A stretch of 64,000 bases of DNA from an uncultured Verrucomicrobiota bacterium (lineage in GTDB: Bacteria; Verrucomicrobiota; Verrucomicrobiia; Palsa-1439; CAYGDP01), in NCBI GenBank assembly GCA_964348665.1, contig CAYGDP010000023.1, positions 1,309 through 65,308 of the forward strand. Reading direction: 5' to 3'. Below the pieces are notes generated by a model. That model saw only the letters and a program-made list of their open reading frames with translations. It was not told the origin of the DNA and ran no database searches. Shown here one piece after another: positions 1-64,000 of the stretch (positions within the stretch are counted from its first letter, which is position 1; every line of letters begins with the position of its first letter). Both the position numbers and the translations under genes were made by a program.

Positions 1-1647
1 GACAAGTCGCGAGCCATCATCGGTTCGAAGTTCCCGAGCGCTCTATATATTCATGGCAAAGCCGAGCGCCACGATGCTCTAGTCGCTTTGCGAAAAGAAC
101 TTACCGACAAGCTAGTTGCCGAAAATCCGGACAACGCCAAAGCGCCCATCGGCGAAATCTTTTACACCCTGCAAGCCGAAGTGATGCGCGCAACGGTCAT
201 TCGAGAAGGGAAACGGATGGATGGACGCGGCGAACGCGACATCCGCCCGATTCACGGCGAAGTGGGTCTTTTGCCCCGGGTGCATGGCTCGGCGGTATTC
301 CAGCGCGGCGAGACACAAGCGTTGGCGCTGGTTACGCTGGGCTCGACGGCGGACGTGCAAGAAATGGATGTGTACGGTGGCGGCGTGGGCGAGAAAAAAT
401 TCATCCTGCACTACAATTTTCCTCCGTTCAGCACCGGAGAAACCAAACGCATCATGGGACCGGGTCGCCGCGAGATCGGTCATGGCGCATTGGCCGAGCG
501 GTCGTTGCTTCCATCGATTCCGACACAGGATTTTCCCTACACGCTCCGCGTGACCTCGGAGATTCTTGAATCCAACGGGTCATCCTCGATGGCGACCGTC
601 TGCGCGGGAACTCTAGCGTTGATGGATGCCGGGGTGCCGATCAAATCGCCGGTTGCCGGGATTTCGATAGGGCTGGTGAAAGAAGGCGAGAAAGCAGTGT
701 TGTTGACCGACATCCTTGGCGCGGAAGACGGCATGGGGGATATGGATTTCAAAGTGGCCGGCACTCGAAACGGCATCACCGGGTTTCAAGTCGATTTGAA
801 AATCCGCGGGCTTTCGTTTCCGCTCATTAAGGAAACTCTCGAGCGCGCCCGCGAAGCGCGTCACACGATCCTCGATAAGATGGCTGCTGTGTTGCCCGAA
901 TCGCGCAAGGAAATGTCGCGTTTCGCGCCGCGCATCCTCACGGTACGGATCCCGCCTGACAAAATCGGCGCGCTCATCGGGCCGGGCGGTAAAAACATCA
1001 ACAAAATCACTGCTGAGACCGGCGTGGAAATTGATATTCAGGATAGCGGCGAGGTGTTTGTCTTCAGCAGCAACGGTGAAGCCAGCACGCGCGCCGTCGA
1101 GATGATTCAAGCATTGACGGCGGAAGCGGAGTTAGGCAAAATTTACCGCGGCAAAGTGGCGGATATCAAGGAATTCGGTTGTTTCGTCGAATTTATGCCC
1201 GGTAAAGACGGCATGGTACACATCAGTGAACTGGCGGGTTTCCGCGTCGGCAAAGTCGAAGACATTTGCAAAGTCGGCGACGAGATGTGGGTGAAGGTCA
1301 TCGAAATCGATGATCGCGGCCGCGTGCGCCTTTCACGACGAGCCGCGCTCGAGGAAAAAGACGCGATTGCCCGTGGCGAACCGATTCCAGAATACAAACC
1401 GAAACCGCGCGAGTCGTTCGGCGACCGTGGCGGTCGCGGAGGTCGTCCCGAACGCCGGGAAGGTGGTGGATACGGCCGTGGTGGTGGTCGCGAGGGCGGA
1501 AATCGCGAGGGCGGCGAATCTCGCGGTCCACGTCCCGCCCATGGTACGCCCGCTGCATTGGTCGGCGGTGACCGTGGTCCCCGTCGCGAAGGCGGTTATG
1601 GTGGGCGCGGGGGTGAAAATCGAGGAGGAGGTCGTGAGTCTCAATAA
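1..1647 (+). CDS. pnp: Polynucleotide phosphorylase, 3' portion. The gene starts upstream of the window and the frame is open from position 1. It carries KH and S1 domains followed by a ~80-aa Arg/Gly-rich (RGG-box-like) C-terminal tail.
   Basis: Translation contains RNase PH-like, KH ('[11 protein letters not shown]') and S1 ('[15 protein letters not shown]') signatures. The frame is continuous from base 1 with no start codon needed. The low-complexity '[24 protein letters not shown]' tail is read directly. Confidence 0.9.
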
Positions 1648-4600
1648 GATCCGACTTGCGGCATTTGTGGTTGGTATGGCGTTCGCGGCTGGGGTAGTAC
1701 TTGCCCAAGCGCCCAATCCGGTTGCGGAAGCGTTGCGCAAGGAAGCGGAAAGCGCATTTCAAGCCGAGGATTACAAGACGGCGAGCGAGAAGTTCGGTGA
1801 GTTCAAGAAAAAGTTTCCTGCCGATGGCAACCTTTGGGTCGTTGTTTTCCAACTTGGCCAGGCGTACTCGCTCGACGGTCAGCACGATAAGGCGCAAAAG
1901 GAATTTGAGGACTTGCGGAAATTGCCCATTACGCGCAGCGACGAGCAAAAAGAGCTGATTGCATTCTGGCTCTTCCGGGTCGCGGGAGGCCGGGTCGAAA
2001 AAGCGGCAGCGTCAGGCGACACGAAGAAGCGGGATGCGGCCTATGCCACGGCGGAAAAGGCGTACGAAGATTTTATCAAGGGGTTTTCCAAGACAAAACT
2101 TCGCACCGAATCCTTGTTTTACATTGCGATGGCGCGCGAGCAGGCGGAGAAATTCACCGAGGCGAAGAAGGCGTATAAAGACGTGATTGCGGTTACCGCG
2201 CAGTCAGCGCTGGCTGCCGATCGACAGCTGGCGCAAAGCGCAACGTACAAAATTGCGAGTGTTCTCCTGAAAGAATCCAAAGCGGCCAAGCGCGCGAATA
2301 AGACGGCCGAAGCCGAGAAATTCCGCGATGAAGCGCGGAAACAGTTCGATGAAGTATTGGTCAAAGCCAAACAAGTGCAGAATTATCTTCTGATCAACGA
2401 AATGAATTTTCGGGTCGGGATGATTTGGTTTGAAGACGAGGAGTTCAACGAGGCAATTGTCATGCTGCGCTTGGTGCGTCCTAAGTCCGAACTTCTCGCC
2501 TACCAGACGGCGGTCGTGCAGTCACTCGAAAGCAATCCTCTCACGCGGACGAATGCCGACCTGAAGGCTCGTCTCGATACGGCCAAACAGATGAAGGAAA
2601 ACATCGCCGCCGCTCCAGATCCGTTTATTATTGCGTACGACACGATCGCCCGCGCGTATATCCGGCAGCAACTTTCCCACGAGGCCTATACGATCACCCG
2701 GCATTTGCTACCACATGCCACAGATAAGATGCAGCGTAAACAGGTGCAATTGGATTTGATAAGTTCTTTACTGGGATTAAGTATGGCTGACGCGGCGCGC
2801 GATGAATTTGCAAAATGGCAGGAAGATTTCAAAAACGACGAGGGCGGCGACCACGTCAGTTATTTGATCGCACAATTGTATATTCAACAGCGGCCTTCTC
2901 GCTATGACGAAGCTCGCGCACAATACAAAAAGAGCCAGGTGGATTATCCGACTGGCCGGTTTTTTGCCGGCGCGTTGCTTGGTGAGGCGATGGCGTATCC
3001 TCCGTCGCAAGCGCCTCAAATGCTGGAGGCGCTCAAGAAGATCGAAAAACGCATCGAAAACGAAAAGGAATTGGCGGCGGAATTTGCCTTTCAACTGGCC
3101 CAGGCGTATTACGGTCTTGGCAAATATGCCGAAGCGGCAGCTCAATACAGGGTTGTCAAAGAGAAACATTCCGGATACCCCAATCGCCCCGTCGCTGCGC
3201 TCCAAATCGGCATTTCCACGCTCAAAGCAGGCAAACCCAACGAAGCCATCGTCGAGTTGCAAAAGTTCATCACGGATTTTCCGGAGAACAAGGATTTGAC
3301 CACCGACGCGTATTTTCAGATTGCCAACGCGACGGAGATGAAAGCCTCCAGCACCATGGATCTCAAACTCAAGAATGAGACGCTCGATGACGCCGTCAAG
3401 CAATACCGCGCCATTATTGGCCGCGATCCGAAGGGTCCGCGCGCCCCCGACGCGCAAATCAAGGTCGCCGCCGTTTATAGCGCCAAGCAGGACTGGATAG
3501 CGATGTCCAACGCGTTGACGGCTTTAACCAAGGAGTATCCCGAGAGTCCTCTCGTGCCGACTGCGTATTTCTATCTCGGCCAAGACCTCGTTCGCCAGAA
3601 ACTTTATGACAAAGCCGTCGAACAATTCGAGATGATCACCAAAAAGTTTCCCGACAGCCCGAATGCTCCGGATGCCCATCTCGAGATCGGGAATGCGTGG
3701 AAAAAATCCGCTACCGACATGGGCTTGCCGCAAGGATTGCTTCCTGAAAAACTCGCCATTTGGCAGGAACGCGTTGCCAAGGCAATCGCCGCATACGAGA
3801 CTACGCTGCAAAAATTTCCCGACCGACCGCAGGCCGATGTCGCCTTGAGCTCCATTCTAAGCCTTCAAAGTCTCCGCTTGGCTGCCAAACTTATTGCCGA
3901 GAAGGATGTCAGCAAATATTTCGATGATCTCGCCAAAAAATTCTCCGGCAACCGCATCCTTCGCATCAAGATCGCCTTTGCCGGAGGCAAGCTCATTCGT
4001 GATCCTGCCGAATCGCTGAAGATATTTGACCGACTTTGGACCGAAAGCGATAAGGAGAATCTGCCACTTGGAATAGGCTTTTACGAGGAATATGCCAAGC
4101 GACTTGCCGTCGCCACGCCGCCGCAGTTCGATAAAGCCGTCGCCGCTTGGGCGAAGATGTTCGAGGTTGCCGCCGATAATGAGACTCGCGCCCGCGCCCT
4201 GATCGGTCGCGCGGAACCCCTCACGTTGCAGAAAAAATATGGCGATGCCGAGAAACTTCTGGACCGCGTGATCAAGGAGTTTGACAAGACAAAAGCCGTG
4301 CCCAGCGCGCACCTGGGAAAGGCCTACATTCTTGACGAGCAAAACAAGCCGGAAGCGATTGATGCTTATAAAAAGGTGCTGGAAACGGCAAAGGGCGAGT
4401 TGCTTGCCAAAGGGACTTTCCGCATCGCCAACGCGTATTTGAAGAAAAAGGACGATGCCAGCGCGTTCGTTCATTTTCGCACGATGGTCGAGATGTTTTC
4501 CACCTTTGCTGAGTCCGCCGAGTCTGCCTACCGTTGCGGCGAGATTCTGGAGCGAACCCCGGCCATCGCCACAGCGCAAAAAACAACCGCGCTCAACTTC

Positions 4601-4684
4601 TATAACATCGCAATCCGATACAAAAATTCTCCGATGGCCGAGAAAGCCGCCGAACGTATCAAGGCTCTCTCTGCAAAGAAGTAG
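1634..4684 (+). CDS. Large tetratricopeptide-repeat (TPR) protein with an N-terminal signal/TM segment. The likely start is GTG 1634, overlapping the pnp stop, rather than the upstream track start at 1310.
   Basis: Long ORF. GGAGGA lies 4 nt upstream of GTG 1634. A hydrophobic N-terminus 'LAAFVVGMAFAAGVVLAQA' is followed by many TPR-like helical repeats ('AYYGLGKYAEAAAQY', 'YFYLGQDLVRQKLYDKAVEQF'). Confidence 0.6.
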   Translation: MSLNKIRLAAFVVGMAFAAGVVLAQAPNPVAEALRKEAESAFQAEDYKTASEKFGEFKKKFPADGNLWVVVFQLGQAYSLDGQHDKAQKEFEDLRKLPITRSDEQKELIAFWLFRVAGGRVEKAAASGDTKKRDAAYATAEKAYEDFIKGFSKTKLRTESLFYIAMAREQAEKFTEAKKAYKDVIAVTAQSALAADRQLAQSATYKIASVLLKESKAAKRANKTAEAEKFRDEARKQFDEVLVKAKQVQNYLLINEMNFRVGMIWFEDEEFNEAIVMLRLVRPKSELLAYQTAVVQSLESNPLTRTNADLKARLDTAKQMKENIAAAPDPFIIAYDTIARAYIRQQLSHEAYTITRHLLPHATDKMQRKQVQLDLISSLLGLSMADAARDEFAKWQEDFKNDEGGDHVSYLIAQLYIQQRPSRYDEARAQYKKSQVDYPTGRFFAGALLGEAMAYPPSQAPQMLEALKKIEKRIENEKELAAEFAFQLAQAYYGLGKYAEAAAQYRVVKEKHSGYPNRPVAALQIGISTLKAGKPNEAIVELQKFITDFPENKDLTTDAYFQIANATEMKASSTMDLKLKNETLDDAVKQYRAIIGRDPKGPRAPDAQIKVAAVYSAKQDWIAMSNALTALTKEYPESPLVPTAYFYLGQDLVRQKLYDKAVEQFEMITKKFPDSPNAPDAHLEIGNAWKKSATDMGLPQGLLPEKLAIWQERVAKAIAAYETTLQKFPDRPQADVALSSILSLQSLRLAAKLIAEKDVSKYFDDLAKKFSGNRILRIKIAFAGGKLIRDPAESLKIFDRLWTESDKENLPLGIGFYEEYAKRLAVATPPQFDKAVAAWAKMFEVAADNETRARALIGRAEPLTLQKKYGDAEKLLDRVIKEFDKTKAVPSAHLGKAYILDEQNKPEAIDAYKKVLETAKGELLAKGTFRIANAYLKKKDDASAFVHFRTMVEMFSTFAESAESAYRCGEILERTPAIATAQKTTALNFYNIAIRYKNSPMAEKAAERIKALSAKK

Positions 4685-4748
4685 CGCAGACATTTTGCCT
4701 GCAAAATTCTTCTGGCCGCGTTCGTGACGCAACGATATCCTCTCCACG

Positions 4749-5405
4749 ATGCCAAAAGAACCTCGTATTGCACGCCGTTCCCGCGCTGCCAAGCTCCTCG
4801 CTCGTCTTCGCCGCGCCTATCCCGACGCGAAATGCTCTCTCGATCATTCCAACCCTCTCCAGCTCCTCGTGGCCACCATCCTCTCTGCGCAATGCACCGA
4901 TGATCGGGTCAATATCGTCACCAAGGATTTGTTCCGGAAATATCGCAGCGCCGATGACTTTGCCAAAGCTCCACCCGGCGTTTTGGAACAGGACATTCGT
5001 TCCACCGGTTTCTACAAAAACAAAGCCCGCTCCCTCCGTGCTTGCTGCGCCGATATCGTTGCCATACACGGTGGGCGCGTTCCCGACACGATGGACGCGC
5101 TCACCGCTCTCGCTGGGGTCGGCCGCAAAACCGCCAATGTCATTCTCGCCACCGCTTTTGGCAAAGCCGAGGGGATCGCCGTGGACACGCACGTCACGCG
5201 ATTGTCGCAACGATTGGGACTGACGCGCCACACCGAGCCGGAAAAGATCGAGCGCGACTTGATGGCGCTCGTTCCCCCGCGTAATTGGGATTCACTTTCG
5301 TTGCTCCTGATCTTTCACGGCCGCCGCCGCTGCATGGCGCGCAACCCCGATTGCGAGCATTGCGAAGTGGCCGCCCTTTGCCCTAAGATTGGGGTGAAAG
5401 GATAA
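4749..5405 (+). CDS. nth: Endonuclease III (DNA glycosylase/AP lyase) with a 4Fe-4S cluster
   Basis: HhH-GPD motif 'LAGVGRKTANVIL' and a C-terminal Cys cluster 'CMARNPDCEHCEVAALCP'. Confidence 0.9.
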   Translation: MPKEPRIARRSRAAKLLARLRRAYPDAKCSLDHSNPLQLLVATILSAQCTDDRVNIVTKDLFRKYRSADDFAKAPPGVLEQDIRSTGFYKNKARSLRACCADIVAIHGGRVPDTMDALTALAGVGRKTANVILATAFGKAEGIAVDTHVTRLSQRLGLTRHTEPEKIERDLMALVPPRNWDSLSLLLIFHGRRRCMARNPDCEHCEVAALCPKIGVKG

Positions 5406-5410
5406 TAATC

Positions 5411-5881
5411 ATGCCTGACCTCCAAGAAGGCGATCTCGCCCCAGATTTTGACGCGCCTGCGACGACGGGTGGCTCTCTGAAACTTGCCGATCTGCGCGGA
5501 AAAACCGTTGTGGTTTTCTTTTTCCCGCGCGCGAACACGCCGGGTTGAACCATCGAATCGTGCGAGTTTCGCACCGCGCAGAAAAAATTTACCGACCGCT
5601 ACGCCGTCATCGTCGGCGTTAGCACCGACAAGCCCGAAGCGCAGCAGAAATTCGCGCGCCGATTCAAGCTGACGTACCCGATCGTTTCGGACGCTGAGAA
5701 GATCATCGTGAAGGCCTATGGTGTGTGGAAGCCGAAAAAATTCATGGGGCGCGAGTTCCTCGGCACACAGCGCGCCACGTTAATCATCGGACCCGACGGT
5801 CGGATCGCAAAAATCTTCCCCAAGGCAAAGGCTCTCGGCCACGCCGCCGAAGTGCTGGCGGCGCTCGATGAACTGCGCTAA
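5411..5881 (+). CDS. bcp: Bcp/PrxQ-type peroxiredoxin with an in-frame UGA (5546..5548) at the peroxidatic Cys position; predicted selenoprotein.
   Basis: ATG 5411 follows an AAGG-like spacing. The translation 'VVFFFPRANTPG-U-TIESCEF' matches the Prx T-x-x-C motif with TGA replacing Cys, and a resolving Cys lies 5 residues later. The frame stays open to TAA 5879..5881. A hairpin lies immediately downstream of the UGA. Confidence 0.75.
5549..5585 (+). promoter_or_regulatory. SECIS-like stem-loop (GTGCGA-GTT-TCGCAC at 5560..5574) beginning 11 nt after the in-frame UGA
   Basis: A perfect 6-bp inverted repeat read directly. Its nucleotide context is nearly identical to the second Sec-Prx gene (GGGTTGAAC..TCGAA.CGTGCG.GTT.CGC). 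Confidence 0.55.
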
Positions 5882-5892
5882 ACTGCGCGTGG

Positions 5893-6657
5893 ATGCATCC
5901 GATCCTCATCAAGCTCGGCAACTTCGAATTGCATTGGTACGGCCTTTTGCTGGCGCTCGGTTTTCTGGTCGGTCTCTGGACCGCCGCGCGCCGCGCTAAG
6001 AGCGCCGATATCAAGCCAGAGGTGGTCTGGGGATTGGGCACTTGGCTGATTATTGGCAGTTTGCTGGTTGCAAAAGCCTTTCACGTGGCGATTTATTTCG
6101 ATGATTATCGGCTGCATTTTGCGGAAAATCCCCTCGTTATGTTGCGATCGGGGGTCGTTTTTTATGGCGGGTTAACCGGAGGCATTGTCACCACGATTCT
6201 TTATGCGGATATGAACAAGGTTCCACTCTGGAAACTCGCCGACGTGCTTGCTCCGTCACTGGCGCTAGGGCATGCGTTTGGGCGAGTCGGTTGCTTTTTG
6301 GAGGGTTGTTGTTACGGGACACGATGCAACCTGCCATGGGCGGTGCAGTATTCCTGGGCGCATGAAACGCATCAGCAGCCGGTTCATCCCTCACAACTTT
6401 ACGAGGCAGCGGGTCTGCTGGCAATTGCGACCGCATTGCATTGGTTATTTCCAAAACGAAAGTTTGACGGCCAAGTCTGGTGGTTATATGCGCTCTTCTA
6501 TGCGTTGCTGCGGTTCAAGGTAGAGTTCTTTCGGGGTGACGTGCCGATTCATTGGTTGGGCGGCCTCGGACTCACGACCGCGCAATTCTTAAGCGCTCTG
6601 TTGCTGGTCGTCGCAGTGGTTTTTCTCGTTCGCGGTAAATTCCAGAAAACATCATGA
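5893..6657 (+). CDS. lgt: Prolipoprotein diacylglyceryl transferase
   Basis: The N-terminus 'ILIKLGNFELHWYGLLLALGFLVG' is a typical Lgt signature, in a polytopic membrane protein of ~254 aa. Confidence 0.9.
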   Translation: MHPILIKLGNFELHWYGLLLALGFLVGLWTAARRAKSADIKPEVVWGLGTWLIIGSLLVAKAFHVAIYFDDYRLHFAENPLVMLRSGVVFYGGLTGGIVTTILYADMNKVPLWKLADVLAPSLALGHAFGRVGCFLEGCCYGTRCNLPWAVQYSWAHETHQQPVHPSQLYEAAGLLAIATALHWLFPKRKFDGQVWWLYALFYALLRFKVEFFRGDVPIHWLGGLGLTTAQFLSALLLVVAVVFLVRGKFQKTS

Positions 6658-7570
6658 GTGAACGATTGACAGTCGAGTCGGCCGAGACCGGGACGCGGTT
6701 GGACCAATTCGTCCACGCGCGGCTGCCGCAGTATTCGCGCGCGTATCTCCAGAAGCTCATTCGTGAAGGTCACATTCTCGTTGGCAGTAAATCCGCTAAA
6801 CAGAATGCCAAAGTGCGCTCGGGCGACCTCGTCACCGTAGCATTTCCAGCTCCGCGCCCGCTGGAAATCGAGCCGGAAGTGATCCCGCTAAAAATTCTTC
6901 ATGAAGATCAGGATTTGCTGGTGCTAAACAAATCCCCGGGCATGGTTGTTCACCCCGGCGCGGGCAATCAACGCGGCACGTTGGTCAACGCATTGCTGGC
7001 GCACTGCGGTGCGAGTCTCTCCGGAATCGGCGGCGTGCTGCGTCCGGGCATCGTGCATCGGCTCGACAAAGACACCAGCGGGATGATGGTGGTGGCCAAG
7101 ACCGATGCGGCGCATCGCGCGCTGTCCGCGCAGTTCAAGGCGCGCACGGTGAGCAAGACGTATTTGGCGTTGGTACGCGGGAGCATGGAGCGTGACAAAG
7201 GCGTAATTTCCGCGGCGCTCGGCCGGCATCCGACGCAGAGGAAAAAAATTTCTGTCGTGACCGATGGCCGCGAAGCGCTGACCGAATACGTGGTGGAGCG
7301 ACGTTTTGCGTCCGCGACGCTCGTGCGATGTCATCCGAAGACGGGGCGCACCCATCAGATTCGAGTGCATCTGGCGAAGCTCGGTCACCCGATCATTGGC
7401 GACCGTGTATATAGCCGGAAGCAGACGATAGATGCGCCTCGGCAGATGCTTCACGCGCATCAACTCGGCTTTACGCATCCAGCGACCGGCAAATGGCTTG
7501 AGTTCACCGCGCCAATGCCGGATGATATGGAACGAATCGTGAGAGCGATGATGCGTGAGGAGCGTGAAAC

Positions 7571-7574
<4 letters not shown>
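6654..7574 (+). CDS. rluD: RluA/RluD-family 23S rRNA pseudouridine synthase with an N-terminal S4 domain
   Basis: Catalytic motif 'HRLDKDTSGMMVVAKTD'. The S4-like N-terminus and 4-nt overlaps with neighbouring genes are also read. Confidence 0.85.
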
Positions 7575-8335
<761 letters not shown>

Positions 8336-8400
8336 GCGCGGTAACATTGGTCACACGATTGGGCTTGCGCAGAGCGCACGGTGGCGATAGGAAGGAAGGC

Positions 8401-9054
8401 GTGCAAATCAAATTCATCTCCAATCTCGTGGTTGTCGTCAGTTTGATCACGCTGTCCGCCGTCATCGCGGCGGAGCCGGTCCGTGTCGCTTGCGTGGGCG
8501 ATAGCATTACCTATGGTGCCGGCGTCGACAATCGCGGTGTAAACAATTACCCGAAAGTTCTCGGCACACTGCTCGGTGAAAATTATGACGTTCGCAACTA
8601 TGGCGTGAGCGGCGCCACCCTTCTAAAAAAGGGCGACAAGCCGTACTGGGGGTTACGCGAATTTAAGGCGGTCGCGGAATTTAATCCACAGATCGTCGTG
8701 CTCAAGCTAGGCACCAACGATTCCAAGCCGCAGAACTGGAAATACAAAGAAGAGTTTGCCGACGATCTGCGCGCGATGCTCGACGCGTTTGCCAGTTTTC
8801 CCGCCAAACCGAAGGTCTGGATTTGCCTGCCCGTTCCTGTGTATCAAGACAAATGGGGCATCAACGAAGCGACCATCAAGGGTGAAGTCATCCCCGTCAT
8901 TCGGAGTGTCGCTAAGGAGAAAGGAGCGGCTACTGTTGATCTTTACACCGCCTTGACCGGGCATCCAAAGGATTTTCCAGATGGAGTGCACCCGAACGCC
9001 GCTGGAGCGGCTCTGATTGCCCAGACGGTTCACGGTGCGATTACTGGCAAATAG
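8401..9054 (+). CDS. Secreted SGNH/GDSL-family hydrolase. Likely start is GTG 8401; the track start at 7996 is an upstream over-extension.
   Basis: Signal-like N-terminus 'VQIKFISNLVVVVSLITLSAVIAA', followed by 'VACVGDSITYG' (GDS motif) and a C-terminal 'DGVHPN' (catalytic His block). Confidence 0.7.
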   Translation: MQIKFISNLVVVVSLITLSAVIAAEPVRVACVGDSITYGAGVDNRGVNNYPKVLGTLLGENYDVRNYGVSGATLLKKGDKPYWGLREFKAVAEFNPQIVVLKLGTNDSKPQNWKYKEEFADDLRAMLDAFASFPAKPKVWICLPVPVYQDKWGINEATIKGEVIPVIRSVAKEKGAATVDLYTALTGHPKDFPDGVHPNAAGAALIAQTVHGAITGK

Positions 9055-9066
9055 CCGGAGGACATA

Positions 9067-9438
9067 ATGAACATTCAAGATTGTTTCAAAGGATTGTGTG
9101 TGACTTATAAAGTCACCGGTAAAGATGCCGCGGTGAATTACGTAGATCGCGCCAAGGGCGAGATCGAGATCGGGTTCGATAATGGCACTACCGCGCGGGT
9201 GCGACCGAGCGACGTGGAACCCGCGATGGGTGGTGCGCAATCGGACCGGCCCAGCGGCCCGGTGCGGCCTTGTCCGAACTGCGCCCAACCTATTCCCTAC
9301 GGCGAGACAACCTGCCCTTCGTGCGGCTTCCAATACGGAGTGCAAAAGCCTTCCAGTGGAATCGGGAAGTTCATCATCACCTTGATTGTTCTTGGCGCCA
9401 TTGCGTTCGCTGTCTGGAAATTTGTTCTACAAAAGTGA
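9067..9438 (+). CDS. Small zinc-ribbon protein with a C-terminal TM helix
   Basis: 'CPNCAQPIPYGETTCPSCGF' (a CxxC..CxxC zinc ribbon) plus a hydrophobic tail 'FIITLIVLGAIAFAVW'. Confidence 0.5.
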   Translation: MNIQDCFKGLCVTYKVTGKDAAVNYVDRAKGEIEIGFDNGTTARVRPSDVEPAMGGAQSDRPSGPVRPCPNCAQPIPYGETTCPSCGFQYGVQKPSSGIGKFIITLIVLGAIAFAVWKFVLQK

Positions 9439-10205
9439 GCGCTCCCCAACTCGATCTCTCCGGCCATGTCGCGCTCGTCACGGGCGCCACCGGCAATCTC
9501 GGACGCGTCATCACTCGCACGCTCGCCCGGTACGGCGCGGACGTGGCGATTCATTATCACCGCGACGAAAAAATGGCGTCTACACTTTTGAAAGATGTGA
9601 CCGGAATGGGTCGTTGCGCTGTCATCTCGCAGGCGGATGTGACGGATGCGGACTCCATTCAAGCGATGAAAAAGGTCGTTGACCGGGATCTTGGAGTCCC
9701 TGACATTCTCGTCAACAACGCTGTGGCGCAATACAAATGGGTGAGTGTGTTGGAGCAGCCTGCCGGGGATTACGAAAGCCAGTTTCGCACGTGCGTGTTG
9801 CACAACGTCCTGATGGCGAAGGCATTTGCGCCGGCCATGATCAAACATCGCTGGGGCCGTATCATCGCGATCAATACCGAGTGTGCGGCACAGAATTTCG
9901 CGGGACAATCTGCCTACGTTGCGGGAAAGCGCGGGATGGATGGCGTCCTGCGCGTGCTTGCGCGCGAGTTGGGGGAACATCAAATCACCGTTAACCAAGT
10001 CGCCCCCGGTTGGATGATCACCGACCGCGACCGCGTGAAGGGCGGCGAAAATCAACCACACTACGAAGCCAGCGTTCCGCTCCGCCGCCGTGGAACGGAC
10101 CAAGACATCGCGAACGCCGTCGCGTTTCTTGCCAGCGATCTGGCGGGCTTTATCACCGGCGCTTTTCTCCCCGTTTGCGGTGGCAACGTAATGACATCAA
10201 TTTAA
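9435..10205 (+). CDS. Short-chain dehydrogenase/reductase (FabG-like)
   Basis: 'VTGATGNLGRV' Rossmann motif and 'YVAGKRG' (YxxxK) catalytic motif. GTG start overlapping the upstream stop. Confidence 0.8.
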   Translation: MSAPQLDLSGHVALVTGATGNLGRVITRTLARYGADVAIHYHRDEKMASTLLKDVTGMGRCAVISQADVTDADSIQAMKKVVDRDLGVPDILVNNAVAQYKWVSVLEQPAGDYESQFRTCVLHNVLMAKAFAPAMIKHRWGRIIAINTECAAQNFAGQSAYVAGKRGMDGVLRVLARELGEHQITVNQVAPGWMITDRDRVKGGENQPHYEASVPLRRRGTDQDIANAVAFLASDLAGFITGAFLPVCGGNVMTSI

Positions 10206-10212
10206 GGTATCT

Positions 10213-11433
10213 ATGGCAACTGCTTTCAAAAATCTTGGACTCTCCGACGAAGTCGCGCAAGGCGCGCAAGCCGCGGGCTACGTAGATCCCACCCCAATTC
10301 AATTGCGGGGGATTCCCGTTGTCCTTGCGGGACGCGACGTGATTGGCTCTGCCCAGACCGGCACCGGCAAGACTGCTGCGTTCGCCATGCCAATTCTCTC
10401 CTTGCTCAAGAATCACGGCAAATGCCGGTGCCTTGTGCTCGAACCAACGCGCGAGCTGGCGATGCAGGTGGAGACTGCGTTCCGGGACTACGCGCGGTTC
10501 ACTGACCTGCGCGCCGCGGTCATTTACGGCGGGGTCGGTTACGGCAAGCAACGCGACGACCTCAAGCGCGGCATGGATATCCTTGTGGCGACACCCGGTC
10601 GCCTTCTTGATCTGATGCAGCAAGGCGATGTGCAGCTGCGCGACATCAACATCCTCGTGCTCGACGAAGTGGATCGAATGCTCGACATGGGCTTCCTGCC
10701 AGACGTACGACGGATTGTAGAGCGTTGCCCAACGACGAGGCAGACGCTTCTCTTTTCCGCCACCATTCCCTCTGAAATCGAGCGATTGGCGGCGTGGGTA
10801 TTGCGCGAGCCGGAGAAAATCGAGATTGGCATCAGCCGGTCGGTCGCCGAGACGGTGACGCACGCGTTTTACCCGGTCGCCGAGAGCCAAAAAGCCGAAT
10901 TACTTCTCGCGCTGCTCGAACGCACGCACTACGACAGCGTACTCATCTTCACCCGCACTAAACATGAAGCCGACCGCATCTCGCATCGGCTTCGCGATGC
11001 CCGTCATGCGGTCGCCGTACTGCACTCCAATCGCACGCAGCGCGAGCGCGTGGAAGCGTTGGAAGGATTCAAGAGCGGCAAATACGAAGTCATGGTCGCC
11101 ACAGACATCGCCGCGCGTGGAATTGACATCGCTGGCATCAGCCATGTCATCAATTACGATGTGCCGCAGCATCCGGAAGATTACGTCCACCGCATTGGTC
11201 GCACTGGCCGGGCGCAGGCGGTTGGCGACGCTTTCACGCTCATTACCGCGGATGAAATCAACGAAGTGCGCGCCATCGAGCGGTTTATCGGGCAAAAAGT
11301 CTCGCGCTTGAAACTGGAAAATTTTCACTATGTCTTCTCGACCATCTTCAACGAAGACGCCATTGGGAGTGGCAGCCCAAGAGGCGGGCGCACTTCCAGC
11401 GGCTACTCGTTTTCCCCGCGCCGTCGGCGTTAA
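10213..11433 (+). CDS. DEAD-box ATP-dependent RNA helicase (RhlE-like)
   Basis: Q-motif, 'AQTGTGKT', 'DEVD' and 'HRIGRTGR' motifs. The C-terminal 'GGRTSSGYSFSPRRRR' basic tail is read directly. Confidence 0.85.
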   Translation: MATAFKNLGLSDEVAQGAQAAGYVDPTPIQLRGIPVVLAGRDVIGSAQTGTGKTAAFAMPILSLLKNHGKCRCLVLEPTRELAMQVETAFRDYARFTDLRAAVIYGGVGYGKQRDDLKRGMDILVATPGRLLDLMQQGDVQLRDINILVLDEVDRMLDMGFLPDVRRIVERCPTTRQTLLFSATIPSEIERLAAWVLREPEKIEIGISRSVAETVTHAFYPVAESQKAELLLALLERTHYDSVLIFTRTKHEADRISHRLRDARHAVAVLHSNRTQRERVEALEGFKSGKYEVMVATDIAARGIDIAGISHVINYDVPQHPEDYVHRIGRTGRAQAVGDAFTLITADEINEVRAIERFIGQKVSRLKLENFHYVFSTIFNEDAIGSGSPRGGRTSSGYSFSPRRRR

Positions 11434-12947
11434 ACAGGATGCAGCCGCGGCATTTTCGTGCCGACGGAGAATTTTTTTTCCGCCCAGCGGGAGAGACCCA
11501 CGAACGGCAGGCCAATCAACATGTACATCGCGGCCGCGAGAATTCCGATGCCGAGATAATCGTAATAGGTGGAAGCAAGTTGGCCGTAGACCTTGGTCAA
11601 CTCGACCATCGTAATTACCGAGACGAGTGAGGAATCTTTCAACAATGAGATGAAATCGTTTGTCATTGGCGGAATGACCAGCCGCCCGGCTTGCGGGATG
11701 AGAATGTGGCGGAGCGCCTGCCCGTGGGTCATCCCCAGAGCCAGCGCGGCTTCGGTTTGGCCAATCGAGATGGAGTTCAGTCCCGCGCGATAGTTTTCGG
11801 CTTCGTAGGCAGCGTAATTCAGTCCGAGGCCGAGGATGGCGGCGGTGAACGGATCAAGTTTGATGCCGATATGCGGCAGGCCATAGAAGATGAGGTAGAG
11901 TTGAATCAGGAGCGGCGTGCCCCGAACGATCTCAATAAAGCCGATCGCCAGCCAGCGCCACGCGGGCGCGGCATAAAGCCGCAGGAGCGCAACGCCCAAG
12001 CCAATACTGACGGCGATGATCATAGCAATCAACGAGAGCGCGACCGTGATGACCGCGCCGCGCGCCAGCAATGGCAGATAGCTCAGGTATTGCCAGGCGC
12101 GATCCTGCCACGTGCGTTCTTTGCCGATTGCTGCAACGAACGCTTCGTACGCTGTTGGTTGCACCGTCGAAGGCGTCGCATCGCCGAGCGTCTCGGCCAT
12201 CATTGCGGTCCACAAACCCCATTGCTCGTAGATCTCGCGGAGTTTTCCGCTCTTGGCCAGGCGCGCCAGCGCTCCATTGATTTCGCGCAACAGGTCTGGA
12301 TCGCCTTTGCGCATCGCAATCCCATAGCTCATCCGACCGATGGGCGGCCCGACAAGTTTGAGCTTGGAATTCGGCTTGCCATAATAAATTGCGATGGGTG
12401 AATCCATCAAGACCGCTTCCGTGCGGCCGAGCGCCAAATCCTCGTATGCGTTGATCTGCCCGTCGTTGCTGCTGATTTCGATGCCTTTGACCTCTTGCAG
12501 CATTCGCTCGGCGAGCGATCCTTTGAGCGTGCCGATTTTTTTGCCGATGCAATCGTTCAGCGTGGCGATGTCATTGGTCTCGCGGCGCACCGTGAGTTGC
12601 TGGAATGTCACGTAATAGGGATCGGTGAACGCAACGACCTCGGCGCGGTCGGGCGTGATCTCGAGGCCATTGACCACCACATCGTAATTGCCGCGATCGA
12701 GCGCGGGGATGAGCCCGTCCCATTGTTGCTGCACGAACTCAGTTTTCACGCCGAGTTCCTTGCCGAGCGCCTCCATCAAATCCACTTCAAACCCAATCAC
12801 GCGCGTGGGATCGGCGGGGTCTTGAAAAACATACGGCGCGCCGCCCTCCGAGTCCGCCCCCCATCGCAAGACTGGCGGCGCGGCGACCGCGCGACCGGCG
12901 AGCAATGAGTACGCGACGACTGCGAAACAAATGGATATTGTTTTCAT
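11430..12947 (-). CDS. Polar amino-acid ABC transporter, fused periplasmic substrate-binding domain plus permease. True start is ATG at 12947; the track ORF is extended upstream.
   Basis: Signal peptide 'MKTISICFAVVAYSLLAGRAVAA', a type-II SBP fold region, then a permease with the EAA-like motif 'ALGMTHGQALRHILIPQA'. Confidence 0.8.
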   Translation of the reverse strand: MKTISICFAVVAYSLLAGRAVAAPPVLRWGADSEGGAPYVFQDPADPTRVIGFEVDLMEALGKELGVKTEFVQQQWDGLIPALDRGNYDVVVNGLEITPDRAEVVAFTDPYYVTFQQLTVRRETNDIATLNDCIGKKIGTLKGSLAERMLQEVKGIEISSNDGQINAYEDLALGRTEAVLMDSPIAIYYGKPNSKLKLVGPPIGRMSYGIAMRKGDPDLLREINGALARLAKSGKLREIYEQWGLWTAMMAETLGDATPSTVQPTAYEAFVAAIGKERTWQDRAWQYLSYLPLLARGAVITVALSLIAMIIAVSIGLGVALLRLYAAPAWRWLAIGFIEIVRGTPLLIQLYLIFYGLPHIGIKLDPFTAAILGLGLNYAAYEAENYRAGLNSISIGQTEAALALGMTHGQALRHILIPQAGRLVIPPMTNDFISLLKDSSLVSVITMVELTKVYGQLASTYYDYLGIGILAAAMYMLIGLPFVGLSRWAEKKFSVGTKMPRLHPV

Positions 12948-12951
12948 GGAT

Positions 12952-13731
12952 TTAGAGGAAGTTTTTAAGGAAATTCCGAGTCCGCTCGTCGCGCGGCGCG
13001 GTGAACATCTGTTTGGGCGGAGCGCATTCCACCACGACACCACCCTCGATGAATACGATGCGGTCGGCAGCCTCGCGCGCAAACCGAATCTCGTGCGTCA
13101 CGACCACTTGTGTCATGCCGTCTTCGGAAAGTTTTTTCATCACATCGAGCACCTCATCCACCAGTGACGGATCGAGCGCGCTGGTTGGTTCATCATAGAG
13201 CATGACGCCCGGTTGCATTGCCAGCGACCGCGCGATGGCAGCCCGCTGCTGTTGCCCACCCGAAAGTTGCGATGGATAATGACTTTCGTGCGTCGAGAGC
13301 CCAACTTTCTTGAGCAGTTCACGCGCGGAGGCCTGTGCGTCCCCAAGCGGCTTCCGCTTAACAACGGTCGGTGCGATCGTGATGTTTTCCAGCACGGTCA
13401 AGTGCGGGAAAAGATTGAACTGCTGAAAGACCATCCCGACGTGCGTGCGAAGCTGCTGAGCCTCTGCCGCGACGATTTGGCGATTATCGCCGTCGCGAGT
13501 GCGGTCAAGCGAGTATTGACCAATGATAATTTTGCCGTGGTCGGGGATTTCGAGACCGTTCAGGCAGCGCAGCAGTGTGGACTTGCCGCAGCCCGACGGA
13601 CCGATAAGCACCACCAACTCCCCTGGAGCGATTTGAAGATCGATACCGCGTAGAACCTGTGTGCCGAGGAATGCTTTGTGCAGGTCGCTGACGGCAATCG
13701 CAAAGTTGTCATTCACGTTGCGCCGAATCAA
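12952..13731 (-). CDS. Amino-acid ABC transporter ATP-binding protein (GlnQ-like)
   Basis: Walker A 'GPSGCGKST', signature 'LSGGQQQRAAIAR', Walker B 'MLYDEPTSALD'. Stop lies 5 nt from the permease start, consistent with an operon. Confidence 0.85.
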   Translation of the reverse strand: MIRRNVNDNFAIAVSDLHKAFLGTQVLRGIDLQIAPGELVVLIGPSGCGKSTLLRCLNGLEIPDHGKIIIGQYSLDRTRDGDNRQIVAAEAQQLRTHVGMVFQQFNLFPHLTVLENITIAPTVVKRKPLGDAQASARELLKKVGLSTHESHYPSQLSGGQQQRAAIARSLAMQPGVMLYDEPTSALDPSLVDEVLDVMKKLSEDGMTQVVVTHEIRFAREAADRIVFIEGGVVVECAPPKQMFTAPRDERTRNFLKNFL

Positions 13732-13967
13732 ACCACAATCGCGCGCGCTGTCGAGAAGTTTTTATTGGCCACGAAAAGATTTACCCGCCGTGAGGTTTGG
13801 CGGGCACAAAAAGCGAAAAACAGTTTTTTGTCTTTCACTGTTGAGCATGGCTATAATATCAGCGAGCAGCCGAGCGGTGGTCGCACGTCCAGCGGCTACT
13901 CGTTTTCCCGCACCGGCGGCGGTGATCCGATCCTGGATTTGAAATTTCAAATCTTAAATTTGAAATT

Positions 13968-14501
13968 TTAAGCTTCGCGATCTTCATCTTCAACTGGTAT
14001 CCCGCGTTTTGCCAGGCGCTTCCGCATCGTCTCTTCATTGATCGCCTTAAATTTTTGGGTGAATGCCGCCGCGCTTTTCATTTGCTCGTCCACGCGACGG
14101 GATTTTTCGTTGAGATACCGGTGGCCGGTGACCTCGGAATTTTGGAGGCTGTCCGCCCAAGCGTGAAGCTGGCGCGAGCAACTCTCGGCGATGGATTTCA
14201 AATTTGATATTTCAGATTTGAAATTCGCGAAGCGTCCGCGCCGCTCCAAAAAGCAGAGCATCGAACGCACTTCGCCTGCTGACCCGCGCGCGATGTAAAG
14301 GAACGTCAGCAGTTCTTGCGTTGTCCCCCGCTCAAATCCTTCGGCGATATTGTTGGAGACTGACAGGGATGCTCGTTCGATCTGGTCGCGCAGCGAGTAG
14401 CTGCTTTTCCAGCGCGAGTCCTCGGTCATGTCATACACATCCTCGGCAAGGCGGATCGCTTCTTTCCAGACGGGCAAATCTTCAAATCGTTCATAGGTCA
14501 T
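13968..14501 (-). CDS. Four-helix-bundle protein (23S rRNA intervening-sequence protein family, TIGR02436-like) with a ~60-aa C-terminal extension
   Basis: 'SLRDQIERASLSVSNNIAEGFERGTTQELLTFLYIARGSAGEV' is the hallmark core of this family. Confidence 0.7.
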   Translation of the reverse strand: MTYERFEDLPVWKEAIRLAEDVYDMTEDSRWKSSYSLRDQIERASLSVSNNIAEGFERGTTQELLTFLYIARGSAGEVRSMLCFLERRGRFANFKSEISNLKSIAESCSRQLHAWADSLQNSEVTGHRYLNEKSRRVDEQMKSAAAFTQKFKAINEETMRKRLAKRGIPVEDEDREA

Positions 14502-14570
14502 GACACGACTCTGAGAGGTACTGTCCTTAATTTTAAATCAATTCCCACTGCGTTTTAATTTTAAAATCCG

Positions 14571-15077
14571 TCAACCATTCATGAATGTTTTGATGTCCTC
14601 GATATAGTCTTTTAGCCGTTGGTCTCGGCTATAACCGAGTCGTTCGCAAATTGCGTCATCAATTTCATCCAAGGCTCGGAGTAATCTGTAAACTTTGAGC
14701 GAGGCCTCCTTCAGTAATTCGATCGCTTTCAATTCACCATCTTGGGAGTATAGGAACTTTGCATTCTCAACGAGAGAGTGGTGCGCGATCCAGTTGCGGG
14801 CTTTGCGAGCGTCCTCGATAAGCACTTCGAATTCGCTCACGGGTAGAGCCGACTTGAACTGTGGAATTAACTTGCCAAGATTCTGCTTAAGCCGTTTCTC
14901 CATGGCATCTTCATATGTCACGTTGAAATTTTTGTTTCGCGGTCGCTTCCCAGTTAGCATCTCCCACATCGTTGTAATGCGAGCCATTTGCTTCTCAACG
15001 AGCTGACACAGATAAATGCTCGTGCCGAGCATGTAAAACGCACCCCGAGGCTCTGTATGAAGTTTTGGAAGTTGCAT
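14571..15077 (-). CDS. Hypothetical 168-aa protein in an AT-rich patch; candidate HEPN-like motif R-x4-H ('KARNWIAHH'). The start is 20 nt downstream of the gyrA stop.
   Basis: ATG at 15077 gives 'MQLPKLHTEPRG...'. GC content is visibly lower than the flanks. The track ORF extends upstream into gyrA in another frame, which is rejected. Confidence 0.4.
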   Translation of the reverse strand: MQLPKLHTEPRGAFYMLGTSIYLCQLVEKQMARITTMWEMLTGKRPRNKNFNVTYEDAMEKRLKQNLGKLIPQFKSALPVSEFEVLIEDARKARNWIAHHSLVENAKFLYSQDGELKAIELLKEASLKVYRLLRALDEIDDAICERLGYSRDQRLKDYIEDIKTFMNG

Positions 15078-15096
15078 AGGTTTCCGCCGATTGCGT

Positions 15097-17577
15097 TTAC
15101 TTCTTCCCTTCCGTTGCCTTCCCCGTCTCAACCGTCTCCGCCTTCTCCTCATCCTCATCGCTGACGACGCGGGCGAGGGCGACCAATTTGTCTTTGCCAT
15201 CGAGGCGCACGAGGCGGACCCCTTGGGTGTTGCGGCCGGCTTCGCGGATGTCCGCAACGGGAGTGCGGATCATCTGGCCGTCACTGGTGATGAGCATGAC
15301 TTGGTCGGTATCGGTGACGGTGATCGCACCCGCAACGCGACCGGTTTTGTCCGTGGTTTTCATGGTGATGATGCCTTTGCCGCCACGGGATTGTTTGCGG
15401 TATTCGTCGAAGGCAGTGCGTTTGCCGACACCGCTTTCGCCAGCGACGAGTAGAGTGGCCTTGGGACTGACGATTTCGATGGCTACGAGCTGATCGCCTT
15501 TGTCGAGGTCCATTCCCCAGACACCGACCGTGGCTCGACCTTGGTCGCGCATTTGATCTTCATGGAATCGGATGCTTTGACCGTTGCGACTGACCAATAC
15601 GATTTCGTCTTTGCCGTTGGTGAGACGGACGCCGAGGAGTGTATCTCCCTTTTCGATGTTGATGGCGACGATGCCGCCTTTGCGGGTGTTGGCAAATTCG
15701 CCGAGGTTGGTTTTCTTGATGATGCCGGTGCGAGTGGCGAACACGACGAATTGATCGGCTTTGAATTCACCGATACGAAGGCAGGCGGCGATTTTCTCGT
15801 CCGGCTTGAGCGCAAGCAGATTGGCGATTCCTTTACCTTTGGCGGCGCGCCCGGCTTCGGGGATTTCGTACACTTTTTCGGCGTACACACGTCCGTTGCT
15901 GGTAAAGAAAAGGAGTTCGTCGTGGGTGCTGGCGGTAAAGAGTTGTTCCACGAAATCTTCTTCACGTTGTTCCATGCCGATGACGCCTTTTCCTCCGCGA
16001 CGTTGCGAACGGTAGGCGCTGACGGCGGTGCGCTTGATGAAACCAGCATGGCTGATGGTAATGATAGCGGCTTCTTTGGCGATGAGGTCTTCGATGGACA
16101 TCTCGCCTTCTTCGGCGACGATGTCGCTGCGGCGTTTGTCGCCATGTTTTTCCTTCACGATGGTCAGCTCGTCTTTGATGAGCGCGAAGATCTTTTTCTC
16201 GCTGGCCAGGAGGGCGCGGAGTTCTTCGATCCGCTTGATGACGGCCAGATATTCCTCTTCGATCTTTTCTCGCTCCAGGCCGGTAAGCTGGTAAAGGCGC
16301 ATTTCGAGGATGGCATCGGTCTGGCGCTCGGAAAGCTTGTATTTCGCCATCAACTTTTCTTTGGCTTCGGCGCGGTTGGCGGCTTTGCGGATGATTTTGA
16401 CGAAGTCATCGAGGTTATCGAGGGCGATCTTGAAGCCTTCGAGGATGTGGGCGCGATCTTCCGCCTTCTGCAACTCGAACTTCGCGCGGCGCACAACAAC
16501 TTCATGGCGATGATCAATGTAACACTGGAGCATCTCCTTGATGTTCATCAGCCGCGGTCGGTTGCGGTCGAGCGCGAGGAGGGTGACGCCAAAACTGTCT
16601 TCGAGTTGTGTGCGTTTGTAGAGATTGTTGATGATGACTTTGGGAATGGCGTCACGCTTCAGCTCGATCACAACGCGCATGCCTTCTTTGTCGGACTCGT
16701 CGCGGATGTCGCTGATGCCATCGAGGGCGCGGTCGTTGACCAAGCCGGCGATTTTCTCGATGAGAAGCGCCTTGTTGACATTGAAGGGAATTTCGCTAAT
16801 GACGATTTGCTGCTTGCCGCCTTTCATTTCCTCGACGCCCAGGCGTCCGCGCATCTTGATGGAGCCACGCCCCGTCTCAAAGTAGTCCTTGATGCCGCCC
16901 TTGCCGCAGATGAGACCGCCAGTGGGAAAGTCAGGGCCTTTAATAATCTTGCTTAGGTCTTTGATGGTGACATCGGGGTCGTCAATCATCGCGAAGAGGC
17001 CGTCAATGATTTCGGATAAATTGTGCGGCGGGATGTTCGTGGCCATGCCGACGGCGATGCCGGTGCTGCCGTTGCAGATAAGATTCGGGAAACCTGCGGG
17101 AAAAATCTTCGGTTCCGTGCGCGATTCATCGTAATTGGGAACAAAATCTACCGTGTCCTTGTCGAGGTCGGCCAAGAGCAGCACGGCCAGCGGCGTAAGG
17201 CGCGCTTCCGTATAACGCATTGCTGCAGGAGGATCGCCGTCCACCGAGCCAAAATTGCCCTGCCCATCCACGAGCGGGTAACGCATCGAAAAATCCTGCG
17301 CCATATGGACAAGCGTGGGGTAGATGACCTGTTCGCCGTGCGGATGATAATTTCCCGACGTATCGCCAGCGATCTTGGCGCATTTGCGGTGCGGACGATT
17401 GGGTTGCAAGCCAAGCTCGTGCATCGCGTAAAGGATGCGGCGCTGGGAAGGTTTTAGGCCATCGCGCGCGTCGGGCAGAGCGCGGGAGATGATGACGCTC
17501 ATCGAATAATCGAGGAACGACGTCTTCATCTCCTCGGCGACGTTAATGGGATCAACTTTTTCGTTTTGGGTATACAT
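15097..17577 (-). CDS. gyrA: DNA gyrase subunit A
   Basis: An 826-aa protein with the active-site Tyr region '[10 protein letters not shown]', the QRDR-like region 'HPHGEQVIY' and a C-terminal beta-pinwheel with a GyrA box. Confidence 0.95.
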
Positions 17578-17637
17578 GCTTCCGCTCGTTGAATGGTTTA
17601 AAGGTTAAAACGTTACATCGGGTAGGTGTGTGGATGC

Positions 17638-20232
<2,595 letters not shown>

Positions 20233-20377
20233 CTATGAGTATACATTTTTCGGCCAAAAACACAACATTTTTCTCGAGTGTAAGTGCCTCGAAATCCACA
20301 AGATATGGGGTACTGGCGGCATCGAAGCGCGATTAGTTGAGGGTTGTGGAAAAGGTATCGAGCGCGAAATGGAGAGC

Positions 20378-20424
20378 TTGACAAACCTCCGATTTCAGCT
20401 ATAAGACAAGTATATGCGCATATA
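20378..20424 (+). promoter_or_regulatory. Sigma70-like promoter (TTGACA-N16-TATAAG) followed by a perfect 14-bp palindrome, TATATGCGCATATA (20411..20424), immediately upstream of the ArsR gene. Likely an autoregulatory operator.
   Basis: Hexamers and palindrome read directly. The palindrome is self-complementary over all 14 positions. Confidence 0.6.
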
Positions 20425-20442
20425 CATTTTAAACTCTTGCAC

Positions 20443-20820
20443 ATGAAGAAGACTGTTCATTTCTTGAGGGCTCTCGGCCAACTCAACCGTCTGCGGATCG
20501 TCAAAGCCATCCTCGGTGGCGAATACTGCGTCTGCGAACTCGCCGATGCATTGGAACTCTCCCAACCTAACATTTCCCAACATCTGATCCTTCTGGATCG
20601 CGCGGGGCTACTCGCCTCCCGGAAAATTGCCACTTGGGTCTACTACACGATCCCTCCTGATTCCGCGTCTATGTTGCGCAGCTTGCTCGGCCTATTGGGC
20701 GATCCTGATTCCCCTCGTGCTCAGGCCGATGCCGAGCGGCTACAAAAACGCCTCGCACTGCGTCGCAACGGCGAATGTTATCTCGGCGACCGGCACTTGC
20801 CCAAGAGCAATGTTCGGTGA
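20443..20820 (+). CDS. ArsR/SmtB-family transcriptional regulator. Start is ATG 20443; the track ORF begins at an upstream alternative start.
   Basis: wHTH 'LRIVKAILGGEYCVCELADALELSQPNISQHLILLDRAGLL' with the CVC metal-sensing motif. Confidence 0.8.
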   Translation: MKKTVHFLRALGQLNRLRIVKAILGGEYCVCELADALELSQPNISQHLILLDRAGLLASRKIATWVYYTIPPDSASMLRSLLGLLGDPDSPRAQADAERLQKRLALRRNGECYLGDRHLPKSNVR

Positions 20821-20847
20821 CCAATTGCCATCCGATCCAGTTACCAT

Positions 20848-20875
20848 TTGACAGATTGCGAATCGCCATTATACT
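20848..20875 (+). promoter_or_regulatory. Sigma70-like promoter (TTGACA-N16-TATACT) upstream of the Rrf2 regulator gene
   Basis: Hexamers read directly. It shares the 12-mer TTGACAGATTGC with the riboswitch promoter at 21382. Confidence 0.55.
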
Positions 20876-20908
20876 AGTGCGAGTTAGGTAATTTAGTAAA
20901 GATTAACC

Positions 20909-21328
20909 ATGAAGCTTGCTGTCAAATGTGATTATGCTTCTCGCGCGGTGGAGTGGCTTTCGATGAAATATCCAAGCGGGCAACCTGCGTCCATTGAGGA
21001 GATCGCTCGGAGTCAACGGATTCCTGCGAATTATCTGGTGCAGATTTTGCAGGAATTGAAGGCGAGCGGGTTGATTCGCAGCCTGCGTGGCCAAGCGGGA
21101 GGCTACATTTTGGCGCGTCCACCGGAGCAGATTAGCTTTGCCGATCTGCTCCGCGCAGTACACGGTGATGTGTTTGATATCACTTGCTCGCTGGATCGGG
21201 GATGTCCCGACGAGCTGCGGCAGGTTTGGCAGCGCCTCAAGGGCGTGTTTGAGCGCGAAGCGGAGTCGGTGAAGTTTGACCAGATCGTCACAGTCGCGAG
21301 CGGCCGCGCGCAAATGTTCGAGATTTAA
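20909..21328 (+). CDS. Rrf2-family transcriptional regulator (IscR/CymR-like)
   Basis: 'CDYASRAVEWLS...IEEIARSQRIPANYLVQILQELKASGLIRSLRGQAGGYILARP' is the canonical Rrf2 wHTH. Confidence 0.85.
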   Translation: MKLAVKCDYASRAVEWLSMKYPSGQPASIEEIARSQRIPANYLVQILQELKASGLIRSLRGQAGGYILARPPEQISFADLLRAVHGDVFDITCSLDRGCPDELRQVWQRLKGVFEREAESVKFDQIVTVASGRAQMFEI

Positions 21329-21335
21329 TTGGTGG

Positions 21336-21369
21336 CACAGGCGTCTCTGCCTGTGATTATTTGTTCTTT
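21336..21369 (+). terminator. Rho-independent terminator after the Rrf2 gene (CACAGGC-GTCTCT-GCCTGTG, then a T-rich tract)
   Basis: 7-bp perfect stem followed by 'ATTATTTGTTCTTT', read directly. Confidence 0.6.
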
Positions 21370-21381
21370 GAAAAACTGACG

Positions 21382-21409
21382 TTGACAGATTGCCCAGCTG
21401 TGGTAGAGT
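21382..21409 (+). promoter_or_regulatory. Sigma70-like promoter (TTGACA-N16-TAGAGT) driving the SAM riboswitch leader
   Basis: Hexamers read directly, ~25 nt upstream of the riboswitch P1 stem. Confidence 0.55.
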
Positions 21410-21435
21410 CACGTCGCTGTCCGCCGTGGCGGACG

Positions 21436-21568
21436 CTCTTATCGAGAGTGGCAGAGGGACTGGCCCGTTGAAGCCACAGCAACCGACCGCGCTAGCAACG
21501 TGGTGACAAGGTGCTAAATCCAGCTTGTTCGTTCCGCGATGGCGGGGCAGACAGGAAAAGATGAGAGG
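21436..21568 (+). ncRNA. SAM-I (S-box) riboswitch aptamer
   Basis: 'CTCTTATCGAGAGTGGCAGAGGGACTGGCCCGTTGAAGCCACAGCAACC...GGTGCTAAATCCAGC...AGATGAGAG' matches the S-box consensus. It has P1 (CUCUUAUC/GAUGAGAG), the kink-turn GA, P3 and the GGUGCUAAAUCC junction. Confidence 0.85.
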
Positions 21569-21624
21569 AGACGCTGTTGGTTCGTCTTCCTTCCTCCCTC
21601 GATTAGCGTTCCCGCGCAGCGAAC

Positions 21625-22881
21625 GTGCGCACCATGCACAAAAACTATATGCTGGGTCTCAAATGTCGGGAATGCGCGCGGCGCTATCCGAAGGAAGCGC
21701 TGCACGTGTGCGAGTTCTGTTTCGGGCCGCTCGAAGTCGAATACGATTACGAGGTCATCGGCAAGGCGCTGACACGTGAGAAAATCCTCGCGCGTCCGCC
21801 GACGATGTGGCGCTACCGCGAGTTGCTGCCGCTGGACGGCGAACCGACGGTGGGATTCCAAGTCGGTTTCACGCCCTTGGTGAAAGCCGATCGCCTAGCA
21901 AAACGCCTCGGTGTGCGCGAATGCTGGGTCAAAAACGACACGGTCAATTATCCGACCTTATCGTTCAAAGACCGCGTCGTTTCGGTGGCGCTCTCGCGCG
22001 CGAAGGAATTGGGCTTCAAGATTGTCGGCTGCGCTTCGACGGGGAATCTCGCCAATAGCGTTGCCGCCAACGCCGCCAGCGCGGGGTTGCCCGCGTACGT
22101 TCTGATCCCCGCCGACCTCGAGACGGGAAAAGTGCTCGGCTCAGCCATCTTCGGCGCAAAAGTCATCGGGATTCACGGCACGTACGACGAGGTGAATCGC
22201 CTATGCTCCGAAATCGCGGGTAATTATGGCTGGGGTATTGTGAATGTGAATCTTCGGCCGTATTACGCGGAAGGCAGCAAAGCGATGGGCTTCGAGATCG
22301 CCGAACAACTCGGCTGGCGATTGCCCGATAACGTGGTTGTCCCGATGGCGGGCGGCTCCCTGATCACGAAGATCCATAAGTCTTTCCGCGAATTCGTAAA
22401 GCTCGGCTTCGTGAAAGACCACGCAACGAAGATTTTCGGCGGACAAGCGGCAGGCTGCGCGCCCATCGTGAATGCGATCAAGGCGGGCACGGACATCATA
22501 GCTCCCGTCAAAAAGCCGAACACCATCGCCAAATCGCTTGCGATCGGGAATCCGGCGGACGGGTTTTATGCGATTCAAACGATGAAACAGACCGGCGGCG
22601 ACGGCGAAAATCCAACCGACGACGAGATCGTCGAAGGCATCAAGCTGCTGGCGGAGACCGAAGGCATTTTTGCCGAGACCGCAGGCGGCGTGACGGTCGG
22701 CGCGGCGAAACGTCTCGTGGAAAGCGGCGCGATCAAGCGCAACGAGAGTCTGGTGCTCTGCATTACGGGACATGGCTTGAAGACGCAGGAAGCGATCAAT
22801 GGAAAGTGCGCTACGCCGCGCCTGATCGGGCCGAGTTTGAGAGAGTTCGATGCAATCTATGAGAAGGATAAGATAAAGTAG
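21625..22881 (+). CDS. Threonine-synthase-like PLP enzyme with an N-terminal 4-Cys zinc ribbon. Candidate MetM-type homocysteine synthase that would use a sulfur-carrier thiocarboxylate.
   Basis: 'PTLSFKDRVV' PLP-lysine motif of the ThrC family and 'CRECARRYPKEALHVCEFC' N-terminal ribbon. Sits directly downstream of a SAM riboswitch and upstream of a MoaD-like gene. Start is GTG 21625 or ATG 21634. Confidence 0.8.
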   Translation: MRTMHKNYMLGLKCRECARRYPKEALHVCEFCFGPLEVEYDYEVIGKALTREKILARPPTMWRYRELLPLDGEPTVGFQVGFTPLVKADRLAKRLGVRECWVKNDTVNYPTLSFKDRVVSVALSRAKELGFKIVGCASTGNLANSVAANAASAGLPAYVLIPADLETGKVLGSAIFGAKVIGIHGTYDEVNRLCSEIAGNYGWGIVNVNLRPYYAEGSKAMGFEIAEQLGWRLPDNVVVPMAGGSLITKIHKSFREFVKLGFVKDHATKIFGGQAAGCAPIVNAIKAGTDIIAPVKKPNTIAKSLAIGNPADGFYAIQTMKQTGGDGENPTDDEIVEGIKLLAETEGIFAETAGGVTVGAAKRLVESGAIKRNESLVLCITGHGLKTQEAINGKCATPRLIGPSLREFDAIYEKDKIK

Positions 22882-22954
22882 CCCGCGAAACACACGAAAG
22901 AACGCAAAAGTTTTCGAGTGTTTCGCGTATTTCGCGGGTAATGAAAGGAATAAC

Positions 22955-23227
22955 ATGCCAAAAGTAAGAATCCCAACACCGTTGAGGAAACTGACGAAGG
23001 AACAAGCCGTCGTGGAGGCGAGTGGCGCGAACATTGGCGACTTGCTCGCCGATCTCGAACGCCAATACGCGGGCATCCGCGAACGGCTTTGCGACGAAAA
23101 AGGCGAAATCCGCCGCTTCGTAAACGTCTACCTGAACGACCAGGACATTCGGTTCATGGACGGCCTCAAGACCGCCGTCAAAGACACCGACGAAGTCAGC
23201 ATCGTCCCCGCCATCGCGGGTGGGTAA
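22955..23227 (+). CDS. MoaD/ThiS-family sulfur-carrier protein ending in Gly-Gly (candidate MetO/CysO-like)
   Basis: 90 aa ending in '...VSIVPAIAGG' followed by a stop. Beta-grasp-sized protein adjacent to a PLP enzyme. Confidence 0.75.
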   Translation: MPKVRIPTPLRKLTKEQAVVEASGANIGDLLADLERQYAGIRERLCDEKGEIRRFVNVYLNDQDIRFMDGLKTAVKDTDEVSIVPAIAGG

Positions 23228-23307
23228 GAATTTGGATGGCCACAAAAAGGCACAAGAAGCACAAAAGGTAGGGGCAAGCCGCTGGCTCGCCCGCTCAAAA
23301 AGACAAA

Positions 23308-24264
23308 ATGAAAACGGAAACGAAAATCGCAAAATTGCTGGCACTCACCGCGCTGACAGTTGGGGTGTGCTCGTCGTTTGCCCGAAGTGGCGAAATCCAT
23401 GACGCGGCTTATGACGGTGACATCGAAAGAGTCGCCCAACTTATCAAAGCCAGGCCCGATTGTGTAAACGAGAAGAATGGTCTTGGCGAAACGGCCTTGC
23501 ATAAGGCCGCAGCTGGCGTTCCCGAACGTGCCATTGCTTCCATTGGAGGCCGTGAGAAAGAAAAGACGGAGAGTGATTACAGGCAGATCGCAGAATTTCT
23601 CTTGGATCACAAAGCCGACCTCGACGCGCGAGATAATCCAGGCAGGACTCCATTGCATACCGCAGCCATTCACGGTCAACTGGAAATCATCAAGACTTTC
23701 GTTGCGCGTAAGTCCGAAATCAACGCGAAAGATACGCAAGGTTGGACGCCCCTCCATTGGGTTGCAATGCACGATGTTCCAGCAGGTAGAGGGATGTCCG
23801 CCAGTGCCGCTGGGGTAATGACAATCCTACTGGACAGTGGGGCGAATGTTGATGCGAGAGGCGAATACGGGAACACGCCGCTGTACATCGCGGCCGATTA
23901 CTCCCAAGACTCGACAGATATTGTAAAGGTTTTAATCGCTCGCGGAGCAGACGTAAACGCCAAGGGCCGTAATGGCGAGACTCCACTCCACCGTGCAGCT
24001 TCCCGAGGCAACATTGGAATTATTCGCTTGCTGATCGTGAGCAAGGCCGACGTCAATGCGAAAGACAAACATGGAGCGACCCCGCTACATGAGTCAGCAT
24101 ACGAAGGCAGAAACGAAGCAGTAGAGTTTCTTGTCAAAAACAACGCCGACATCGATGCCAAGAATGAGGATGGGAAAACTGCATTGCAATTGGCGAATGA
24201 AGCCAAGCATGGGAAGTATGACGATGTGGCAGCATTCTTACGCCAGCACGGCGCGAAGGAATAA
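23308..24264 (+). CDS. Secreted ankyrin-repeat protein (at least 6 ANK repeats)
   Basis: Signal peptide 'MKTETKIAKLLALTALTVGVCSSFA', followed by repeated 'G.TPLH.AA..G....V..LL..GADVNA' units. Confidence 0.8.
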   Translation: MKTETKIAKLLALTALTVGVCSSFARSGEIHDAAYDGDIERVAQLIKARPDCVNEKNGLGETALHKAAAGVPERAIASIGGREKEKTESDYRQIAEFLLDHKADLDARDNPGRTPLHTAAIHGQLEIIKTFVARKSEINAKDTQGWTPLHWVAMHDVPAGRGMSASAAGVMTILLDSGANVDARGEYGNTPLYIAADYSQDSTDIVKVLIARGADVNAKGRNGETPLHRAASRGNIGIIRLLIVSKADVNAKDKHGATPLHESAYEGRNEAVEFLVKNNADIDAKNEDGKTALQLANEAKHGKYDDVAAFLRQHGAKE

Positions 24265-24273
24265 AACACCATT

Positions 24274-24588
24274 ATGAAAAAACGAACGACGAAAAAATCA
24301 ACGGGTGATGTAAGGGTGCACCCGCGCGTGCGCCCAACGGGCAGCAACGAGCGCAAGCGGCTCTGGCTGACGTTTCCGAAGCAGCGGATTCAGCGGCCTG
24401 TGATTTGGGAGTTGGGTCACAAATTTTCGGTCGTGACCAACATTCGGCAAGCGAGCGTGACCGAGGAGATCGGCATCGTATCGCTCGAACTGGAAGGCGA
24501 GCGTGCCGAGATCAAGCGCGCGATTGCTTGGCTGGAACACCTCGGCGTAAAGGTTGAACCCGTGGAGATCAATGTGATTGAAGGATGA
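24274..24588 (+). CDS. Small NIL/ACT-like domain protein of the kind found next to sulfur-metabolism genes
   Basis: A 104-aa protein, 'IWELGHKFSVVTNIRQASVTEEIGIVSLELEGERAEIKRAIAWLEHLGVKVE', resembles the MetN C-terminal NIL domain. Assignment by resemblance only. Confidence 0.5.
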   Translation: MKKRTTKKSTGDVRVHPRVRPTGSNERKRLWLTFPKQRIQRPVIWELGHKFSVVTNIRQASVTEEIGIVSLELEGERAEIKRAIAWLEHLGVKVEPVEINVIEG

Positions 24589-24703
24589 CCGCGAAGCGCG
24601 GAAGCACCAATGACCAAACCCCAAGCACCAAAGAAAACTCAAGCATCAATCCCCAATGCGCATTTCGCGCGAGAGGGGCAAGAGCGAGGTCTGCATTTGT
24701 ATT

Positions 24704-24758
24704 TTGGAGCTTGGAATTTGAGGCTTCCCTGGAGTTTGGAGTTTGGAGTTTGGAGTTT
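24704..24758 (+). repeat. Heptamer tandem repeat (GGAGTTT)x4 with degenerate upstream copies, in the cysH leader
   Basis: 'TTTTGGAGCTTGGAATTTGAGGCTTCCCTGGAGTTTGGAGTTTGGAGTTTGGAGTTT' read directly. A C/A-rich tract (24612..24660) precedes it. Confidence 0.8.
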
Positions 24759-24779
24759 CAGTCCGCGGGAGGTGTCGCA

Positions 24780-25502
24780 ATGAAATTCAGCCCAGAAGAG
24801 TTGAAACGGTTGTCCGTGGACTTTGAGCAACAGCGTCCTCCCGCCGTGCTGCGGTGGGCGATTGAACAATTCTGGCCGCGCGTGGCGATCAGCACGGGGT
24901 TCGGCCCGGAAGGACTGGTTATCATTGACTACGCCATGCAGCTCGACAAAAAAATCCCGATCTTCACGCTCAATACAGGTTTTTTGTTCAAGGAGACGCA
25001 AGAGTTGAAGCAGCAGCTTGAACAGCGTTACGGCATTCAGATCGAGTCGCTGCATCCCGATCCGGTCGAGGTCGAACAGTTGACCGCCAAGCACGGCGAT
25101 GAGCCGTACAAGGTCGTGCCTGATCTCTGCTGCCATGCGCGCAAGGTTTTGCCGATGCGAAAAAAGCAGCAGACGCTCGACGCGCTCATCACGGGCGTAC
25201 GCCGCAGCCAAGGCACGGAGGCACGTGCGCAAGCGCAGATGTTGCAGGCGCAGCGCGACGCGGCGACGAGCCACGAGCTTGTGAAAATCAACCCGCTGGT
25301 CGGGTGGACCAAGGAAGAAGTCTGGTGGTATATCGTCAGCCACGAGCTTCCCTACAATCCGCTCCACGATAAAAATTATCCCTCCATCGGTTGCTGGCCT
25401 TGCACTCAGCCTGTTTTGGAAGGCGAAGACGAGCGCGCCGGACGCTGGCGCGGTCTGCAAAAGAAGGAGTGCGGCCTGCATACGTTTATGTCGGACATCT
25501 AG
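24780..25502 (+). CDS. cysH: Assimilatory (P)APS reductase CysH of the Fe-S cluster type. Start is ATG 24780; the track ORF is extended upstream through the tandem repeat.
   Basis: 'DLCCHARKV' plus 'GCWPCTQ' (CC...CxxC cluster cysteines) and the C-terminal catalytic 'ECGLH'. Confidence 0.85.
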   Translation: MKFSPEELKRLSVDFEQQRPPAVLRWAIEQFWPRVAISTGFGPEGLVIIDYAMQLDKKIPIFTLNTGFLFKETQELKQQLEQRYGIQIESLHPDPVEVEQLTAKHGDEPYKVVPDLCCHARKVLPMRKKQQTLDALITGVRRSQGTEARAQAQMLQAQRDAATSHELVKINPLVGWTKEEVWWYIVSHELPYNPLHDKNYPSIGCWPCTQPVLEGEDERAGRWRGLQKKECGLHTFMSDI

Positions 25503-25522
25503 TCCGACGGAAAGGACGAATT

Positions 25523-25819
25523 ATGGAATTCACCGAGAGAGAAAAAGTTATTTTGAGCACGATCGAAAAAGAGCTGACGCAATTCCGGCCACGCCGGATC
25601 ATTGCGGTAGTGATTGCGATTCTCTGCGTCGTATTCTTGGGAGTGGATGTGGCCTGGCGTGGGCCGCGTGCCGCTGCGGATGATCTTCCCTCGATCGGGT
25701 TTACGGCGCTTCTGTGTGTCTTCTTTTGGATTGTTTCCTGGATCGAAGAAGGATACACGCGTCTGATCCAGAAATTATTGGCGGAAAACAACCGCTTGCA
25801 GCAAAACCAGAAAGCATGA
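25523..25819 (+). CDS. Small hypothetical membrane protein (2 TM helices)
   Basis: ATG 25523 preceded by AAAGGA. Hydrophobic segments 'IIAVVIAILCVVFLGV' and 'FTALLCVFFWIVSWI'. Confidence 0.4.
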   Translation: MEFTEREKVILSTIEKELTQFRPRRIIAVVIAILCVVFLGVDVAWRGPRAAADDLPSIGFTALLCVFFWIVSWIEEGYTRLIQKLLAENNRLQQNQKA

Positions 25820-26091
25820 CCATGAAACCAAAACCTTCGATTCCCAATCGCGTGACGATGATCGTCACGTGTGTGGACGGCACGAAACACAAGTTTGAGT
25901 TTCAGCCGCGGCCCGACCTAACCAATCAAGCGGGGCGTATCGAGCAAATGCTCGAAGCGCCGAATCTCGTGCTCGAGCTGACCGACCGCATGATGGTCAT
26001 CCCGACGCATAGCATTCGCAGCGTAGAGTTTACGCCCAAGCCTGCCAAGCTGCCCGAGCGCGCGCTGCGCAATGTGCGGATCGTGCCGTGA
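25816..26091 (+). CDS. Small hypothetical protein (91 aa) between cysH and cysD
   Basis: ATG overlaps the upstream stop (ATGA). No recognisable motif. Confidence 0.35.
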   Translation: MTMKPKPSIPNRVTMIVTCVDGTKHKFEFQPRPDLTNQAGRIEQMLEAPNLVLELTDRMMVIPTHSIRSVEFTPKPAKLPERALRNVRIVP

Positions 26092-26214
26092 TACCGGAGA
26101 AACCGAACTATGAATGAAACGGAAAGGATTTTGACCCGCGAAACACGCGGAAAGACACGAAAGGAAAGCGGAGATTTTTTCGCGTAATTTTGCGTTTTTC
26201 GTGGGTAACCTTTT

Positions 26215-27027
26215 ATGGACTACTTAACAAAACTCGAAAACCAAAGCATTTTCATCCTGCGCGAGGCGTTCAACAAGTTCGAGCATCTCGCGATGCTCTG
26301 GAGTATCGGCAAAGACTCGACCGTGCTGCTCTGGCTGGCGCGCAAGGCGTTCTTCGGCCATGTGCCGTTCCCGCTCGTCCACGTGGACACCACCTACAAA
26401 ATCCCCTCCATGATCGAGTATCGCGACAAACTCTGCAAGGATTGGAACTTGAAGCTAGTGGTCGGCAAAAACGAGCAAGTCCTGCGCGACCAGCGCGATT
26501 ATCCGCATGGCAAAGCCACCCGCGTTGAGTGCTGCGGTACGCTCAAAAAAGACGCGCTTAAACAAGTGCTCGATGAGCATCATTTTACAGGCGTCATCGT
26601 TGGCGTGCGCCGCGACGAAGACCCGACCCGCGCCAAGGAGCGGTATTTTTCGCCGCGCGACAAGAATATGGAATGGAACGTCGAAGATCAGCCGCCGGAG
26701 TTGTGGGATCAGTTCAAGACGGACTTCGAGCCAGGCACGCACATCCGGATCCATCCGCTCCTGCACTGGACGGAGCTGAACATCTGGGAATACATCGAAC
26801 GCGAGAACATCCCGGTGATTCCGCTCTATTTCGCCAACGAAAAAGGGGAGCGTTTTCGCAGTCTCGGCTGCTATCCGTGTACCTTCCCGATCAAATCGAA
26901 TGCGAAGACCATCCACGACATCGTCGAGGAACTTCGCACCACCAAAACCTCCGAGCGCGCCGGCCGCGCGCAGGACAAGGAAAGCGAAGACGCGTTCGAG
27001 AAACTGCGGAGGGATGGATACATGTAA
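26215..27027 (+). CDS. cysD: Sulfate adenylyltransferase subunit 2
   Basis: PAPS-reductase-like PP-loop '[19 protein letters not shown]' and overall CysD architecture of 270 aa. Confidence 0.9.
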
Positions 27028-27099
27028 ACCCAATCGTCCTCGTCATCGTCCTCGTGATCGAATTAGAAACAGCCGAGGACGACGACGAGAACGAATGAA

Positions 27100-28974
27100 A
27101 TGAATGTAACAACCGAACAACTTAAAATCGTCATTGTCGGTCATGTGGATCATGGCAAGTCCACGTTCATTGGTCGTCTGTTCTACGACACGGGCGCGCT
27201 GCCCGAGGGCAAATACGAGCAGTTGGTTGCCGTCGCCAAGCGCCGCGGCGTGCCGTTCGAGTGGGCGAACTTGATGGACGGCCTCCAGGCGGAGCGCGAC
27301 CAGAACATCACGATTGACACAGCGCAGATCTGGTTTCGCACGCCGAAACGCCAGTACGTCATCATTGATGCACCCGGTCACAAGGAATTTTTGAAAAACA
27401 TGGTCACCGGCGCGGCGAACGCGGAAGCGGCGCTGCTGTTGATTGCCGCCAACGAAGGCGTGCAGGAACAATCGCGCCGCCACGGTTTTCTGCTCTCCCT
27501 GCTTGGAATTAAGCAAATCGCCGTGCTGGTCAATAAAATGGACCTCATAGGTTACAGCGAGAAAGAGTTCAAGCGGATCGAGGCAGAATACCGCGATTTT
27601 CTGACCAAAATCGGCATCACGCCTAAACTCTTTATCCCCATTGCGGCAAAAGAAGGCGAGAACGTCGCGAAAGCCTCGCTGCAGATGAAATGGTACAATG
27701 GGCCGACGGCGCTTGCCGCCCTGGACAGCTTTGAAGTTGCCGCGCCGCCACAAAATCTGCCGCTGCGGTTCCCGATCCAGGATGTTTACCGCTTCGACGA
27801 CCGTCGGATCCTCGCGGGTCGCGTTGAATCGGGTACACTCAAGGTCGGCGATAAAATACTTTTCTCGCCGCGCAACAAGCAAAGCACCATCAAGAGCATT
27901 GAAAACTGGCCGCATGGTTCTCGTCAATCGGCCAGCGCGGGCGAGAGTATCGGGATCACGCTCACCGAGCAGATTTTTGTCGAGCGCGGCCAAATTGGGT
28001 CGCTGGAAACCGATGCGCCCATCGAAACCGACGTGTTCAACGCGAAACTCTTCTGGCTTGGCCGCAAAAATCTGGAGGTCGGTCGCCGGGTAAAACTCAA
28101 GCTGAGCACCGAGGAAATTGAGTGCCAGATTCAATCCATCGAAAAACTCATTGATGCTTCGACGTTGAATGAGATTCCGCTGGGCGAACGCAAACACATA
28201 GCGCGCAACGATGTTGCCGAGATCACCATCCGCACCAAATCCCCTGTCGCGTTCGACAACTACAACCGCATCGTGCCGACCGGTCGGTTCGTCATTGTGG
28301 ACGATCGCCAGGTCTGTGGCGGGGGTGTCATCAGCAAGGGCGAATATCCCGACCGTCGCTCCGTCCTTTCAGGAGTGAAGAGCCAGAATATATCCTGGAC
28401 GGCCGCCACGGTGGATCGCGCCGCGCGCGAACGCCGCAACAAGCACAAAGGCGCGGTGCTCTGGCTGACCGGCTTTAGTGGCGCGGGCAAAAGCACCATT
28501 GCCGCCGAGCTGGAACGCGAACTCTTCCACATGGGCTTGCACACCTACGTGCTGGACGGCGACAATGTCCGCCACGGACTTAGCGCCAACCTGGGTTTTT
28601 CACCTGAAGATCGCACCGAAAACATTCGTCGCGTAGGCGAGGTTGCCAAACTCTTTGCGGATGCGGGAACGCTGGTCGTCACAGCGTTTATTTCGCCCTA
28701 TCGCGACGACCGACGCCTTGTTCGTTCGATCCTCCGGGAAGGGGAATTCATCGAGGTTCATGTCAGCGCTCCGCTCGATGTCTGTGAACAGCGCGACCCC
28801 AAAGGTCTCTACAAAAAAGCGCGCGCGGGTCAAATCCAGCATTTTACGGGAATCAGCGCGCCGTATGAGCCACCGGAAAAACCCGAACTCACCATTCACA
28901 CGGACAAACACACCGTTGCCGAATGCGTCGCGCAGATCATAGATTATCTCAAACGCGAGCATATTGAGATGTAG
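27100..28974 (+). CDS. cysNC: Bifunctional sulfate adenylyltransferase subunit 1 / adenylylsulfate kinase (CysN-CysC fusion)
   Basis: N-terminal GTPase '[14 protein letters not shown]', 'DAPGH', 'NKMD'. C-terminal APS kinase P-loop '[13 protein letters not shown]'. Confidence 0.9.
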
Positions 28975-29400
28975 GGCGCTTTTAACAGCTTTTGAATTAC
29001 TCGCCGCGCGGGGGCACGCGGCCTTCAATAACGCAAATTTCAGGTGGGAAGGTTGTAGGCCGCGCGCCCCCGTGCAGCGAAATTGGGATAAATCAACAGG
29101 CAGCTATGGCTTTATCAATCGGGAAATTTCTGAGCCATGCTTGTCGCGCACATTTACCCGTGCTATTCTTCCGATTGTCGTGAACCACCAAACCCCAGCC
29201 TGCCCGAATCCCGCTGTCCCTTATTTGCCGCGCGAGCAGCAGTTCATTCAGGGCGTCGTAGCGCAATTCAACGATGACGAACAGCGCTGGCGGCGACTCG
29301 AACACGCGCGCACCCGTCGCCGGAAGAATGCGTCGCTCTCCGCCGAATTTCTCAAACTGCTCGATGTGCTGGACGATCCCGCCTCGCATAAACCAGCAGA

Positions 29401-29991
29401 TTGTATTGGGACGCTGCTTTGAAACCGCCGCGCAAAATAATTAAATCCTACAGGGCATCGCGCTCTCTCGTTCCGGTCGAGCGCATCCACAACGTCATCG
29501 TTCTCCTCCGCGGCCAGAAAGTCATTCTCGACGCTGATTTAGCGTTGCTGTACGGCGTGCCTACCAAGGTTCTTCTTCAAGCGGTGAAGCGAAATCGCGA
29601 CCGATTCCCGTTGGATTTTATGTTTCGATTGACTGCCACAGAGACGAAAAACTTGAGGTCACAATTTGTGACCTCAAGTTGGGGTGGTCGCCGCTACTCG
29701 CCATACGCATTTACCGAGCAGGGCGTTGCCATGCTCTCCAGCGTGCTGCGCAGTCCGCGCGCCGTGCAGGTCAACATTGAGATCATGCGCGCGTTCGTTC
29801 GGCTGCGGCAAGTGTTGGCGACGCACGCCGACCTCGCGCGAAAGCTCGATTCTCTTGAAGCGCGGCAGGACGCAGAGTTCGCTAAAGTTTGGCGCGTCAT
29901 CCGCGAACTGGTACAACCACTCGACCCGCCTCGCCGGAAAATCGGCTTCCTTCAAGAAGAGGGTGGGAAATATCGTATCAAGCCCCGCTAG
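29401..29991 (+). CDS. ORF6N-domain protein (KilA-N-like putative DNA-binding protein)
   Basis: '[25 protein letters not shown]...[23 protein letters not shown]...[24 protein letters not shown]' matches the ORF6N domain. Start choice is uncertain. Confidence 0.6.
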
Positions 29992-30001
29992 TGACGCGAA
30001 G

Positions 30002-32590
30002 ATGAAACACTCATGCCCCATTATTTTAGTGTTCTTAAGCCTCCTCGTGGCCAACGCTTTCGGACAATCATCATCCCTCGACCTGCGCGCGGGTTGGAAA
30101 TTCTCGACTGACCCGAAAAAAATCGGCGAGATCCAGAAATGGGCAACGCCAGACTTTGACGATGCTAATTGGGCAACGATAGATGCCGGCAAGCCGTGGG
30201 AGGATCAAGGTTTTCCCGATCACGACGGCGTCGCGTGGTATCGCAAACGGGTCGAGGTTCCCGCCGATTGGACTGAGTTTTGGTTTGGCCTTGGCGGCGT
30301 GGACGATGCCTACGACCTTTTCGTCAACGGCAAGAAAGTTGCCAGCTACGGTCACAAGCGCAACTCGACTGTTTGGCAGACACCGACCGTTACCGACATC
30401 ACGGCGTTCGTCGAGAAAGGTCAGCCGATTACCTTGGCAATCCGTGTGGTGGATGCAAGTGGCACGGGAGGGTTGACCCGTGTGCCCGTCGCCATCGCGA
30501 GCAGCAAAGAATTTTTCGACACTCCTGAAGAAAAAATCCGGGCCCTGGCGCGGGCGAATCCAGCGTGGATTTTTCCCGCGTGGGCGCGTGGATCGCAACC
30601 ATCATGGACGATGATCGGCATGGCGGGCGGTCATACCAAAGCGTTGGTCGCCAACGACGCCAGCTATTCGCCGCGTCCTGGCGGATTCTCGGTGCAACAT
30701 TGGCTTTGGATGGATCATCAGCTCCATTCTCCCCAACTGAAAAATATCACGTGGCAAATGAATGATGGTTTTCTTCCGATGCCAATTGCAATTTGGCAGG
30801 CGGGAGAGTCCAAGGACAATGCCGTGCGCGTCACCCAACAGTGGTTCGTCTGGGGCAAAGATGTGCGCGACGATCAAGCCATGACTTTTGCGGTGGTCTC
30901 GCTCGAAAATCTCTCCGATGCGCCCAAGACCATCTCGCTGCTTACCGCGATTCGGCCTTATGCGATTACGGAAGGCATATCGCCCATCAAACAAATCTTC
31001 CGCCAAGATCGCTGGACTCTCGTGAATGGCAAACTGGCGCTCTACAGCGAGCAACCGCCTGATTCGTTTGGCGCGGCAAGTGGCGACGTGGGCGATCTAT
31101 CGGCAATCGCGCTTAGCGGACAAATGCCGGGAGGGACGCGAGCCAGCGATGAGAAGGGGATGGCCAGCGCATTGCTCAAGCACGACCTAAAAATTGAACC
31201 TCACGCCACCGTTCAGCTCTGTTTTCGTCTCCCGTTGACCGAGACCGAACCAACTGCCCCTGCGCTCGCGCTCAACGATTCGCTCGACACCGCCAAGAGC
31301 TATCAGCATGCGCATGATTTTTGGTCAACGACTCTCGGTCGCGCGAAAATCTCCATCTCAGAAAAACAATGGGCAGACGCTTACCGCGCCTCGCTCGCGT
31401 ATCTCTTGCTCTCGCTCGATGGTCAAACTTTTCGCGCGGGGCCAACCAGCGGCGAAGTTAGCGCGGGCGATGTCGTCGTGATGCTCCACGCGCTTGAAGC
31501 CGCGGGTCTCACCGAAGCTGCTGACCAAGTCATCAAGTCGTTTGCGGAGAAGAAAGAACCGAGAGCGGAGGAAATCGTTGCACTGATGAATTACTTCAAC
31601 TTTCGGTCCAACAAGGATTGGCTGGAAAAACAATTTATGAATCTTGTTTCAAGCGAAGCAAAGCTTGTTACGACTGGCGAAAACTTTTTACTTGGTTACT
31701 GGAATGTCAGTGCACTTCGCGAACTTGTGATTGCCGCCACAGTTCTTTCGAAAGAGGAGGGGGTGAAAGCTCTTTCTCAACTTGCGAAAGCAGGTGCTCA
31801 CGAAACAAAAGATAAAATCGATTTGGCGATGGAAAGTAATAAGTCGGCGTTAATTCCAGCCAGGTTTGATGACCTGCCAAACTCTGAGGCAGCAGTGTTT
31901 ACGAGTGCGGGAGTTTGGCCATGCGAATTTCATATTCTCAATGGTTCTTTGAACGATGTGTGGCTCAATAGATCTTTTGAGGGCTACTGGCATCGCTTTG
32001 TCCGCCCCAACGATGGCGGTTTTATGCATCACGGTCGGATTTGGCCGGCGCACGGATTGAATTTTGCCAATGCGATGATGCGATTGGGCAAACGTCAGGA
32101 ATCGGTAAAGATCGCGCGCTGGCATTTGGCGCACGAGAGTTTTCCGAGTCTGCACGCATGGGCGGAACAGATTGGGCGCGGCGATAAATCGCGGTTTGTG
32201 GGCGGTGAACTGCCCAGCGCCGTCACGGCGGCGGCCTACTCGAATCTGTTTCGCGCAATGTTCGTTTATGAGCGTGGCGAGCAACTGGTGCTGGCGGCGG
32301 GAGTGCCACTGGATTGGTTCACGAAAGCGAATTACACGGTGGAAATTTCCGATTGGCCGACCCATTTCGGCAAGCTCGGGTATCGGATGAGCTACGATCC
32401 AGCGGCGAAAATTCTGCGTCTGACCTTGACGGGCGCGGCGAAACCACCAAACGGTTTCGAGTTACACCCGCCGATGGGCGCGTATGTGAAGGGCGCGGAA
32501 TTCGACGGCAAATCAGCGGACGAGAAATCCTATACCAAGGATTTCGTCACGATCCCCGCCGACGTGAGGGCGATTGCCGTAAAATTTTGA
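30002..32590 (+). CDS. Secreted putative glycoside hydrolase. It has an N-terminal GH2-type sugar-binding jelly-roll-like domain and a large helical catalytic-like region.
   Basis: Signal peptide 'MKHSCPIILVFLSLLVANAFG'. 'GWKFSTDP...WATIDAGKPWEDQGFPDHDGVAWYRKRVEVPADW...GGVDDAYDLFVNGKKV' matches the GH2 N-terminal beta-sandwich pattern. Family is not resolved. Confidence 0.55.
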   Translation: MKHSCPIILVFLSLLVANAFGQSSSLDLRAGWKFSTDPKKIGEIQKWATPDFDDANWATIDAGKPWEDQGFPDHDGVAWYRKRVEVPADWTEFWFGLGGVDDAYDLFVNGKKVASYGHKRNSTVWQTPTVTDITAFVEKGQPITLAIRVVDASGTGGLTRVPVAIASSKEFFDTPEEKIRALARANPAWIFPAWARGSQPSWTMIGMAGGHTKALVANDASYSPRPGGFSVQHWLWMDHQLHSPQLKNITWQMNDGFLPMPIAIWQAGESKDNAVRVTQQWFVWGKDVRDDQAMTFAVVSLENLSDAPKTISLLTAIRPYAITEGISPIKQIFRQDRWTLVNGKLALYSEQPPDSFGAASGDVGDLSAIALSGQMPGGTRASDEKGMASALLKHDLKIEPHATVQLCFRLPLTETEPTAPALALNDSLDTAKSYQHAHDFWSTTLGRAKISISEKQWADAYRASLAYLLLSLDGQTFRAGPTSGEVSAGDVVVMLHALEAAGLTEAADQVIKSFAEKKEPRAEEIVALMNYFNFRSNKDWLEKQFMNLVSSEAKLVTTGENFLLGYWNVSALRELVIAATVLSKEEGVKALSQLAKAGAHETKDKIDLAMESNKSALIPARFDDLPNSEAAVFTSAGVWPCEFHILNGSLNDVWLNRSFEGYWHRFVRPNDGGFMHHGRIWPAHGLNFANAMMRLGKRQESVKIARWHLAHESFPSLHAWAEQIGRGDKSRFVGGELPSAVTAAAYSNLFRAMFVYERGEQLVLAAGVPLDWFTKANYTVEISDWPTHFGKLGYRMSYDPAAKILRLTLTGAAKPPNGFELHPPMGAYVKGAEFDGKSADEKSYTKDFVTIPADVRAIAVKF

Positions 32591-32759
32591 ACCACGAAAG
32601 ATCGCGAATGGACGCGAAAGGATTATGGAGTGCGCCGATTCACCTGCCGCGACGTGCGCGAGCACGGCGGGTCGGCGCTTTGTCTTGGCGCGATTGATCG
32701 CGCCATTTCGTCGACAAGTCGGAAGATGGGAAAACGACAATGGACCGTCGCGCTGCAAA

Positions 32760-35312
32760 TCAGTAGTGCAAAGTAAACCCCGTCACGCAAACTGCATCCT
32801 TGTGCGCCTTGCGGCTGACGGAATCCACGAGGAAAAGCGTTTCGAACTTGATTGGGTAGTGGATGATGCCATCGTTCGCGCCGCCCCAATGTCCCATCGT
32901 GGCTGTGTCCGCGAGCGCCATGGTTACGTAGCGCCAACCAGCGAAATCTAGCTTTGTTTCTGCCGTTGGCTGAAAAGTTTGACCGGTTGTGTCCACAAAG
33001 CGGCATCGGATTACATCCCCCACAGGCAGGGACGCCTGTGCCACGGATAAACGATGGACCCAGACACCCAACGATTTTGGCTTGTCCGCAATGGCCACCG
33101 GCTCTTTTGGCGCGAGCAGTAAAAACCGCCATCCATCGCCGAATTCGTAATCAATGCGGGCGGCGCTCGGAAACGGCGGATTATCTCCCGCGGATTTTCC
33201 TCTGGTAAGTACTGCCTTGCCAGCCACCTTCGCGTCGCCGTCGACCTGTGCCCGATACTGGTGACTGCGATTGTCGTCGAACACCTCGACGAGGCGGATG
33301 ATTGTGTTATGCACCAAATCGGCCTCCATCAGTTTTTTTTCCTTTGGCGGCGATAGCCAGTAATCAAACCGCAATGATGTTTCTCGGGGGAGCAACAGTC
33401 CCGTCGAGATTGGCAAGGTCGTCTCTTGCTGTCCTGGTTTGAAGACAAGAGCTGCTGTTCGCGATACGGCGTGTCCCACTGTCCAATGAAGCTCTCCTTT
33501 CATTGGTTCTCCGCTGGGATTTGACGCGATGACTCGGACTTCCAGATTACCGTTTGCGTCGGCGGCGGGAGCGGCACGAAGGAGAACTGTGTTACCGACG
33601 GTGAACTCGACGGCGTTGGTAAGCAAAAACTTAGGCGAGTCGATTTGTAGTTCGACAGGCACGATTAACTGATCGCTGTCCCGTCGGGTCATCGCACCCC
33701 GCCATTCGTAAGAAGCGGTTTGCTTCGCTTTGATTTGATGTGAGGCAAACTTTTCCCAGCCATTTTCGCCTTTTGCGCGAAGCACGAATTGTAAAGTTCT
33801 TTCGAATGGATTGGATACAGTAACAGTGAATCGCGGCGCGTCCTTGTCCTTCGCTGGCACTCCAGCGCTGATGAGTGGATTATCGACGTTTACGCGCCAC
33901 GCGGCTTCGAGGGCGAGGCGGTCATTCTGCCCCGTCCATGATAAGAACTGCGGGTTTTGCGTGAGCGTTAGCTTGTATTGGTTTTCTTCTGCGGGTAGCG
34001 GTTTGGTTTCGCCCATGAGCGAGGCAACTGTGACTTCGGTTTTGGAGTGCGCGAGCTTGCTCGCGCTTTGCTGTATCTTTAATTCCGAGAAAAGCGGCAG
34101 CAAGCTCGCGCACTCCAAAACAATCTCGTGCTCTTTTCCCGTCGTCCAAGCGACGAGGCGTTGCTCTTTGCCGCGGGTGAAGAGCAGCACGTAGTCATCG
34201 GTCGATTTTTGTGGAATCCGTTTTGCGAATTCGTGTCTACGTAATTGTTCAATGAAAGTCTTTGCAGCGAGATAACTTGGTTTTGGCTGCCAATCTTTGT
34301 ATTGCACCGTGCCGAAGTTGTGCTCGTTTTCTTTGGGGTCAGGACCATCGTCATGCCAGTCGTACCAAATGGAGAGCGGGATGCCGTTGGCAAGGTTCGT
34401 CAGCCATTGGCGAGCCAGATATTGGGCTTGTTGTTCTCGCGATTTGCCGCTGGCGTGAGTCGAATATCCCCATTCCCCGCTAATGATCGGGATAGATTTC
34501 GCGCCTTTCGCGTTTTTCGTGGTTGAATACTTCGCAATCAACGCCCGCAGCTTGCTGTATTCGCGTTCGACAGTTTCAGGATTGCTTCCCCGGTAGGGAT
34601 GGACGCTGACGGCGTCCAGATGATCGAGCAGACCTTTCTCAAACACGCGCTCCAGAAATTTCAAATCAATTTCCGAAGTGGCCGGTCCGATGATGGTGCA
34701 TAGCGGGTCGGCCTCGCGCATGGCTTTGCACGCTTGAATGGCCATCGCGGCGTAGTCGTCGGCGTTGGGGTTGAGTTTCCAGAATTGCGAGATGTTCGGC
34801 TCGTTCCAGATTTCCCAAATGATGCTGCGACCATTCGGAAAATCTTTGTAGTGAGAGACGGCGGCGGCGCAAAACTTTGCGAAGGCTGTTCGCGCTTCCT
34901 CGGTCACGGGTGGATTCATTGGCGCGCCGGTGTAAATCGGATTGCCGTAATCGAGGATGAACAAGGCTCGGATCTTTCGTTCCGAGAGGCCATTTAACAG
35001 TTGGTCATAGGCTCTAAAATCGTATTCGCCCCGTTTGCGCTCGACGCCGCTCCACGTGAAGTCCATTCGCACAAAACCAAATCCAGCGGCGGCGATGAGG
35101 TCGAGGTCGCGTTTGGGTGCGCCGGTGAAGTGAATGTTGACGCCGACGGCATCGGGCACGCGAAGAGAGGGAATGCCAGTCGAGAGTGGATCTGCCGCGT
35201 GGAGAGGGAGGAGGGAGGAGAGAAGGGTGAGTACTGCAATAATATTTTTTAACCACGAAAGCACGCGAATGGACGCGAATACAGAGCAACCTTCGTGTGA
35301 ATTCGTGTTCAT
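32760..35312 (-). CDS. Secreted clan GH-A glycoside hydrolase (GH5/GH39-like) with a ~450-aa C-terminal extension. Alternative start is GTG 35264, giving a clean signal peptide.
   Basis: 'IIWEIWNEPN' catalytic acid block and the (beta/alpha)8-type N-terminal region. Signal 'LSWLKNIIAVLTLLSSLLPLHAADP'. Confidence 0.65.
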   Translation of the reverse strand: MNTNSHEGCSVFASIRVLSWLKNIIAVLTLLSSLLPLHAADPLSTGIPSLRVPDAVGVNIHFTGAPKRDLDLIAAAGFGFVRMDFTWSGVERKRGEYDFRAYDQLLNGLSERKIRALFILDYGNPIYTGAPMNPPVTEEARTAFAKFCAAAVSHYKDFPNGRSIIWEIWNEPNISQFWKLNPNADDYAAMAIQACKAMREADPLCTIIGPATSEIDLKFLERVFEKGLLDHLDAVSVHPYRGSNPETVEREYSKLRALIAKYSTTKNAKGAKSIPIISGEWGYSTHASGKSREQQAQYLARQWLTNLANGIPLSIWYDWHDDGPDPKENEHNFGTVQYKDWQPKPSYLAAKTFIEQLRRHEFAKRIPQKSTDDYVLLFTRGKEQRLVAWTTGKEHEIVLECASLLPLFSELKIQQSASKLAHSKTEVTVASLMGETKPLPAEENQYKLTLTQNPQFLSWTGQNDRLALEAAWRVNVDNPLISAGVPAKDKDAPRFTVTVSNPFERTLQFVLRAKGENGWEKFASHQIKAKQTASYEWRGAMTRRDSDQLIVPVELQIDSPKFLLTNAVEFTVGNTVLLRAAPAADANGNLEVRVIASNPSGEPMKGELHWTVGHAVSRTAALVFKPGQQETTLPISTGLLLPRETSLRFDYWLSPPKEKKLMEADLVHNTIIRLVEVFDDNRSHQYRAQVDGDAKVAGKAVLTRGKSAGDNPPFPSAARIDYEFGDGWRFLLLAPKEPVAIADKPKSLGVWVHRLSVAQASLPVGDVIRCRFVDTTGQTFQPTAETKLDFAGWRYVTMALADTATMGHWGGANDGIIHYPIKFETLFLVDSVSRKAHKDAVCVTGFTLHY

Positions 35313-35318
35313 TCGGGG

Positions 35319-36167
35319 TCAAACATAAACCCGCTTCATATACTCGATGGATTGCCGCGCGATGGTTTCGGGGTCTGGCGTGTAGTCGAAGACTTCCACA
35401 CTGACGTAGCCTTTGTATCCAATCTCGCGCAGCGCCGCAGCAATCGGCGCGTGGTCCACATCGCCTTGCCCAGGGCCGCGCAGGTTTGGATCGTTGGCGT
35501 GGAAGTGACGCAGCAGATTTCCATGTGAACGGATGATATCGGGAATGGGCGTGCCTTCGTCCGTCATGGCTTTCACATCGAGGTGCAGCGCGCAACGGGG
35601 ATGATTCACCGTGGCGGCCAGCCACGCGCCTTCCGCGGCGGTATTGATGAAGTTGGTTTCTTTGCGTCCGAGCGGTTCGATGCAGAGGGTTACGCCGCGG
35701 GCTTCGCAGCGGGGCATCACGCCGCGAAAAATTTCCGCCGCAAATTCCAATCCTTGCTGTTTGGTGATGCCGTCGGCAAGATTTCGTTGTTTGGGCGAAC
35801 CCCAAACGAGCAACGTGCCGCCGACATCGGCGCAGAAATCCACCAGCGCTTCGGTATACTCGCGAGTAGCTTTTCGGACAGCGGAATCGGGCGAGGTCAG
35901 ATGCAGGCCTTGTGTTTGCACCAATAGCCAGTGCAGCCCGACAATCTTGAGTCCAGCATCCTCGGCGGTTTTGCGGATGACATCGCGTTTTGCCGGTGTG
36001 ATGCTGCGGACGGCGACTTCCGGGTGCGAATAGAAGGTGAACGGGGCAAGTTCAACGGCTTGATAACCGAGGGTGGCGGCACAACGGCAGGTTTTGGAAA
36101 AGCTCCAATGCTGAAACGTCGTGCTCGAGAGCGGCGCGAACGTCTCATTGCAAATGGCGAAGTTCAT
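35319..36167 (-). CDS. Sugar phosphate isomerase/epimerase (xylose-isomerase-like TIM barrel). Start is ATG 36167; the track ORF is over-extended.
   Basis: 'MNFAICNETF...' and a TIM-barrel pattern with conserved acidic and His residues ('HLDVKAM', 'EVFDYTPD'). Confidence 0.7.
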   Translation of the reverse strand: MNFAICNETFAPLSSTTFQHWSFSKTCRCAATLGYQAVELAPFTFYSHPEVAVRSITPAKRDVIRKTAEDAGLKIVGLHWLLVQTQGLHLTSPDSAVRKATREYTEALVDFCADVGGTLLVWGSPKQRNLADGITKQQGLEFAAEIFRGVMPRCEARGVTLCIEPLGRKETNFINTAAEGAWLAATVNHPRCALHLDVKAMTDEGTPIPDIIRSHGNLLRHFHANDPNLRGPGQGDVDHAPIAAALREIGYKGYVSVEVFDYTPDPETIARQSIEYMKRVYV

Positions 36168-36198
36168 AACGCTAAGTAGACCCGATCGGTTGTGAGTT

Positions 36199-37008
36199 TC
36201 ATGACGGTCTCGACCCAAAAAAGTCTTCGTACGCGTAATACGTAGCGCCAATGGCAAGGGGGATGGTGACAAAAATGCCGATGCCGCACGCCAGAACACC
36301 CGCAATGCCAACCAGCGTCGTTAACAGCAGCAGCCCGAAGACGGTGAACCAATGTTTGGTGGCCACCTTACGGCTCAATTCCATTGCCGGCCAGAAATCC
36401 ATGCGTCGGTCGGCGATGAGCGGCACCGTGAACCACCAAATCACTGCCAAAAATACTCCCGGCAAAATCAATAACCCGCAGCCGAGCGTCGTTAACAATG
36501 CGGCAATCAACCAACCGAGAAATAGGTGCAGGCCCGCTACCGAAAACCCCGAAAAGGCATCGCCCAAAGTTGCTGGCTGGTTACGGATGAGTTTGAGATA
36601 CAACAAGGCAAGCCCGCCCAGAAACGGTCCGCTGATGATCCAGCCAATCTGTGTCCAGCCGAGTAATACTAAGATTATCAGGATTAACGCGGTCGAGCCA
36701 ACAACCAACGCAAAATTGGTTTTCAACAATTGCCAACTCCGCCCAAAACAGCTCGAGATATCCAGTTGAAAGTCTCCTTGCATTGGATCGCGGTGAGGGG
36801 GTGGCGACGATGACGAGGATGGCGTTGGCGATTTTGTGCCGACAGCCTCGGCAAATTCCACAAGCTCTTTCAGGGGTTTCCAATCGGCGCTGCCTTCGAG
36901 TTGCACGCGGGTCTCGCCGGTGGCGCGTCCGTCGGCAATCCATTTGCGCAGTTGATCGGCCGAGACCGGCCCGTATTCGCGTCCATCACCACCGATGATT
37001 TTATACAT
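36199..37008 (-). CDS. Membrane protein with an N-terminal GYF-like DUF4339 domain and 5-6 TM helices
   Basis: 'MYKIIGGDGREYGPVSADQLRKWIADGRATGETRVQLEGSADWKPL' is the DUF4339 signature. The hydrophobic C-terminal half is read directly. Confidence 0.6.
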   Translation of the reverse strand: MYKIIGGDGREYGPVSADQLRKWIADGRATGETRVQLEGSADWKPLKELVEFAEAVGTKSPTPSSSSSPPPHRDPMQGDFQLDISSCFGRSWQLLKTNFALVVGSTALILIILVLLGWTQIGWIISGPFLGGLALLYLKLIRNQPATLGDAFSGFSVAGLHLFLGWLIAALLTTLGCGLLILPGVFLAVIWWFTVPLIADRRMDFWPAMELSRKVATKHWFTVFGLLLLTTLVGIAGVLACGIGIFVTIPLAIGATYYAYEDFFGSRPS

Positions 37009-37106
37009 GAATCGCTCCTTGTCCCGAAATGCTAGGCGAATCCGGGAGATAATTCCAGCGTGAATTTTCGCTTGAGACTGCCGTCAATAAGCGGTAGAGA
37101 ACAGCC

Positions 37107-37628
37107 ATGAAAACCACCATACTACTTGGAATTGTTTTTTTGATCGGCATGATGTTGCCGGCGTTTTCGGCCGATGCCCCCAAGGTGGGCGATGCAGCCC
37201 CGGAATTTACCACGACCGCCAGCGATGGCTCGACCGTATCGCTCAAGGATGCTCTGGCCAAAGGGCCGGTGGTGCTTTTCTTTTATCCCAAAGACGACAC
37301 ATCGGGTTGAACGCTCGAAGCGTGCGGGTTCCGCGACGCATACGATAACCTGAAGAAGGCAGGCGCGACCATTTGGGGCGCGAGCAATGACAGCCTCGAA
37401 TCGCACAAGTCGTTCATCGAGAAAAACAAATTGCCGTTTCTGCTCTTGGTGGATACGGATAAGATAATCTCGACCGCCTACGGCGCGGGCAGCAGTGGAT
37501 ACCCCAAGAGAATCACCTTCATCATCGGCAAAGACGGGAAAGTTGCCTACAGCAATCTCAACGTGAACGCCAACATCAAGGGGCATGCATCGGAAATTGT
37601 CCGGGAGTTAGAAAAGCTGGCGAAGTAA
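37107..37628 (+). CDS. bcp: Second Bcp/PrxQ-type peroxiredoxin with in-frame UGA (37308..37310) at the peroxidatic position; predicted periplasmic selenoprotein.
   Basis: Signal peptide 'MKTTILLGIVFLIGMMLPAFSA'. 'VVLFFYPKDDTSG-U-TLEACGF' with TGA at the Cys position. The same frame (37107 and 37431 are both mod 3 = 0) is open through to TAA 37626..37628. The track shows it as two fragments. Confidence 0.75.
37311..37345 (+). promoter_or_regulatory. SECIS-like stem-loop (GCGTGCGG-GTT-CCGCGAC with one bulge) immediately 3' of the second in-frame UGA
   Basis: Sequence context is ~80% identical at the nucleotide level to 5549..5585, including at synonymous positions. Confidence 0.5.
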
Positions 37629-37710
37629 TTGGAGACCAGTGCCCGGAGATGAGAGATTGGGTATTCGGACTTCGTGCTGCGAATTTCGAGTTTCCCGCGT
37701 TTTGGGGATG

Positions 37711-37794
37711 TGCCGGCGGAGGGAATCGAACCCACACGCCCTTTCGGGCACTGGATTTTGAGTCCAGCGCGTCTGCCAATTCCGCCACACCGGC
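37711..37794 (-). tRNA. tRNA-Leu (anticodon CAA), class II with a long variable arm. CCA is not encoded.
   Basis: The reverse complement reads GCCGGTG...CTGGA-CTCAAAA-TCCAG...TGCCCGAAAGGGCG...GGTTCGATTCC...CGCCGGCA. It has a 7-bp acceptor stem, anticodon loop CUCAAAA, T-loop TTCGATT. Confidence 0.8.
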
Positions 37795-37859
37795 GTCCAG
37801 TTTGGAAAATAACTGACAGGTGGCTATATCGCAAGTGGAAAATCGATCCCTTGCGCGAA

Positions 37860-38591
37860 ATGAAGATTGGGTTTAGTTTTCCCTGCATCAACGAAAGGTT
37901 TATGGCGACGAATCCATTTCCCTCGCAGAGCCGATTTCTTGCCTTTCCACCGATGCGCCGGGTCGCTGTATTGCTAGTTTGTGGTGCGGCTTTGGTTTGC
38001 ATCGGATTCGGCGTTCGCGCCTCTCGACGGCCAAAGGAATTACCTGCAACAGATTCAAAAACAGGATTGGCTGCCGTTGAAGTTGTCATCAACCAGGTTG
38101 CGACGAGCGATTTTGGGCGCACTCCGCGCGGCGATCAACTGACCCGTCGCGCCCGTGAGCTTTTGCGCTCGGGGCGCATTCGATTTACGGATGCGCTTGG
38201 TGTGGATGCCTTGTACCAAAAGGAGCGGATTACAGGTGGCATCCTGTATATCGTCGTCGAGCGCGTGCCGCGCGGGTTTTTGTGGCCTGCCACGGATGAA
38301 CTGGCTCGACGTCTGTATCACGAAACTTTGCATTCGGTCGTGGAGACTCGTGTGGCATCCCAAGAGGAGGAATGCGACGGATTTTGTGCAGCGGAGGAAG
38401 CGGCGGCCGCGGTTGAGAACCGCGCCCCGCAGTATCCGGTCACGCGCGACGGGGAACGGATTTGGGAATGGGTGCAAACGACGTATTCCAAATTACCCTC
38501 GGATCCGACCTATCAACCTGTTGGCTACAGTCTGGCAGAGCTAGCAGCGCGAACCGGTATCCCGCATGCGTTAGCGGCGAAATCGCCGTGA
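37860..38591 (+). CDS. Hypothetical protein; start uncertain (ATG 37860 or later)
   Basis: ORF with a hydrophobic segment 'VAVLLVCGAALVCIGF'. The track ORF's 5' part overlaps the tRNA and is not credible. Confidence 0.35.
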   Translation: MKIGFSFPCINERFMATNPFPSQSRFLAFPPMRRVAVLLVCGAALVCIGFGVRASRRPKELPATDSKTGLAAVEVVINQVATSDFGRTPRGDQLTRRARELLRSGRIRFTDALGVDALYQKERITGGILYIVVERVPRGFLWPATDELARRLYHETLHSVVETRVASQEEECDGFCAAEEAAAAVENRAPQYPVTRDGERIWEWVQTTYSKLPSDPTYQPVGYSLAELAARTGIPHALAAKSP

Positions 38592-38653
38592 AGGGAAAGA
38601 TTTCGAGCGGAAAATCTTTGCGTTGTGGGGTTTTGCAAGTAGAGTAGCGGGAA

Positions 38654-39478
38654 ATGAAGCCCCGGATTGTCAAAGTCGGGAAACTGGAGATCGGGCGCGG
38701 CCGACCGCTGACGCTCATCGCCGGACCGTGTGTGATCGAGAGCGAGCGCGCATGTCTTCGGCAGGCGGAATGGATGGCCGAGTGGGCGCGGCGCGACAAG
38801 GTGCCGCTGATTTTTAAGGCCAGCTACGACAAGGCAAACCGCAGTTCGCACAAGAGTTTTCGCGGCGTCGGTTTGCAGGCGGGTGTGGATATTTTGCGGC
38901 GGGTCAAGGCCGAGCTTGGATTGCCGGTGTTGACAGATGTGCATCGCGAGGATCATGCCGATATTGTGGGCGAGGTGGCGGACGTGCTGCAAATCCCTGC
39001 GTTTTTGTGTCGGCAAACGGATTTGCTGGTGGCAACGGCGGTGACCGGGTGCGTGGTGAATGTGAAGAAGGGACAGTTTCTTTCGCCGCAAGAAATGGGA
39101 AATATCGTGGAGAAACTGAAGGTAGCTGGGGCGAGTGGAATCTTGTTGACGGAGCGGGGGACGACGTTTGGGTTTCATAATCTTGTTGTGGATATGCGCG
39201 GGTTGCCGGTGATGCAACGGTTTGGCTGGCCGGTGGTGTTTGACGCGACGCACAGCACGCAGTCTCCGGGCGGTCTTGGTGATCGTTCGGGCGGCGATCG
39301 CTCGATGGCGTCCGTGCTGGCGCGAGCGGCGGTCGCGGCGGGATGCGATGCGGTGTTTGTGGAGGTGCATCCGCGTCCGGAGCGGGCATTGTCGGATGCG
39401 GCGACGCAGTTGCCTCTATCGAAATTGCCACGATTATTCGAAATGCTGCGCGAAATTCATGGAATTGTGAACGAATGA
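38654..39478 (+). CDS. kdsA: 3-deoxy-8-phosphooctulonate (KDO-8-P) synthase
   Basis: 'LTLIAGPCVIES', 'LIFKASYDKANRSS' and overall DAHP-synthase-I fold of 274 aa. Confidence 0.9.
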   Translation: MKPRIVKVGKLEIGRGRPLTLIAGPCVIESERACLRQAEWMAEWARRDKVPLIFKASYDKANRSSHKSFRGVGLQAGVDILRRVKAELGLPVLTDVHREDHADIVGEVADVLQIPAFLCRQTDLLVATAVTGCVVNVKKGQFLSPQEMGNIVEKLKVAGASGILLTERGTTFGFHNLVVDMRGLPVMQRFGWPVVFDATHSTQSPGGLGDRSGGDRSMASVLARAAVAAGCDAVFVEVHPRPERALSDAATQLPLSKLPRLFEMLREIHGIVNE

Positions 39479-41172
39479 TGAGAACGACTCGATTGTATTT
39501 ATTGGTGGCCGTTTGCAGTGTGGCGGCGCCGGTGCTTGCGCAAAATCGTCTGCCGAAAGGCGCTTTCACTGACTTTAATGTTCCGGAGGAAGATGAACAG
39601 GGGAATCTCCGATGGAACCTGCACGGCGACCGCGGTCGGATGCGCTCGGAAAATCTCGTCGAATTGGAAGGTGTCAAAGTTGAGTTTTATCGCGATGGCA
39701 AAGTGGACATGACGGTGACGACGACCGGCTGTCTTTTTGATCGTCGGGAAAAACAAGCCACGACGGACGGCACGGTGGAGATTCAGGCAGGCAACTATCA
39801 GATTACGGGGCGCGGATTGGAATGGCAGTCGGGGAAAAGTCTGGTGCAGATGAATCGGGACGTCAAAATTGTTTTGCCGCATGGTTTGAAAACGACTGCG
39901 GGCGTCGTGCCGGCTGCGGATGCGCCGAAGATCCCGACGGTGATCACGTCTGAGCGGGGCGCGTTTGACACCTCACGACGCGTTGTGACGCTGGAAGGCA
40001 AAGTGGTCGTGGAAGATCTGGAAATGAAACTGCGCGCGGACAAAATGTTGGTGACATTCGCCGGTGACAATCAGGCGCAGCAGATCGAAGCGACTGGCAA
40101 CGTGGAGATCCAGCAGAAGGACATCGCTGCGCGCGGCGAGCGGGCGATGTATACGCGGGTGGATGGCAAGATGGTTTTGACGGGCAATCCCACTGTGAAA
40201 CAGCCGCAATGGAAGGTGGATGGAACCGAGATCGTATTTTTTCATGAGCAACAACTTGTCATCTGCCAGCAAGTTCGGCTCTTTCTGGAGCAGGGAGCGG
40301 CGGGACTCACGGCGAAGCCAGACCCGGCCAAGCCGATGACATTTGTTGTGGCGGAACATGGCGCATTTGACCCCAAGACACGGACGGCCGCCCTGGAAGG
40401 AAATGTCGTCGTGACGGATCCGCAGATGGTTTTGACGGCGAAGCGATTGAATTTGACTTTGGATGAGAAAAGCGAGGTCTCCCGGATTGATGCGATGGGT
40501 GGGGTGGTGATGAAGCAGATGGAGAAAACCGCTCGGGGCGAGCGCGCGGTGTACACCCGGTCGGATGGTCGAGTGGTGCTCACCGGTGACCCATCGGTCA
40601 CAGATTCGCAGGGTAACGTTCGGGGGGAAGAAATCGTTTTCAATAAGGACTCGGACACGATGGTCGTGGAGCGATGCGTGTTGACTTTGCAGGAAACTGC
40701 GGCGGGCGCGACGGCATTATTGCCAGACCAGCCAAATGTTCCGGCGAAAAAAGGACCGACGGTAGTTCGGGCTGGACGAGGGACGTTCGCCGGGCAAAAG
40801 CGGACAGCGCGATTCGATCAAAACGTCGCGGTGGATGCTCCCGATATGCAACTCACGGCGACGACGATGGATGTTATATTCGACGACAAACAGGCGATCA
40901 TGCGCCTCGAGGCGGATGGCGACGTGCGAATTACGCAGCAGGGCAAATCCGCGCGCGGCGATCACGCAGTCTACACGCCTCGCGATGGAAACGTGGCGTT
41001 GACGGGTCGCACGTGGATCGAGATGGCGGATGGATCGGTTGAATGTGAAACTATCACCTACAATCGCACCACGCAAAAATTTATATTTTCCGGCAATGCC
41101 CGCCTCACAATCAAAGGCGGCGCTGCCAGTATTCCCAATCTGCTTCCCAAAAAGGAGGCAGCGAAACCATGA
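39475..41172 (+). CDS. Periplasmic LptC/LptA (OstA-like) protein carrying about four tandem OstA-type jelly-roll repeats in one 565-aa polypeptide
   Basis: Signal 'MMRTTRLYLLVAVCSVAAPVLAQ'. Repeated 'RG..A.YT..DG.V.LTG...V....' units occur at least three times (e.g. 'ARGERAMYTRVDGKMVLTGNPTV', 'ARGERAVYTRSDGRVVLTGDPSV', 'ARGDHAVYTPRDGNVALTGRTWI'). Sits immediately upstream of lptB. Confidence 0.65.
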   Translation: MMRTTRLYLLVAVCSVAAPVLAQNRLPKGAFTDFNVPEEDEQGNLRWNLHGDRGRMRSENLVELEGVKVEFYRDGKVDMTVTTTGCLFDRREKQATTDGTVEIQAGNYQITGRGLEWQSGKSLVQMNRDVKIVLPHGLKTTAGVVPAADAPKIPTVITSERGAFDTSRRVVTLEGKVVVEDLEMKLRADKMLVTFAGDNQAQQIEATGNVEIQQKDIAARGERAMYTRVDGKMVLTGNPTVKQPQWKVDGTEIVFFHEQQLVICQQVRLFLEQGAAGLTAKPDPAKPMTFVVAEHGAFDPKTRTAALEGNVVVTDPQMVLTAKRLNLTLDEKSEVSRIDAMGGVVMKQMEKTARGERAVYTRSDGRVVLTGDPSVTDSQGNVRGEEIVFNKDSDTMVVERCVLTLQETAAGATALLPDQPNVPAKKGPTVVRAGRGTFAGQKRTARFDQNVAVDAPDMQLTATTMDVIFDDKQAIMRLEADGDVRITQQGKSARGDHAVYTPRDGNVALTGRTWIEMADGSVECETITYNRTTQKFIFSGNARLTIKGGAASIPNLLPKKEAAKP

Positions 41173-41912
41173 AAGCGCTGCGAACGGCATCCCTCGTGAA
41201 AGAATACCGTCCGTGGTTGAGCCGGAACGGTGGGCGCCGGGTTGTGGATGGCGTGGATGTAAAGGTGAACCGCGGCGAAGTGGTCGGATTACTCGGACCG
41301 AACGGGGCGGGGAAGACGACGAGTTTTTACATGATCGTTGGGCTGGTACGACCGACAGCGGGGCGCGTTTTTCTGGGTGACGAAGACATTACCGATTGGC
41401 CGATGTACCGGCGCGCCCGGCGCGGGGTGGGGTATTTGTCACAGGAACCATCCGTCTTTCGAAAGTTATCTGTGGAACAGAATCTCGACGCTATTTTGGA
41501 GACGCTGACAATATCACAGGAAGAACAACGAGGGCGTCGGGAGCGGCTATTGACCGATTTGAATCTTGTTGGCGTGCGAACGCAAATGGCATATACCTTA
41601 AGCGGCGGTGAACGGCGCCGGCTGGAAATCGCGAGGGCGTTGACGACCGAGCCGGAATTTTTGCTGCTGGATGAACCGTTTAGCGGCATTGATCCGATTC
41701 GAGTCAGCGAGATTCAGCAAATTATATTGGCGCTCAAGAAGAAGGGGTTGGGTATATTGATGACTGACCACAATGTTCGGGAGACGTTATCGGTGGTGGA
41801 CCGGGCGTATTTGATTTGTGAGGGGCGGGTGGAACGGGAGGGGACGAGTGATTTTTTGATGAACGACCCGAAGAGCCGCGAGATTTATCTCGGACCGCGG
41901 TTTCGGATGTGA
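41169..41912 (+). CDS. lptB: LPS export ABC transporter ATP-binding protein
   Basis: Walker A 'GPNGAGKTT', signature 'LSGGERRRLEIARAL', Walker B 'LLLDEPFSGIDP'. Operon position after lptA-like. Confidence 0.9.
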   Translation: MKALRTASLVKEYRPWLSRNGGRRVVDGVDVKVNRGEVVGLLGPNGAGKTTSFYMIVGLVRPTAGRVFLGDEDITDWPMYRRARRGVGYLSQEPSVFRKLSVEQNLDAILETLTISQEEQRGRRERLLTDLNLVGVRTQMAYTLSGGERRRLEIARALTTEPEFLLLDEPFSGIDPIRVSEIQQIILALKKKGLGILMTDHNVRETLSVVDRAYLICEGRVEREGTSDFLMNDPKSREIYLGPRFRM

Positions 41913-41929
41913 TCAAGAAAGGAGCAACG

Positions 41930-42511
41930 ATGCATACCGCACAAGAAGAAATCGCAGTGATCGTGACTGGCCGTCATCTTGCGGTGACCGAGCCGATCAA
42001 GGAGTACGCGCACAAAAAAATCGAACATCTGGGGCTGGAATTTCCGCGGGTGATTGAGGCCCGATTCATCCTCGATGTGGACCGTCACCATTCGCACCGG
42101 CACATCGCCGAGTTGATCCTCCACTGCGCCAATCACATCACCATCGAGGCAAAGGAGGAATCGGATGATCTGTATGCCTCGATTGATGGCGTAATTGACA
42201 AGGCGCGCCGCCGGATGGCGAAAGCGAAAGCCAAAATTCAGCGCCACAAACCGCGCCGAGCGAAGAGTTTCGAGGTGGATTTGCAAGTGCTCAAGCCCGG
42301 TGGTGAGGACGAAGAAGAACGGAGTGATGAGCCAAAAGTCGTGTTGACCGAGAAATTTGCCATCAAACCGATGTTTGTGGATGAAGCGGTCATGCAACTG
42401 GAGGTCTCTCATGATCAGTTTCTCGTCTTTCTCAATGCCGAGTCGGAAAAAGTCAACGTCCTCTATCGCCGAAAGAGCGGCAATTATGGGCTGATTCAGC
42501 CGACGCTTTAG
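41930..42511 (+). CDS. hpf: Ribosome hibernation-promoting factor (long HPF with C-terminal dimerisation domain)
   Basis: 'VIVTGRHLAVTEPIKEYAHKKIEHL' N-terminal YfiA fold and a C-terminal extension. RBS AAAGGAG lies before ATG 41930. Confidence 0.85.
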   Translation: MHTAQEEIAVIVTGRHLAVTEPIKEYAHKKIEHLGLEFPRVIEARFILDVDRHHSHRHIAELILHCANHITIEAKEESDDLYASIDGVIDKARRRMAKAKAKIQRHKPRRAKSFEVDLQVLKPGGEDEEERSDEPKVVLTEKFAIKPMFVDEAVMQLEVSHDQFLVFLNAESEKVNVLYRRKSGNYGLIQPTL

Positions 42512-42514
42512 TTC

Positions 42515-43492
42515 ATGAGCGCGAAAAGCCGATCCAAAATCACGGCGCCGGCCGTTACGGTCGAGCGTTTTTTCCAGCAGCATGCTGGCGCGTTGGGACT
42601 AAAACTCCTGGCTGGCAGCTCGGGTTTTCGCCGTCGCATCAACGAAGGCGCAGTCAACCGCCCCGGCCTGAAATTGGCTGGATTTCGCAAGTACTTCGCG
42701 TTTCGCCGGATCCAAATCATCGGCGATGGCGAGGTGACCTATCTCAAGTCACTCCGCCGCGATGTGCGGCTGCGCCGGATTGAGTCGTTGTTTCAAGCAA
42801 AAATTCCGTGCCTGATTTTTGCCCGTAATTTGAATCCACCGCCGGAATTGCTCGAACAGGCAGAACAATATCGCACCGCTGTGTTCAAGTCGCCGATGAT
42901 CACGATGGACTTGATCAATAAAGCTACGCTACTGCTCGATATGGAATTTTCGCCGCGCACCACCGAGCACGGCACGATGGTGGATATCTTCGGCATCGGC
43001 GTGTTGATCAAAGGCGAAAGCGGGATCGGCAAAAGCGAGACGGCCCTCGCGCTTCTCGAACGAGGCTACAGTCTCGTCAGCGACGATATCACCAGGCTCT
43101 ATGTTCTCGACGGACGCGAACTGATGGGCACATCGTCCGATTTAACGCAATATCACATGGAAGTACGGGGCTTGGGTATCATCAATGTCGCTCAAATTTT
43201 CGGGGTGCGTTCCATTCGTAATGAAAAACGGGTGGATTTGGTCGTGACGCTTAAGGAGTGGAACGATGTGAAAGACATTGACCGACTTGGCGCCGAGCGC
43301 GCGAATTATGAGATTCTCAGGATTAAAGTGCCACAAGTAATCATTCCTGTGCGGCCGGGGCGGGATATTGCGCAACTGATCGAGGTCGCTGCGCTCGATC
43401 AGAAGCTCAAAAGCATGGGACACAACTCGGCCAAGGAGCTAAATGCGCGTTTGCTGGAGCGGATGCGAACCAAGGCCCCCTCGCAATCGTGA
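42515..43492 (+). CDS. hprK: HPr kinase/phosphorylase
   Basis: P-loop 'GESGIGKSETALALLERGYSLVSDD' and 'MEVRGLGIINV'. Confidence 0.9.
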   Translation: MSAKSRSKITAPAVTVERFFQQHAGALGLKLLAGSSGFRRRINEGAVNRPGLKLAGFRKYFAFRRIQIIGDGEVTYLKSLRRDVRLRRIESLFQAKIPCLIFARNLNPPPELLEQAEQYRTAVFKSPMITMDLINKATLLLDMEFSPRTTEHGTMVDIFGIGVLIKGESGIGKSETALALLERGYSLVSDDITRLYVLDGRELMGTSSDLTQYHMEVRGLGIINVAQIFGVRSIRNEKRVDLVVTLKEWNDVKDIDRLGAERANYEILRIKVPQVIIPVRPGRDIAQLIEVAALDQKLKSMGHNSAKELNARLLERMRTKAPSQS

Positions 43493-43781
43493 CCACCAAA
43501 CGCACCACGCGCCCAGAAGAGGTTGTTCGCGAGCTGACGATCGTGAACAAGTTGGGATTACATCAGCGCCCGGCAGCTGCGTTCGTGAGGATCGCCAGCA
43601 AGTTCGAAGCGGAGGTTGTCGTCGAAAAAGACGGTGAAGAAGTCAATGGGAAGAGCATCCTCGGAATGCTTACGCTCGCGGCCAGTTGTGGCGAAACGAT
43701 CAAGATCACCACACGCGGACGTGATGCGGATGAAGCGATGAAGGCGTTGGAAGAACTGGTCGCCAGCAAGTTCGGAGAAGA

Positions 43782-43785
<4 letters not shown>
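43489..43785 (+). CDS. ptsH: Phosphocarrier protein HPr
   Basis: 'GLHQRPAAAFV' (His-15 region) and the regulatory 'GKSILGMLTL' (Ser-46 region). Confidence 0.8.
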
Positions 43786-47523
<3,738 letters not shown>

Positions 47524-47542
47524 CCTGTGCAAATTGTTCTGG

Positions 47543-50500
47543 TTAAGCTTGCGTTACGGCTTTGGCAAGGTTGGAAACGATATCGTTGTGGATAAGCGCG
47601 AGGTGGAGAGGGGAATTGGCTGTGGCAGATTCCGGCAATGGCGGTGCTATAAACTGAAACTGTGCAGGTAAGAGGTTGATCACATTTGCGAATCCCGAGC
47701 CCCTTTGTAAAGTAGTCACGCCGTCGGCTTCGGCGACTTTCCCGAGCTTTACCGAGCCAGTGAGGGTGCTGCTTTGAGGCACTACATTCGATAGTTGCAG
47801 CTCTTGGACTTCGCCATTAGTCTGCATGGTTAGACGCATCAAGCCTCCACCTTTCAGTGTTAGGGCAACTGAGTCGCGATTGCTATCGCTGTACTTGATT
47901 TTTGTGCCGAGGCCTAGAATGATGCCGAAGTTTCCACCTGCAACAAAATCGCCAGAAGGAAAGGAACCACCAAATTCTCCGTCGAGCCGGTCTCCTTCGA
48001 TATCAGTGACCGAATCGAGAATTGAGTAACGGATGAGACGACCTTGCTTGATCGTTTTCAAGGGGGTTAGAGTTACGGTACGCGCAGTAGGGTCATAGGT
48101 GATTGTGGCTATAGCCGTGGCGATATCATCGGCAGTTCCTAGCAGCTTATCGGTTCCCGCATTAAACACCCCGAAGTTGAAAGGGTTTTGGGCAGTTGCG
48201 GGATCGAGTGCTTCGCTGAAACGAATTACTACTTTGCTTATGTTTTTCTTTGCAGTAAGAAAATCCACAGCGACGAGAAACGGTCCGGTATCTACGATGT
48301 TAGCAGTTGCGTCGGTAGAATTATTGGTTAGGTTCGGATCAATTTCCCCTGCTTGAACTTGTGCTGTAAAAGACAGATCTCCTTCTTCCGTCGGAATGAG
48401 GGTGAGGCTAATATCGGACGAATTACCGGCGGTTACAGTACCCATATTGCAGGTGACCACTGAACCAATTGAATTGCATAATACAGATGGAGTTGAAGAA
48501 AGAAAGGTCAGGGTCGTTGGCAATACTGCCAAAAACTCCACAGACAAGCCGGGTTCTGGTCCGCTGTTTTGGACGTGGAATGAGTACGTAACGGGCGCTC
48601 CCACGCGGCTTGGACTGGGAGGCACCATTACAGCCAGGGCGAGATCGGATACCGCGTCCGTGTCCGCCATCTGGAGAATAGGCACTACACGGATTTGCCC
48701 TGTCGCCAGGAAACCACTCGACTCCGCTCCAAACTCTTTGTCGTTCAATTGGGCTACTACTTGGACGAGATGGTCACTGTTGAGACCGGTCAGTTGAAGC
48801 TCGAACGGCATATCCACGGGATTCGGTAGCCAACCGATGCCATCTTCGTTGCCCATATAGAAACTTCCGGGTATTTCGGTCAGAACACCAGTGGCAGAGC
48901 TGTATCCCAATCGTCTGCCGACCGCATCCACCAAAAATCCCTCGACCGGATCGAAGAAAACTGTGAGGAATGACCTCAGAACGGTGAGTCCGGCGGTGGC
49001 TGTTGAATTGAGCAAGTTGGATGAAAATGGATCGCCTTGAATAGTTAGCCCCAATTGGATCATGATACGACTCTGCACATCCAGATTGGAGACCATTCCC
49101 GTGTGCGTAACATCTGTAAACCGTGCTTCTTCTAGCTTGGGGTTGGTTGGGAACAAACCTGCAGCCGAAATGGTTGGAACCGTTTCGTCTCCGCTGTTTG
49201 TAGCTGTGATATCATCGAAAAACACTGTGCTGAAACTTAGAACGGGGTTACTGATTATGTCGGTAAACGGCAACACACAGCACCCCGGACCTGTTTTTTG
49301 CTCGACCTCGGTTGGAGTTTCTTGACCGGTCCCGATTACATTCAGGATCGATCCAAGAATGTTGTCGAGAACAAGCTGCGGTCCACCGTTTGCATTGAGA
49401 TCTAGCAATAAGCTGTTACGGTCGGCCGGCCGATCATTGACGTCTACAACTGTGTCGCCAATTCTCAAGAATGGATAGGTTGCCAGCAAGGCTCGTATGG
49501 TAGGAACGTATTTTTCAATAAAAAGAATAGGGTCGGGTTCTTGAGTTGTTGGATTTGTGATGGATACTATTGTAATATCTTCGTCTGTACCATCGATTGT
49601 TTCACCTTCCAGAACTTTCTCGTAGGCGTGATTAATGATTTTGGAAAAGACGAACCGATTGGTAGAGTCAAAATTCCAGTTGTCATGGAGCGGGTTCCAT
49701 GCTTTCGAAGCGCCGAGGTTTGGCACACCTAGCATAATAAAGTTCCGCACCCGAGGCAGGTTTACCGTCTCGCCAGAGGAAAGCACAAATTCACCCCCGT
49801 AGCCATCACTCTGGAAATAAGAACGGGAAACAAGTCCGCCAGTACTGTGGGAAATGATATTGACCTCTTCGAGCGGTTCGGACGGAAATCGCGCGTGCCA
49901 TGATTGCACCGCTTGTTTCAACCAAAACCCGAGATAATCCATACCAAAGACAAACTGGTCGGCAGTGATGTCTATTGCAGAACGAGTGATCGTGCCGTCC
50001 TGTGCCGCTTCGATTGGTCCCGGCAGGAGCCTCCAGTCGTAATTTGCGGAGAAGATGTCAAAATTATCCGTGTAACCTATATTTCGGAAGGTTTGAATCA
50101 AATCATCATAGACTCGCAAAAGCGGATCGATCAGCAGATCTTCGGGACGGACACCGCGATGTCGAAGCCAAAACGGATACTCGCTGGAGCGAGGGAAGGT
50201 CGCACCGATGCCAGGAACAATCAGCACTGGGGCGCGCGGTGGGCTGAACTCGGACGTGTTACCATCAGGATCAATAGCAGTGGCAGATATAAATTCATCA
50301 GAAACTAATTCAACACCAAAATTCAGCGAAAAAGTTACCGTCCCATCGTCGTCAGTAAGTTGAACCGTTGATCCTAGGAAACGGGATGAACCCCCTTGAT
50401 TGTTTGTATCAGCAGATTGAATGGCAAACACCTCAATCGTATAGGCAGTGTTGGGAGCGCTCTCGAGGAGCCATCGAGTTTCAGTCAGTCCCGGTGACTG

Positions 50501-52939
50501 GCGGATTTGTGTCAAAACAGGAAAATTCTGCTGGAGATTGGAATCGAGATCGGCGTCCAGTGGGTCATTATCAGTACGTCCGTCCCCTCCCAAGTCAATG
50601 CGCATCAGCTCGTTGGAGAAGATGCGATTACGAGTGATCAGATTTCGATTGCCGAACTGGACAACGACACCTTCCGCTTGATTGAATGCGATACTATTTG
50701 CGGCTCCGTCTTCGGTCCCGCCGACGGTGTTCAAACTTGCGCCTTCACCAATAAAAATACCAGGGCCGATATTTCCCAGCGGTGATAGGCCATTGAGTTG
50801 GATGCCAATGAAGTTACCTTGGAGGAAATTGTTAGTTGCGCTCGCGCCGATAATCTTTATACCACCCATTCCGTTTGATGAAATCACGTTGCGAGAGCCT
50901 GAAACTGTGCCGCCGATGAAGTTTTCAGGAGCATTTTCGATAACCACACCTCCAGCTTCATTTTGGAGGTCGGATGTGCCAGTGGCATTCGTGCCGATGA
51001 GATTGCCTAGCACGACATTACCGCTAGCATCGGCGCCGAAAATCAGGACGCCAATCTCCTGATTGCCAGCAATGACGTTACCAGATTGGGAAGCAATTCC
51101 ACCAATGGTATTATTCGGTGCGCCATTTATCGAGATGCCTAGCCGGTTGCTCAAGGGAAGATTCCCTTCATTATCGGTGCCGATATAATTGTTCGATACC
51201 AGATTTCCACTGGCAGTATTGCCTTGGATTACCACGCCGAATAATTCATTGCCGGAAATTACGTTGCTGACAATTGCTGCGTTGCCTCCAATCGAGTTCC
51301 CGGAAGACTCTTCGATTCTTACCCCGTCACCGCTATTTCCCAAGTCCATCTCACCGGTCGGATTAGTTCCAATAAAATTGCCATGCACGACATTCCCAGT
51401 GGCGAGGTCGCCTCGGATCTCCACACCGCTTCCTTTGTTGCCTGAGATCGTGTTGGTGGAGCTCAGAGATCCTCCACCAATCGTATTGTGGGGCGCATTG
51501 GAAATGAAGACGCCGTCCATATTGTTTGGCAAGATGGCAACTGCAGGCGAGTCGCCAGCGATAACGAAATCTGTCTGTCCCACGTTGATTCCCAAGTAAT
51601 TCCTCTGAATAAGATTTCCTGTCGCTGATCCACCGACGATTTCGATTCCATGCTGGTCGTTTCCGGAAATCAGATTGCCAGACCGAAGCGCAGTTCCTCC
51701 GATGGTGTTGTTTGGTGCGTTGCCAATGATAATACCGGACAGGGAATTACCACGGTCGATCGTTCCCGACGAGTCTGTTCCAATGAAATTCCCCATGATT
51801 ACATTCGCACCGGTCTGTGTTCCAGTAATGAAGACGCCTGCTTCGAGATTACTCGAGATAATATTTCCTGCTCCCGCCTCGACTCCCCCAATAGTGTTGT
51901 TGACAGCCGATTCACCCAGTCGTACACCGCTAAAGTGATTGGGCAATGGGTCATTCCCATTCAAACTCAAGCCGATCCAGTTTCCCATCACCTTATTGCC
52001 GAACGCATCGTTGTGTATTCCAACGCCGTTGGCAAAATTGCCGGCGATCAAGTTACGCAACTGGGAATCAGCTCCACCGACAGTGTTGTTATTGGCTGTG
52101 TCTATATGCACACCGTCAAAACCATTTCCAATTGGTTGTGTTCCCAAAATATTTATTCCCACCAGGTTGCCAACCACCACGTTGCTGTTCCCTTCGATAA
52201 TCTCGATTCCGCTCTCGCCATTACCCGAGATCAGGTTTCGAGCTGCGGGAACTGCTCCGCCAATCGTATTATTGTCCGAGACCACGAGAACGCCAACCCC
52301 ACCATTTCCACGATCCTGAGCGCCAGTAATATCGGTCCCAATGTAGTTACCATGGACAGTATGCCCACCACTTCCAAACAACAGTATACCTGCCCCGCCA
52401 AAGCGGTTGATGACCAAACCCGTCACGGTACTACTACTGCCCGAAAGAGCCAATCCTGTCGGGGTCGGTACATCCAGGATGGCTGACCCATCCAGCTCGA
52501 TGATCGGCGTGACATTGAATCCCGGCTGGGTCTGGCCGTCAATTAACACAGGTTGGCTAACGGTCGGTAATAGGCTCAACGGGCGAATGGTCTGCTGGCC
52601 TGTAGCGATGCTAAATTCGATGGTGTCGAGAAATCCATCTGCATTGGCTTCCTGAATCGCTGCCCTCAATGTACAGATATTGCTTGGAGGAATGGGCGGT
52701 TCTGCTTCAGGATTACTAGCCGTATCGCAAATCCCATCCCCGAGTAAGCTGTCGCCTAAATCGGCTGTGGAATTTACTGTAAAGATAGAGGGTGTTGCAC
52801 GATTTTCCAACCACTCGGCCACCAAAACTACGGAACTGATGGATGTTTGTGAACTAGGACACTCGGTCCGCGTACTTGGAAACGGCTTGCCTCTCCGCTT
52901 CGCAGCACGTCGCCTTCGAAATAGGGTTTGCCAATTCAC
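47543..52939 (-). CDS. Giant secreted multidomain protein (1798 aa). It has a PVC-type N-terminus with a CSLREA-like motif, about 25 right-handed parallel beta-helix repeats, an alpha/beta-hydrolase lipase-like domain (GHSxG), and C-terminal DUF11/Ig-like repeats.
   Basis: 'LENRATPS...TVNSTAD...CTLRAAIQEAN'. Numerous 'N.IGG../GN...GI' repeats. 'IISHSTGGLVSR' nucleophile elbow. 'TYSFHVQNSGPEPGLSVEFLAVLPTTLTFLSS' DUF11-like. GC is lower than in neighbours. Confidence 0.8.
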   Translation of the reverse strand: MNWQTLFRRRRAAKRRGKPFPSTRTECPSSQTSISSVVLVAEWLENRATPSIFTVNSTADLGDSLLGDGICDTASNPEAEPPIPPSNICTLRAAIQEANADGFLDTIEFSIATGQQTIRPLSLLPTVSQPVLIDGQTQPGFNVTPIIELDGSAILDVPTPTGLALSGSSSTVTGLVINRFGGAGILLFGSGGHTVHGNYIGTDITGAQDRGNGGVGVLVVSDNNTIGGAVPAARNLISGNGESGIEIIEGNSNVVVGNLVGINILGTQPIGNGFDGVHIDTANNNTVGGADSQLRNLIAGNFANGVGIHNDAFGNKVMGNWIGLSLNGNDPLPNHFSGVRLGESAVNNTIGGVEAGAGNIISSNLEAGVFITGTQTGANVIMGNFIGTDSSGTIDRGNSLSGIIIGNAPNNTIGGTALRSGNLISGNDQHGIEIVGGSATGNLIQRNYLGINVGQTDFVIAGDSPAVAILPNNMDGVFISNAPHNTIGGGSLSSTNTISGNKGSGVEIRGDLATGNVVHGNFIGTNPTGEMDLGNSGDGVRIEESSGNSIGGNAAIVSNVISGNELFGVVIQGNTASGNLVSNNYIGTDNEGNLPLSNRLGISINGAPNNTIGGIASQSGNVIAGNQEIGVLIFGADASGNVVLGNLIGTNATGTSDLQNEAGGVVIENAPENFIGGTVSGSRNVISSNGMGGIKIIGASATNNFLQGNFIGIQLNGLSPLGNIGPGIFIGEGASLNTVGGTEDGAANSIAFNQAEGVVVQFGNRNLITRNRIFSNELMRIDLGGDGRTDNDPLDADLDSNLQQNFPVLTQIRQSPGLTETRWLLESAPNTAYTIEVFAIQSADTNNQGGSSRFLGSTVQLTDDDGTVTFSLNFGVELVSDEFISATAIDPDGNTSEFSPPRAPVLIVPGIGATFPRSSEYPFWLRHRGVRPEDLLIDPLLRVYDDLIQTFRNIGYTDNFDIFSANYDWRLLPGPIEAAQDGTITRSAIDITADQFVFGMDYLGFWLKQAVQSWHARFPSEPLEEVNIISHSTGGLVSRSYFQSDGYGGEFVLSSGETVNLPRVRNFIMLGVPNLGASKAWNPLHDNWNFDSTNRFVFSKIINHAYEKVLEGETIDGTDEDITIVSITNPTTQEPDPILFIEKYVPTIRALLATYPFLRIGDTVVDVNDRPADRNSLLLDLNANGGPQLVLDNILGSILNVIGTGQETPTEVEQKTGPGCCVLPFTDIISNPVLSFSTVFFDDITATNSGDETVPTISAAGLFPTNPKLEEARFTDVTHTGMVSNLDVQSRIMIQLGLTIQGDPFSSNLLNSTATAGLTVLRSFLTVFFDPVEGFLVDAVGRRLGYSSATGVLTEIPGSFYMGNEDGIGWLPNPVDMPFELQLTGLNSDHLVQVVAQLNDKEFGAESSGFLATGQIRVVPILQMADTDAVSDLALAVMVPPSPSRVGAPVTYSFHVQNSGPEPGLSVEFLAVLPTTLTFLSSTPSVLCNSIGSVVTCNMGTVTAGNSSDISLTLIPTEEGDLSFTAQVQAGEIDPNLTNNSTDATANIVDTGPFLVAVDFLTAKKNISKVVIRFSEALDPATAQNPFNFGVFNAGTDKLLGTADDIATAIATITYDPTARTVTLTPLKTIKQGRLIRYSILDSVTDIEGDRLDGEFGGSFPSGDFVAGGNFGIILGLGTKIKYSDSNRDSVALTLKGGGLMRLTMQTNGEVQELQLSNVVPQSSTLTGSVKLGKVAEADGVTTLQRGSGFANVINLLPAQFQFIAPPLPESATANSPLHLALIHNDIVSNLAKAVTQA

Positions 52940-53349
52940 TTTAATCGTTCCATTCAGAGGATAAACTAGCGAGTTGTTTGCCTAGAATTCAAGCTCAATA
53001 ATTCACGCCGAATGTAGCAATAATAGGACCGATCCTTTTATGGAGATTACACTGGCGTAAAATTCTGTCCCTCACATGCTTCGACGACAAATGCAAATGA
53101 GTTTCTCTAACCCGCGTGTGCCAGCTCGGGAATAATTCTCGTTGTCGTTCTTGTTAGTCGAAATTGAGATTGTAATTTCGTTCCTTTATGTATCAAAGGA
53201 ATTGATCGGTCGAAGGACGGTGGGGCAGGTGAAGCTTTGCGAGCGTTGCGCCAGACTGGTCAGGGAGCAATGCAGTAAGCCAAAGACTCATTGATTCGCT
53301 TGCACTCGTGCCCGGTTTTGTGATACGAAATCGCCATTGGAGGTTATTT

Positions 53350-53940
53350 ATGGCTGGATCTCTGATTGCTTTGGCTGTTGTTGGTTTGATTGTTTTGGTG
53401 GCGTTGGTGCTGATCTTTTGGGCGATCGGCATCTATAACCGCCTCGTCACGCTCCGGCAAGGTGTGGACGCGAGCTGGGCGCAGATTGACGTGCAACTCA
53501 AGCGCCGCTACGACCTCATCCCCAATCTCGTCGAGACGGTGAAAGGCTACGCCACACACGAGAAGGGGACGTTCGAAGCCGTTACCAACGCGCGCGCGGC
53601 CTGTTTGGGCGCGCAAAAACTCGGACCGGGAGGCGCGGGCCAACTCGCGCAGGCGGAGGGGATGCTCACCAGTGCGCTCAAGACGCTGTTCGCTGTCGCG
53701 GAAGCCTATCCACAGCTCAAAGCCAACGAGAATTTTCTGCAACTCCAAGGTCAGCTTGGCGAGACAGAAAATTTAGTCGCAGGCAGGCGTGGCGGCTACA
53801 ACGAGACCGTGCGCGAATACAACACGCAGACGCAGCTCTTCCCCGCCAGCATCGTGGCGGGGATGTTCGGGTTCACCCAGCGCAGTTATTTCGAGGTGGA
53901 GAATCCAGAGGAACGCATCGCTCCAAAAGTGAAGTTTTAA
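53350..53940 (+). CDS. lemA: LemA-family membrane protein. Start is ATG 53350 after GGAGG.
   Basis: 'IGIYNRLVTLRQGVDASWAQIDVQLKRRYDLIPNLVETVKGYA' is the LemA signature. Confidence 0.85.
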   Translation: MAGSLIALAVVGLIVLVALVLIFWAIGIYNRLVTLRQGVDASWAQIDVQLKRRYDLIPNLVETVKGYATHEKGTFEAVTNARAACLGAQKLGPGGAGQLAQAEGMLTSALKTLFAVAEAYPQLKANENFLQLQGQLGETENLVAGRRGGYNETVREYNTQTQLFPASIVAGMFGFTQRSYFEVENPEERIAPKVKF

Positions 53941-53999
53941 TCTGAATTCCGGGGTTATTTTGGAAAATAATTCACCCGTTTATCGTTTACAGTTTGGAA

Positions 54000-55505
54000 C
54001 TACTGCTTCGGGATTTGATTGAGCGTGTAATAGGCGGCGGGGTGGAGGAGGGGAGCGCCGTTGGAGGAGCGGATGCCAGGGAATTTGAATTCGTGGACGT
54101 GTCCTTCCACTAGCCCTTCGATTTCGAGTCGCGCGCTTAATTTATCTGCGGCAACGGTGACGCTCTTGACTGTCGGTTTGGTCTTGTCCACTTCCGGGCT
54201 GCCATAATCCTTCTGGTATTTGTAGGTGTATGACTCGACCGTGTAGGACGCTGGATCGATCACCGTGGCCGGGTCAACGGGTTCGGTGAAGACCAATTCG
54301 AATCCGTTTGGTTTGGCGCGCATTTCCAGGATCTCGAAAGGGGTTTTGCCCGTCCAGACGAGCCGCTGGAGCGCATACGGTTTGCCGCCGCGCGCGCCCC
54401 AGCCGCGGTCGGTGCCGAAGACAAAAAGTGAGTTGTCCGGCGCGAATTCCGCCGCGAGACTGCCGGAGTCGAACCCGGCGCGGAACGGGAAACAGACGCC
54501 TTGATAGCGGTCGTTGATTTTTTCGAGGAAGACGCGCATCACCGTCGAGTGCGTTTGGTCGGGCACGAAGAGCTGTTCTTTGAACGGGCCAAACTTGCCT
54601 TTGGTCAGGTCGCACGCAACGCCTCCGGCGGATTGTCCCATTTTGTTGTAGGGAAAATAGACAGCAGGCGGCAAGAGTTCGGGAATCCGTTTTGCTTCCT
54701 CGTAGAGACGGCTGCCAGTATTTGGCCGCTCCGGTTTTTTGAGTCCCACTGCGGCGACTTCGTCTTTGGTGGCGGGATCTTCAAACCAGCGATATCCATC
54801 CGGGTGACCGACGAAAGCGCCTTGTTTGATTTGCTGCAATTTGCAGGTGCCGTTCCATGGCCCCTGATTATCGGTGTAAAAAATATCGCCAGCCGCGTTG
54901 AAGCCAATGCCACCGGGAGAGCGGACCCCGACGCAGAACGGAGTCATTTTGCCATCGGGAGCGACTTTCACGCTCCAGCCGCGATAGGGAACTTCGCTGG
55001 TAAACGAACCTGTCAGACATAGGACCAGATACATATTGCCAGCGCGGTCGAACTTGGAGCCGAATGCGTACTCGTGATAATCGCCACCGGTGCCCCAGCC
55101 ATCGCTGTATGTTTCGAGAACGTCGGCGCGTCCATCGTTGTTGGTGTCTTTGAGCCGGGTGACCTCGCTTCGCTGCGTGGCATAAAGCCAGCCATCGCGC
55201 CACGCGAGACCGAGGACCTCGTGCAAACCGCGTGCGAACAATGTCCATTTAGGATTTGGCGACTCGCCGAGCACGCCCTCGGCAATCCAGATGTCGCCAA
55301 TGCGCGTCGAACAAGCCAGTTTATCGGGGCCGATGAACTGCAACGCGCCCGACTCAAACTGCACGTTGGTCGGTGTCGGCAACGTGATCATCCGATAGAA
55401 ATCTTTTTCTTGGTCGGGTGGTTTGTCGCCGCCTTTCCGGTCGTCGGCTCGCGCGACAGTCGCAATGAATGCGATAATCAGAATGAGATGGATTGGATTT
55501 ACCAC
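54000..55505 (-). CDS. Putative membrane-bound dehydrogenase domain protein of the PVC type (glucose/sorbosone-dehydrogenase-like beta-propeller)
   Basis: Signal/TM N-terminus, then a beta-propeller-like region. It overlaps the 3' end of the upstream CxxCH gene by 7 nt, the usual pairing for this family. Confidence 0.7.
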   Translation of the reverse strand: MVNPIHLILIIAFIATVARADDRKGGDKPPDQEKDFYRMITLPTPTNVQFESGALQFIGPDKLACSTRIGDIWIAEGVLGESPNPKWTLFARGLHEVLGLAWRDGWLYATQRSEVTRLKDTNNDGRADVLETYSDGWGTGGDYHEYAFGSKFDRAGNMYLVLCLTGSFTSEVPYRGWSVKVAPDGKMTPFCVGVRSPGGIGFNAAGDIFYTDNQGPWNGTCKLQQIKQGAFVGHPDGYRWFEDPATKDEVAAVGLKKPERPNTGSRLYEEAKRIPELLPPAVYFPYNKMGQSAGGVACDLTKGKFGPFKEQLFVPDQTHSTVMRVFLEKINDRYQGVCFPFRAGFDSGSLAAEFAPDNSLFVFGTDRGWGARGGKPYALQRLVWTGKTPFEILEMRAKPNGFELVFTEPVDPATVIDPASYTVESYTYKYQKDYGSPEVDKTKPTVKSVTVAADKLSARLEIEGLVEGHVHEFKFPGIRSSNGAPLLHPAAYYTLNQIPKQ

Positions 55506-58237
55506 GAGAGTTCCTCCGCAAATTTTGCTTCCTTTTTGTTGAACACGACCGGGACAAGCAATTCGGTTTGATTGCCGCTGGCGCGAAGGGTCGCTTTCAC
55601 GCCCGTGATCTTGATTCGCACCTTACCATCTACCAAGTAACTGTCGCCTTTTTCTTCAATCTTTGCGGCGGCGGCAGCGCGGAAAAAGAGATTTGCCGGC
55701 GACTTTTCGGACCGCACCGTGACGGTGCGCTTGAATACCGCGTCGTCACCCATCGGCACGGCCACAAAATAATCCTCCACCTGCACGTCGCCAAAGGTAT
55801 ATCTGAACGTCGGACGAAGTTTGTCATCGAGGTTGTAGCCGCGAAATTGATAGCCGGCTTTTCTTCCAGTATCGGCTGGCCATGGCGCGTCGGTGGTGGT
55901 AAGCGACGCGAACGGCGCGCCGGGAGTCCACTTGACCTGCGCATACCCGAGTGGCGGTTGAAATCCATCGCCGCGACCGCTCCGGTGTTTCGATGCGTCC
56001 ATGAATGGGCCTTGCCAGAGCAAGGCGACCCGGATTTCGTGGGCGTCAAACGCGAGGTTCAGTTTTTCGGGATATCCGACAGCGATGGCGCGCGCGCCCG
56101 CGCCTTGGATCCAGTGACGATAAATCTGGGTTTCTTTGTCGGCAACGAGTTCTTGTTTCGCCGCGATGAGGCCGACGGGAATATCAGCGCTTTTCCCTTT
56201 GGAGAGGTACGACCAGAGTGCGGCGATTTGTTTCTCGGTGTTGCCATTGAGAATATCTTCGCGCACCGCTTTGCCATTGGGCCAAAAACTGGGCATCCGT
56301 GTGCCCGGCCGCAAAGAGATCGGGTCGAGCAAATAGCGTCGAAACCACGCGCCTTCCAGTCGCTCGTAGACTGTGGTGAGATCGAGGGCTGGAACGCCGA
56401 GCGACGGGCGGCCGGCGAAGACGTGGCACTGGACGCACGAAAGTCCGCCGGTACCAGTAAGTTTATGGCCGGCTTTCGCCAGCGTGTCGTCCACGGCGAG
56501 TTCCGTGGCAGGCGTGCTTGCTGTGTCCGCCTTGGCGAACGCGGCGACCAGATGTTTTACGTTGGCTTGTCCAAACTGCGGCATTCGAGTGGCCATATAT
56601 GGTCGCACGCTGGCGCCTTGCCAAAGCGCGCGCTCCATCCATCCCGGTTTCAGTTTTACGCCGACTCCATCGAGGTGGGGCGGCATCCGGCCTTCGTCGC
56701 CGAGGTCGGCGTCAACAGCGGTCGTGAAAAACTCCGATCGCAAACCGGCTGGTCCACCGCGTTTGCCACGGCTGTGGCAAGCATAGCAATTGAGTACCGT
56801 CATCGTGCGCGCGACTTGCTCGGCATCGGTAAGCGGCTGTGAGAGCGCGGCGAGATTGGTCAATTGCGAGCTAAGGTCGGTTCTCTGGCGGTCGGTGAAC
56901 GCATATTTTGGCGCTGCAGCAGGCGGCGTGGATGAGAGACAACCCTTCGAACCCGCGAGTTGAAGAAGAGGCATGGTTTTCTTGCCGGGGACATCAATAG
57001 GATGGCATGCGGCACAGTTGAGGCTGGTGAAAAGTTCTTTGCCTTTAGCAGCTTTCGCTTCGTCAACGGTGAATGGCGCGTCATCAAGCGGTCGCATCGG
57101 TTGGCCTTCGTGCGACAACACGCGCGCTGGGATTTCGTTTTTGTTGATCCCCGGTCCTTTCCACGATACTTTGAACGCGTCGCCGCCACCCCCTTGGAAG
57201 AAGGTTGCAGTGATTGTGTGTTCCCCCACGGGGAGCTTTACTTTGCCATCGCGTTCCTGTTCAGGGTGGATGCCTCCGTTGTCCACAACGAGCTTTTCGT
57301 CCACGTACAGGCGTGAACCGTCGTCGGACATCGTGTAAAACGTGTAATCGCCTGCTTTTGCGATTGTGAGGATGCCGCGGAATCGCAAGGCATAGTCGTT
57401 CTTCCGCTGTGCGACAGCGAGCGTGAATTTTTCGGTGGTGCCGGTCGCTTTCGGCTTGAGACGGTCGAACTCCGGTAATTCGGGGAATGACGCCTCGTAG
57501 TATTCGTAGGCGAGACCCTCGAGTTTGGTCGGCTCGCCACCAACCACTTGTTCGCGCAATAAATACATCGCAATGGCCCGCGATTCGCCCTCGTCGAGTT
57601 TCAGAGAAGGCATTCGTCCGGAGGACCGGGTCTTGACCGGGTCCCGGAGGAATGCGGCAAGTTCATTGACGGTGAATTTGCGCGCGAGATCGCCAAGAGG
57701 GATAGAGTCGCGTTGCAGGCGGTTCATCTCGGATTTGGTGGCATTGTCATTGGGAGCGACGGGCGGCGATTCGTGCGGCGTATGGCACGCGACGCACCCG
57801 AGGGTGTGATACAATTTTTTGCCCGCCGCTATCGCAGCGGTGCTCGCCCCGTGTTGCACGCCCGTATCCGGCGATTGGAACGAAACGAGGTACTGGGTGA
57901 GTGCTTCGGCGGCTTCTGCTTTTTCGGCTCCCGGAAGCGAGTGGAGCAAGTCAGGCATTGTCGGGCCGGGTTTGACGAGGAACGCGCGCAGCCATTGCGG
58001 AGTCAATTGTAAACCGTCCTTGCCGAGGCGCGGCGCTTGCCGGGAGGCGAGCCGATTTTTGATCGCGCCTGGCGCATCGTGGCATGCGACGCAGTTCATC
58101 TCAGCGAGGACAAACTCGCCAGGAGCGACGTCGGAATGTGCCGGGAGTAGTAGTGCGAACCCAAGGAAAGGCACGAGAGAGAATATGCGATTCATCGGCG
58201 TCAAGATTAGCTCCGGATGAAACCACAGTGGCGACAA
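55499..58237 (-). CDS. PVC-type multihaem protein with five CxxCH motifs and a PA14 domain
   Basis: CVACH x2, CAACH, CYACH, CVQCH are read directly. The PA14-like 'ILTIAKAGDYTFYTMSDDGSRLYVDEKLVVDNGG'. Confidence 0.8.
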   Translation of the reverse strand: MSPLWFHPELILTPMNRIFSLVPFLGFALLLPAHSDVAPGEFVLAEMNCVACHDAPGAIKNRLASRQAPRLGKDGLQLTPQWLRAFLVKPGPTMPDLLHSLPGAEKAEAAEALTQYLVSFQSPDTGVQHGASTAAIAAGKKLYHTLGCVACHTPHESPPVAPNDNATKSEMNRLQRDSIPLGDLARKFTVNELAAFLRDPVKTRSSGRMPSLKLDEGESRAIAMYLLREQVVGGEPTKLEGLAYEYYEASFPELPEFDRLKPKATGTTEKFTLAVAQRKNDYALRFRGILTIAKAGDYTFYTMSDDGSRLYVDEKLVVDNGGIHPEQERDGKVKLPVGEHTITATFFQGGGGDAFKVSWKGPGINKNEIPARVLSHEGQPMRPLDDAPFTVDEAKAAKGKELFTSLNCAACHPIDVPGKKTMPLLQLAGSKGCLSSTPPAAAPKYAFTDRQRTDLSSQLTNLAALSQPLTDAEQVARTMTVLNCYACHSRGKRGGPAGLRSEFFTTAVDADLGDEGRMPPHLDGVGVKLKPGWMERALWQGASVRPYMATRMPQFGQANVKHLVAAFAKADTASTPATELAVDDTLAKAGHKLTGTGGLSCVQCHVFAGRPSLGVPALDLTTVYERLEGAWFRRYLLDPISLRPGTRMPSFWPNGKAVREDILNGNTEKQIAALWSYLSKGKSADIPVGLIAAKQELVADKETQIYRHWIQGAGARAIAVGYPEKLNLAFDAHEIRVALLWQGPFMDASKHRSGRGDGFQPPLGYAQVKWTPGAPFASLTTTDAPWPADTGRKAGYQFRGYNLDDKLRPTFRYTFGDVQVEDYFVAVPMGDDAVFKRTVTVRSEKSPANLFFRAAAAAKIEEKGDSYLVDGKVRIKITGVKATLRASGNQTELLVPVVFNKKEAKFAEELSW

Positions 58238-58320
58238 AGTGTCAATCCCGACGTATGCGCGACGATTGATTGCTTGGCTGCGAAGAAAAACTTCACTAGA
58301 CTGGTTATCGAGAAAGTAAC

Positions 58321-59175
58321 ATGCGCAACGATCTCACCGAGGCACATATTCTTGGCCGAACCACGCAACAGTGGATTGTACGGGGGGAAGATTGCACGGC
58401 GTTGCAGGCGTATCATATCAAGCATGTTTCGATCGTGGACGCCGCCGCGCCATTTCGGATGGTACGGCTGGATCCGGACGGGAGTTTTATTCTTGCCTGT
58501 TACCAAGGGCAGGGACGGATGATCCTGGATGGGCGTTGGCAAACCTGTCGTGCCGGTCATGCGGGCTTGGCGCCGCCGCACGCGCTCGATGTGTTTCACG
58601 CGGTCCCCGGTTCGCGCTGGGGAATTTGCTGGGTACGGTATCGCGAGCCGTCCGGGCAACAGCCGATCGTTACTGCAAACTCACCGGTGATGGTCAAGTT
58701 TGACGCGGAATTATTGCGGGCAGCGATTTGGGGGTTGTATCGAGAAGTGCGAGGCGTGAACGATCCTGTGGCGATTCGGCACTGGGTAGATTTGATCCAT
58801 GGTTATGTGGGACGATTGGCGCGTCCGTGGCACGCGGATGATCGGCTCTGGCAGTTGTGGTCCCGCGTAGCAACAGACTTAGCGGAGGATTGGACGTTGA
58901 AAAAACTTGCGAACCTGGCTCACATGAGCGACGAGCATTTGCGCCGGCTTTGCCGTCGTCAACTCGGCAGATCGCCGATGCAACAGATTACGTTTCTGCG
59001 GATGCAGCGGGCGGCGGAGTTATTGGAGCACAGCCATGACAAGGTGGAAACGATTGCGAATATGGTGGGCTATCAAAACCCGTTTGTTTTCTCCACGACA
59101 TTTAAGAAATGGACAGGCAGGCCTCCATCCGAATATCGAGGACATCGGCTTGCCAAGCGCGTGACGGGCGCGTAG
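58321..59175 (+). CDS. AraC-family transcriptional regulator
   Basis: C-terminal dual HTH 'LANLAHMSDEHLRRLCRRQLGRSPMQQITFLRMQRAAELLEHSHDKVETIANMVGYQNPFVFSTTFKKWTGRPPSEYR'. Confidence 0.8.
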   Translation: MRNDLTEAHILGRTTQQWIVRGEDCTALQAYHIKHVSIVDAAAPFRMVRLDPDGSFILACYQGQGRMILDGRWQTCRAGHAGLAPPHALDVFHAVPGSRWGICWVRYREPSGQQPIVTANSPVMVKFDAELLRAAIWGLYREVRGVNDPVAIRHWVDLIHGYVGRLARPWHADDRLWQLWSRVATDLAEDWTLKKLANLAHMSDEHLRRLCRRQLGRSPMQQITFLRMQRAAELLEHSHDKVETIANMVGYQNPFVFSTTFKKWTGRPPSEYRGHRLAKRVTGA

Positions 59176-59251
59176 CGATAGGTGGATTTGTAATAGGAAT
59201 TGGTGGAGTTGCCTCATGGACGGGGACAGTGTTTGAACGTAGTGTCGGTGC

Positions 59252-59968
59252 GTGAACCAGGACATTTACGAGAGACGCCAGCGCCGAGGTGGATTCACCA
59301 TTGTGGAACTGCTGGTGGTGATCGCGATCTTTATGATTTTGGCAAAGATCCTTTTACCATCCTTCGGTCGCGCGCGAGAATCAGCTCGCCGGGTCGCCTG
59401 CACGAATAATTTGCACCAAATTGCACTGGCAGTCATCGTCTATTCGAATGATAACAAGGGACGCATCCCCGCGGGAACCGGCACAACCAACTGGCTTTGG
59501 GATTTGCCTGTCAACCTCTGCAACGCGGTCGAACCGTACGGACTGCGTCGAAAGGTCCTGTATTGCCCATCCAATCAATATCAGAACGACGATGGCCTTT
59601 GGAATTTTGCCGCGCCCGATTTCCGGGTGACGGGCTATTATTGGCTGACGCAACGAGCCGGATCGGCACCGGCGCTGACCGGCGCAAGCTACATCAGCAA
59701 AATGGATTCCGTCTTCAGCGCGGCGGAGACACCTTTGGCAACCGATGCGACCATATCCAGTGGCGGATCGTTTACCGGAGTCTATGGCGGCTGGTCCAAA
59801 CCGCATCGGTCGGCGCATTTTAATGTTGGCATGCCTGTCTCCGAAAATGTCGTTAACCTCGGTCGACCCGCTGCCGGTGGCAATATCGCGTATTGCGACG
59901 GTCACGTGGAATGGGTGAATCAGAACAAGATGACGATTCATGCAACCAATCCCGACCAATGGTTTTAA
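59252..59968 (+). CDS. DUF1559 'H-X9-DG' protein with a prepilin-type N-terminal cleavage/methylation domain
   Basis: '[17 protein letters not shown]' N-methylation motif. C-terminal '[10 protein letters not shown]...[10 protein letters not shown]' (H-X9-DG). Confidence 0.8.
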
Positions 59969-60007
59969 ATCGACCGCAGCGGATCTATTCCTATCGTTGA
60001 TGTCGCC

Positions 60008-60697
60008 ATGAAAATCCCATCGCATTTCCAAATGCCGGCCATGATCGGGTCGGTAGTCGTCATCCTCATTCTACTTGTTTCCTTCTTCTGGCGAGGTGAC
60101 TCGGAAGATTTAACGGTTTACACGGCAAAATATGAAACCCGGAAAATCGATGCGGCGGTCGCGCAAGCCGCAGCGCAGGAAGCTATCCGGCTGACCGGTG
60201 GCGCGGGAAACGTGGTTTTGCTCCTCAATGTTCCCGGAAAACCGACAGGCAGTTTTGTCGAACAACAATCGCAGGCGTATCGCGATGGGTTCGAGGAATC
60301 CCTTCGGAATCATGGTGGCAGCGGCATCAAAATCGTGGGAACGAAACACCGCGCCACCGATACATCCAAAGAAATCTTCTCGTTTCCGTGGCCGACGCCG
60401 TCGGTGTTGATGGACATCGCGCGAGAATTTCCTTCTGCCAATTTGTACGTCAGTTTTTGCCGTGCCCACGAGTTTACTGGGGACGACGCACCCCAGCTTC
60501 GCGCGAACAACGTTCCGCCGCTCGTGATCGTGGATAACTCTGTTCGTCCCGGCGTATCCCAGCAAACCATCATGGCAAGTGGCGCCGTCGCCGTGCTCTT
60601 CACGCAGAATCCCCGCTTGTTTGCTCGCGGAGTGCCGGATGTGCAAGGTGACCCTCAAATGATCGTTCAGGCAACCTATTTTACACTGCGACGTTGA
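60008..60697 (+). CDS. Hypothetical N-terminally anchored protein
   Basis: A TM helix 'MIGSVVVILILLVSFFW' followed by a ~200-aa soluble domain with no recognisable motif. Confidence 0.45.
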   Translation: MKIPSHFQMPAMIGSVVVILILLVSFFWRGDSEDLTVYTAKYETRKIDAAVAQAAAQEAIRLTGGAGNVVLLLNVPGKPTGSFVEQQSQAYRDGFEESLRNHGGSGIKIVGTKHRATDTSKEIFSFPWPTPSVLMDIAREFPSANLYVSFCRAHEFTGDDAPQLRANNVPPLVIVDNSVRPGVSQQTIMASGAVAVLFTQNPRLFARGVPDVQGDPQMIVQATYFTLRR

Positions 60698-60871
60698 TAC
60701 AGCCGAAGGACCCAGCCACAATACGACGACTCGAACCCGCCGTCATCAATTCCGCTCGTTTGTAACAAGCGGTTAGATAGTTTGGATACATACCGCACGA
60801 AGCCGCGACCTTGACATATCGCTCGCGGATTTGTTAGAAGACCATTCCTCAATCAAGAGGAAAGGCGAATT

Positions 60872-61783
60872 ATGACAGCAGGAATATCTCGTGTCGGTGT
60901 CGTCGGCGTCGGACGGATGGGCTCGAACATCGCGCGCCGGCTCAAAGAAAAAGGCTTCCGTGTTACTGCCGTTTCCGATGCGCGCAGTGATATCGCTGAG
61001 AAACTCGCCGCCGAGCTGATTGCCGAGGCGCCAAAGACCCTCGCGCGCATCGCGGAGTTGTCCGACGTGGTGATCACGGTCGTCACCGACGACGTGGCCA
61101 TGCGAAAGATTTTCACGCCGAAAGGCGACAGCTTGTTGCGCGGGGCGCGCGGTCGTGTGTTTATCAATTGTGCCACCATCACGCCGGCAGTACACATCGA
61201 AGTGGAGAAGCTTGTCGAGAGAGCCGGCGGCAACAGCCTCGAAGCCTGCATGGCCAGCAGCATCACGCAGGCGCGGCAAGGTACGCTGTACCTGATGTGC
61301 GGTGGCAAACGTGAGGTGTTCGATCGTGTGAAACCGATTCTCGATGTGATGAGCCAGTCGCTCCGCTACATCGGTCCGGCCGGGAAAGCCGCTGAAGTAA
61401 AAGCGCTGGTAAACATGGTGATGAATACCAACACGGCGGGCTTGGCCGAGGGTCTTGGCCTGGGCGCCGCTCTTGGATTGGATTTGGAAACACTCCGCGA
61501 GGTGTTCTCACAGACCGGGGCGAACTCGCGCGTGTTGGAGACCGACGGCGAGGACATGCAGAACCGGGCGCACGATTGCTATTTCAGTGCTGCGCACGCG
61601 GCGAAGGACAGCGGCATCGCATTGGGTTTGGCCAAAAAAGTGAAGCTGAATTTGCCGCTCGCAGCGGCAACATTCAAACAATACAGCCGGATGACTAAAG
61701 TCGGTCTTGGTGAACTCGACAAATCCGGCATCGCCGAGCTGACGTTTCCGGGGCGAGGGCCGAAGAAAGCAAAGAAGCATTGA
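60872..61783 (+). CDS. NAD(P)-dependent oxidoreductase of the 3-hydroxyisobutyrate/6-phosphogluconate dehydrogenase family
   Basis: 'RVGVVGVGRMGSNIARRL' Rossmann motif and 'GAALGLDLETLREV' C-terminal domain. Confidence 0.8.
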   Translation: MTAGISRVGVVGVGRMGSNIARRLKEKGFRVTAVSDARSDIAEKLAAELIAEAPKTLARIAELSDVVITVVTDDVAMRKIFTPKGDSLLRGARGRVFINCATITPAVHIEVEKLVERAGGNSLEACMASSITQARQGTLYLMCGGKREVFDRVKPILDVMSQSLRYIGPAGKAAEVKALVNMVMNTNTAGLAEGLGLGAALGLDLETLREVFSQTGANSRVLETDGEDMQNRAHDCYFSAAHAAKDSGIALGLAKKVKLNLPLAAATFKQYSRMTKVGLGELDKSGIAELTFPGRGPKKAKKH

Positions 61784-61828
61784 TTTAGGACGAGAATTTC
61801 GGAAAAAACAACCAACCAGGAGAAACCC

Positions 61829-62275
61829 ATGAGCAAAGTTGTTCCATTAATCAGTTCCGGCACGGCTGGTCCGCTTGGCGTGATTCACCTGCCGCGTTTG
61901 TGGCAGAAAGTCTCGCTGGAAGCGGTCGGCAAACTCGCCGACGGTTATCCCGGCATCGGCGGCGGCTATGATATGATGGTGATCAACGCCCTCGGTCTCA
62001 ACGCCGACTCGGTGAAGAAATTCATCAAGGATAGCAAGCCGACCTATCCGCAATTCGAAGCGTGGATCAAAAAGCAGCCCGGCGTGAAGCTGGACAATGC
62101 CACCATCCACAAATCGAACGTCGCGATTCAAGGCTACATCCACAAGGATGACGTGCGCAAGAGCATCTTGAGCGCCAACGGCATCGCCGACGAAGGCTCG
62201 GTGCATCACGGCGCGGTGGACCTCAATAACCTGGATGACTGGAAGGAATTCCACGCGTCCACCATCGCGTCGTAG
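61829..62275 (+). CDS. Hypothetical 148-aa protein
   Basis: A clean ORF with good intergenic context and a downstream terminator. No recognised motif. Confidence 0.5.
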   Translation: MSKVVPLISSGTAGPLGVIHLPRLWQKVSLEAVGKLADGYPGIGGGYDMMVINALGLNADSVKKFIKDSKPTYPQFEAWIKKQPGVKLDNATIHKSNVAIQGYIHKDDVRKSILSANGIADEGSVHHGAVDLNNLDDWKEFHASTIAS

Positions 62276-62300
62276 TTTCAAGGCTCACCGACGTTTCCAA

Positions 62301-62343
62301 AACCGCAGTGCGGGCCCAACGGCCGGTGCTGCGGTTTTTATTT
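62301..62343 (+). terminator. Rho-independent terminator (CCGCAG...CTGCGG, then TTTTTATTT)
   Basis: Read directly after the stop of the 61829..62275 gene. Confidence 0.65.
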
Positions 62344-62507
62344 GGAGAATTTAAGTTGCGGATGGCCGTCAAAGGGATATGCTACCGAAGCGAATCGAGA
62401 CCATGAGGAGGAACCGAATCAATTCGAGACGATGCGGCGATGCTGACTGTAGGCATTGCTTCGCAATAAGACTACTCGGCTGCGCCCTTTTCAGGTTCAA
62501 ATCAAAG

Positions 62508-62765
62508 TTATTTTGAGGAGCCGCGAAATTCGTTTCTAAAAATGTCGGAAAGGCGACAATGCAAACGCCGGATAATTTGCTGAAGGTTGCGCAGAGTAAT
62601 GCTTTGCGCTCCGCGTTCGAGCCGATGCAGGGTCGAAGGAGGAAGGCCAAGCTTTCGGGAAAATTCAGCATAAGTCTGCTTCCCTCGCTTCTGGCGCAAG
62701 AACAAACCGAGTTGTCTTTCAAGCGAATCTCGCACGGGCCGAGAATGCCGCAGCCTGTATTCCAT
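62508..62765 (-). CDS. XRE-family (Cro/CI-type HTH) transcriptional regulator of 85 aa
   Basis: 'YAEFSRKLGLPPSTLHRLERGAQSITLRNLQQIIRRL' is a canonical HTH_XRE. Confidence 0.7.
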   Translation of the reverse strand: MEYRLRHSRPVRDSLERQLGLFLRQKRGKQTYAEFSRKLGLPPSTLHRLERGAQSITLRNLQQIIRRLHCRLSDIFRNEFRGSSK

Positions 62766-62827
62766 TTGTGGAATATCTTCTTGTTGACCGCGCTACAGGT
62801 GTGTGCTAAGCGAGACTGACTCAAAAA

Positions 62828-63889
62828 ATGAGGAAGAACCGAATCAAAGTGAAGCGAAGTGGTTTGTGGGCGATGAACCTCGCAGTGTCGCTGCTGACTG
62901 CGGGCGCTACGCTCGCCGAGCAGCCGAAACCGCCTTTGGAACCGGTCTCGAACAACGAACTGCACCGAGCGGCGCGGGAAGGGCGACTCGACGCGGTGCG
63001 ACAAATGTTGGAGCGCGATCCTGCTGCGGTCAACATGGTGGATAGTCTCGGCCAAGCGCCGCTGCACGCGGCCATCGAGGGCAGGAAACTCGAAGTGGTC
63101 AAGCTCTTGCTCGACAAAGGCGCGGATACCAATATCAAAACAGTTCACCAACAAGATACGCCGCTGCATCTGGCGCTATATCGCCGAGAGCGGGAAATCG
63201 CCATTCTGCTTCTTGATAACGCGGCTGACGCGACCGCCGTCAACAAGAAAGGTATATACCCTCTGATATGGGCTGGAATGCAAGCAATGCCCGATATCAT
63301 TGAGAAGCTCCAAGCCAAAGGCGCGCAATTCAATAAGAAAGATGGTACGACTAGCGAAATGCTCTACTCAATGGCGAATGCTTGTCCGCCGGCTACCGCT
63401 CAAGAATTCAAGAAAACAGTGGATATCTTGGTAGCCAGCGGGGGAGATGTGAACTTCAAAGGTTCGACAGGGCGCGCCCCACTATTTGCTCTCGTTTACT
63501 CGAGTCCGTGGTCGAGCAAATCTGGAAAAGAAAGAATAGGTTTGGCGGATGCGCTTGTCGCTCATGATGCTGATGTGAATGCCCGCAATAAAGATGGCGT
63601 AACACCCTTGATCTGGGCTGCTTCTCGCGGCAACAAAGATGTTGTCGAGTGGCTATTACAGCACGGCGCGGATATCAAAGCAAAAGAAACCACGCGTGGC
63701 TGGACAGCTTTGCATCTTGCCGCCATCAATCGGCAAAAGGAAGTAGTGGAGCTCTTGTTGGAAAAAGGGGCGGACACAAAGATTTTGGATGCCGAAGGTT
63801 TAACGCCTTTGGGAGCAGCACTAAAATACAAAAGTATAGAGACGGCAGCGATTCTTGAGCGAAAAATGAAAAAGGAGAAGATAAAATGA
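62828..63889 (+). CDS. Secreted ankyrin-repeat protein (about 7 ANK repeats)
   Basis: Signal 'LWAMNLAVSLLTAGATLA'. Repeated 'G.TPLH.A......EVV.LLL.KGAD' units. Confidence 0.8.
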   Translation: MRKNRIKVKRSGLWAMNLAVSLLTAGATLAEQPKPPLEPVSNNELHRAAREGRLDAVRQMLERDPAAVNMVDSLGQAPLHAAIEGRKLEVVKLLLDKGADTNIKTVHQQDTPLHLALYRREREIAILLLDNAADATAVNKKGIYPLIWAGMQAMPDIIEKLQAKGAQFNKKDGTTSEMLYSMANACPPATAQEFKKTVDILVASGGDVNFKGSTGRAPLFALVYSSPWSSKSGKERIGLADALVAHDADVNARNKDGVTPLIWAASRGNKDVVEWLLQHGADIKAKETTRGWTALHLAAINRQKEVVELLLEKGADTKILDAEGLTPLGAALKYKSIETAAILERKMKKEKIK

Positions 63890-64000
63890 ACATCGTCAAG
63901 TTTTTCCATCGGCAGCACAACCACAGGCGCAAATCTTGCCTCACGGCGGCACGGGGACGCCACCTGTCGCCACTAACAAATGGATTTTTAGTCGCGGAAG

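Follow-up and report, generated by a model that had tools for sequence, protein, structure and literature searches.

What does an in-frame TGA signify when it stands at the catalytic codon of two peroxiredoxin genes in one stretch of bacterial DNA? Two genes of this kind, here called prxA and prxB, lie in the 64-kb Verrucomicrobiota stretch that was analyzed (the window), and an initial annotation had proposed that their UGA codons specify selenocysteine (Sec) at the peroxidatic position. Our analysis leads to the same answer: prxA and prxB very probably encode atypical 2-Cys Bcp/PrxQ peroxiredoxins in which the peroxidatic Cys is replaced by Sec, as judged from the alignment, the resolving Cys and a hairpin found with the TGA, and our confidence is higher for prxB than for prxA. 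The genes and their elements are as follows, with hairpin positions counted from the U of UGA as +1.

5411..5881, + strand: prxA, cytoplasmic Bcp/PrxQ-type peroxiredoxin, 156 aa, predicted Sec at residue 46 (translation, Pfam, PDB alignments)
5397..5402, + strand: AAAGGA, likely ribosome-binding site of prxA as read from the sequence, 8 nt upstream of the ATG and within the end of nth
5546..5548, + strand: predicted Sec codon of prxA, in-frame TGA at the peroxidatic position (codon 46, NTPG-U-TIESC)
5561..5563, + strand: resolving Cys codon TGC of prxA, residue 51, within the 5' arm of the hairpin (invariant alignment column)
5560..5574, + strand: SECIS-like hairpin of prxA, GUGCGA-GUU-UCGCAC, 6 bp, +15..+29, GUU loop at +21..+23, minimum free energy (MFE) -7.7 kcal/mol
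37107..37628, + strand: prxB, Bcp/PrxQ-type peroxiredoxin precursor, 173 aa, predicted Sec at residue 68 (translation, Pfam, PDB)
37107..37169, + strand: predicted signal peptide of prxB, MKTTILLGIVFLIGMMLPAFS, with putative cleavage near AFS|A (hydropathy, homology start)
37308..37310, + strand: predicted Sec codon of prxB, in-frame TGA at the peroxidatic position (codon 68, DTSG-U-TLEAC)
37323..37325, + strand: resolving Cys codon TGC of prxB, residue 73, within the 5' arm of the hairpin
37320..37339, + strand: SECIS-like hairpin of prxB, GCGUGCGG-GUU-CCGC-(G)-ACGC, 8 bp, +13..+32, MFE -12.5 kcal/mol

Both genes were found where the initial annotation had placed them, and translation reveals exactly one internal stop in each (FFFPRANTPG-(stop)-TIESCEFR in prxA and FFYPKDDTSG-(stop)-TLEACGFRD in prxB), in a column that is otherwise the invariant Cys. 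It had also been claimed that gene callers and the open reading frame (ORF) track split or miss both genes, and this is indeed the case: public gene calls on the same contig ended at the TGA, leaving stubs of 45 aa (prxA) and 67 aa (prxB), and the mechanical ORF list of the window holds no plus-strand ORF of at least 100 aa at either site. The main practical outcome of this work is a corrected annotation of prxA and prxB.

Profile searches were run with Cys or X in place of the internal stop. The Pfam AhpC-TSA family (PF00578) spans the TGA in both proteins (prxA residues 7-134, 6.8e-35; prxB residues 27-148, 4e-37), and with Cys substituted for U, prxA and prxB score 120.1 and 127.3 bits, respectively, against a gathering cutoff of 26. 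The best NCBIfam models of both are Bcp/PrxQ thiol peroxidases; for PRK09437, prxA reaches 135 bits, just below the equivalog cutoff of 140, and prxB reaches 93 bits. Because the Pfam scores lie well above the cutoff and the PRK09437 scores lie below the equivalog cutoff, the predicted Bcp/PrxQ membership is secure at the family level and not at the equivalog level.

Alignment to Cys-containing Bcp/PrxQ homologues, a check that the initial annotation had put forward, places U on the peroxidatic Cys (CP). In alignments to PDB Bcp structures and in a 14-sequence alignment of prxA, prxB and twelve full-length homologues, the TGA coincides with the peroxidatic Cys of TPGC-TxExC, an invariant position. 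The resolving Cys, which had been described as retained five residues on, occupies a column of the 14-sequence alignment that is likewise invariant at +5 from CP (C51 in prxA, C73 in prxB); P39, T43, G45 and R121 (prxA numbering) are invariant as well, and both the active-site motif P-x3-T-x-x-C(P) and the catalytic Arg are present. Full-length homology links the two proteins to the Cys enzymes (E. coli Bcp; Xanthomonas campestris BCP, 3gkk and 5iiz; Burkholderia 5enu; Sulfolobus 3drn) with E values of 7e-31 and 4e-33, and these enzymes share with prxA and prxB the active-site motif, the conserved Arg and the resolving Cys at +5. They differ in having TGY where prxA and prxB have UGA, and their DNA is without the G at +21 and the lower stem of the hairpins treated below (the full feature set occurs in 1 of 122 Cys genes). 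The best PDB match of prxB is the Bcp structure 3drn (3.8e-33), and in some PDB alignments with prxB the peroxidatic residue is Ser, these being mutant structures.

The initial annotation had called the two genes paralogous, which holds insofar as they belong to the same family but not in the sense of close paralogues, since at only 40% protein identity (54% at the DNA level) they are distant family members. The nearest full-length relatives of prxA are Cys homologues with 63% identity. Compared by BLAST with the Sec set and the Cys set, prxA and prxB scored much alike against the two, with identities of about 42-54%.

We searched one genome for each species, using a DNA pattern in which nothing but the protein motif P-x3-T-x-G-TGA-T-x-E-x-C-x-F-R is specified. 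TGA stood at the peroxidatic codon at 120 or more loci in these species-representative genomes, for which we estimate a chance expectation of about 1. Among the matches listed, the Bcp frame stays open for about 100-115 codons past the TGA in all but a few, and these few are either cut by the end of the locus or carry an earlier stop. The matches listed include Acidobacteriota, Gemmatimonadota, Rokubacteria, Myxococcota (Anaeromyxobacter among them), Syntrophobacter, relatives of Geobacter, Planctomycetota, Dehalococcoidia, Acidimicrobiales and others. Because nonsense mutations would not strike the same catalytic codon repeatedly, in 120 or more species and twice here, we regard the TGA as not accidental. 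Signal-bearing Sec-Bcp genes similar to prxB are present in Planctomycetota (loci L035, L048, L062 and L092). For prxA, a search with the 45-aa stub matched only the stub itself and thus returned no TGA-bearing close orthologue.

Each TGA is followed by a hairpin that lies within the coding sequence. That of prxB, with a bulged G at +28 and a GUU loop at +21..+23, has the commonest form in the family among the matches listed; it makes all 8 pairs of the covarying family structure, and prxB from +10 to +36 is identical to an Acidobacteriota gene (L024). The prxA hairpin is a minimal variant. Here, Thr (ACC) replaces the near-invariant Asp of FRD, and the bulge is therefore removed and the stem runs continuously over 6 bp, while the A20-U24 closing pair is a compensatory alternative to G-C that recurs in 9 other family members among the matches listed. 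A distance of 11 nt between UGA and stem-loop had been given for both genes; this is exact for prxA, but the prxB hairpin begins 9 nt past the UGA and its upper stem 13 nt past it.

The 35 nt downstream of each TGA had further been described as about 80% identical between the genes. The most similar 35-nt window does reach this value (28/35) but spans the TGA, and strictly after the TGA the identity is 24/35 (69%); the consensus span given in the initial annotation matches at 26/31 positions. That the similarity extends to wobble positions is borne out, as third-codon positions agree in 7 of the 9 codons after U versus 47 of 131 elsewhere. The conserved T-x-E-x-C-x-F-R (C-x-F-R-D) motif forces much of the nucleotide sequence that prxA and prxB share, and the real nucleotide signal lies in the wobble positions, the loop positions and the lower stem. 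Calculated from the codon usage of the window, the wobble choices that the hairpin requires have a probability of about 0.005 in prxB and about 0.017 in prxA.

In single-sequence folding, neither hairpin was better than its dinucleotide shuffles (z +0.3 to -0.65; prxA -0.11, prxB -0.65). We rejected this test as a measure, since short GC-rich hairpins cannot be judged in this way, and because neither fold beats shuffles on its own, the significance of the hairpins is taken solely from comparison across the family. As the folds alone were no better than shuffles and the protein motif forces sequence, a control comparison with Cys genes was made, in which 119 distinct TGA genes among the matches listed were set against 122 Cys genes recovered by the identical pattern with TGA changed to TGY.

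A stem of at least 6 bp in register together with G at +21, a combination present in both prxA and prxB, occurs in 76 of the 119 TGA genes among the matches listed versus 1 of 122 TGY genes; a stem of at least 6 bp is seen in 9 of the 122 Cys genes. The full 8 bp with a GU loop are found in 66/119 of the TGA genes listed versus 1/122 TGY genes (Fisher 7.5e-25), and the apical 4-bp stem in 82/119 versus 27/122. The mean MFE of the region from +9 to +42 is -11.9 kcal/mol for the TGA genes among the matches listed versus -7.6 for the TGY genes (p = 3e-18). Codon choice follows the same division: in an identical CGFRD context, Gly is encoded by GGG in 69 of 74 Sec genes among the matches listed versus 5 of 33 Cys genes (p = 9e-16), and GGG makes up only 15% of the Gly codons in the window. 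In the CGFRD context, Gly at CP+4 was counted in 36 of the 74 Sec genes among the matches listed versus 0 of the 33 Cys genes, and since the amino acid at CP+4 follows the RNA, RNA structure shapes the protein here.

Covariation agrees with this division. In an ungapped alignment of 117 sequences among the matches listed, the G28-bulged structure has 80.5% of cells paired versus 23-54% with slid partners; pair 14-31 is C-G in 51 and G-C in 41 of the sequences among the matches listed, and 0 of 500 shuffles reached the observed covariation score. A bulge-free register on the family alignment gave no covariation beyond shuffles, and the G28-bulged register was supported instead. About one-third of the family among the matches listed carries other hairpins, for example, GCGAYUUC-CGUGAY-GARRUCGC or an Acidimicrobiales form. 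The hairpin is specific to TGA-containing homologues, and the SECIS-like hairpin that the initial annotation expected is thus found as a GUU-loop hairpin at the distance of a bacterial SECIS.

A covariance model, which we built from 86 Sec-gene segments from outside the window (+10..+36), was less informative. In the window, it matched prxB alone with significance (37.6 bits, E 2e-8), prxA being fourth in rank (10.7 bits, E about 1), but Cys homologues scored 20-36 bits in a control search, and we rejected the model as SECIS evidence since Sec and Cys genes are not separated. It gives no independent support because it mostly recognizes the coding motif, and the rule of TGA, stem of at least 6 bp and G at +21 parted Sec from Cys genes far better. 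Folding and a covariance model had both been proposed as checks, and of these, folding gave hairpins in both genes, whereas the model, our own, did not part Sec from Cys. Rfam returned nothing at either site (the window at the gathering score; 5400-5900 at an E-value threshold), which is uninformative because no Rfam family matched and we know of no general bacterial SECIS model in Rfam.

With Sec at the UGA, the system would operate as follows. A ribosome reaching the UGA would meet a hairpin 9-11 nt downstream that displays G-U in its apical loop and that is embedded in the codons specifying the resolving Cys and the x-F-R-(D/T) residues after it; SelB carrying Sec-tRNA(Sec) would bind this hairpin, so that Sec is inserted and termination does not occur, with selA, selB, selC and selD presumably encoded elsewhere in the genome. 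In the enzyme, the selenolate may attack peroxide to give a selenenic acid, the Cys five residues on would resolve this to a selenenylsulfide, and a thioredoxin-type reductant would regenerate the active form.

The sequence does not show which amino acid is inserted, and the UGA might be decoded as something other than Sec, either by near-cognate Trp or Cys read-through or by Cys-tRNA(Sec) at low selenium, which would yield a thiol peroxidase. With sulfide in the place of selenide, the Sec pathway is able to put Cys at UGA. We nevertheless consider such decoding improbable, since a covarying hairpin with a SelB-type G-U loop at a fixed distance is needed for Sec and not for plain read-through, and since an ordinary Cys codon, such as most homologues have, would suffice to insert Cys.

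Also improbable, and slightly more so, is a loss of function in both, either as pseudogenes or through a recent nonsense mutation (TGC to TGA takes a single change), so that only N-terminal stubs are made. Inactivation would suit the gene calls, which show stubs only, the lack of visible Sec machinery in the window and the weakness of the prxA hairpin when taken alone. Against this, two genes that are 40% identical would both have been hit at one catalytic codon, with no other lesion in 156 + 173 codons; the same TGA is present in at least 120 species; a hairpin with G at +21, found in 1 of 122 Cys genes, is nonetheless found in both prxA and prxB; and wobble positions past the TGA are conserved between them (7/9 versus 47/131).

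That UGA is read as a sense codon throughout the organism is a far more remote prospect. Some Verrucomicrobiota, the phylum from which the contig comes, reassign UGA to Trp according to one report (PMC13462651). In the window, however, TGA is an ordinary stop and the commonest one, ending 26 of the 54 called genes, and among the other called genes, none contains an in-frame TGA or continues plausibly past its TGA; we therefore take the code to be standard, with UGA not reassigned. The GC content (55%) also speaks against reassignment, and an enzyme with Trp or Gly in place of the peroxidatic residue would no longer be catalytic. An error of sequencing or assembly at both TGA codons is equally remote, since four window proteins recur unchanged in ENA, Logan and NCBI records on contigs of about 68 kb, gene calling gives the TGA stubs in ERZ27247830 (prxA) and ERZ27247820 (prxB), and the codon is TGA in at least 120 other genomes.

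Sec at the peroxidatic position, the reading that we prefer, places both proteins in a selenoprotein family that has been known for about twenty years; they are new members and not a new kind. Peroxiredoxin (Prx; COG1225, TXXU) was the second most abundant known family in the Sargasso Sea selenoproteome, with 43 genes (PMC1088965). Zhang et al. 2006 reported 12 bacterial Sec-Prx and five Cys-to-Sec conversions, three Sec-Prx of Anaeromyxobacter among these (PMC1794560), Peng et al. 2016 counted 91 proteins in 78 organisms (PMC5029168), and reviews from 2022 and 2026 list Prx (COG1225 Bcp / PF00578, TxxU) (PMC9312934, PMC13188914). Every defining feature of this family that can be tested by sequence is found in prxA and prxB: both are AhpC-TSA proteins of the Bcp/PrxQ type with (here predicted) Sec in P-x3-T-x-x-U and a SECIS hairpin after the UGA with G in the apical loop. 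Published Sec-Prx lineages (Anaeromyxobacter, Syntrophobacter and Geobacter relatives) are also among the matches listed. Unlike published members, prxA and prxB come from a sparsely sampled Verrucomicrobiota source, in two copies of 40% identity, one with a predicted signal peptide, and prxA departs further from the family in the Thr for Asp of the FRD motif and in its shorter, bulge-free hairpin.

Other Sec-containing relatives are more distant. PrxU of Eubacterium acidaminophilum (NF040737 peroxi_PrxU) is an experimentally shown, thioredoxin-dependent Sec-peroxiredoxin whose Sec is likewise the peroxidatic residue. Its Prx subfamily is a different one, the CP-x4-CR arrangement of prxA and prxB being of the Bcp type, and we rejected PrxU as an identity for them (33.5 and 46.2 bits against an equivalog cutoff of 270). 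Prx-like thiol:disulfide oxidoreductase selenoproteins (UxxC/UxxU) and Prx-SUH (NF045827) share the AhpC-TSA/thioredoxin fold and have Sec in a redox motif, but in a CxxC-like motif and not at the TxxU peroxidatic position; a Prx-SUH identity was likewise rejected (23.9 bits against a cutoff of 298).

The model bacterial SECIS is that of E. coli fdhF, a hairpin in the coding region with G-U in the apical loop at +23/+24. The prxA and prxB hairpins resemble it in lying within the coding region, in an upper stem-loop about 11 nt past the UGA and in an apical G-U, here at +21/+22. They differ in sequence, in an apical loop of 3 nt (5 nt if the closing pair opens) and in the bulge, which is a U of the 5' arm in fdhF, a G of the 3' arm in prxB and absent from prxA.

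The second gene had also been credited with a signal peptide, which our prediction from hydropathy and the late start of homology supports. The N terminus of prxB has Lys at position 2, followed by a 13-residue window with a mean Kyte-Doolittle hydropathy of 2.98 and by AFS|A, and Bcp homology begins only at residue 26. On these grounds, a signal peptide is probable for prxB, and so is export to the periplasm.

The decoding machinery would have to lie elsewhere. No selA, selB, selD or tRNA-Sec was found in the 64-kb window, as the initial annotation had stated, or in the flanks that were read of the 68-kb contig, and no further selenoprotein candidates were found in the window. A GTP_EFTU protein at 27100-28974 was considered as SelB and proved to be CysN/CysC instead. 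The contig itself has turned up in separate assemblies, in ENA as k141_746315 of ERZ27247830 and k141_199020 of ERZ27247820, in Logan assemblies and as an NCBI record of 68,103 bp, and runs ERR3094295 and ERR3094296 contain it as well. The named relatives of its GyrB are all Verrucomicrobiota metagenome-assembled genomes with at most 68% identity, and one further relative reaches 85%; since identity is this low apart from that one relative, we regard the lineage as sparsely sampled.

We speculate, tentatively and as a reading that is more doubtful than the assignment of Sec, that a latent hairpin, suitably spaced from the peroxidatic codon, is present in the C(R)-x-F-R codons of Bcp genes (apical 4-bp stem in 27/122 and at least 6 bp in 9/122 Cys genes), so that Cys could readily have changed to Sec more than once in the family. 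On this account, prxA may be a young, lineage-specific conversion in a deep Verrucomicrobiota branch, with Cys forms as nearest relatives (63%), a minimal 6-bp SECIS and the Asp-to-Thr change, and prxB may be a separately derived, exported Sec form.

General knowledge of selenoproteins is unchanged by prxA and prxB, and what they contribute is a better annotation and a pointer to a Verrucomicrobiota lineage that is predicted to use Sec. If read as predicted, the two genes imply Sec decoding in this poorly sampled lineage, with one selenoenzyme sent to the periplasm. The gene calls examined were those of this contig; automated calls probably truncate the gene in the other TGA genomes also, of which there are at least 120. 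If such truncation is general, counts of antioxidant capacity and selenium dependence would be too low for phyla of soil and freshwater, such as Acidobacteriota, Gemmatimonadota, Rokubacteria and the Planctomycetota/Verrucomicrobiota group.

The surroundings of prxA offer one further observation. Its start lies 5 nt past the stop of nth (endonuclease III; 4749-5405), and downstream of it are lgt, then a pseudouridine synthase gene and a UDG-family gene. prxA and nth are probably co-transcribed, and co-transcription with DNA-repair genes would fit a role of prxA in oxidative stress.

At least two further hairpin types were found downstream of the UGA among the Sec-Bcp loci listed (positions are counted from the U of UGA as +1). 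One of these, GGAAA-GCUGCCA-UUUCC, begins at about +9 and is carried by Acidimicrobiales and relatives (loci L007, L008, L019, L020, L055, L056, and L099), and the other, GCGAYUUC-CGUGAY-GARRUCGC, spans +17 to +38 (loci L022, L023, L044, L064, L070, L071, and L082). The occurrence of these additional types indicates, at the level of sequence, that the SECIS has been reinvented or remodelled inside one protein family. The Thr codon directly following the UGA (+4 to +6) is ACG in 63 of the 119 Sec genes versus 29 of the 122 Cys genes, and in several Sec genes (e.g., L039 and L066) +5 to +9 are paired with +36 to +40, giving a long lower helix that extends nearly to the UGA.

Ordinary Cys-Bcp genes (control loci L126 to L225) scored 20 to 36 bits against the covariance model built from the Sec-gene hairpins, for example, at L180:2139-2165 and L183:2629-2655, which is a warning about the method. 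In 27 of the 122 Cys genes, the codons for C-x-F-R-D themselves form a latent apical stem, and this latent stem may be the reason why the Bcp family has repeatedly undergone conversion from Cys to Sec. The window is not the only case of a genome with two Sec copies, since another genome, represented by L094, has two Sec-Bcp genes (matches at 834 and 4921 on the minus strand) inside 8 kb.

The surroundings of the two predicted selenoprotein genes, prxA and prxB, and the other features of the window are as follows.

4749-9054, plus strand: run of nth (endonuclease III), prxA, and lgt, followed by genes for a pseudouridine synthase and a UDG-family protein, all in the same orientation
21436-21567, plus strand: SAM riboswitch (RF00162, 77.6 bits)
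27100-28974: fused CysN/CysC (GTP_EFTU plus APS kinase)
37122-37586, minus strand: antisense ORF of 154 aa, covering nearly all of prxB
37710-37794, minus strand: tRNA-Leu(CAA), on the strand opposite to prxB and some 80 nt past its stop codon
47543-52939, minus strand: protein of roughly 1760 to 1800 aa with a CLIPPER domain
55499-58237, minus strand: PA14 protein of 900 aa with faint cytochrome c matches, adjoining a protein with a weak DUF7133 match
62873-64044, plus strand: further ankyrin-repeat proteins, close to the window end

At the prxB locus, the mechanical ORF list has no entry of 100 aa or more besides the antisense ORF, which very probably does not represent a gene but could be called by an annotator instead of prxB. 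The neighboring tRNA is the sole tRNA within the window. In the prxA run, the peroxidase gene is located between two base-excision-repair genes.

The riboswitch lies upstream of a sulfur-assimilation cluster that reaches about 28974. Besides CysN/CysC, this cluster encodes a PALP enzyme, ThiS, a protein with a NIL domain, and two proteins of the PAPS_reduct family, together with an ankyrin-repeat protein, whose gene is an unusual member. The CLIPPER-domain and PA14 proteins look like typical Planctomycetota/Verrucomicrobiota genes.

Follow-up and report, generated by a model that had tools for sequence, protein, structure and literature searches.

What does an enzyme do when every database annotation seen calls it a threonine synthase, and yet its gene stands under a riboswitch for S-adenosylmethionine (SAM) and beside the gene of a small sulfur-carrier protein? 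The question is raised by a locus in a 64,000-nucleotide stretch of DNA (here, the window) from an uncultured Verrucomicrobiota bacterium, in which a SAM-I aptamer is followed by a gene of the ThrC family and then by a gene whose product ends in Gly-Gly. An initial annotation read this pair as a candidate MetM/MetO system. Judging from the sequence comparisons outlined below, we consider it likely that the locus would support a verrucomicrobial MetM/MetO-type synthesis of homocysteine from O-phosphohomoserine, under SAM feedback. The SAM-I element, the position of the enzyme outside the ThrCs in a phylogenetic tree, the synteny with Nonomuraea, and gene clusters in other phyla all support this reading.

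The controlling element is readily recognized. The S-box aptamer that had been placed at 21436..21568 is recovered by an Rfam scan as a SAM-I riboswitch at 21436..21567 on the plus strand (RF00162, 77.6 bits, E 1.6e-16; gathering score, 44.4), and the match covers positions 1-108 of the 108 in the model, i.e., a complete four-helix aptamer. The proposed promoter of the riboswitch-led operon is likewise confirmed, at 21382..21409 (+), as a sigma-70-type element with a TG extension, TTGACA-N16-(TG)TAGAGT, that matches the consensus at 10 of 12 positions; its distance to the aptamer is fixed among close relatives. In a comparison set of about 80 related Verrucomicrobiota loci, SAM-I lies upstream of the orthologous ThrC-like gene in every locus with enough upstream sequence (74 of 74). 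SAM control alone cannot tell homocysteine synthesis from cysteine synthesis, because SAM riboswitches are also found before general sulfur-assimilation genes.

What, then, can be said of the enzyme? The ThrC-like open reading frame (21634..22881, +) begins with an ATG at 21634 and encodes 415 amino acids. The product, a candidate MetM-like homocysteine synthase, is indeed a ThrC-family PLP enzyme (Pfam PALP, 229 bits) with the N-terminal four-cysteine ribbon initially ascribed to it, a Zn ribbon of the form C11-x2-C14...C26-x2-C29. Its fold-type II motifs and PLP lysine are intact; the catalytic lysine, Lys112 of an SFKDR motif, is shared by 85 of 86 sequences. Four solved bacterial ThrCs match the window enzyme with E values of 2e-46 to 9e-59, and the window enzyme has an 8-residue segment missing from canonical ThrC. 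In a tree of the kind proposed as a check by the initial annotation, the protein falls in a clade of its own, outside the four biochemically characterized bacterial ThrCs and adjoining an actinomycete clade. One clade of the tree bears a name, Micromonosporaceae.

The separation can be traced to individual residues. The clade of the window enzyme departs from the four solved ThrCs at 27 positions that never vary among the latter, each time with a different conserved residue of its own (among them T88L, S155N, N157R, R160Y, G187A, A240S, and P288T, in Thermus numbering); plant ThrC keeps the ThrC residue at 15 of these 27 positions, and the clade-specific residues that were checked are essentially invariant across 86 sequences. 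Residues common to bacterial and plant ThrCs (T88, S155, N157, R160, Q164, G187, G190, A240, I241, and P288, in Thermus numbering) are all replaced in the window enzyme. Presumably T88, S155, R160, and N188 of ThrC have functional, active-site roles. The Zn ribbon alone was rejected as a marker of MetM, given that distant Zn-ribbon "thrC" genes of Haloterrigena, Azospirillum, and Chlorohelix (33-37% identity) have no adjoining carrier gene; for the same reason, the coupling of enzyme and carrier is specific to the clade of the window enzyme.

The second gene of the pair (22955..23227, +) encodes a MetO-like sulfur-carrier candidate of the ThiS/MoaD/CysO beta-grasp type (Pfam ThiS, 65.7 bits), with the 90 amino acids and terminal Gly-Gly (...AIAGG-stop) that had been noted before. 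Its best solved relative is Mycobacterium tuberculosis CysO in complex with CysM (3dwg_C, E 8e-24). The gene adjoins the enzyme gene in 79 of the 80 related loci (the one exception is truncated at the edge of its contig), and every enzyme-adjacent locus retains the Gly-Gly. Could the MoaD-like gene instead belong to a molybdopterin operon in relatives, as was initially considered? No moa genes occur in the window or in annotated relatives, where the partner of the carrier gene is always the ThrC-like gene. The carriers of the window's nearest relatives can bear a C-terminal extension; the window carrier would need no maturation, since its end is exactly Gly-Gly. Because the pair and the riboswitch recur so consistently, the arrangement of riboswitch, enzyme, and carrier is not due to chance.

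The same arrangement is found well outside the Verrucomicrobiota. In the actinomycete Nonomuraea, the same three parts are present, namely, SAM-I (Rfam, 68.7 bits), a ThrC-like enzyme (53% identical to the window enzyme over 97% of its length), and a Gly-Gly carrier (50% identical to the window carrier); at another site, this genome also has a canonical thrC that lacks the Zn ribbon and precedes a thrB-like gene. Orthology to MetM is judged via this syntenic Nonomuraea proxy and not from Streptomyces albulus MetM itself, and a homology search seeded with the Nonomuraea enzyme returned only Streptosporangiales, at 83% identity or higher. Enzyme orthologues with 63-66% identity and the same motifs occur in Chloroflexota, Nitrospirota, Deltaproteobacteria, and Thermodesulfobacteriota, where they adjoin fusions of a ThiS-type carrier to an NIL domain. 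Several of these clusters further encode TusA, a ThiI-like protein, a ThiF E1, a rhodanese, and a JAMM protease; at L094, L095, and L096, the orthologous modules have both E1 and JAMM genes in their clusters. The company of ThiF-type E1, rhodanese, and JAMM protease genes favors the MetM/MetO reading. As described by Hasebe et al. (2024, Appl Environ Microbiol 90:e01247-24), the ThrC homologue MetM uses O-phosphohomoserine and works in concert with MetO, MoeZ, and Mec; it is "often misannotated" as a threonine synthase. A SAM riboswitch is also reported upstream of S. albulus metM.

Might the enzyme nonetheless be a real threonine synthase, possibly a bifunctional synthase/deaminase, with the small protein unrelated or accessory? 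Two observations count against the MetM/MetO reading here. The enzyme exceeds the NCBIfam equivalog cut-offs for threonine synthase (NF006050, 309.8 versus 303; TIGR00260, 274.6 versus about 167), which is why databases uniformly give it that name. In addition, a Microcystis homologue that is 51.6% identical to MetM and has a MetO-like neighbor reportedly showed threonine synthase and deaminase activity in vitro and no sign of MetM function in vivo; it is the one homologue from outside the actinomycetes with an experimental study. Synthase/deaminase bifunctionality has been proposed for a cyanobacterial "unique ThrC lineage." The intact PLP lysine and fold-type II motifs would suit a threonine synthase as well. 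However, repression of threonine supply by SAM is physiologically senseless, and yet the riboswitch is kept in all 74 loci; the enzyme comes with a CysO-like carrier in 79 of 80 loci, with E1, JAMM, and rhodanese genes joining in other phyla; residues that bacterial and plant ThrCs have in common are replaced; and Nonomuraea retains an additional canonical thrC-thrB pair. A search of the window and of 1.2 Mb of retrieved flanking sequence turned up no second, canonical thrC and no thrB; at about 20 kb per genome, the span is too short for this absence to be informative. On balance, we regard a true threonine synthase as improbable.

To the same low degree, we would credit a route of the CysM/CysO kind: from O-phosphoserine and the thiocarboxylated carrier, the ThrC-like enzyme would form cysteine, with sulfur supplied through the co-transcribed sulfate-reduction genes. 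The initial annotation had named such a route as its alternative; the half that concerns the carrier stands, in that CysO is the carrier's best solved relative, but the half that concerns the enzyme does not, since the enzyme belongs to the ThrC family and not to the CysK/CysM family. There is no CysK/CysM model among the 25 NCBIfam families listed for the enzyme, and the top matches are of the ThrC type. Cysteine synthesis would fit the presence of cysH, cysD, and cysNC in the same operon and of a CymR-like Rrf2 gene upstream, and ThrC homologues can use O-phosphoserine; a match to the cysteate synthase family exists but is weak, at 61 bits far under the cut-off of 325. Moreover, the genes of the actinomycete relatives are arranged as described for metM/metO, a system whose substrate is O-phosphohomoserine; the clusters at L094, L095, and L096 contain a separate CysK/CysM-like PALP gene, suggesting distinct roles; and the controlling ligand, SAM, is the end product of the methionine branch.

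Least probable is that the pair makes some other sulfur metabolite (a thio-amino acid or cofactor precursor) or that the carrier is a SAMP/Urm1-like protein modifier: the carrier does score above the NCBIfam SAMP1 threshold (64 versus 60), and CysO-type carriers serve secondary metabolism too (as in the BexX/CysO complex, 4n6e), but no biosynthetic-cluster genes lie near the pair, the module is housekeeping-like and stands beside gyrAB across the whole order, and SAM feedback and the cys genes indicate primary sulfur amino-acid metabolism.

We thus return to homocysteine synthesis of the MetM/MetO type as the preferred reading and posit the following mechanism. Reduced sulfur would come from the action of CysD, CysNC, and CysH plus a sulfite reductase whose gene would lie elsewhere. 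The C-terminal glycine of the carrier would be adenylated and then turned into a thiocarboxylate by an E1 of the MoeZ/ThiF-rhodanese type, likewise encoded at another site. The MetM-like enzyme would bind O-phosphohomoserine on PLP and eliminate phosphate as ThrC does; the carrier thiocarboxylate would then be added at C-gamma, in contrast to the addition of water at C-beta in ThrC. Release of homocysteine may be aided by a JAMM hydrolase, after which homocysteine would be methylated to methionine and methionine converted to SAM by MetK, a gene for which lies at 46234-47523. Genes for an E1, a JAMM protein, or a canonical ThrC are absent from the window.

How would SAM act on the operon? In this model, abundant SAM locks helix P1, and locked P1 would free a CU-rich tract that is otherwise paired with the P1 3' strand, whereupon operon expression would drop; candidate output steps are translation, Rho-dependent termination, and weak intrinsic termination. 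The expression platform (21567..21633, +) comprises a spacer hairpin, the CU-rich tract, and alternative small hairpins up to the AUG. The spacer hairpin (21567-21590) is formed by GGAGACG (21567-21573) and CGTCTTCC (21583-21590), with a CU-rich run after it; the initial remark that this is not a canonical terminator was correct, as no U tract stands behind the hairpin in the window sequence. Nor is a clear Shine-Dalgarno (SD) sequence visible before the ThrC-like gene in the window leader. The CU-rich tract (21583-21601) can pair with the P1 3' strand, and GAUGAG.. pairs with the pyrimidine tract in all constrained folds of the window leader and eight relatives. Single-sequence folding of the window leader yields mutually inconsistent structures, with a whole-leader z-score of -1.46. 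Among the relatives, the leaders of L001 and L002 have U-tract terminators and those of L085, L090, and L091 have a purine-rich SD. A crude automated sorting of leaders by terminator and SD, which likewise shows no U-tract terminator in the window, is indicative only, given approximate start codons and 14 leaders missed by the anchoring motif.

A second regulator is encoded directly upstream. The gene at 20909..21328 (+) specifies an Rrf2-family transcriptional regulator of the CymR/IscR-like kind (Pfam Rrf2, 101.5 bits), whose best solved relatives are 4cic and Bacillus subtilis CymR (2y75), with E values of about 1e-13 to 1e-14. This position is conserved within the window's subclade; an upstream Rrf2 gene occurs at L001, L002, L082, L084, L085, L090, and L091 and also at the deltaproteobacterial L094 and L095. 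A terminator-like intrinsic hairpin, CACAGGCGTCTCTGCCTGTG followed by ATTATTTGTT (21336..21355, +), closes the Rrf2 transcript, and just upstream of the -35 box lies GTTCTTTGA (21363..21371, +), a candidate Rrf2 operator. All eight verrucomicrobial loci that have an Rrf2 gene immediately upstream carry the motif in the promoter region, and it is absent from the rest of the loci retrieved. The Rrf2 regulator probably adds a second, sulfur-related input via this candidate site beside the -35 box.

Where does the operon end? Downstream of the pair, on the plus strand, the window encodes an ankyrin-repeat protein (23308..24264; Pfam Ank_2, 248 bits), a stand-alone NIL-domain protein (24274..24588; Pfam NIL, 53.4 bits), the (P)APS reductase CysH (24585..25502; NCBIfam NF002537, 244 bits), the sulfate adenylyltransferase small subunit CysD (26215..27027; NF003587, 371 bits), and a CysN/CysC fusion of the sulfate adenylyltransferase large subunit and APS kinase (27100..28974). 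The fusion scores below the cut-off of its NCBIfam family NF004035 (661 versus 715 bits) and above the cut-offs for its parts (TIGR02034 CysN, 361 bits; NF003013 adenylyl-sulfate kinase, 306 bits). The NIL stop codon overlaps the cysH start, and positions 22800-29800 contain no promoter-like sites, versus 3.1 expected. The ancestral operon runs on into the stand-alone NIL gene and cysH-cysD-cysNC. The ankyrin gene is a lineage-specific insertion outside the conserved system and is absent at this operon position in the close relatives L082, L085, L086, L090, and L091; a second ankyrin gene lies in the window at 62828-63889. Homologues of the ACT_8 and DUF6941 genes, which form the operon's end in relatives, were not found in the window.

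The NIL gene merits particular attention. In 33 of 73 loci it comes after the gene of the carrier; at L084, as in numerous other phyla, the two are joined, an in-frame fusion placing NIL behind the carrier's Gly-Gly. The only solved relatives of the window protein are MetN C-terminal domains (3dhx, E 1e-4), and the protein probably senses a small, methionine-like ligand or partners with the carrier. Given the homology of NIL to the regulatory domain with which MetN binds methionine, we speculate, tentatively, that it could be an undescribed third component of the MetM/MetO system, one that couples maturation or use of the carrier to the methionine or homocysteine pool. In the ThiS-NIL fusions, a JAMM protease would have to cut off NIL to activate the carrier. 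If true, a ubiquitin-like carrier of sulfur would be under post-translational feedback, a layer added here to riboswitch and Rrf2 control.

If the MetM/MetO reading holds, a methionine pathway first reported for Streptomyces in 2024 would reach beyond the actinomycetes into a major phylum of soils and fresh waters and, on this sampling, also into Chloroflexota, Nitrospirota, and Desulfobacterota-type lineages. Because the annotations seen all say "threonine synthase," metabolic reconstructions would miss this homocysteine route and could miscount threonine synthases; the 27 discriminating residues offer a practical sequence signature for re-annotation. The pairing and fusion with NIL and the co-transcribed sulfate activation genes offer ideas on how the flow of sulfur into methionine may be sensed and gated.

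How does the proposed system compare with those already known? The NIL domain can be set beside that of MetN (3dhx, 3dhw): the window NIL protein and the NIL halves of the fusions match it (E 1e-4; root mean square deviation [rmsd], 1.4-1.8 A over 75 columns), but in the window and its relatives NIL stands alone or after the carrier Gly-Gly and not on an ABC ATPase. A Foldseek match to the two-domain "MoaD-related protein" of Thermus thermophilus (1v8c) spans the whole model of a ThiS-NIL fusion (171 columns, 23% identity) and therefore provides a solved precedent for a two-domain architecture that starts with a beta-grasp, albeit with low identity and a different domain orientation (rmsd, 14 A). 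Canonical ThrC (T. thermophilus 1uim, Aquifex 2zsj, B. subtilis 6cgq, and M. tuberculosis 2d1f) shares with the window enzyme the fold-type II PLP core, the catalytic lysine, and, as likely common substrate, O-phosphohomoserine, but has no Zn ribbon, sulfur-carrier partner, SAM riboswitch, or 8-residue segment.

Three systems employ a protein thiocarboxylate or carrier. Wolinella succinogenes HcyS/HcyF/HcyD/MetY, as reportedly set out by Krishnamoorthy and Begley in 2011, is said to be a protein-thiocarboxylate methionine pathway in which a sulfur-carrier protein supplies the sulfur of homocysteine, as proposed for the window. Its carrier reportedly has a C-terminal extension removable by a JAMM protease, comparable to those of the window's nearest relatives and of the ThiS-NIL fusions; the enzyme, in contrast, is said to be an O-acetylhomoserine sulfhydrylase (fold type I) and not a ThrC homologue. 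The CysM/CysO/Mec/MoeZ system of M. tuberculosis (PDB 3dwg) has a carrier close to that of the window (E 8e-24, TM 0.90) and likewise uses a protein thiocarboxylate as the nucleophile on a PLP-bound phospho-amino-acid, but the window enzyme is of the ThrC family with a Zn ribbon, and its likely substrate, O-phosphohomoserine, implies gamma- rather than beta-replacement. From S. albulus MetM/MetO, the window differs in coming from Verrucomicrobiota (even the actinomycete proxy is only 53% identical), in an operon that adds the NIL-domain gene, cysH-cysD-cysNC, and an upstream Rrf2 gene, in a carrier that ends exactly at Gly-Gly, and in unlinked E1 and JAMM genes. What the two share is the plan itself: a ThrC-homologous PLP enzyme labeled threonine synthase in databases, an adjoining ThiS/MoaD-type carrier, and a SAM riboswitch upstream.

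A complete SAM-I riboswitch aptamer lies on the plus strand at 21436-21567 (Rfam RF00162, E 1.6e-16; 77.6 bits, gathering threshold 44.4), where the initial annotation had claimed an S-box at 21436-21568, and the TTGACA-N16-TAGAGT promoter claimed for it is present at 21382-21409, with a TG extension. A terminator-like hairpin (21336-21355) closes the upstream Rrf2 gene. The predicted ThrC-family PLP enzyme with an N-terminal four-Cys ribbon is likewise borne out as a 415-aa protein (ATG at 21634, to 22881) with a PALP domain of 229 bits and the Zn ribbon C11-x2-C14...C26-x2-C29, and the 90-aa beta-grasp protein with a Gly-Gly end is a ThiS-family ORF at 22955-23227 that terminates in AIAGG. 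The window itself comes from a Chthoniobacterales-like member of the Verrucomicrobiota, and an identical protein, encoded on a 68-kb contig, already exists in public databases. Among 80 related genomic loci fetched, the nearest of which belong to Chthoniobacterales, Terrimicrobiaceae and "Spartobacteria" MAGs, the enzyme and carrier genes adjoin in 79, and the remaining locus ends at a contig edge. A simple S-box core pattern occurs upstream of the ThrC-like gene in 65 loci, and the nine loci where that pattern failed all score 60-83 bits with RF00162 in Rfam; thus, the riboswitch is present in 74 of the 74 loci with enough upstream sequence. Riboswitch, enzyme and carrier are a fixed unit throughout this verrucomicrobial clade.

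What does this unit make? The GapMind 2026 preprint attributes to Hasebe et al. (2024) the description, in Streptomyces albulus, of a thiocarboxylate route that converts O-phosphohomoserine into homocysteine, in which MetM is the ThrC-homologous PLP enzyme and MetO the Gly-Gly sulfur carrier; a second paper places a SAM riboswitch upstream of S. albulus metM, with metO adjoining. As a proxy for S. albulus MetM, we used the 11.85-Mb chromosome of Nonomuraea gerenzanensis (filed among plasmids), where a SAM-I aptamer (68.7 bits) is followed by a Zn-ribbon ThrC-like gene and then by a carrier gene. The Nonomuraea ThrC-like protein is 53% identical to the window enzyme across 97% of its length, and the carrier (91 aa, C-terminal AVAGG) is 50% identical to the window's. 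Some 9 Mb away lies a canonical thrC (352 aa, no Zn ribbon, 65% identity to M. tuberculosis ThrC), and the gene after it resembles homoserine kinase at its N-terminus (...VPATSANLGPGFDALG). Given this separate canonical thrC, the riboswitch-linked gene in Nonomuraea is a thrC paralogue and not the threonine synthase itself. We posit with considerable confidence that the window's module would most likely serve MetM/MetO-type homocysteine synthesis with SAM feedback.

One alternative is that the enzyme is a threonine synthase. It exceeds the cut-offs of the threonine-synthase HMMs (NF006050, 309.8 versus 303; TIGR00260, 274.6 versus 167), which is why its relatives are uniformly named "threonine synthase" in databases, and a Microcystis study credits a homologue with threonine synthase and deaminase activity. 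The phylogeny proposed in the initial annotation points away from canonical ThrC: in a neighbour-joining tree with 64 full-length representatives drawn from 1.84 billion searched proteins, the four ThrCs characterised from bacteria group by themselves, and the window protein sits outside that group, among other Verrucomicrobiota and beside an actinomycete group (Nonomuraea and P0126, a protein-collection relative from Micromonosporaceae). The alignment has 27 positions where the four bacterial ThrCs share one invariant residue and 12 clade members have another in common; Arabidopsis ThrC retains the ThrC residue at 15 of these. In Thermus numbering, which puts the PLP lysine at K61, its known position, the changes include G64V, M65V, T88L, S155N, N157R, R160Y, Q164S, G187A, G190S, A240S, I241L and P288T. 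Fifteen clade residues were checked in 86 sequences and vary little or not at all; 85 of the 86 have the PLP lysine. In ThrC, the substrate's phosphate remains bound and steers water to C-beta. We take T88, S155, R160 and N188 to line the substrate-phosphate pocket in the Thermus ThrC structures (Omi 2003; Murakawa 2011). Remodelling of this pocket would be expected if a protein thiocarboxylate must attack C-gamma instead.

Five solved ThrCs align only to residues 54-404 of the window enzyme, and so none of the five has the Zn ribbon. The ribbon by itself was rejected as a diagnostic: the Zn-ribbon "thrC" genes of Haloterrigena, Azospirillum and Chlorohelix (33-37% identity) have no adjoining carrier gene, from which it follows that coupling to a carrier belongs to the closer clade. 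Within the ribbon, the first three cysteines are invariant, and the fourth ligand (position 29; window 21718-21720) is Cys in 9 sequences, all of the window's subclade, and Asp in 77 relatives.

As for a molybdopterin setting of the carrier, no molybdopterin genes lie near the carrier gene in any relative examined. The solved proteins that match the window carrier best are M. tuberculosis CysO, from its complex with CysM (3dwg_C, E 8e-24), and Amycolatopsis CysO (4n6e). The carrier stops exactly at Gly-Gly in 78 loci, the window's included. Among the window's nearest relatives, extra residues follow in locus L082 (CRK), L085 and L090 (N) and L091 (H), and in locus L084 a whole NIL domain lies beyond the Gly-Gly. 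Such carriers would need C-terminal processing by a protease, which is consistent with the statement, in a GapMind note, that MetO maturation requires Mec.

The NIL domain recurs around the module. Of 73 verrucomicrobial loci, 33 have a NIL gene after the carrier gene, and the best 120 matches in the protein collection to the in-frame ThiS-NIL protein of L084 (L084 7378-7911) all join a ThiS to a NIL domain in a fusion of about 171 aa, named, for example, "MoaD family protein"; their named sources are Deltaproteobacteria, Nitrospirota, Thermodesulfobacteriota and Limnocylindrales. The 19 junctions inspected read PAIAGG or PAIGGG, then a short, mostly basic linker. All five fusion contexts sampled contain a Zn-ribbon ThrC-like gene, four immediately upstream and one two genes off, and the three such proteins compared have 63-66% identity with the window enzyme and share with it the motifs SFKDRVV, STGNL, RPYYxEGSK and KSLxIG. 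These clusters variously hold a ThiF(+rhodanese) E1, rhodanese, Prok-JAB, TusA, a ThiI-like protein, a second CysK/M-like PALP enzyme, Rrf2 and ATP sulfurylase. No SAM riboswitch was found in the three fusion loci scanned, and no NIL gene near the Nonomuraea module. One fusion was modelled with AlphaFold, giving two confidently predicted domains (mean pLDDT 90.6); the model's sole internal segment with pLDDT below 50 is A89-G90-G91, which together with a pTM of 0.54 indicates a flexible junction. In Foldseek, the model's N-terminal half matches CysO (TM 0.90-0.93) and its C-terminal half matches the methionine importer MetNI at the C2 domain, with an rmsd of 1.4-1.8 A over 75 columns. Sequence comparison also links the window's stand-alone NIL protein to these MetN domains (E 1e-4). 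The MetNI C2 domain binds methionine for trans-inhibition. Our literature search found no report linking NIL to the MetM/MetO pathway.

In the closest relatives (81-87% identity), genes for Rrf2, the ThrC-like enzyme, ThiS, NIL, CysH, CysD and CysNC lie on one strand at spacings of 0-105 nt, and gyrA and gyrB, encoded on the other strand, precede them. The window repeats this order, save for an ankyrin-repeat gene (23308-24264) between the carrier and NIL genes, which looks like a lineage-specific insertion into an operon contiguous in close relatives; a second ankyrin-repeat gene lies at 62828-63889. In the window, cysH begins within the NIL gene (24274-24588; Pfam NIL, 53.4 bits). The cysH-cysD gap is 712 nt (25503-26214) versus about 100 nt in relatives, and holds two small unannotated ORFs with no family detected for either: one of about 98 aa from about 25523 with two hydrophobic segments, the other of about 91 aa ending at 26091. 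In L091 a thioredoxin gene occupies this gap, and the window's gap holds no remnant of one. Between 22800 and 29800, no sigma-70-like promoters were found versus 3.1 expected, and no convincing plus-strand terminator appears from 22800 up to a perfect 14-bp palindrome after the string's last gene (29650-29680; AACTTGAGGTCACA ATT TGTGACCTCAAGTT), the likely operon end. This fits, but does not prove, a single riboswitch-led transcript of about 8 kb. In the 73-nt enzyme-carrier spacer, a strong hairpin (22884-22940; GCGAAACAC ... GTGTTTCGC nested in CCCGCGAAA ... TTTCGCGGG) without a clear U tract may serve mRNA processing or stability, or act as a partial terminator that sets stoichiometry. Directly 3' of the carrier gene is a GC-rich hairpin (23272-23292; GGGCAAGCC GCT GGCTCGCCC) with a T-rich tail on the minus strand only and A-rich plus-strand flanks. 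The window contains no E1, JAMM hydrolase or canonical thrC, and no met gene except metK (46234-47523; TIGR01034, 556 bits), 23 kb downstream, ahead of which Rfam finds no SAM riboswitch at the gathering threshold. Next to metK is a 1798-aa ORF (47543-52939, minus strand). Elsewhere, a tRNA of 84 nt (37711-37794, minus strand; Rfam tRNA, 56.3 bits) has a long variable arm and an anticodon loop that we read as CAA, which would make it tRNA-Leu.

How is the module controlled? In all nine leaders folded, the window's included, the lowest-energy fold of the downstream segment pairs the P1 3' strand (GAUGAG..) with a pyrimidine tract that comes after the spacer hairpin, a predicted helix that is a conserved alternative to P1. 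Clear U-tract terminators lie beyond the tract in loci L001 and L002, and a purine-rich SD directly after it in L085, L090 and L091; a crude, indicative scan found no canonical terminator in most leaders. The initial annotation held that the window's platform is not a canonical terminator, and indeed the leader retains the spacer hairpin (21567-21590) and CU tract (to 21601) with neither a U tract nor a recognisable SD found. TTAG occupies the position homologous to GGAG of L082, and two mutually exclusive small hairpins lie immediately 5' of the AUG. The output may be translational, Rho-dependent or weak intrinsic termination. Also, is there a second input? The sequence GTTCTTTGA (21363-21371) adjoins the -35 box. 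All eight verrucomicrobial loci with Rrf2 upstream have it in their promoter region, and none of the other loci does; the window's two further copies (31944, 54575) lie within genes and could be there by chance. We regard the sequence as a candidate Rrf2 operator, through which the module would come under dual control. Among solved structures, the regulator is nearest to an IscR-like protein and to CymR; C93 and C99 are the only cysteines in its C-terminal half.

The MetM/MetO kind of pathway is already known, and the window system would add a member to it. The association and fusion with NIL, the sulfate-activation operon setting and the Rrf2 layer go beyond the descriptions of MetM/MetO in the literature examined.

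Follow-up and report, generated by a model that had tools for sequence, protein, structure and literature searches.

The GH5 gene (cellulase family) examined here lies between two short and nearly identical repeats, each resembling one arm of elements A and B of the sulfur island in the same window (the whole 64-kb stretch of DNA that we analysed). Why should a hydrolase gene be bounded in this way? The first-pass annotation offered two answers: the element links carbohydrate-active and sulfur genes, or it marks a 2.7-kb module enclosed by direct repeats. Our results favour a third one, in which GH5 stands between two separate members of a dispersed family of repeats.

The repeats themselves are beyond doubt. 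The motif AACCACGAAAG[AT/CA]CGCGAATGGACGCGAA is present at 32590-32618 (copy 1, core AACCACGAAAGATCGCGAATGGACGCGAA, + strand) and at 35251-35279 (copy 2, core AACCACGAAAGCACGCGAATGGACGCGAA, + strand), in direct orientation as first described, and it had no match in 100 dinucleotide-preserving shuffles. The two cores are identical at 27/29 positions, or 31/34 when the T-rich left flank is included (family D3). The near-identity originally noticed is thus real, with a small correction: over the same 30 bp we measured 27 identical positions rather than 28. The three-unit array at exact 10-bp spacing was also correctly read, since C(A/G)CGAA units start at 32593, 32603 and 32613 in copy 1 and at 35254, 35264 and 35274 in copy 2. 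Copy 1 is made of AACC followed by CACGAAAG, CGCGAAT and CGCGAA at this spacing. A phased two-unit pattern occurs six times in the 64-kb window, against 0.27 expected.

Both copies touch gene boundaries. The GH2_N-like gene ends at a TGA (32588-32590) that copy 1 overlaps; relative to GH5, on the minus strand, copy 1 lies 140 nt past the stop. Copy 2, antisense to both of its neighbours, encodes MLSWLK and includes the GTG (35264-35262) at which GH5 probably starts. Facing it is a decayed partner arm, which follows immediately on the TIM-barrel gene's TGA stop (35321-35319) and supplies a spurious start, ATG 35312. In an alignment with nine GH5 homologs, every homolog begins where the window has its 'LK', and none of the nine covers the 16 residues that ATG 35312 would add, which are translated repeat. 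The start at GTG 35264 proposed from the outset agrees with this alignment and is better than ATG 35312, from which the annotated 850-aa product opens with translated repeat.

A profile built from 296 arms of other genomes places both copies in the same family as elements A and B, as had been suggested. It finds five family loci in the 64-kb window (elements A and B, copies 1 and 2, and an arm inside GH5), four of which are extragenic (Table 1). The arm inside GH5 is the top profile match of the window (27.2 bits, E 2e-7). It encodes STTKNAKGAKS, just ahead of the GEWGY nucleophile motif, in a loop that is five residues longer than in the aligned homologs. Element A directly follows the TAG stop (22879-22881) of a PALP (cysteine-synthase-like) gene and lies 16 nt before a thiS-like ATG; a stop codon likewise marks the start of copy 1 and of the partner arm of copy 2. 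Elements A and B sit within apparent operons, 9-16 nt ahead of the next start codon, and have units spaced by 9-10 bp with sequences unlike those of copies 1 and 2. These differences, the decayed partner of copy 2 and the arm within GH5 had escaped the first-pass annotation.

Table 1. Repeat elements and neighbouring genes, in coordinates of the window.
Feature	Position	Strand	Basis or remark
Element A, inverted arm pair	22882..22938	.	profile match; hairpin
Element B, inverted arm pair	26135..26205	.	profile match; ends 9 nt before cysD ATG (26215)
GH2_N-like gene	30002..32590	+	stop codon overlapped by copy 1
Copy 1, solo arm	32586..32620	+	exact pattern match; profile 23.3 bits, E 3e-6
Rest of the ~159 nt extra relative to L240, between GH2-like stop and GH5 stop	32621..32749	+	
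GH5 (cellulase family) gene with signal peptide	32760..35264	-	Pfam PF00150; homolog alignment; counted from GTG 35264
Family arm within GH5 coding sequence	34495..34528	-	AACCACGAAAAACGCGAAAGGCGCGAAA, 9-bp spacing
Copy 2, distal arm of decayed inverted pair	35247..35281	+	pattern match; profile 24.9 bits
Decayed partner arm of copy 2	35290..35318	-	minus strand CCCCGAATGAACACGAATTCACACGAAGG
Xylose-isomerase-like TIM-barrel (AP_endonuc_2) gene	35319..36167	-	stop abuts copy 2 hairpin

The family reaches far beyond this genome. Each arm consists of an AACC cap and, behind it, two to four or more C(A/G)CGAA(A) units, 9 bp (241 cases) or 10 bp (42 cases) apart, and it occurs solo or in inverted pairs that form an imperfect palindrome of 50-180 bp. 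Solo arms are more numerous than pairs in viral contigs (112 vs 22) and in genomes (94 vs 65). The family ends are AACC...GGTT, replaced by CCC...GGG in elements A and B. A degenerate three-unit pattern matched 116 stretches of viral contigs, often several per contig, and a CGCGAA-type pattern gave at least 120 matches in species-representative genomes. Among the matches listed, most are from Verrucomicrobiota and Planctomycetota, and others from Kiritimatiellae, Lentisphaeria, Acidobacteriota, Moduliflexus, Hydrogenedentota, Chloroflexota and further groups. Cultured carriers include Geminisphaera colitermitum TAV2 and Rhodopirellula sp. SWK7. When the whole window was compared with Rfam, no family attained its gathering score at any of the elements, and a permissive scan of 32400-35500 returned nothing relevant, only chance miRNA-like hairpin matches (E 0.004 or weaker). 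A literature search found no paper quoting the 16-mers, matches of the terminal 10-mers were to unrelated primers, and work on heptamer and response-regulator binding sites provided analogy only. A blastn search of the consensus arm against cultured phage genomes was also without match, which may be due in part to low-complexity filtering. In Verrucomicrobiota and Planctomycetota genomes, the family seems to be a very common component, one that spans phyla and is apparently undescribed.

Several observations indicate that its members are dispersed as units. Three loci have in common only an arm-loop-arm element of 96-177 nt (88-95% identical), their 8-kb contexts being otherwise unrelated, and in 15 locus pairs the arm-containing segment is the sole common sequence. 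Some loci carry back-to-back mosaics of arms. Genes adjoining the arms, across phyla and viral contigs alike, are unrelated to one another. Among 84 pairs, the palindrome reaches 0-3 nt past CCACG...CGTGG, and the flanks are not direct repeats, so that there is no target-site duplication. Finally, solo arms are placed in a characteristic way: in viral contigs, 32 have a same-strand stop codon no more than 40 nt from the AACC end while 6 show the mirror arrangement, and in genomes these counts are 22 and 6.

Could the two copies be att-like ends or scars of recombination, delimiting a module that imported GH5 or can loop it out? Their direct orientation and the identity of their cores would fit, as would the variable identity of the gene following the TIM-barrel gene in relatives (GH5, Mem_trans, RND pump, PQQ protein or DUF6807) and the labelling of the closest GH5 homologs (44% identity) as Armatimonadota/Abditibacteriales. 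Against this stands the gene order in a relative, L240, which is syntenic with the window (cysN, GH2-like, GH5 remnant, TIM, GYF). Its GH5 remnants (aa 672-850 and 43-68) have the same place and orientation, tail to tail with the GH2-like gene, and no arm was found in the 14.6 kb of this locus. L240 has thus kept a decayed GH5 without either repeat, and GH5 is therefore older than the repeats in the lineage of the window. Between the GH2-like and GH5 genes, L240 has a spacer of 11 nt and the window one of 170 nt; in the latter, the extra DNA (~159 nt) begins right after TTTTGAAC, at the arm of copy 1, with no target duplication at the junction; L240 (~76% nucleotide identity in cysN) is the only relative covering the GH5 region, and gain in the window is not formally separable from loss in L240. 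The part of the extra DNA beyond copy 1 has no second copy in the other DNA compared. Syntenic loci, found via the GH2-like protein, are L240 and L241 only; none of 80 cysD-anchored metagenome loci has a GH5 or GH2-like gene. Relatives of the TIM-barrel gene (64-65% identity) are uninformative for copy 2, because their downstream genes differ; two of them had no convincing arm (best profile match E 0.037).

The composition of GH5 also speaks against its import as a module. Its GC content (0.543), GC3 (0.61) and codon usage (RSCU correlation with neighbours of 0.80) resemble those of the adjacent genes, with no foreign signature. Neighbouring genes include no recombinase, transposase or integrase. 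Copy 2, rather than lying outside the gene, extends over the start of the GH5 coding sequence, and three contigs of different sample origin have one and the same sequence, none of them in excised form. We regard a module bounded by these repeats as extremely unlikely.

The other early suggestion, a link between carbohydrate-active and sulfur genes, would be understandable if the three phased units were the operator of a DNA-binding regulator controlling both functions. The exact 10-bp phasing would place the three sites on one face of the helix, and in the window the family adjoins both cys/thiS and GH genes. Yet the 9-bp spacing dominates the wider family, and at copy 1 two genes converge end to end, leaving no promoter for a regulator to act on. 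A sigma-70 scan revealed no promoter-like site adjoining either copy. Sigma-70, ECF and sigma-54 promoters and attC sites had also been considered as readings of the repeats, and were dropped by inspection because spacing and core motifs do not fit. Orthologous sulfur loci lack the motif: the 80 cysD loci (86-91% amino acid identity, 733 kb) contain a single arm in total, element A is missing at the orthologous junction in L244, and none of ten relatives inspected has an element of type B upstream of cysD. Arms are found at stop codons, not in promoter regions, next to unrelated genes of many phyla and viral contigs, and a SAM riboswitch is already present in the sulfur island. A common operator is close to refuted. 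Neither of the two initial readings is supported, because orthologous sites in the relatives compared lack the elements and the composition of GH5 matches that of its neighbours.

The position of paired elements directly after stop codons might instead suggest that the repeats are intrinsic terminators, of the converging GH2-like and GH5 genes and of the TIM-barrel gene. A consensus scan indeed flags copy 1 on the minus strand, past the GH5 stop, where two CGCG cores form a 5-bp mini-hairpin (TCGCGTCCATTCGCGA) followed by TCTTTCGTGG. No other site was flagged. Terminator-like sites are not enriched (5 vs 4.3 in shuffles), and the common CACGAAA units are unable to form the CGCG mini-hairpin. 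Moreover, the family consensus has a T-run, the palindrome and then an A-run, which is the reverse order of an intrinsic terminator when read in either direction, and elements A and B lie within apparent operons, shortly before the next start codon. We think it improbable that termination explains the copies.

A more general role at the RNA level deserves greater attention. Arms could mainly be stop-proximal or intercistronic signals for the processing, stability or translation of mRNA, with mobility as a secondary trait; this might happen by RNase III-type cleavage of paired arms, or through a single-strand-binding factor acting on the A/C-rich solo arm. The sense-oriented proximity of solo arms to stop codons is in line with this idea. 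So is their co-orientation with genes in viral contigs (40 vs 11), often 3-20 nt before an ATG. The hairpins of elements A (-25.1 kcal/mol, z -3.79) and B (-37.7 kcal/mol, z -5.29) are strong and lie within apparent operons. One solo arm is ~91% conserved over 66 nt between loci L147 and L197 of two species, against 67.6% in the surrounding 4 kb, and compensatory changes connect arms ~400 nt apart. This conservation and the viral co-orientation are the reason why some arms may have a function of their own. TAACTGA heptamer arrays have also been proposed to act post-transcriptionally (PMC4679880). Nevertheless, hairpin stability has no sense-strand bias (12 vs 15, p 0.53) and so lends no support to effects at the RNA level, and solo arms of bacterial genomes in tandem spacers are sense in 16 cases and antisense in 15, with approximate gene calls. 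The elements are absent at orthologous sites of relatives that have the same genes, and arms also occur within coding sequence. At the GH5 locus itself, copy 1 has no RNA structure beyond shuffles (z +0.18), and copy 2, which forms a weaker hairpin with its partner arm (-22.6 kcal/mol, z -1.68), is antisense to both adjacent genes. That RNA signalling is the main role of the arms seems rather unlikely.

We consider it probable, with moderate confidence, that the two copies belong to one 10-bp-spaced subtype, specific to this genome, of a dispersed, REP/MITE-like family, each having been acquired independently in one of the spacers that bound GH5. The family behaves as non-autonomous mobile DNA would. 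Its elements settle in the small gaps where genes end, mostly with AACC just past a stop codon, and on occasion insert in frame within a gene. Copy 1 is a solo arm within the ~159 nt absent from the nearest relative, and copy 2 belongs, as its outer arm, to a decayed inverted pair that sits between the TIM-barrel gene and GH5. According to this reading, GH5 is flanked by two copies simply because both bounding spacers were colonised. Spread may have occurred in trans, possibly by a protein such as the GxxExxY PD-(D/E)XK nuclease. Once transcribed, we infer that the paired elements would fold as intercistronic stem-loops, in A, in B and weakly at copy 2, where the stem would bury the start codon of GH5. 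By analogy with REP and Correia elements, such stem-loops could stabilise or process mRNA. Copy 1, with no structure predicted by folding, is probably inert.

The association with GxxExxY genes (PF13366, PD-(D/E)XK) points to possible autonomous relatives of these elements. In the loci selected for their arms, an arm is found 150 nt or less from seven of the eight GxxExxY genes, and three genes have inverted arms on both sides. Overall, inverted arms bracket GxxExxY genes in six loci (L197, L123, L153, L147, L300 and L325), of which L300 and L325 were found independently of the motif and have inverted short-unit arrays on both sides. Between the orthologous cassettes of L197 and L147, the three units of one arm and those of the other have all changed in a matched way (CACGAAA/TTTCGTG vs CACGGAA/TTCCGTG), and so have the tips. 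GxxExxY cassettes are inserted into short spacers, for example between cysD and cysN. In stretches of 0.5-3.5 kb between inverted arms, read by eye, the longest ORF was recognisable in four and is an ordinary gene (purE-like, panC-like) or, in one case, GxxExxY, none of the four resembling a known transposase; one further ORF has no assignment. In the window, no transposase, RAYT or GxxExxY gene was noticed over the 64 kb, and no GxxExxY remnant is visible by inspection in the 129 nt after copy 1. We tentatively suggest, as a possible though doubtful scenario, that the arrays serve as recognition ends in a class of miniature cassettes not described so far. Gene-carrying members would encode a GxxExxY PD-(D/E)XK-family protein of ~120 aa (TIGR04256 / PF13366), with units that would differ by lineage (CACGAAA, CACGGAA, CGCAAAG/CGCAGAG, CGAATGA). 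Gene-less hairpins and solo arms, as at GH5, would be derivatives scattered in PVC bacteria, Acidobacteriota, other phyla and viral contigs. The compensatory changes between L197 and L147 suggest that the protein, or an RNA duplex of the two arms, may keep both ends matched.

These results have practical consequences. For the GH5 locus, they remove a tempting but wrong reading in terms of regulation or of a mobile module, and they show a working gene reshaped by repeats, its first residues and three internal loops being repeat-derived. More broadly, the family inflates ORF calls with spurious peptides (MNTN..., TTKNAK...) and marks the ends of genes, and through its link with GxxExxY a large family of proteins whose function is unknown becomes open to testing.

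How does this family compare with known systems? Defined by its heptamer-unit arms, it is apparently undescribed and lacks an Rfam model. Direct repeats of the TAACTGA heptamer are found in intergenic regions of Beggiatoaceae, Cyanobacteria and Bacteroidetes (MacGregor 2015, PMC4679880). Both systems consist of short arrays (2-6 heptamer copies in TAACTGA), intergenic and close to the boundaries of coding sequences, and both have a patchy spread across phyla, no evident transfer mechanism and no pattern in the functions of neighbouring genes (PMC4679880). However, TAACTGA units follow one another without gaps, a short way upstream of start codons (PMC4679880), whereas those of our family are separated by 2-4 variable bases, capped by AACC, often paired in inverted arrays, and placed with the AACC end after stop codons. 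The resemblance is in kind only.

The REP, BIME and REPIN elements of Proteobacteria, associated with RAYT transposases, are closer in organisation. They too are short extragenic repeats at gene ends and between cistrons, present as singlets, hairpin-forming inverted doublets and back-to-back mosaics, without target duplication, missing at orthologous sites of relatives, and often few nucleotides from a stop codon. In E. coli, REPs less than about 15 nt from the stop reportedly affect translation of the upstream gene (Liang, Rudd and Deutscher 2015). The arm of our family is in contrast a phased array of direct repeats, not an imperfect palindrome of 20-40 bp, and only paired arms are palindromic. 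A GTAG or CGTC tag is the defining feature of the two REP superfamilies (PMC3733652); our family has neither tag, and no RAYT gene was noticed. REPs are also usually species-specific, whereas nearly the same sequence of our family is present in several phyla and in viral contigs.

With MITEs such as the Correia elements (CREE) of Neisseria, the family shares a size of 50-180 bp, terminal inverted repeats, a short non-coding core, dispersal at gene boundaries, the presence of the same element in unrelated contexts of different species and, possibly, larger relatives with a gene between the same ends. Elements A and B, along with 55 further pairs, fold at -15 kcal/mol or better. Transcribed Correia hairpins are substrates of RNase III and alter mRNA stability. 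Unlike MITEs, the family lacks target-site duplications and a recognisable transposase, its arms are internally repetitive, and solo arms are at least as common as pairs. Lastly, the intervening sequences (IVS) of 23S rRNA genes have a long stem enclosing an ORF for a four-helix bundle. Our elements lie outside rRNA and are associated with another protein family, and those of the window are gene-less; yet the GxxExxY cassettes have the same general layout as IVS, a small and selfish-looking gene bracketed by co-varying inverted repeats and lodged in short spacers.

The two near-identical arms flanking the GH5 gene are an ordinary observation: two members of a dispersed repeat. The window has exactly two occurrences of their 29-mer, AACCACGAAAG-NN-CGCGAATGGACGCGAA, both on the plus strand, and none is expected from shuffles of the window. 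Copies 1 and 2 are identical at 27/29 positions (31/34 with the T-rich left flank). Their C(A/G)CGAA cores start at 32593, 32603 and 32613, and at 35254, 35264 and 35274, a spacing of exactly 10 bp, and the direct-orientation pair described in the first-pass annotation was recovered in position, strand and phasing. Copy 1 and the TGA stop of the GH2-like gene overlap, and copy 2 covers the 5' end of GH5. Copy 2 has a decayed inverted partner, which on the minus strand begins immediately past the TIM-barrel TGA stop and includes ATG 35312.

Genes, repeat elements and RNA features of the window
Feature	Position	Strand	Remarks
AT-rich TTTGAAATTTCAAAT copies	13934-14225		258 bp apart
40-nt direct repeat	11377-11416 and 13870-13909		88% identity, 2.5 kb apart
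Second copy of GTGGCACAGGCGTCCCTGCCTGTG family	21325-21355		spacer upstream of SAM riboswitch
SAM riboswitch	21436-21567	+	77.6 bits; ahead of PALP/thiS/cys cluster
Element A	22882-22938	inverted pair	-25.1 kcal/mol, z -3.8
Element B	26135-26205	inverted pair	-37.7 kcal/mol, z -5.3
ORF6N-domain gene	29401-29991	+	KilA-N-like, phage-type DNA-binding; between cysN and GH2-like gene
GH2_N-like gene	30002-32590	+	
Copy 1	32590-32618	+	
GH5 cellulase-family gene	32760-35264/35312	-	
24-bp palindrome GTGGCACAGGCGTCCCTGCCTGTG	33021-33044		third repeat family; in frame in GH5; VAQASLPV, +6 aa vs homologs
83-bp near-perfect palindrome	34039-34121	- (GH5 CDS)	ECASLLPLFSELKIQQSASKLAHS, +21 aa absent from all aligned homologs; 34-nt arms 91% complementary, -55.8 kcal/mol, z -8.8
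Arm within GH5 coding sequence	34495-34528	-	top profile match in window, 27.2 bits; STTKNAKGAKS, +5 aa; lengthens loop before GEWGY nucleophile motif vs homologs
Copy 2	35251-35279	+	
Inverted partner of copy 2	35290-35318		decayed
Xylose-isomerase-like TIM-barrel gene	35319-36167	-	
tRNA gene	37711-37794	-	
GAACCGAATCAATTCGAGAC-like repeat copies	62374-62862		

A profile built from 296 arms of other genomes matched the window at five loci: copy 1, copy 2, the arm within GH5, and elements A and B, the inverted arm pairs of the sulfur gene cluster. Element A begins directly after the PALP TAG stop and ends 16 nt 5' of the thiS-like ATG, and element B ends 9 nt 5' of the cysD ATG. As RNA, elements A and B have strong predicted folds, the copy 2 pair folds weakly (z -1.7), and folding prediction gives no structure for copy 1.

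Two readings of these copies had been put forward, a regulon linking glycoside hydrolase and sulfur genes, and a 2.7-kb module bounded by direct repeats. Neither is borne out by the distribution and behaviour of the family or by the loci of relatives. The family occurs at unrelated loci across phyla and in viral contigs, and the cys loci of relatives are nearly devoid of arms: one arm in 80 cysD loci (733 kb) versus the five loci in 64 kb here. One relative's PALP-thiS junction (L244) lacks element A. As for the module, GH5 is native-like in the comparison with its neighbours (GC 0.543, GC3 0.61, RSCU r 0.80). Its protein has no close relative (top homolog 44% identical), and the GH2-like protein has one (63%). 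The contig of this latter relative (L240/L241) is syntenic, with cysN, GH2-like, decayed GH5, small ORFs, Mem_trans, TIM-barrel and GYF genes. Its GH5 pseudogene (L240 4633-5486) retains residues 43-68 and 672-850, the latter as two tblastn pieces whose reading frames differ, and ends in VTGFTLHY* like the window protein, and there are zero arms anywhere in the locus. This remnant, in place without arms, argues that the presence of GH5 here predates the repeats or, failing that, is independent of them. The spacer between the GH2-like and GH5 stops measures 170 nt in the window versus 11 nt in L240, and the extra ~159 nt begin right at the arm, after TTTTGAAC. The TIM-barrel stop codon occupies the same position in the window and L240; the window's hairpin comes immediately after it. 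Relatives of the TIM-barrel protein (64-65% identity) have different downstream genes and no convincing arm (top profile match E 0.037). Identical sequence was seen in three contigs of different samples.

Since cysN and the GH2-like gene are only 66 nt apart in L240, the ~1 kb around the ORF6N gene is lineage-specific. Another palindromic repeat, GGTGGATCGCGACCTCCGGGCGCGAT, lies at comparable gene junctions in the verrucomicrobial relatives L322 (5918-6090) and L122, in the former directly after the TIM-barrel stop.

The arms belong to a dispersed repeat family with solo and inverted-pair forms, found close to stop codons, gained or lost between relatives, and recurring as a self-contained unit where the surroundings are unrelated. 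The pattern CCACGAAA-N2-3-CRCGAA-N3-4-CRCGAA occurs in 116 stretches of viral contigs, often several per contig and usually as (T)TTAACCACGAAAnnCACGAAAnnCACGAAA. Species-representative genomes hold at least 120 matches to the CGCGAA-type pattern. Among the matches listed, Verrucomicrobiota and Planctomycetota are the majority; other carriers include Kiritimatiellae, Lentisphaeria, Acidobacteriota (Pyrinomonadaceae), Moduliflexus, Hydrogenedentota and Chloroflexota, and cultured ones Geminisphaera colitermitum TAV2 and Rhodopirellula sp. SWK7. The host of the window is itself a verrucomicrobium and, going by named members of its CysD 90% cluster, probably belongs to Limisphaerales. Units are spaced by 9 bp in 241 cases versus 10 bp in 42, and the window 16-mer CGCGAATGGACGCGAA was sighted once elsewhere. 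Three loci (L120, L141, L235) share an arm-loop-arm unit of 96-177 nt (88-95% identical) in otherwise unrelated 8-kb contexts, and in 15 locus pairs the arm-containing segment is the sole shared sequence. Family palindromes are limited by AACC...GGTT, and a search for target duplications at them found none. With genes taken as open frames that have coding-like GC3 and 150 codons or more, the AACC end of solo arms lies just 3' of a same-strand stop codon in 32 cases in viral contigs, versus 6 for the mirror arrangement; in genomes the counts are 22 and 6. In the window, copy 1, element A and the partner of copy 2 are placed in this way. In paired elements the sense strand is not the more stable (12 vs 15, p 0.53), and there is thus no signal of strand-specific RNA selection. 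Some arms may nevertheless be functional, because one solo arm (L147 ~4010-4075, L197 ~3310-3375), in the divergent spacer between ABC ATPase (ybbA-like) and GDSL esterase (tesA-like) genes, is ~91% conserved over 66 nt whereas the surrounding 4 kb are 67.6% identical. Comparison with Rfam gave no family matching the elements, and our literature search found no paper quoting the arm sequences.

The repeats also contributed coding sequence to GH5. Gene callers start it at ATG 35312 (850 aa product), yet 9/9 aligned homologs begin at the column of its 'LK', and the 16 residues added by this ATG (MNTNSHEGCSVFASIR; MNTN... from ATGAACACGAAT) are translated hairpin with no homolog counterpart. The start named in the first-pass annotation, GTG 35264, yields an ordinary signal peptide, MLSWLKNIIAVLTLLSSLLPLHA|ADP, with copy 2 and the A/T-rich flank of this copy coding for the initial residues. 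Judged by this alignment, GTG 35264 is the better predicted start. Compared with homologs, GH5 has three in-frame insertions, each from a different repeat family: the heptamer arm, the 83-bp palindrome, whose arms also match L301, L182, L308 and L234 and hence place it in a second dispersed family, and the 24-bp palindrome. The catalytic motifs NEP and GEWGY are intact in the alignment.

GxxExxY genes (TIGR04256, PF13366 PD-(D/E)XK) offer a clue to the spread of the family: in arm-selected genome loci, 7/8 of them are no more than 150 nt away from an arm; none was found in the 64-kb window. In L197, L123 and L153 a forward arm lies 5' of the gene and an inverted arm 3' of it. Both gaps measure 9 nt in L197; those of the other two loci are wider, reaching ~220 nt in L153. 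The orthologous cassettes of L197 (2140-2630) and L147 (2830-3330) differ by matched changes in all three units of both arms (CACGAAA/TTTCGTG versus CACGGAA/TTCCGTG) and at the tips (AACC/GGTT versus GCCC/GGGC). GxxExxY genes found independently of the motif are likewise bracketed by inverted short-unit arrays, of CGCAAAG/CGCAGAG units with arms 26/27 identical between cysD and cysN (L300), and of CAAATGA/CGAATGA units in a low-GC viral contig (L325), such that the array unit varies by lineage. Because of this bracketing and the matched arm changes, these sequences suggest gene-carrying cassettes from which hairpins and solo arms would be gene-less derivatives. Candidate mechanisms are movement by the GxxExxY protein or arms acting as an RNA duplex. 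The cysD-cysN spacer itself varies in length between 7 and 1640 nt among 65 relatives (L242-L321) and contains cysH, MazF/PemK-like, nucleotidyltransferase-like, restriction-like and GxxExxY genes; given this variable length and content, it is a hot spot for small inserted genes.

We infer that copies 1 and 2, members of one genome-specific subtype, were inserted independently into the two spacers bounding GH5, or that one arose from the other by local copying. By analogy with REP and Correia elements, the copy 2 pair likely forms a weak intercistronic stem between the TIM-barrel gene and GH5, burying the GH5 start codon; copy 1 is possibly a weak terminator-like mini-hairpin on the minus strand, and likely has no effect on the plus-strand GH2-like transcript.

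Overall, the arm family is widespread and apparently undescribed, and it has a link to GxxExxY, a protein family of unassigned function. It works like REP/BIME or MITE elements, but departs from the defining features of each: it lacks the GTAG/CGTC tag of REP, whose units are palindromic whereas single arms are not, and, unlike MITEs, it has no target duplication, and no known transposase was recognised among ORFs read by eye between inverted arms. Its hairpin differs from an intrinsic terminator in having no U-tract after it. Among published systems, the TAACTGA heptamer repeats (PMC4679880) are the nearest analogy to the array form.
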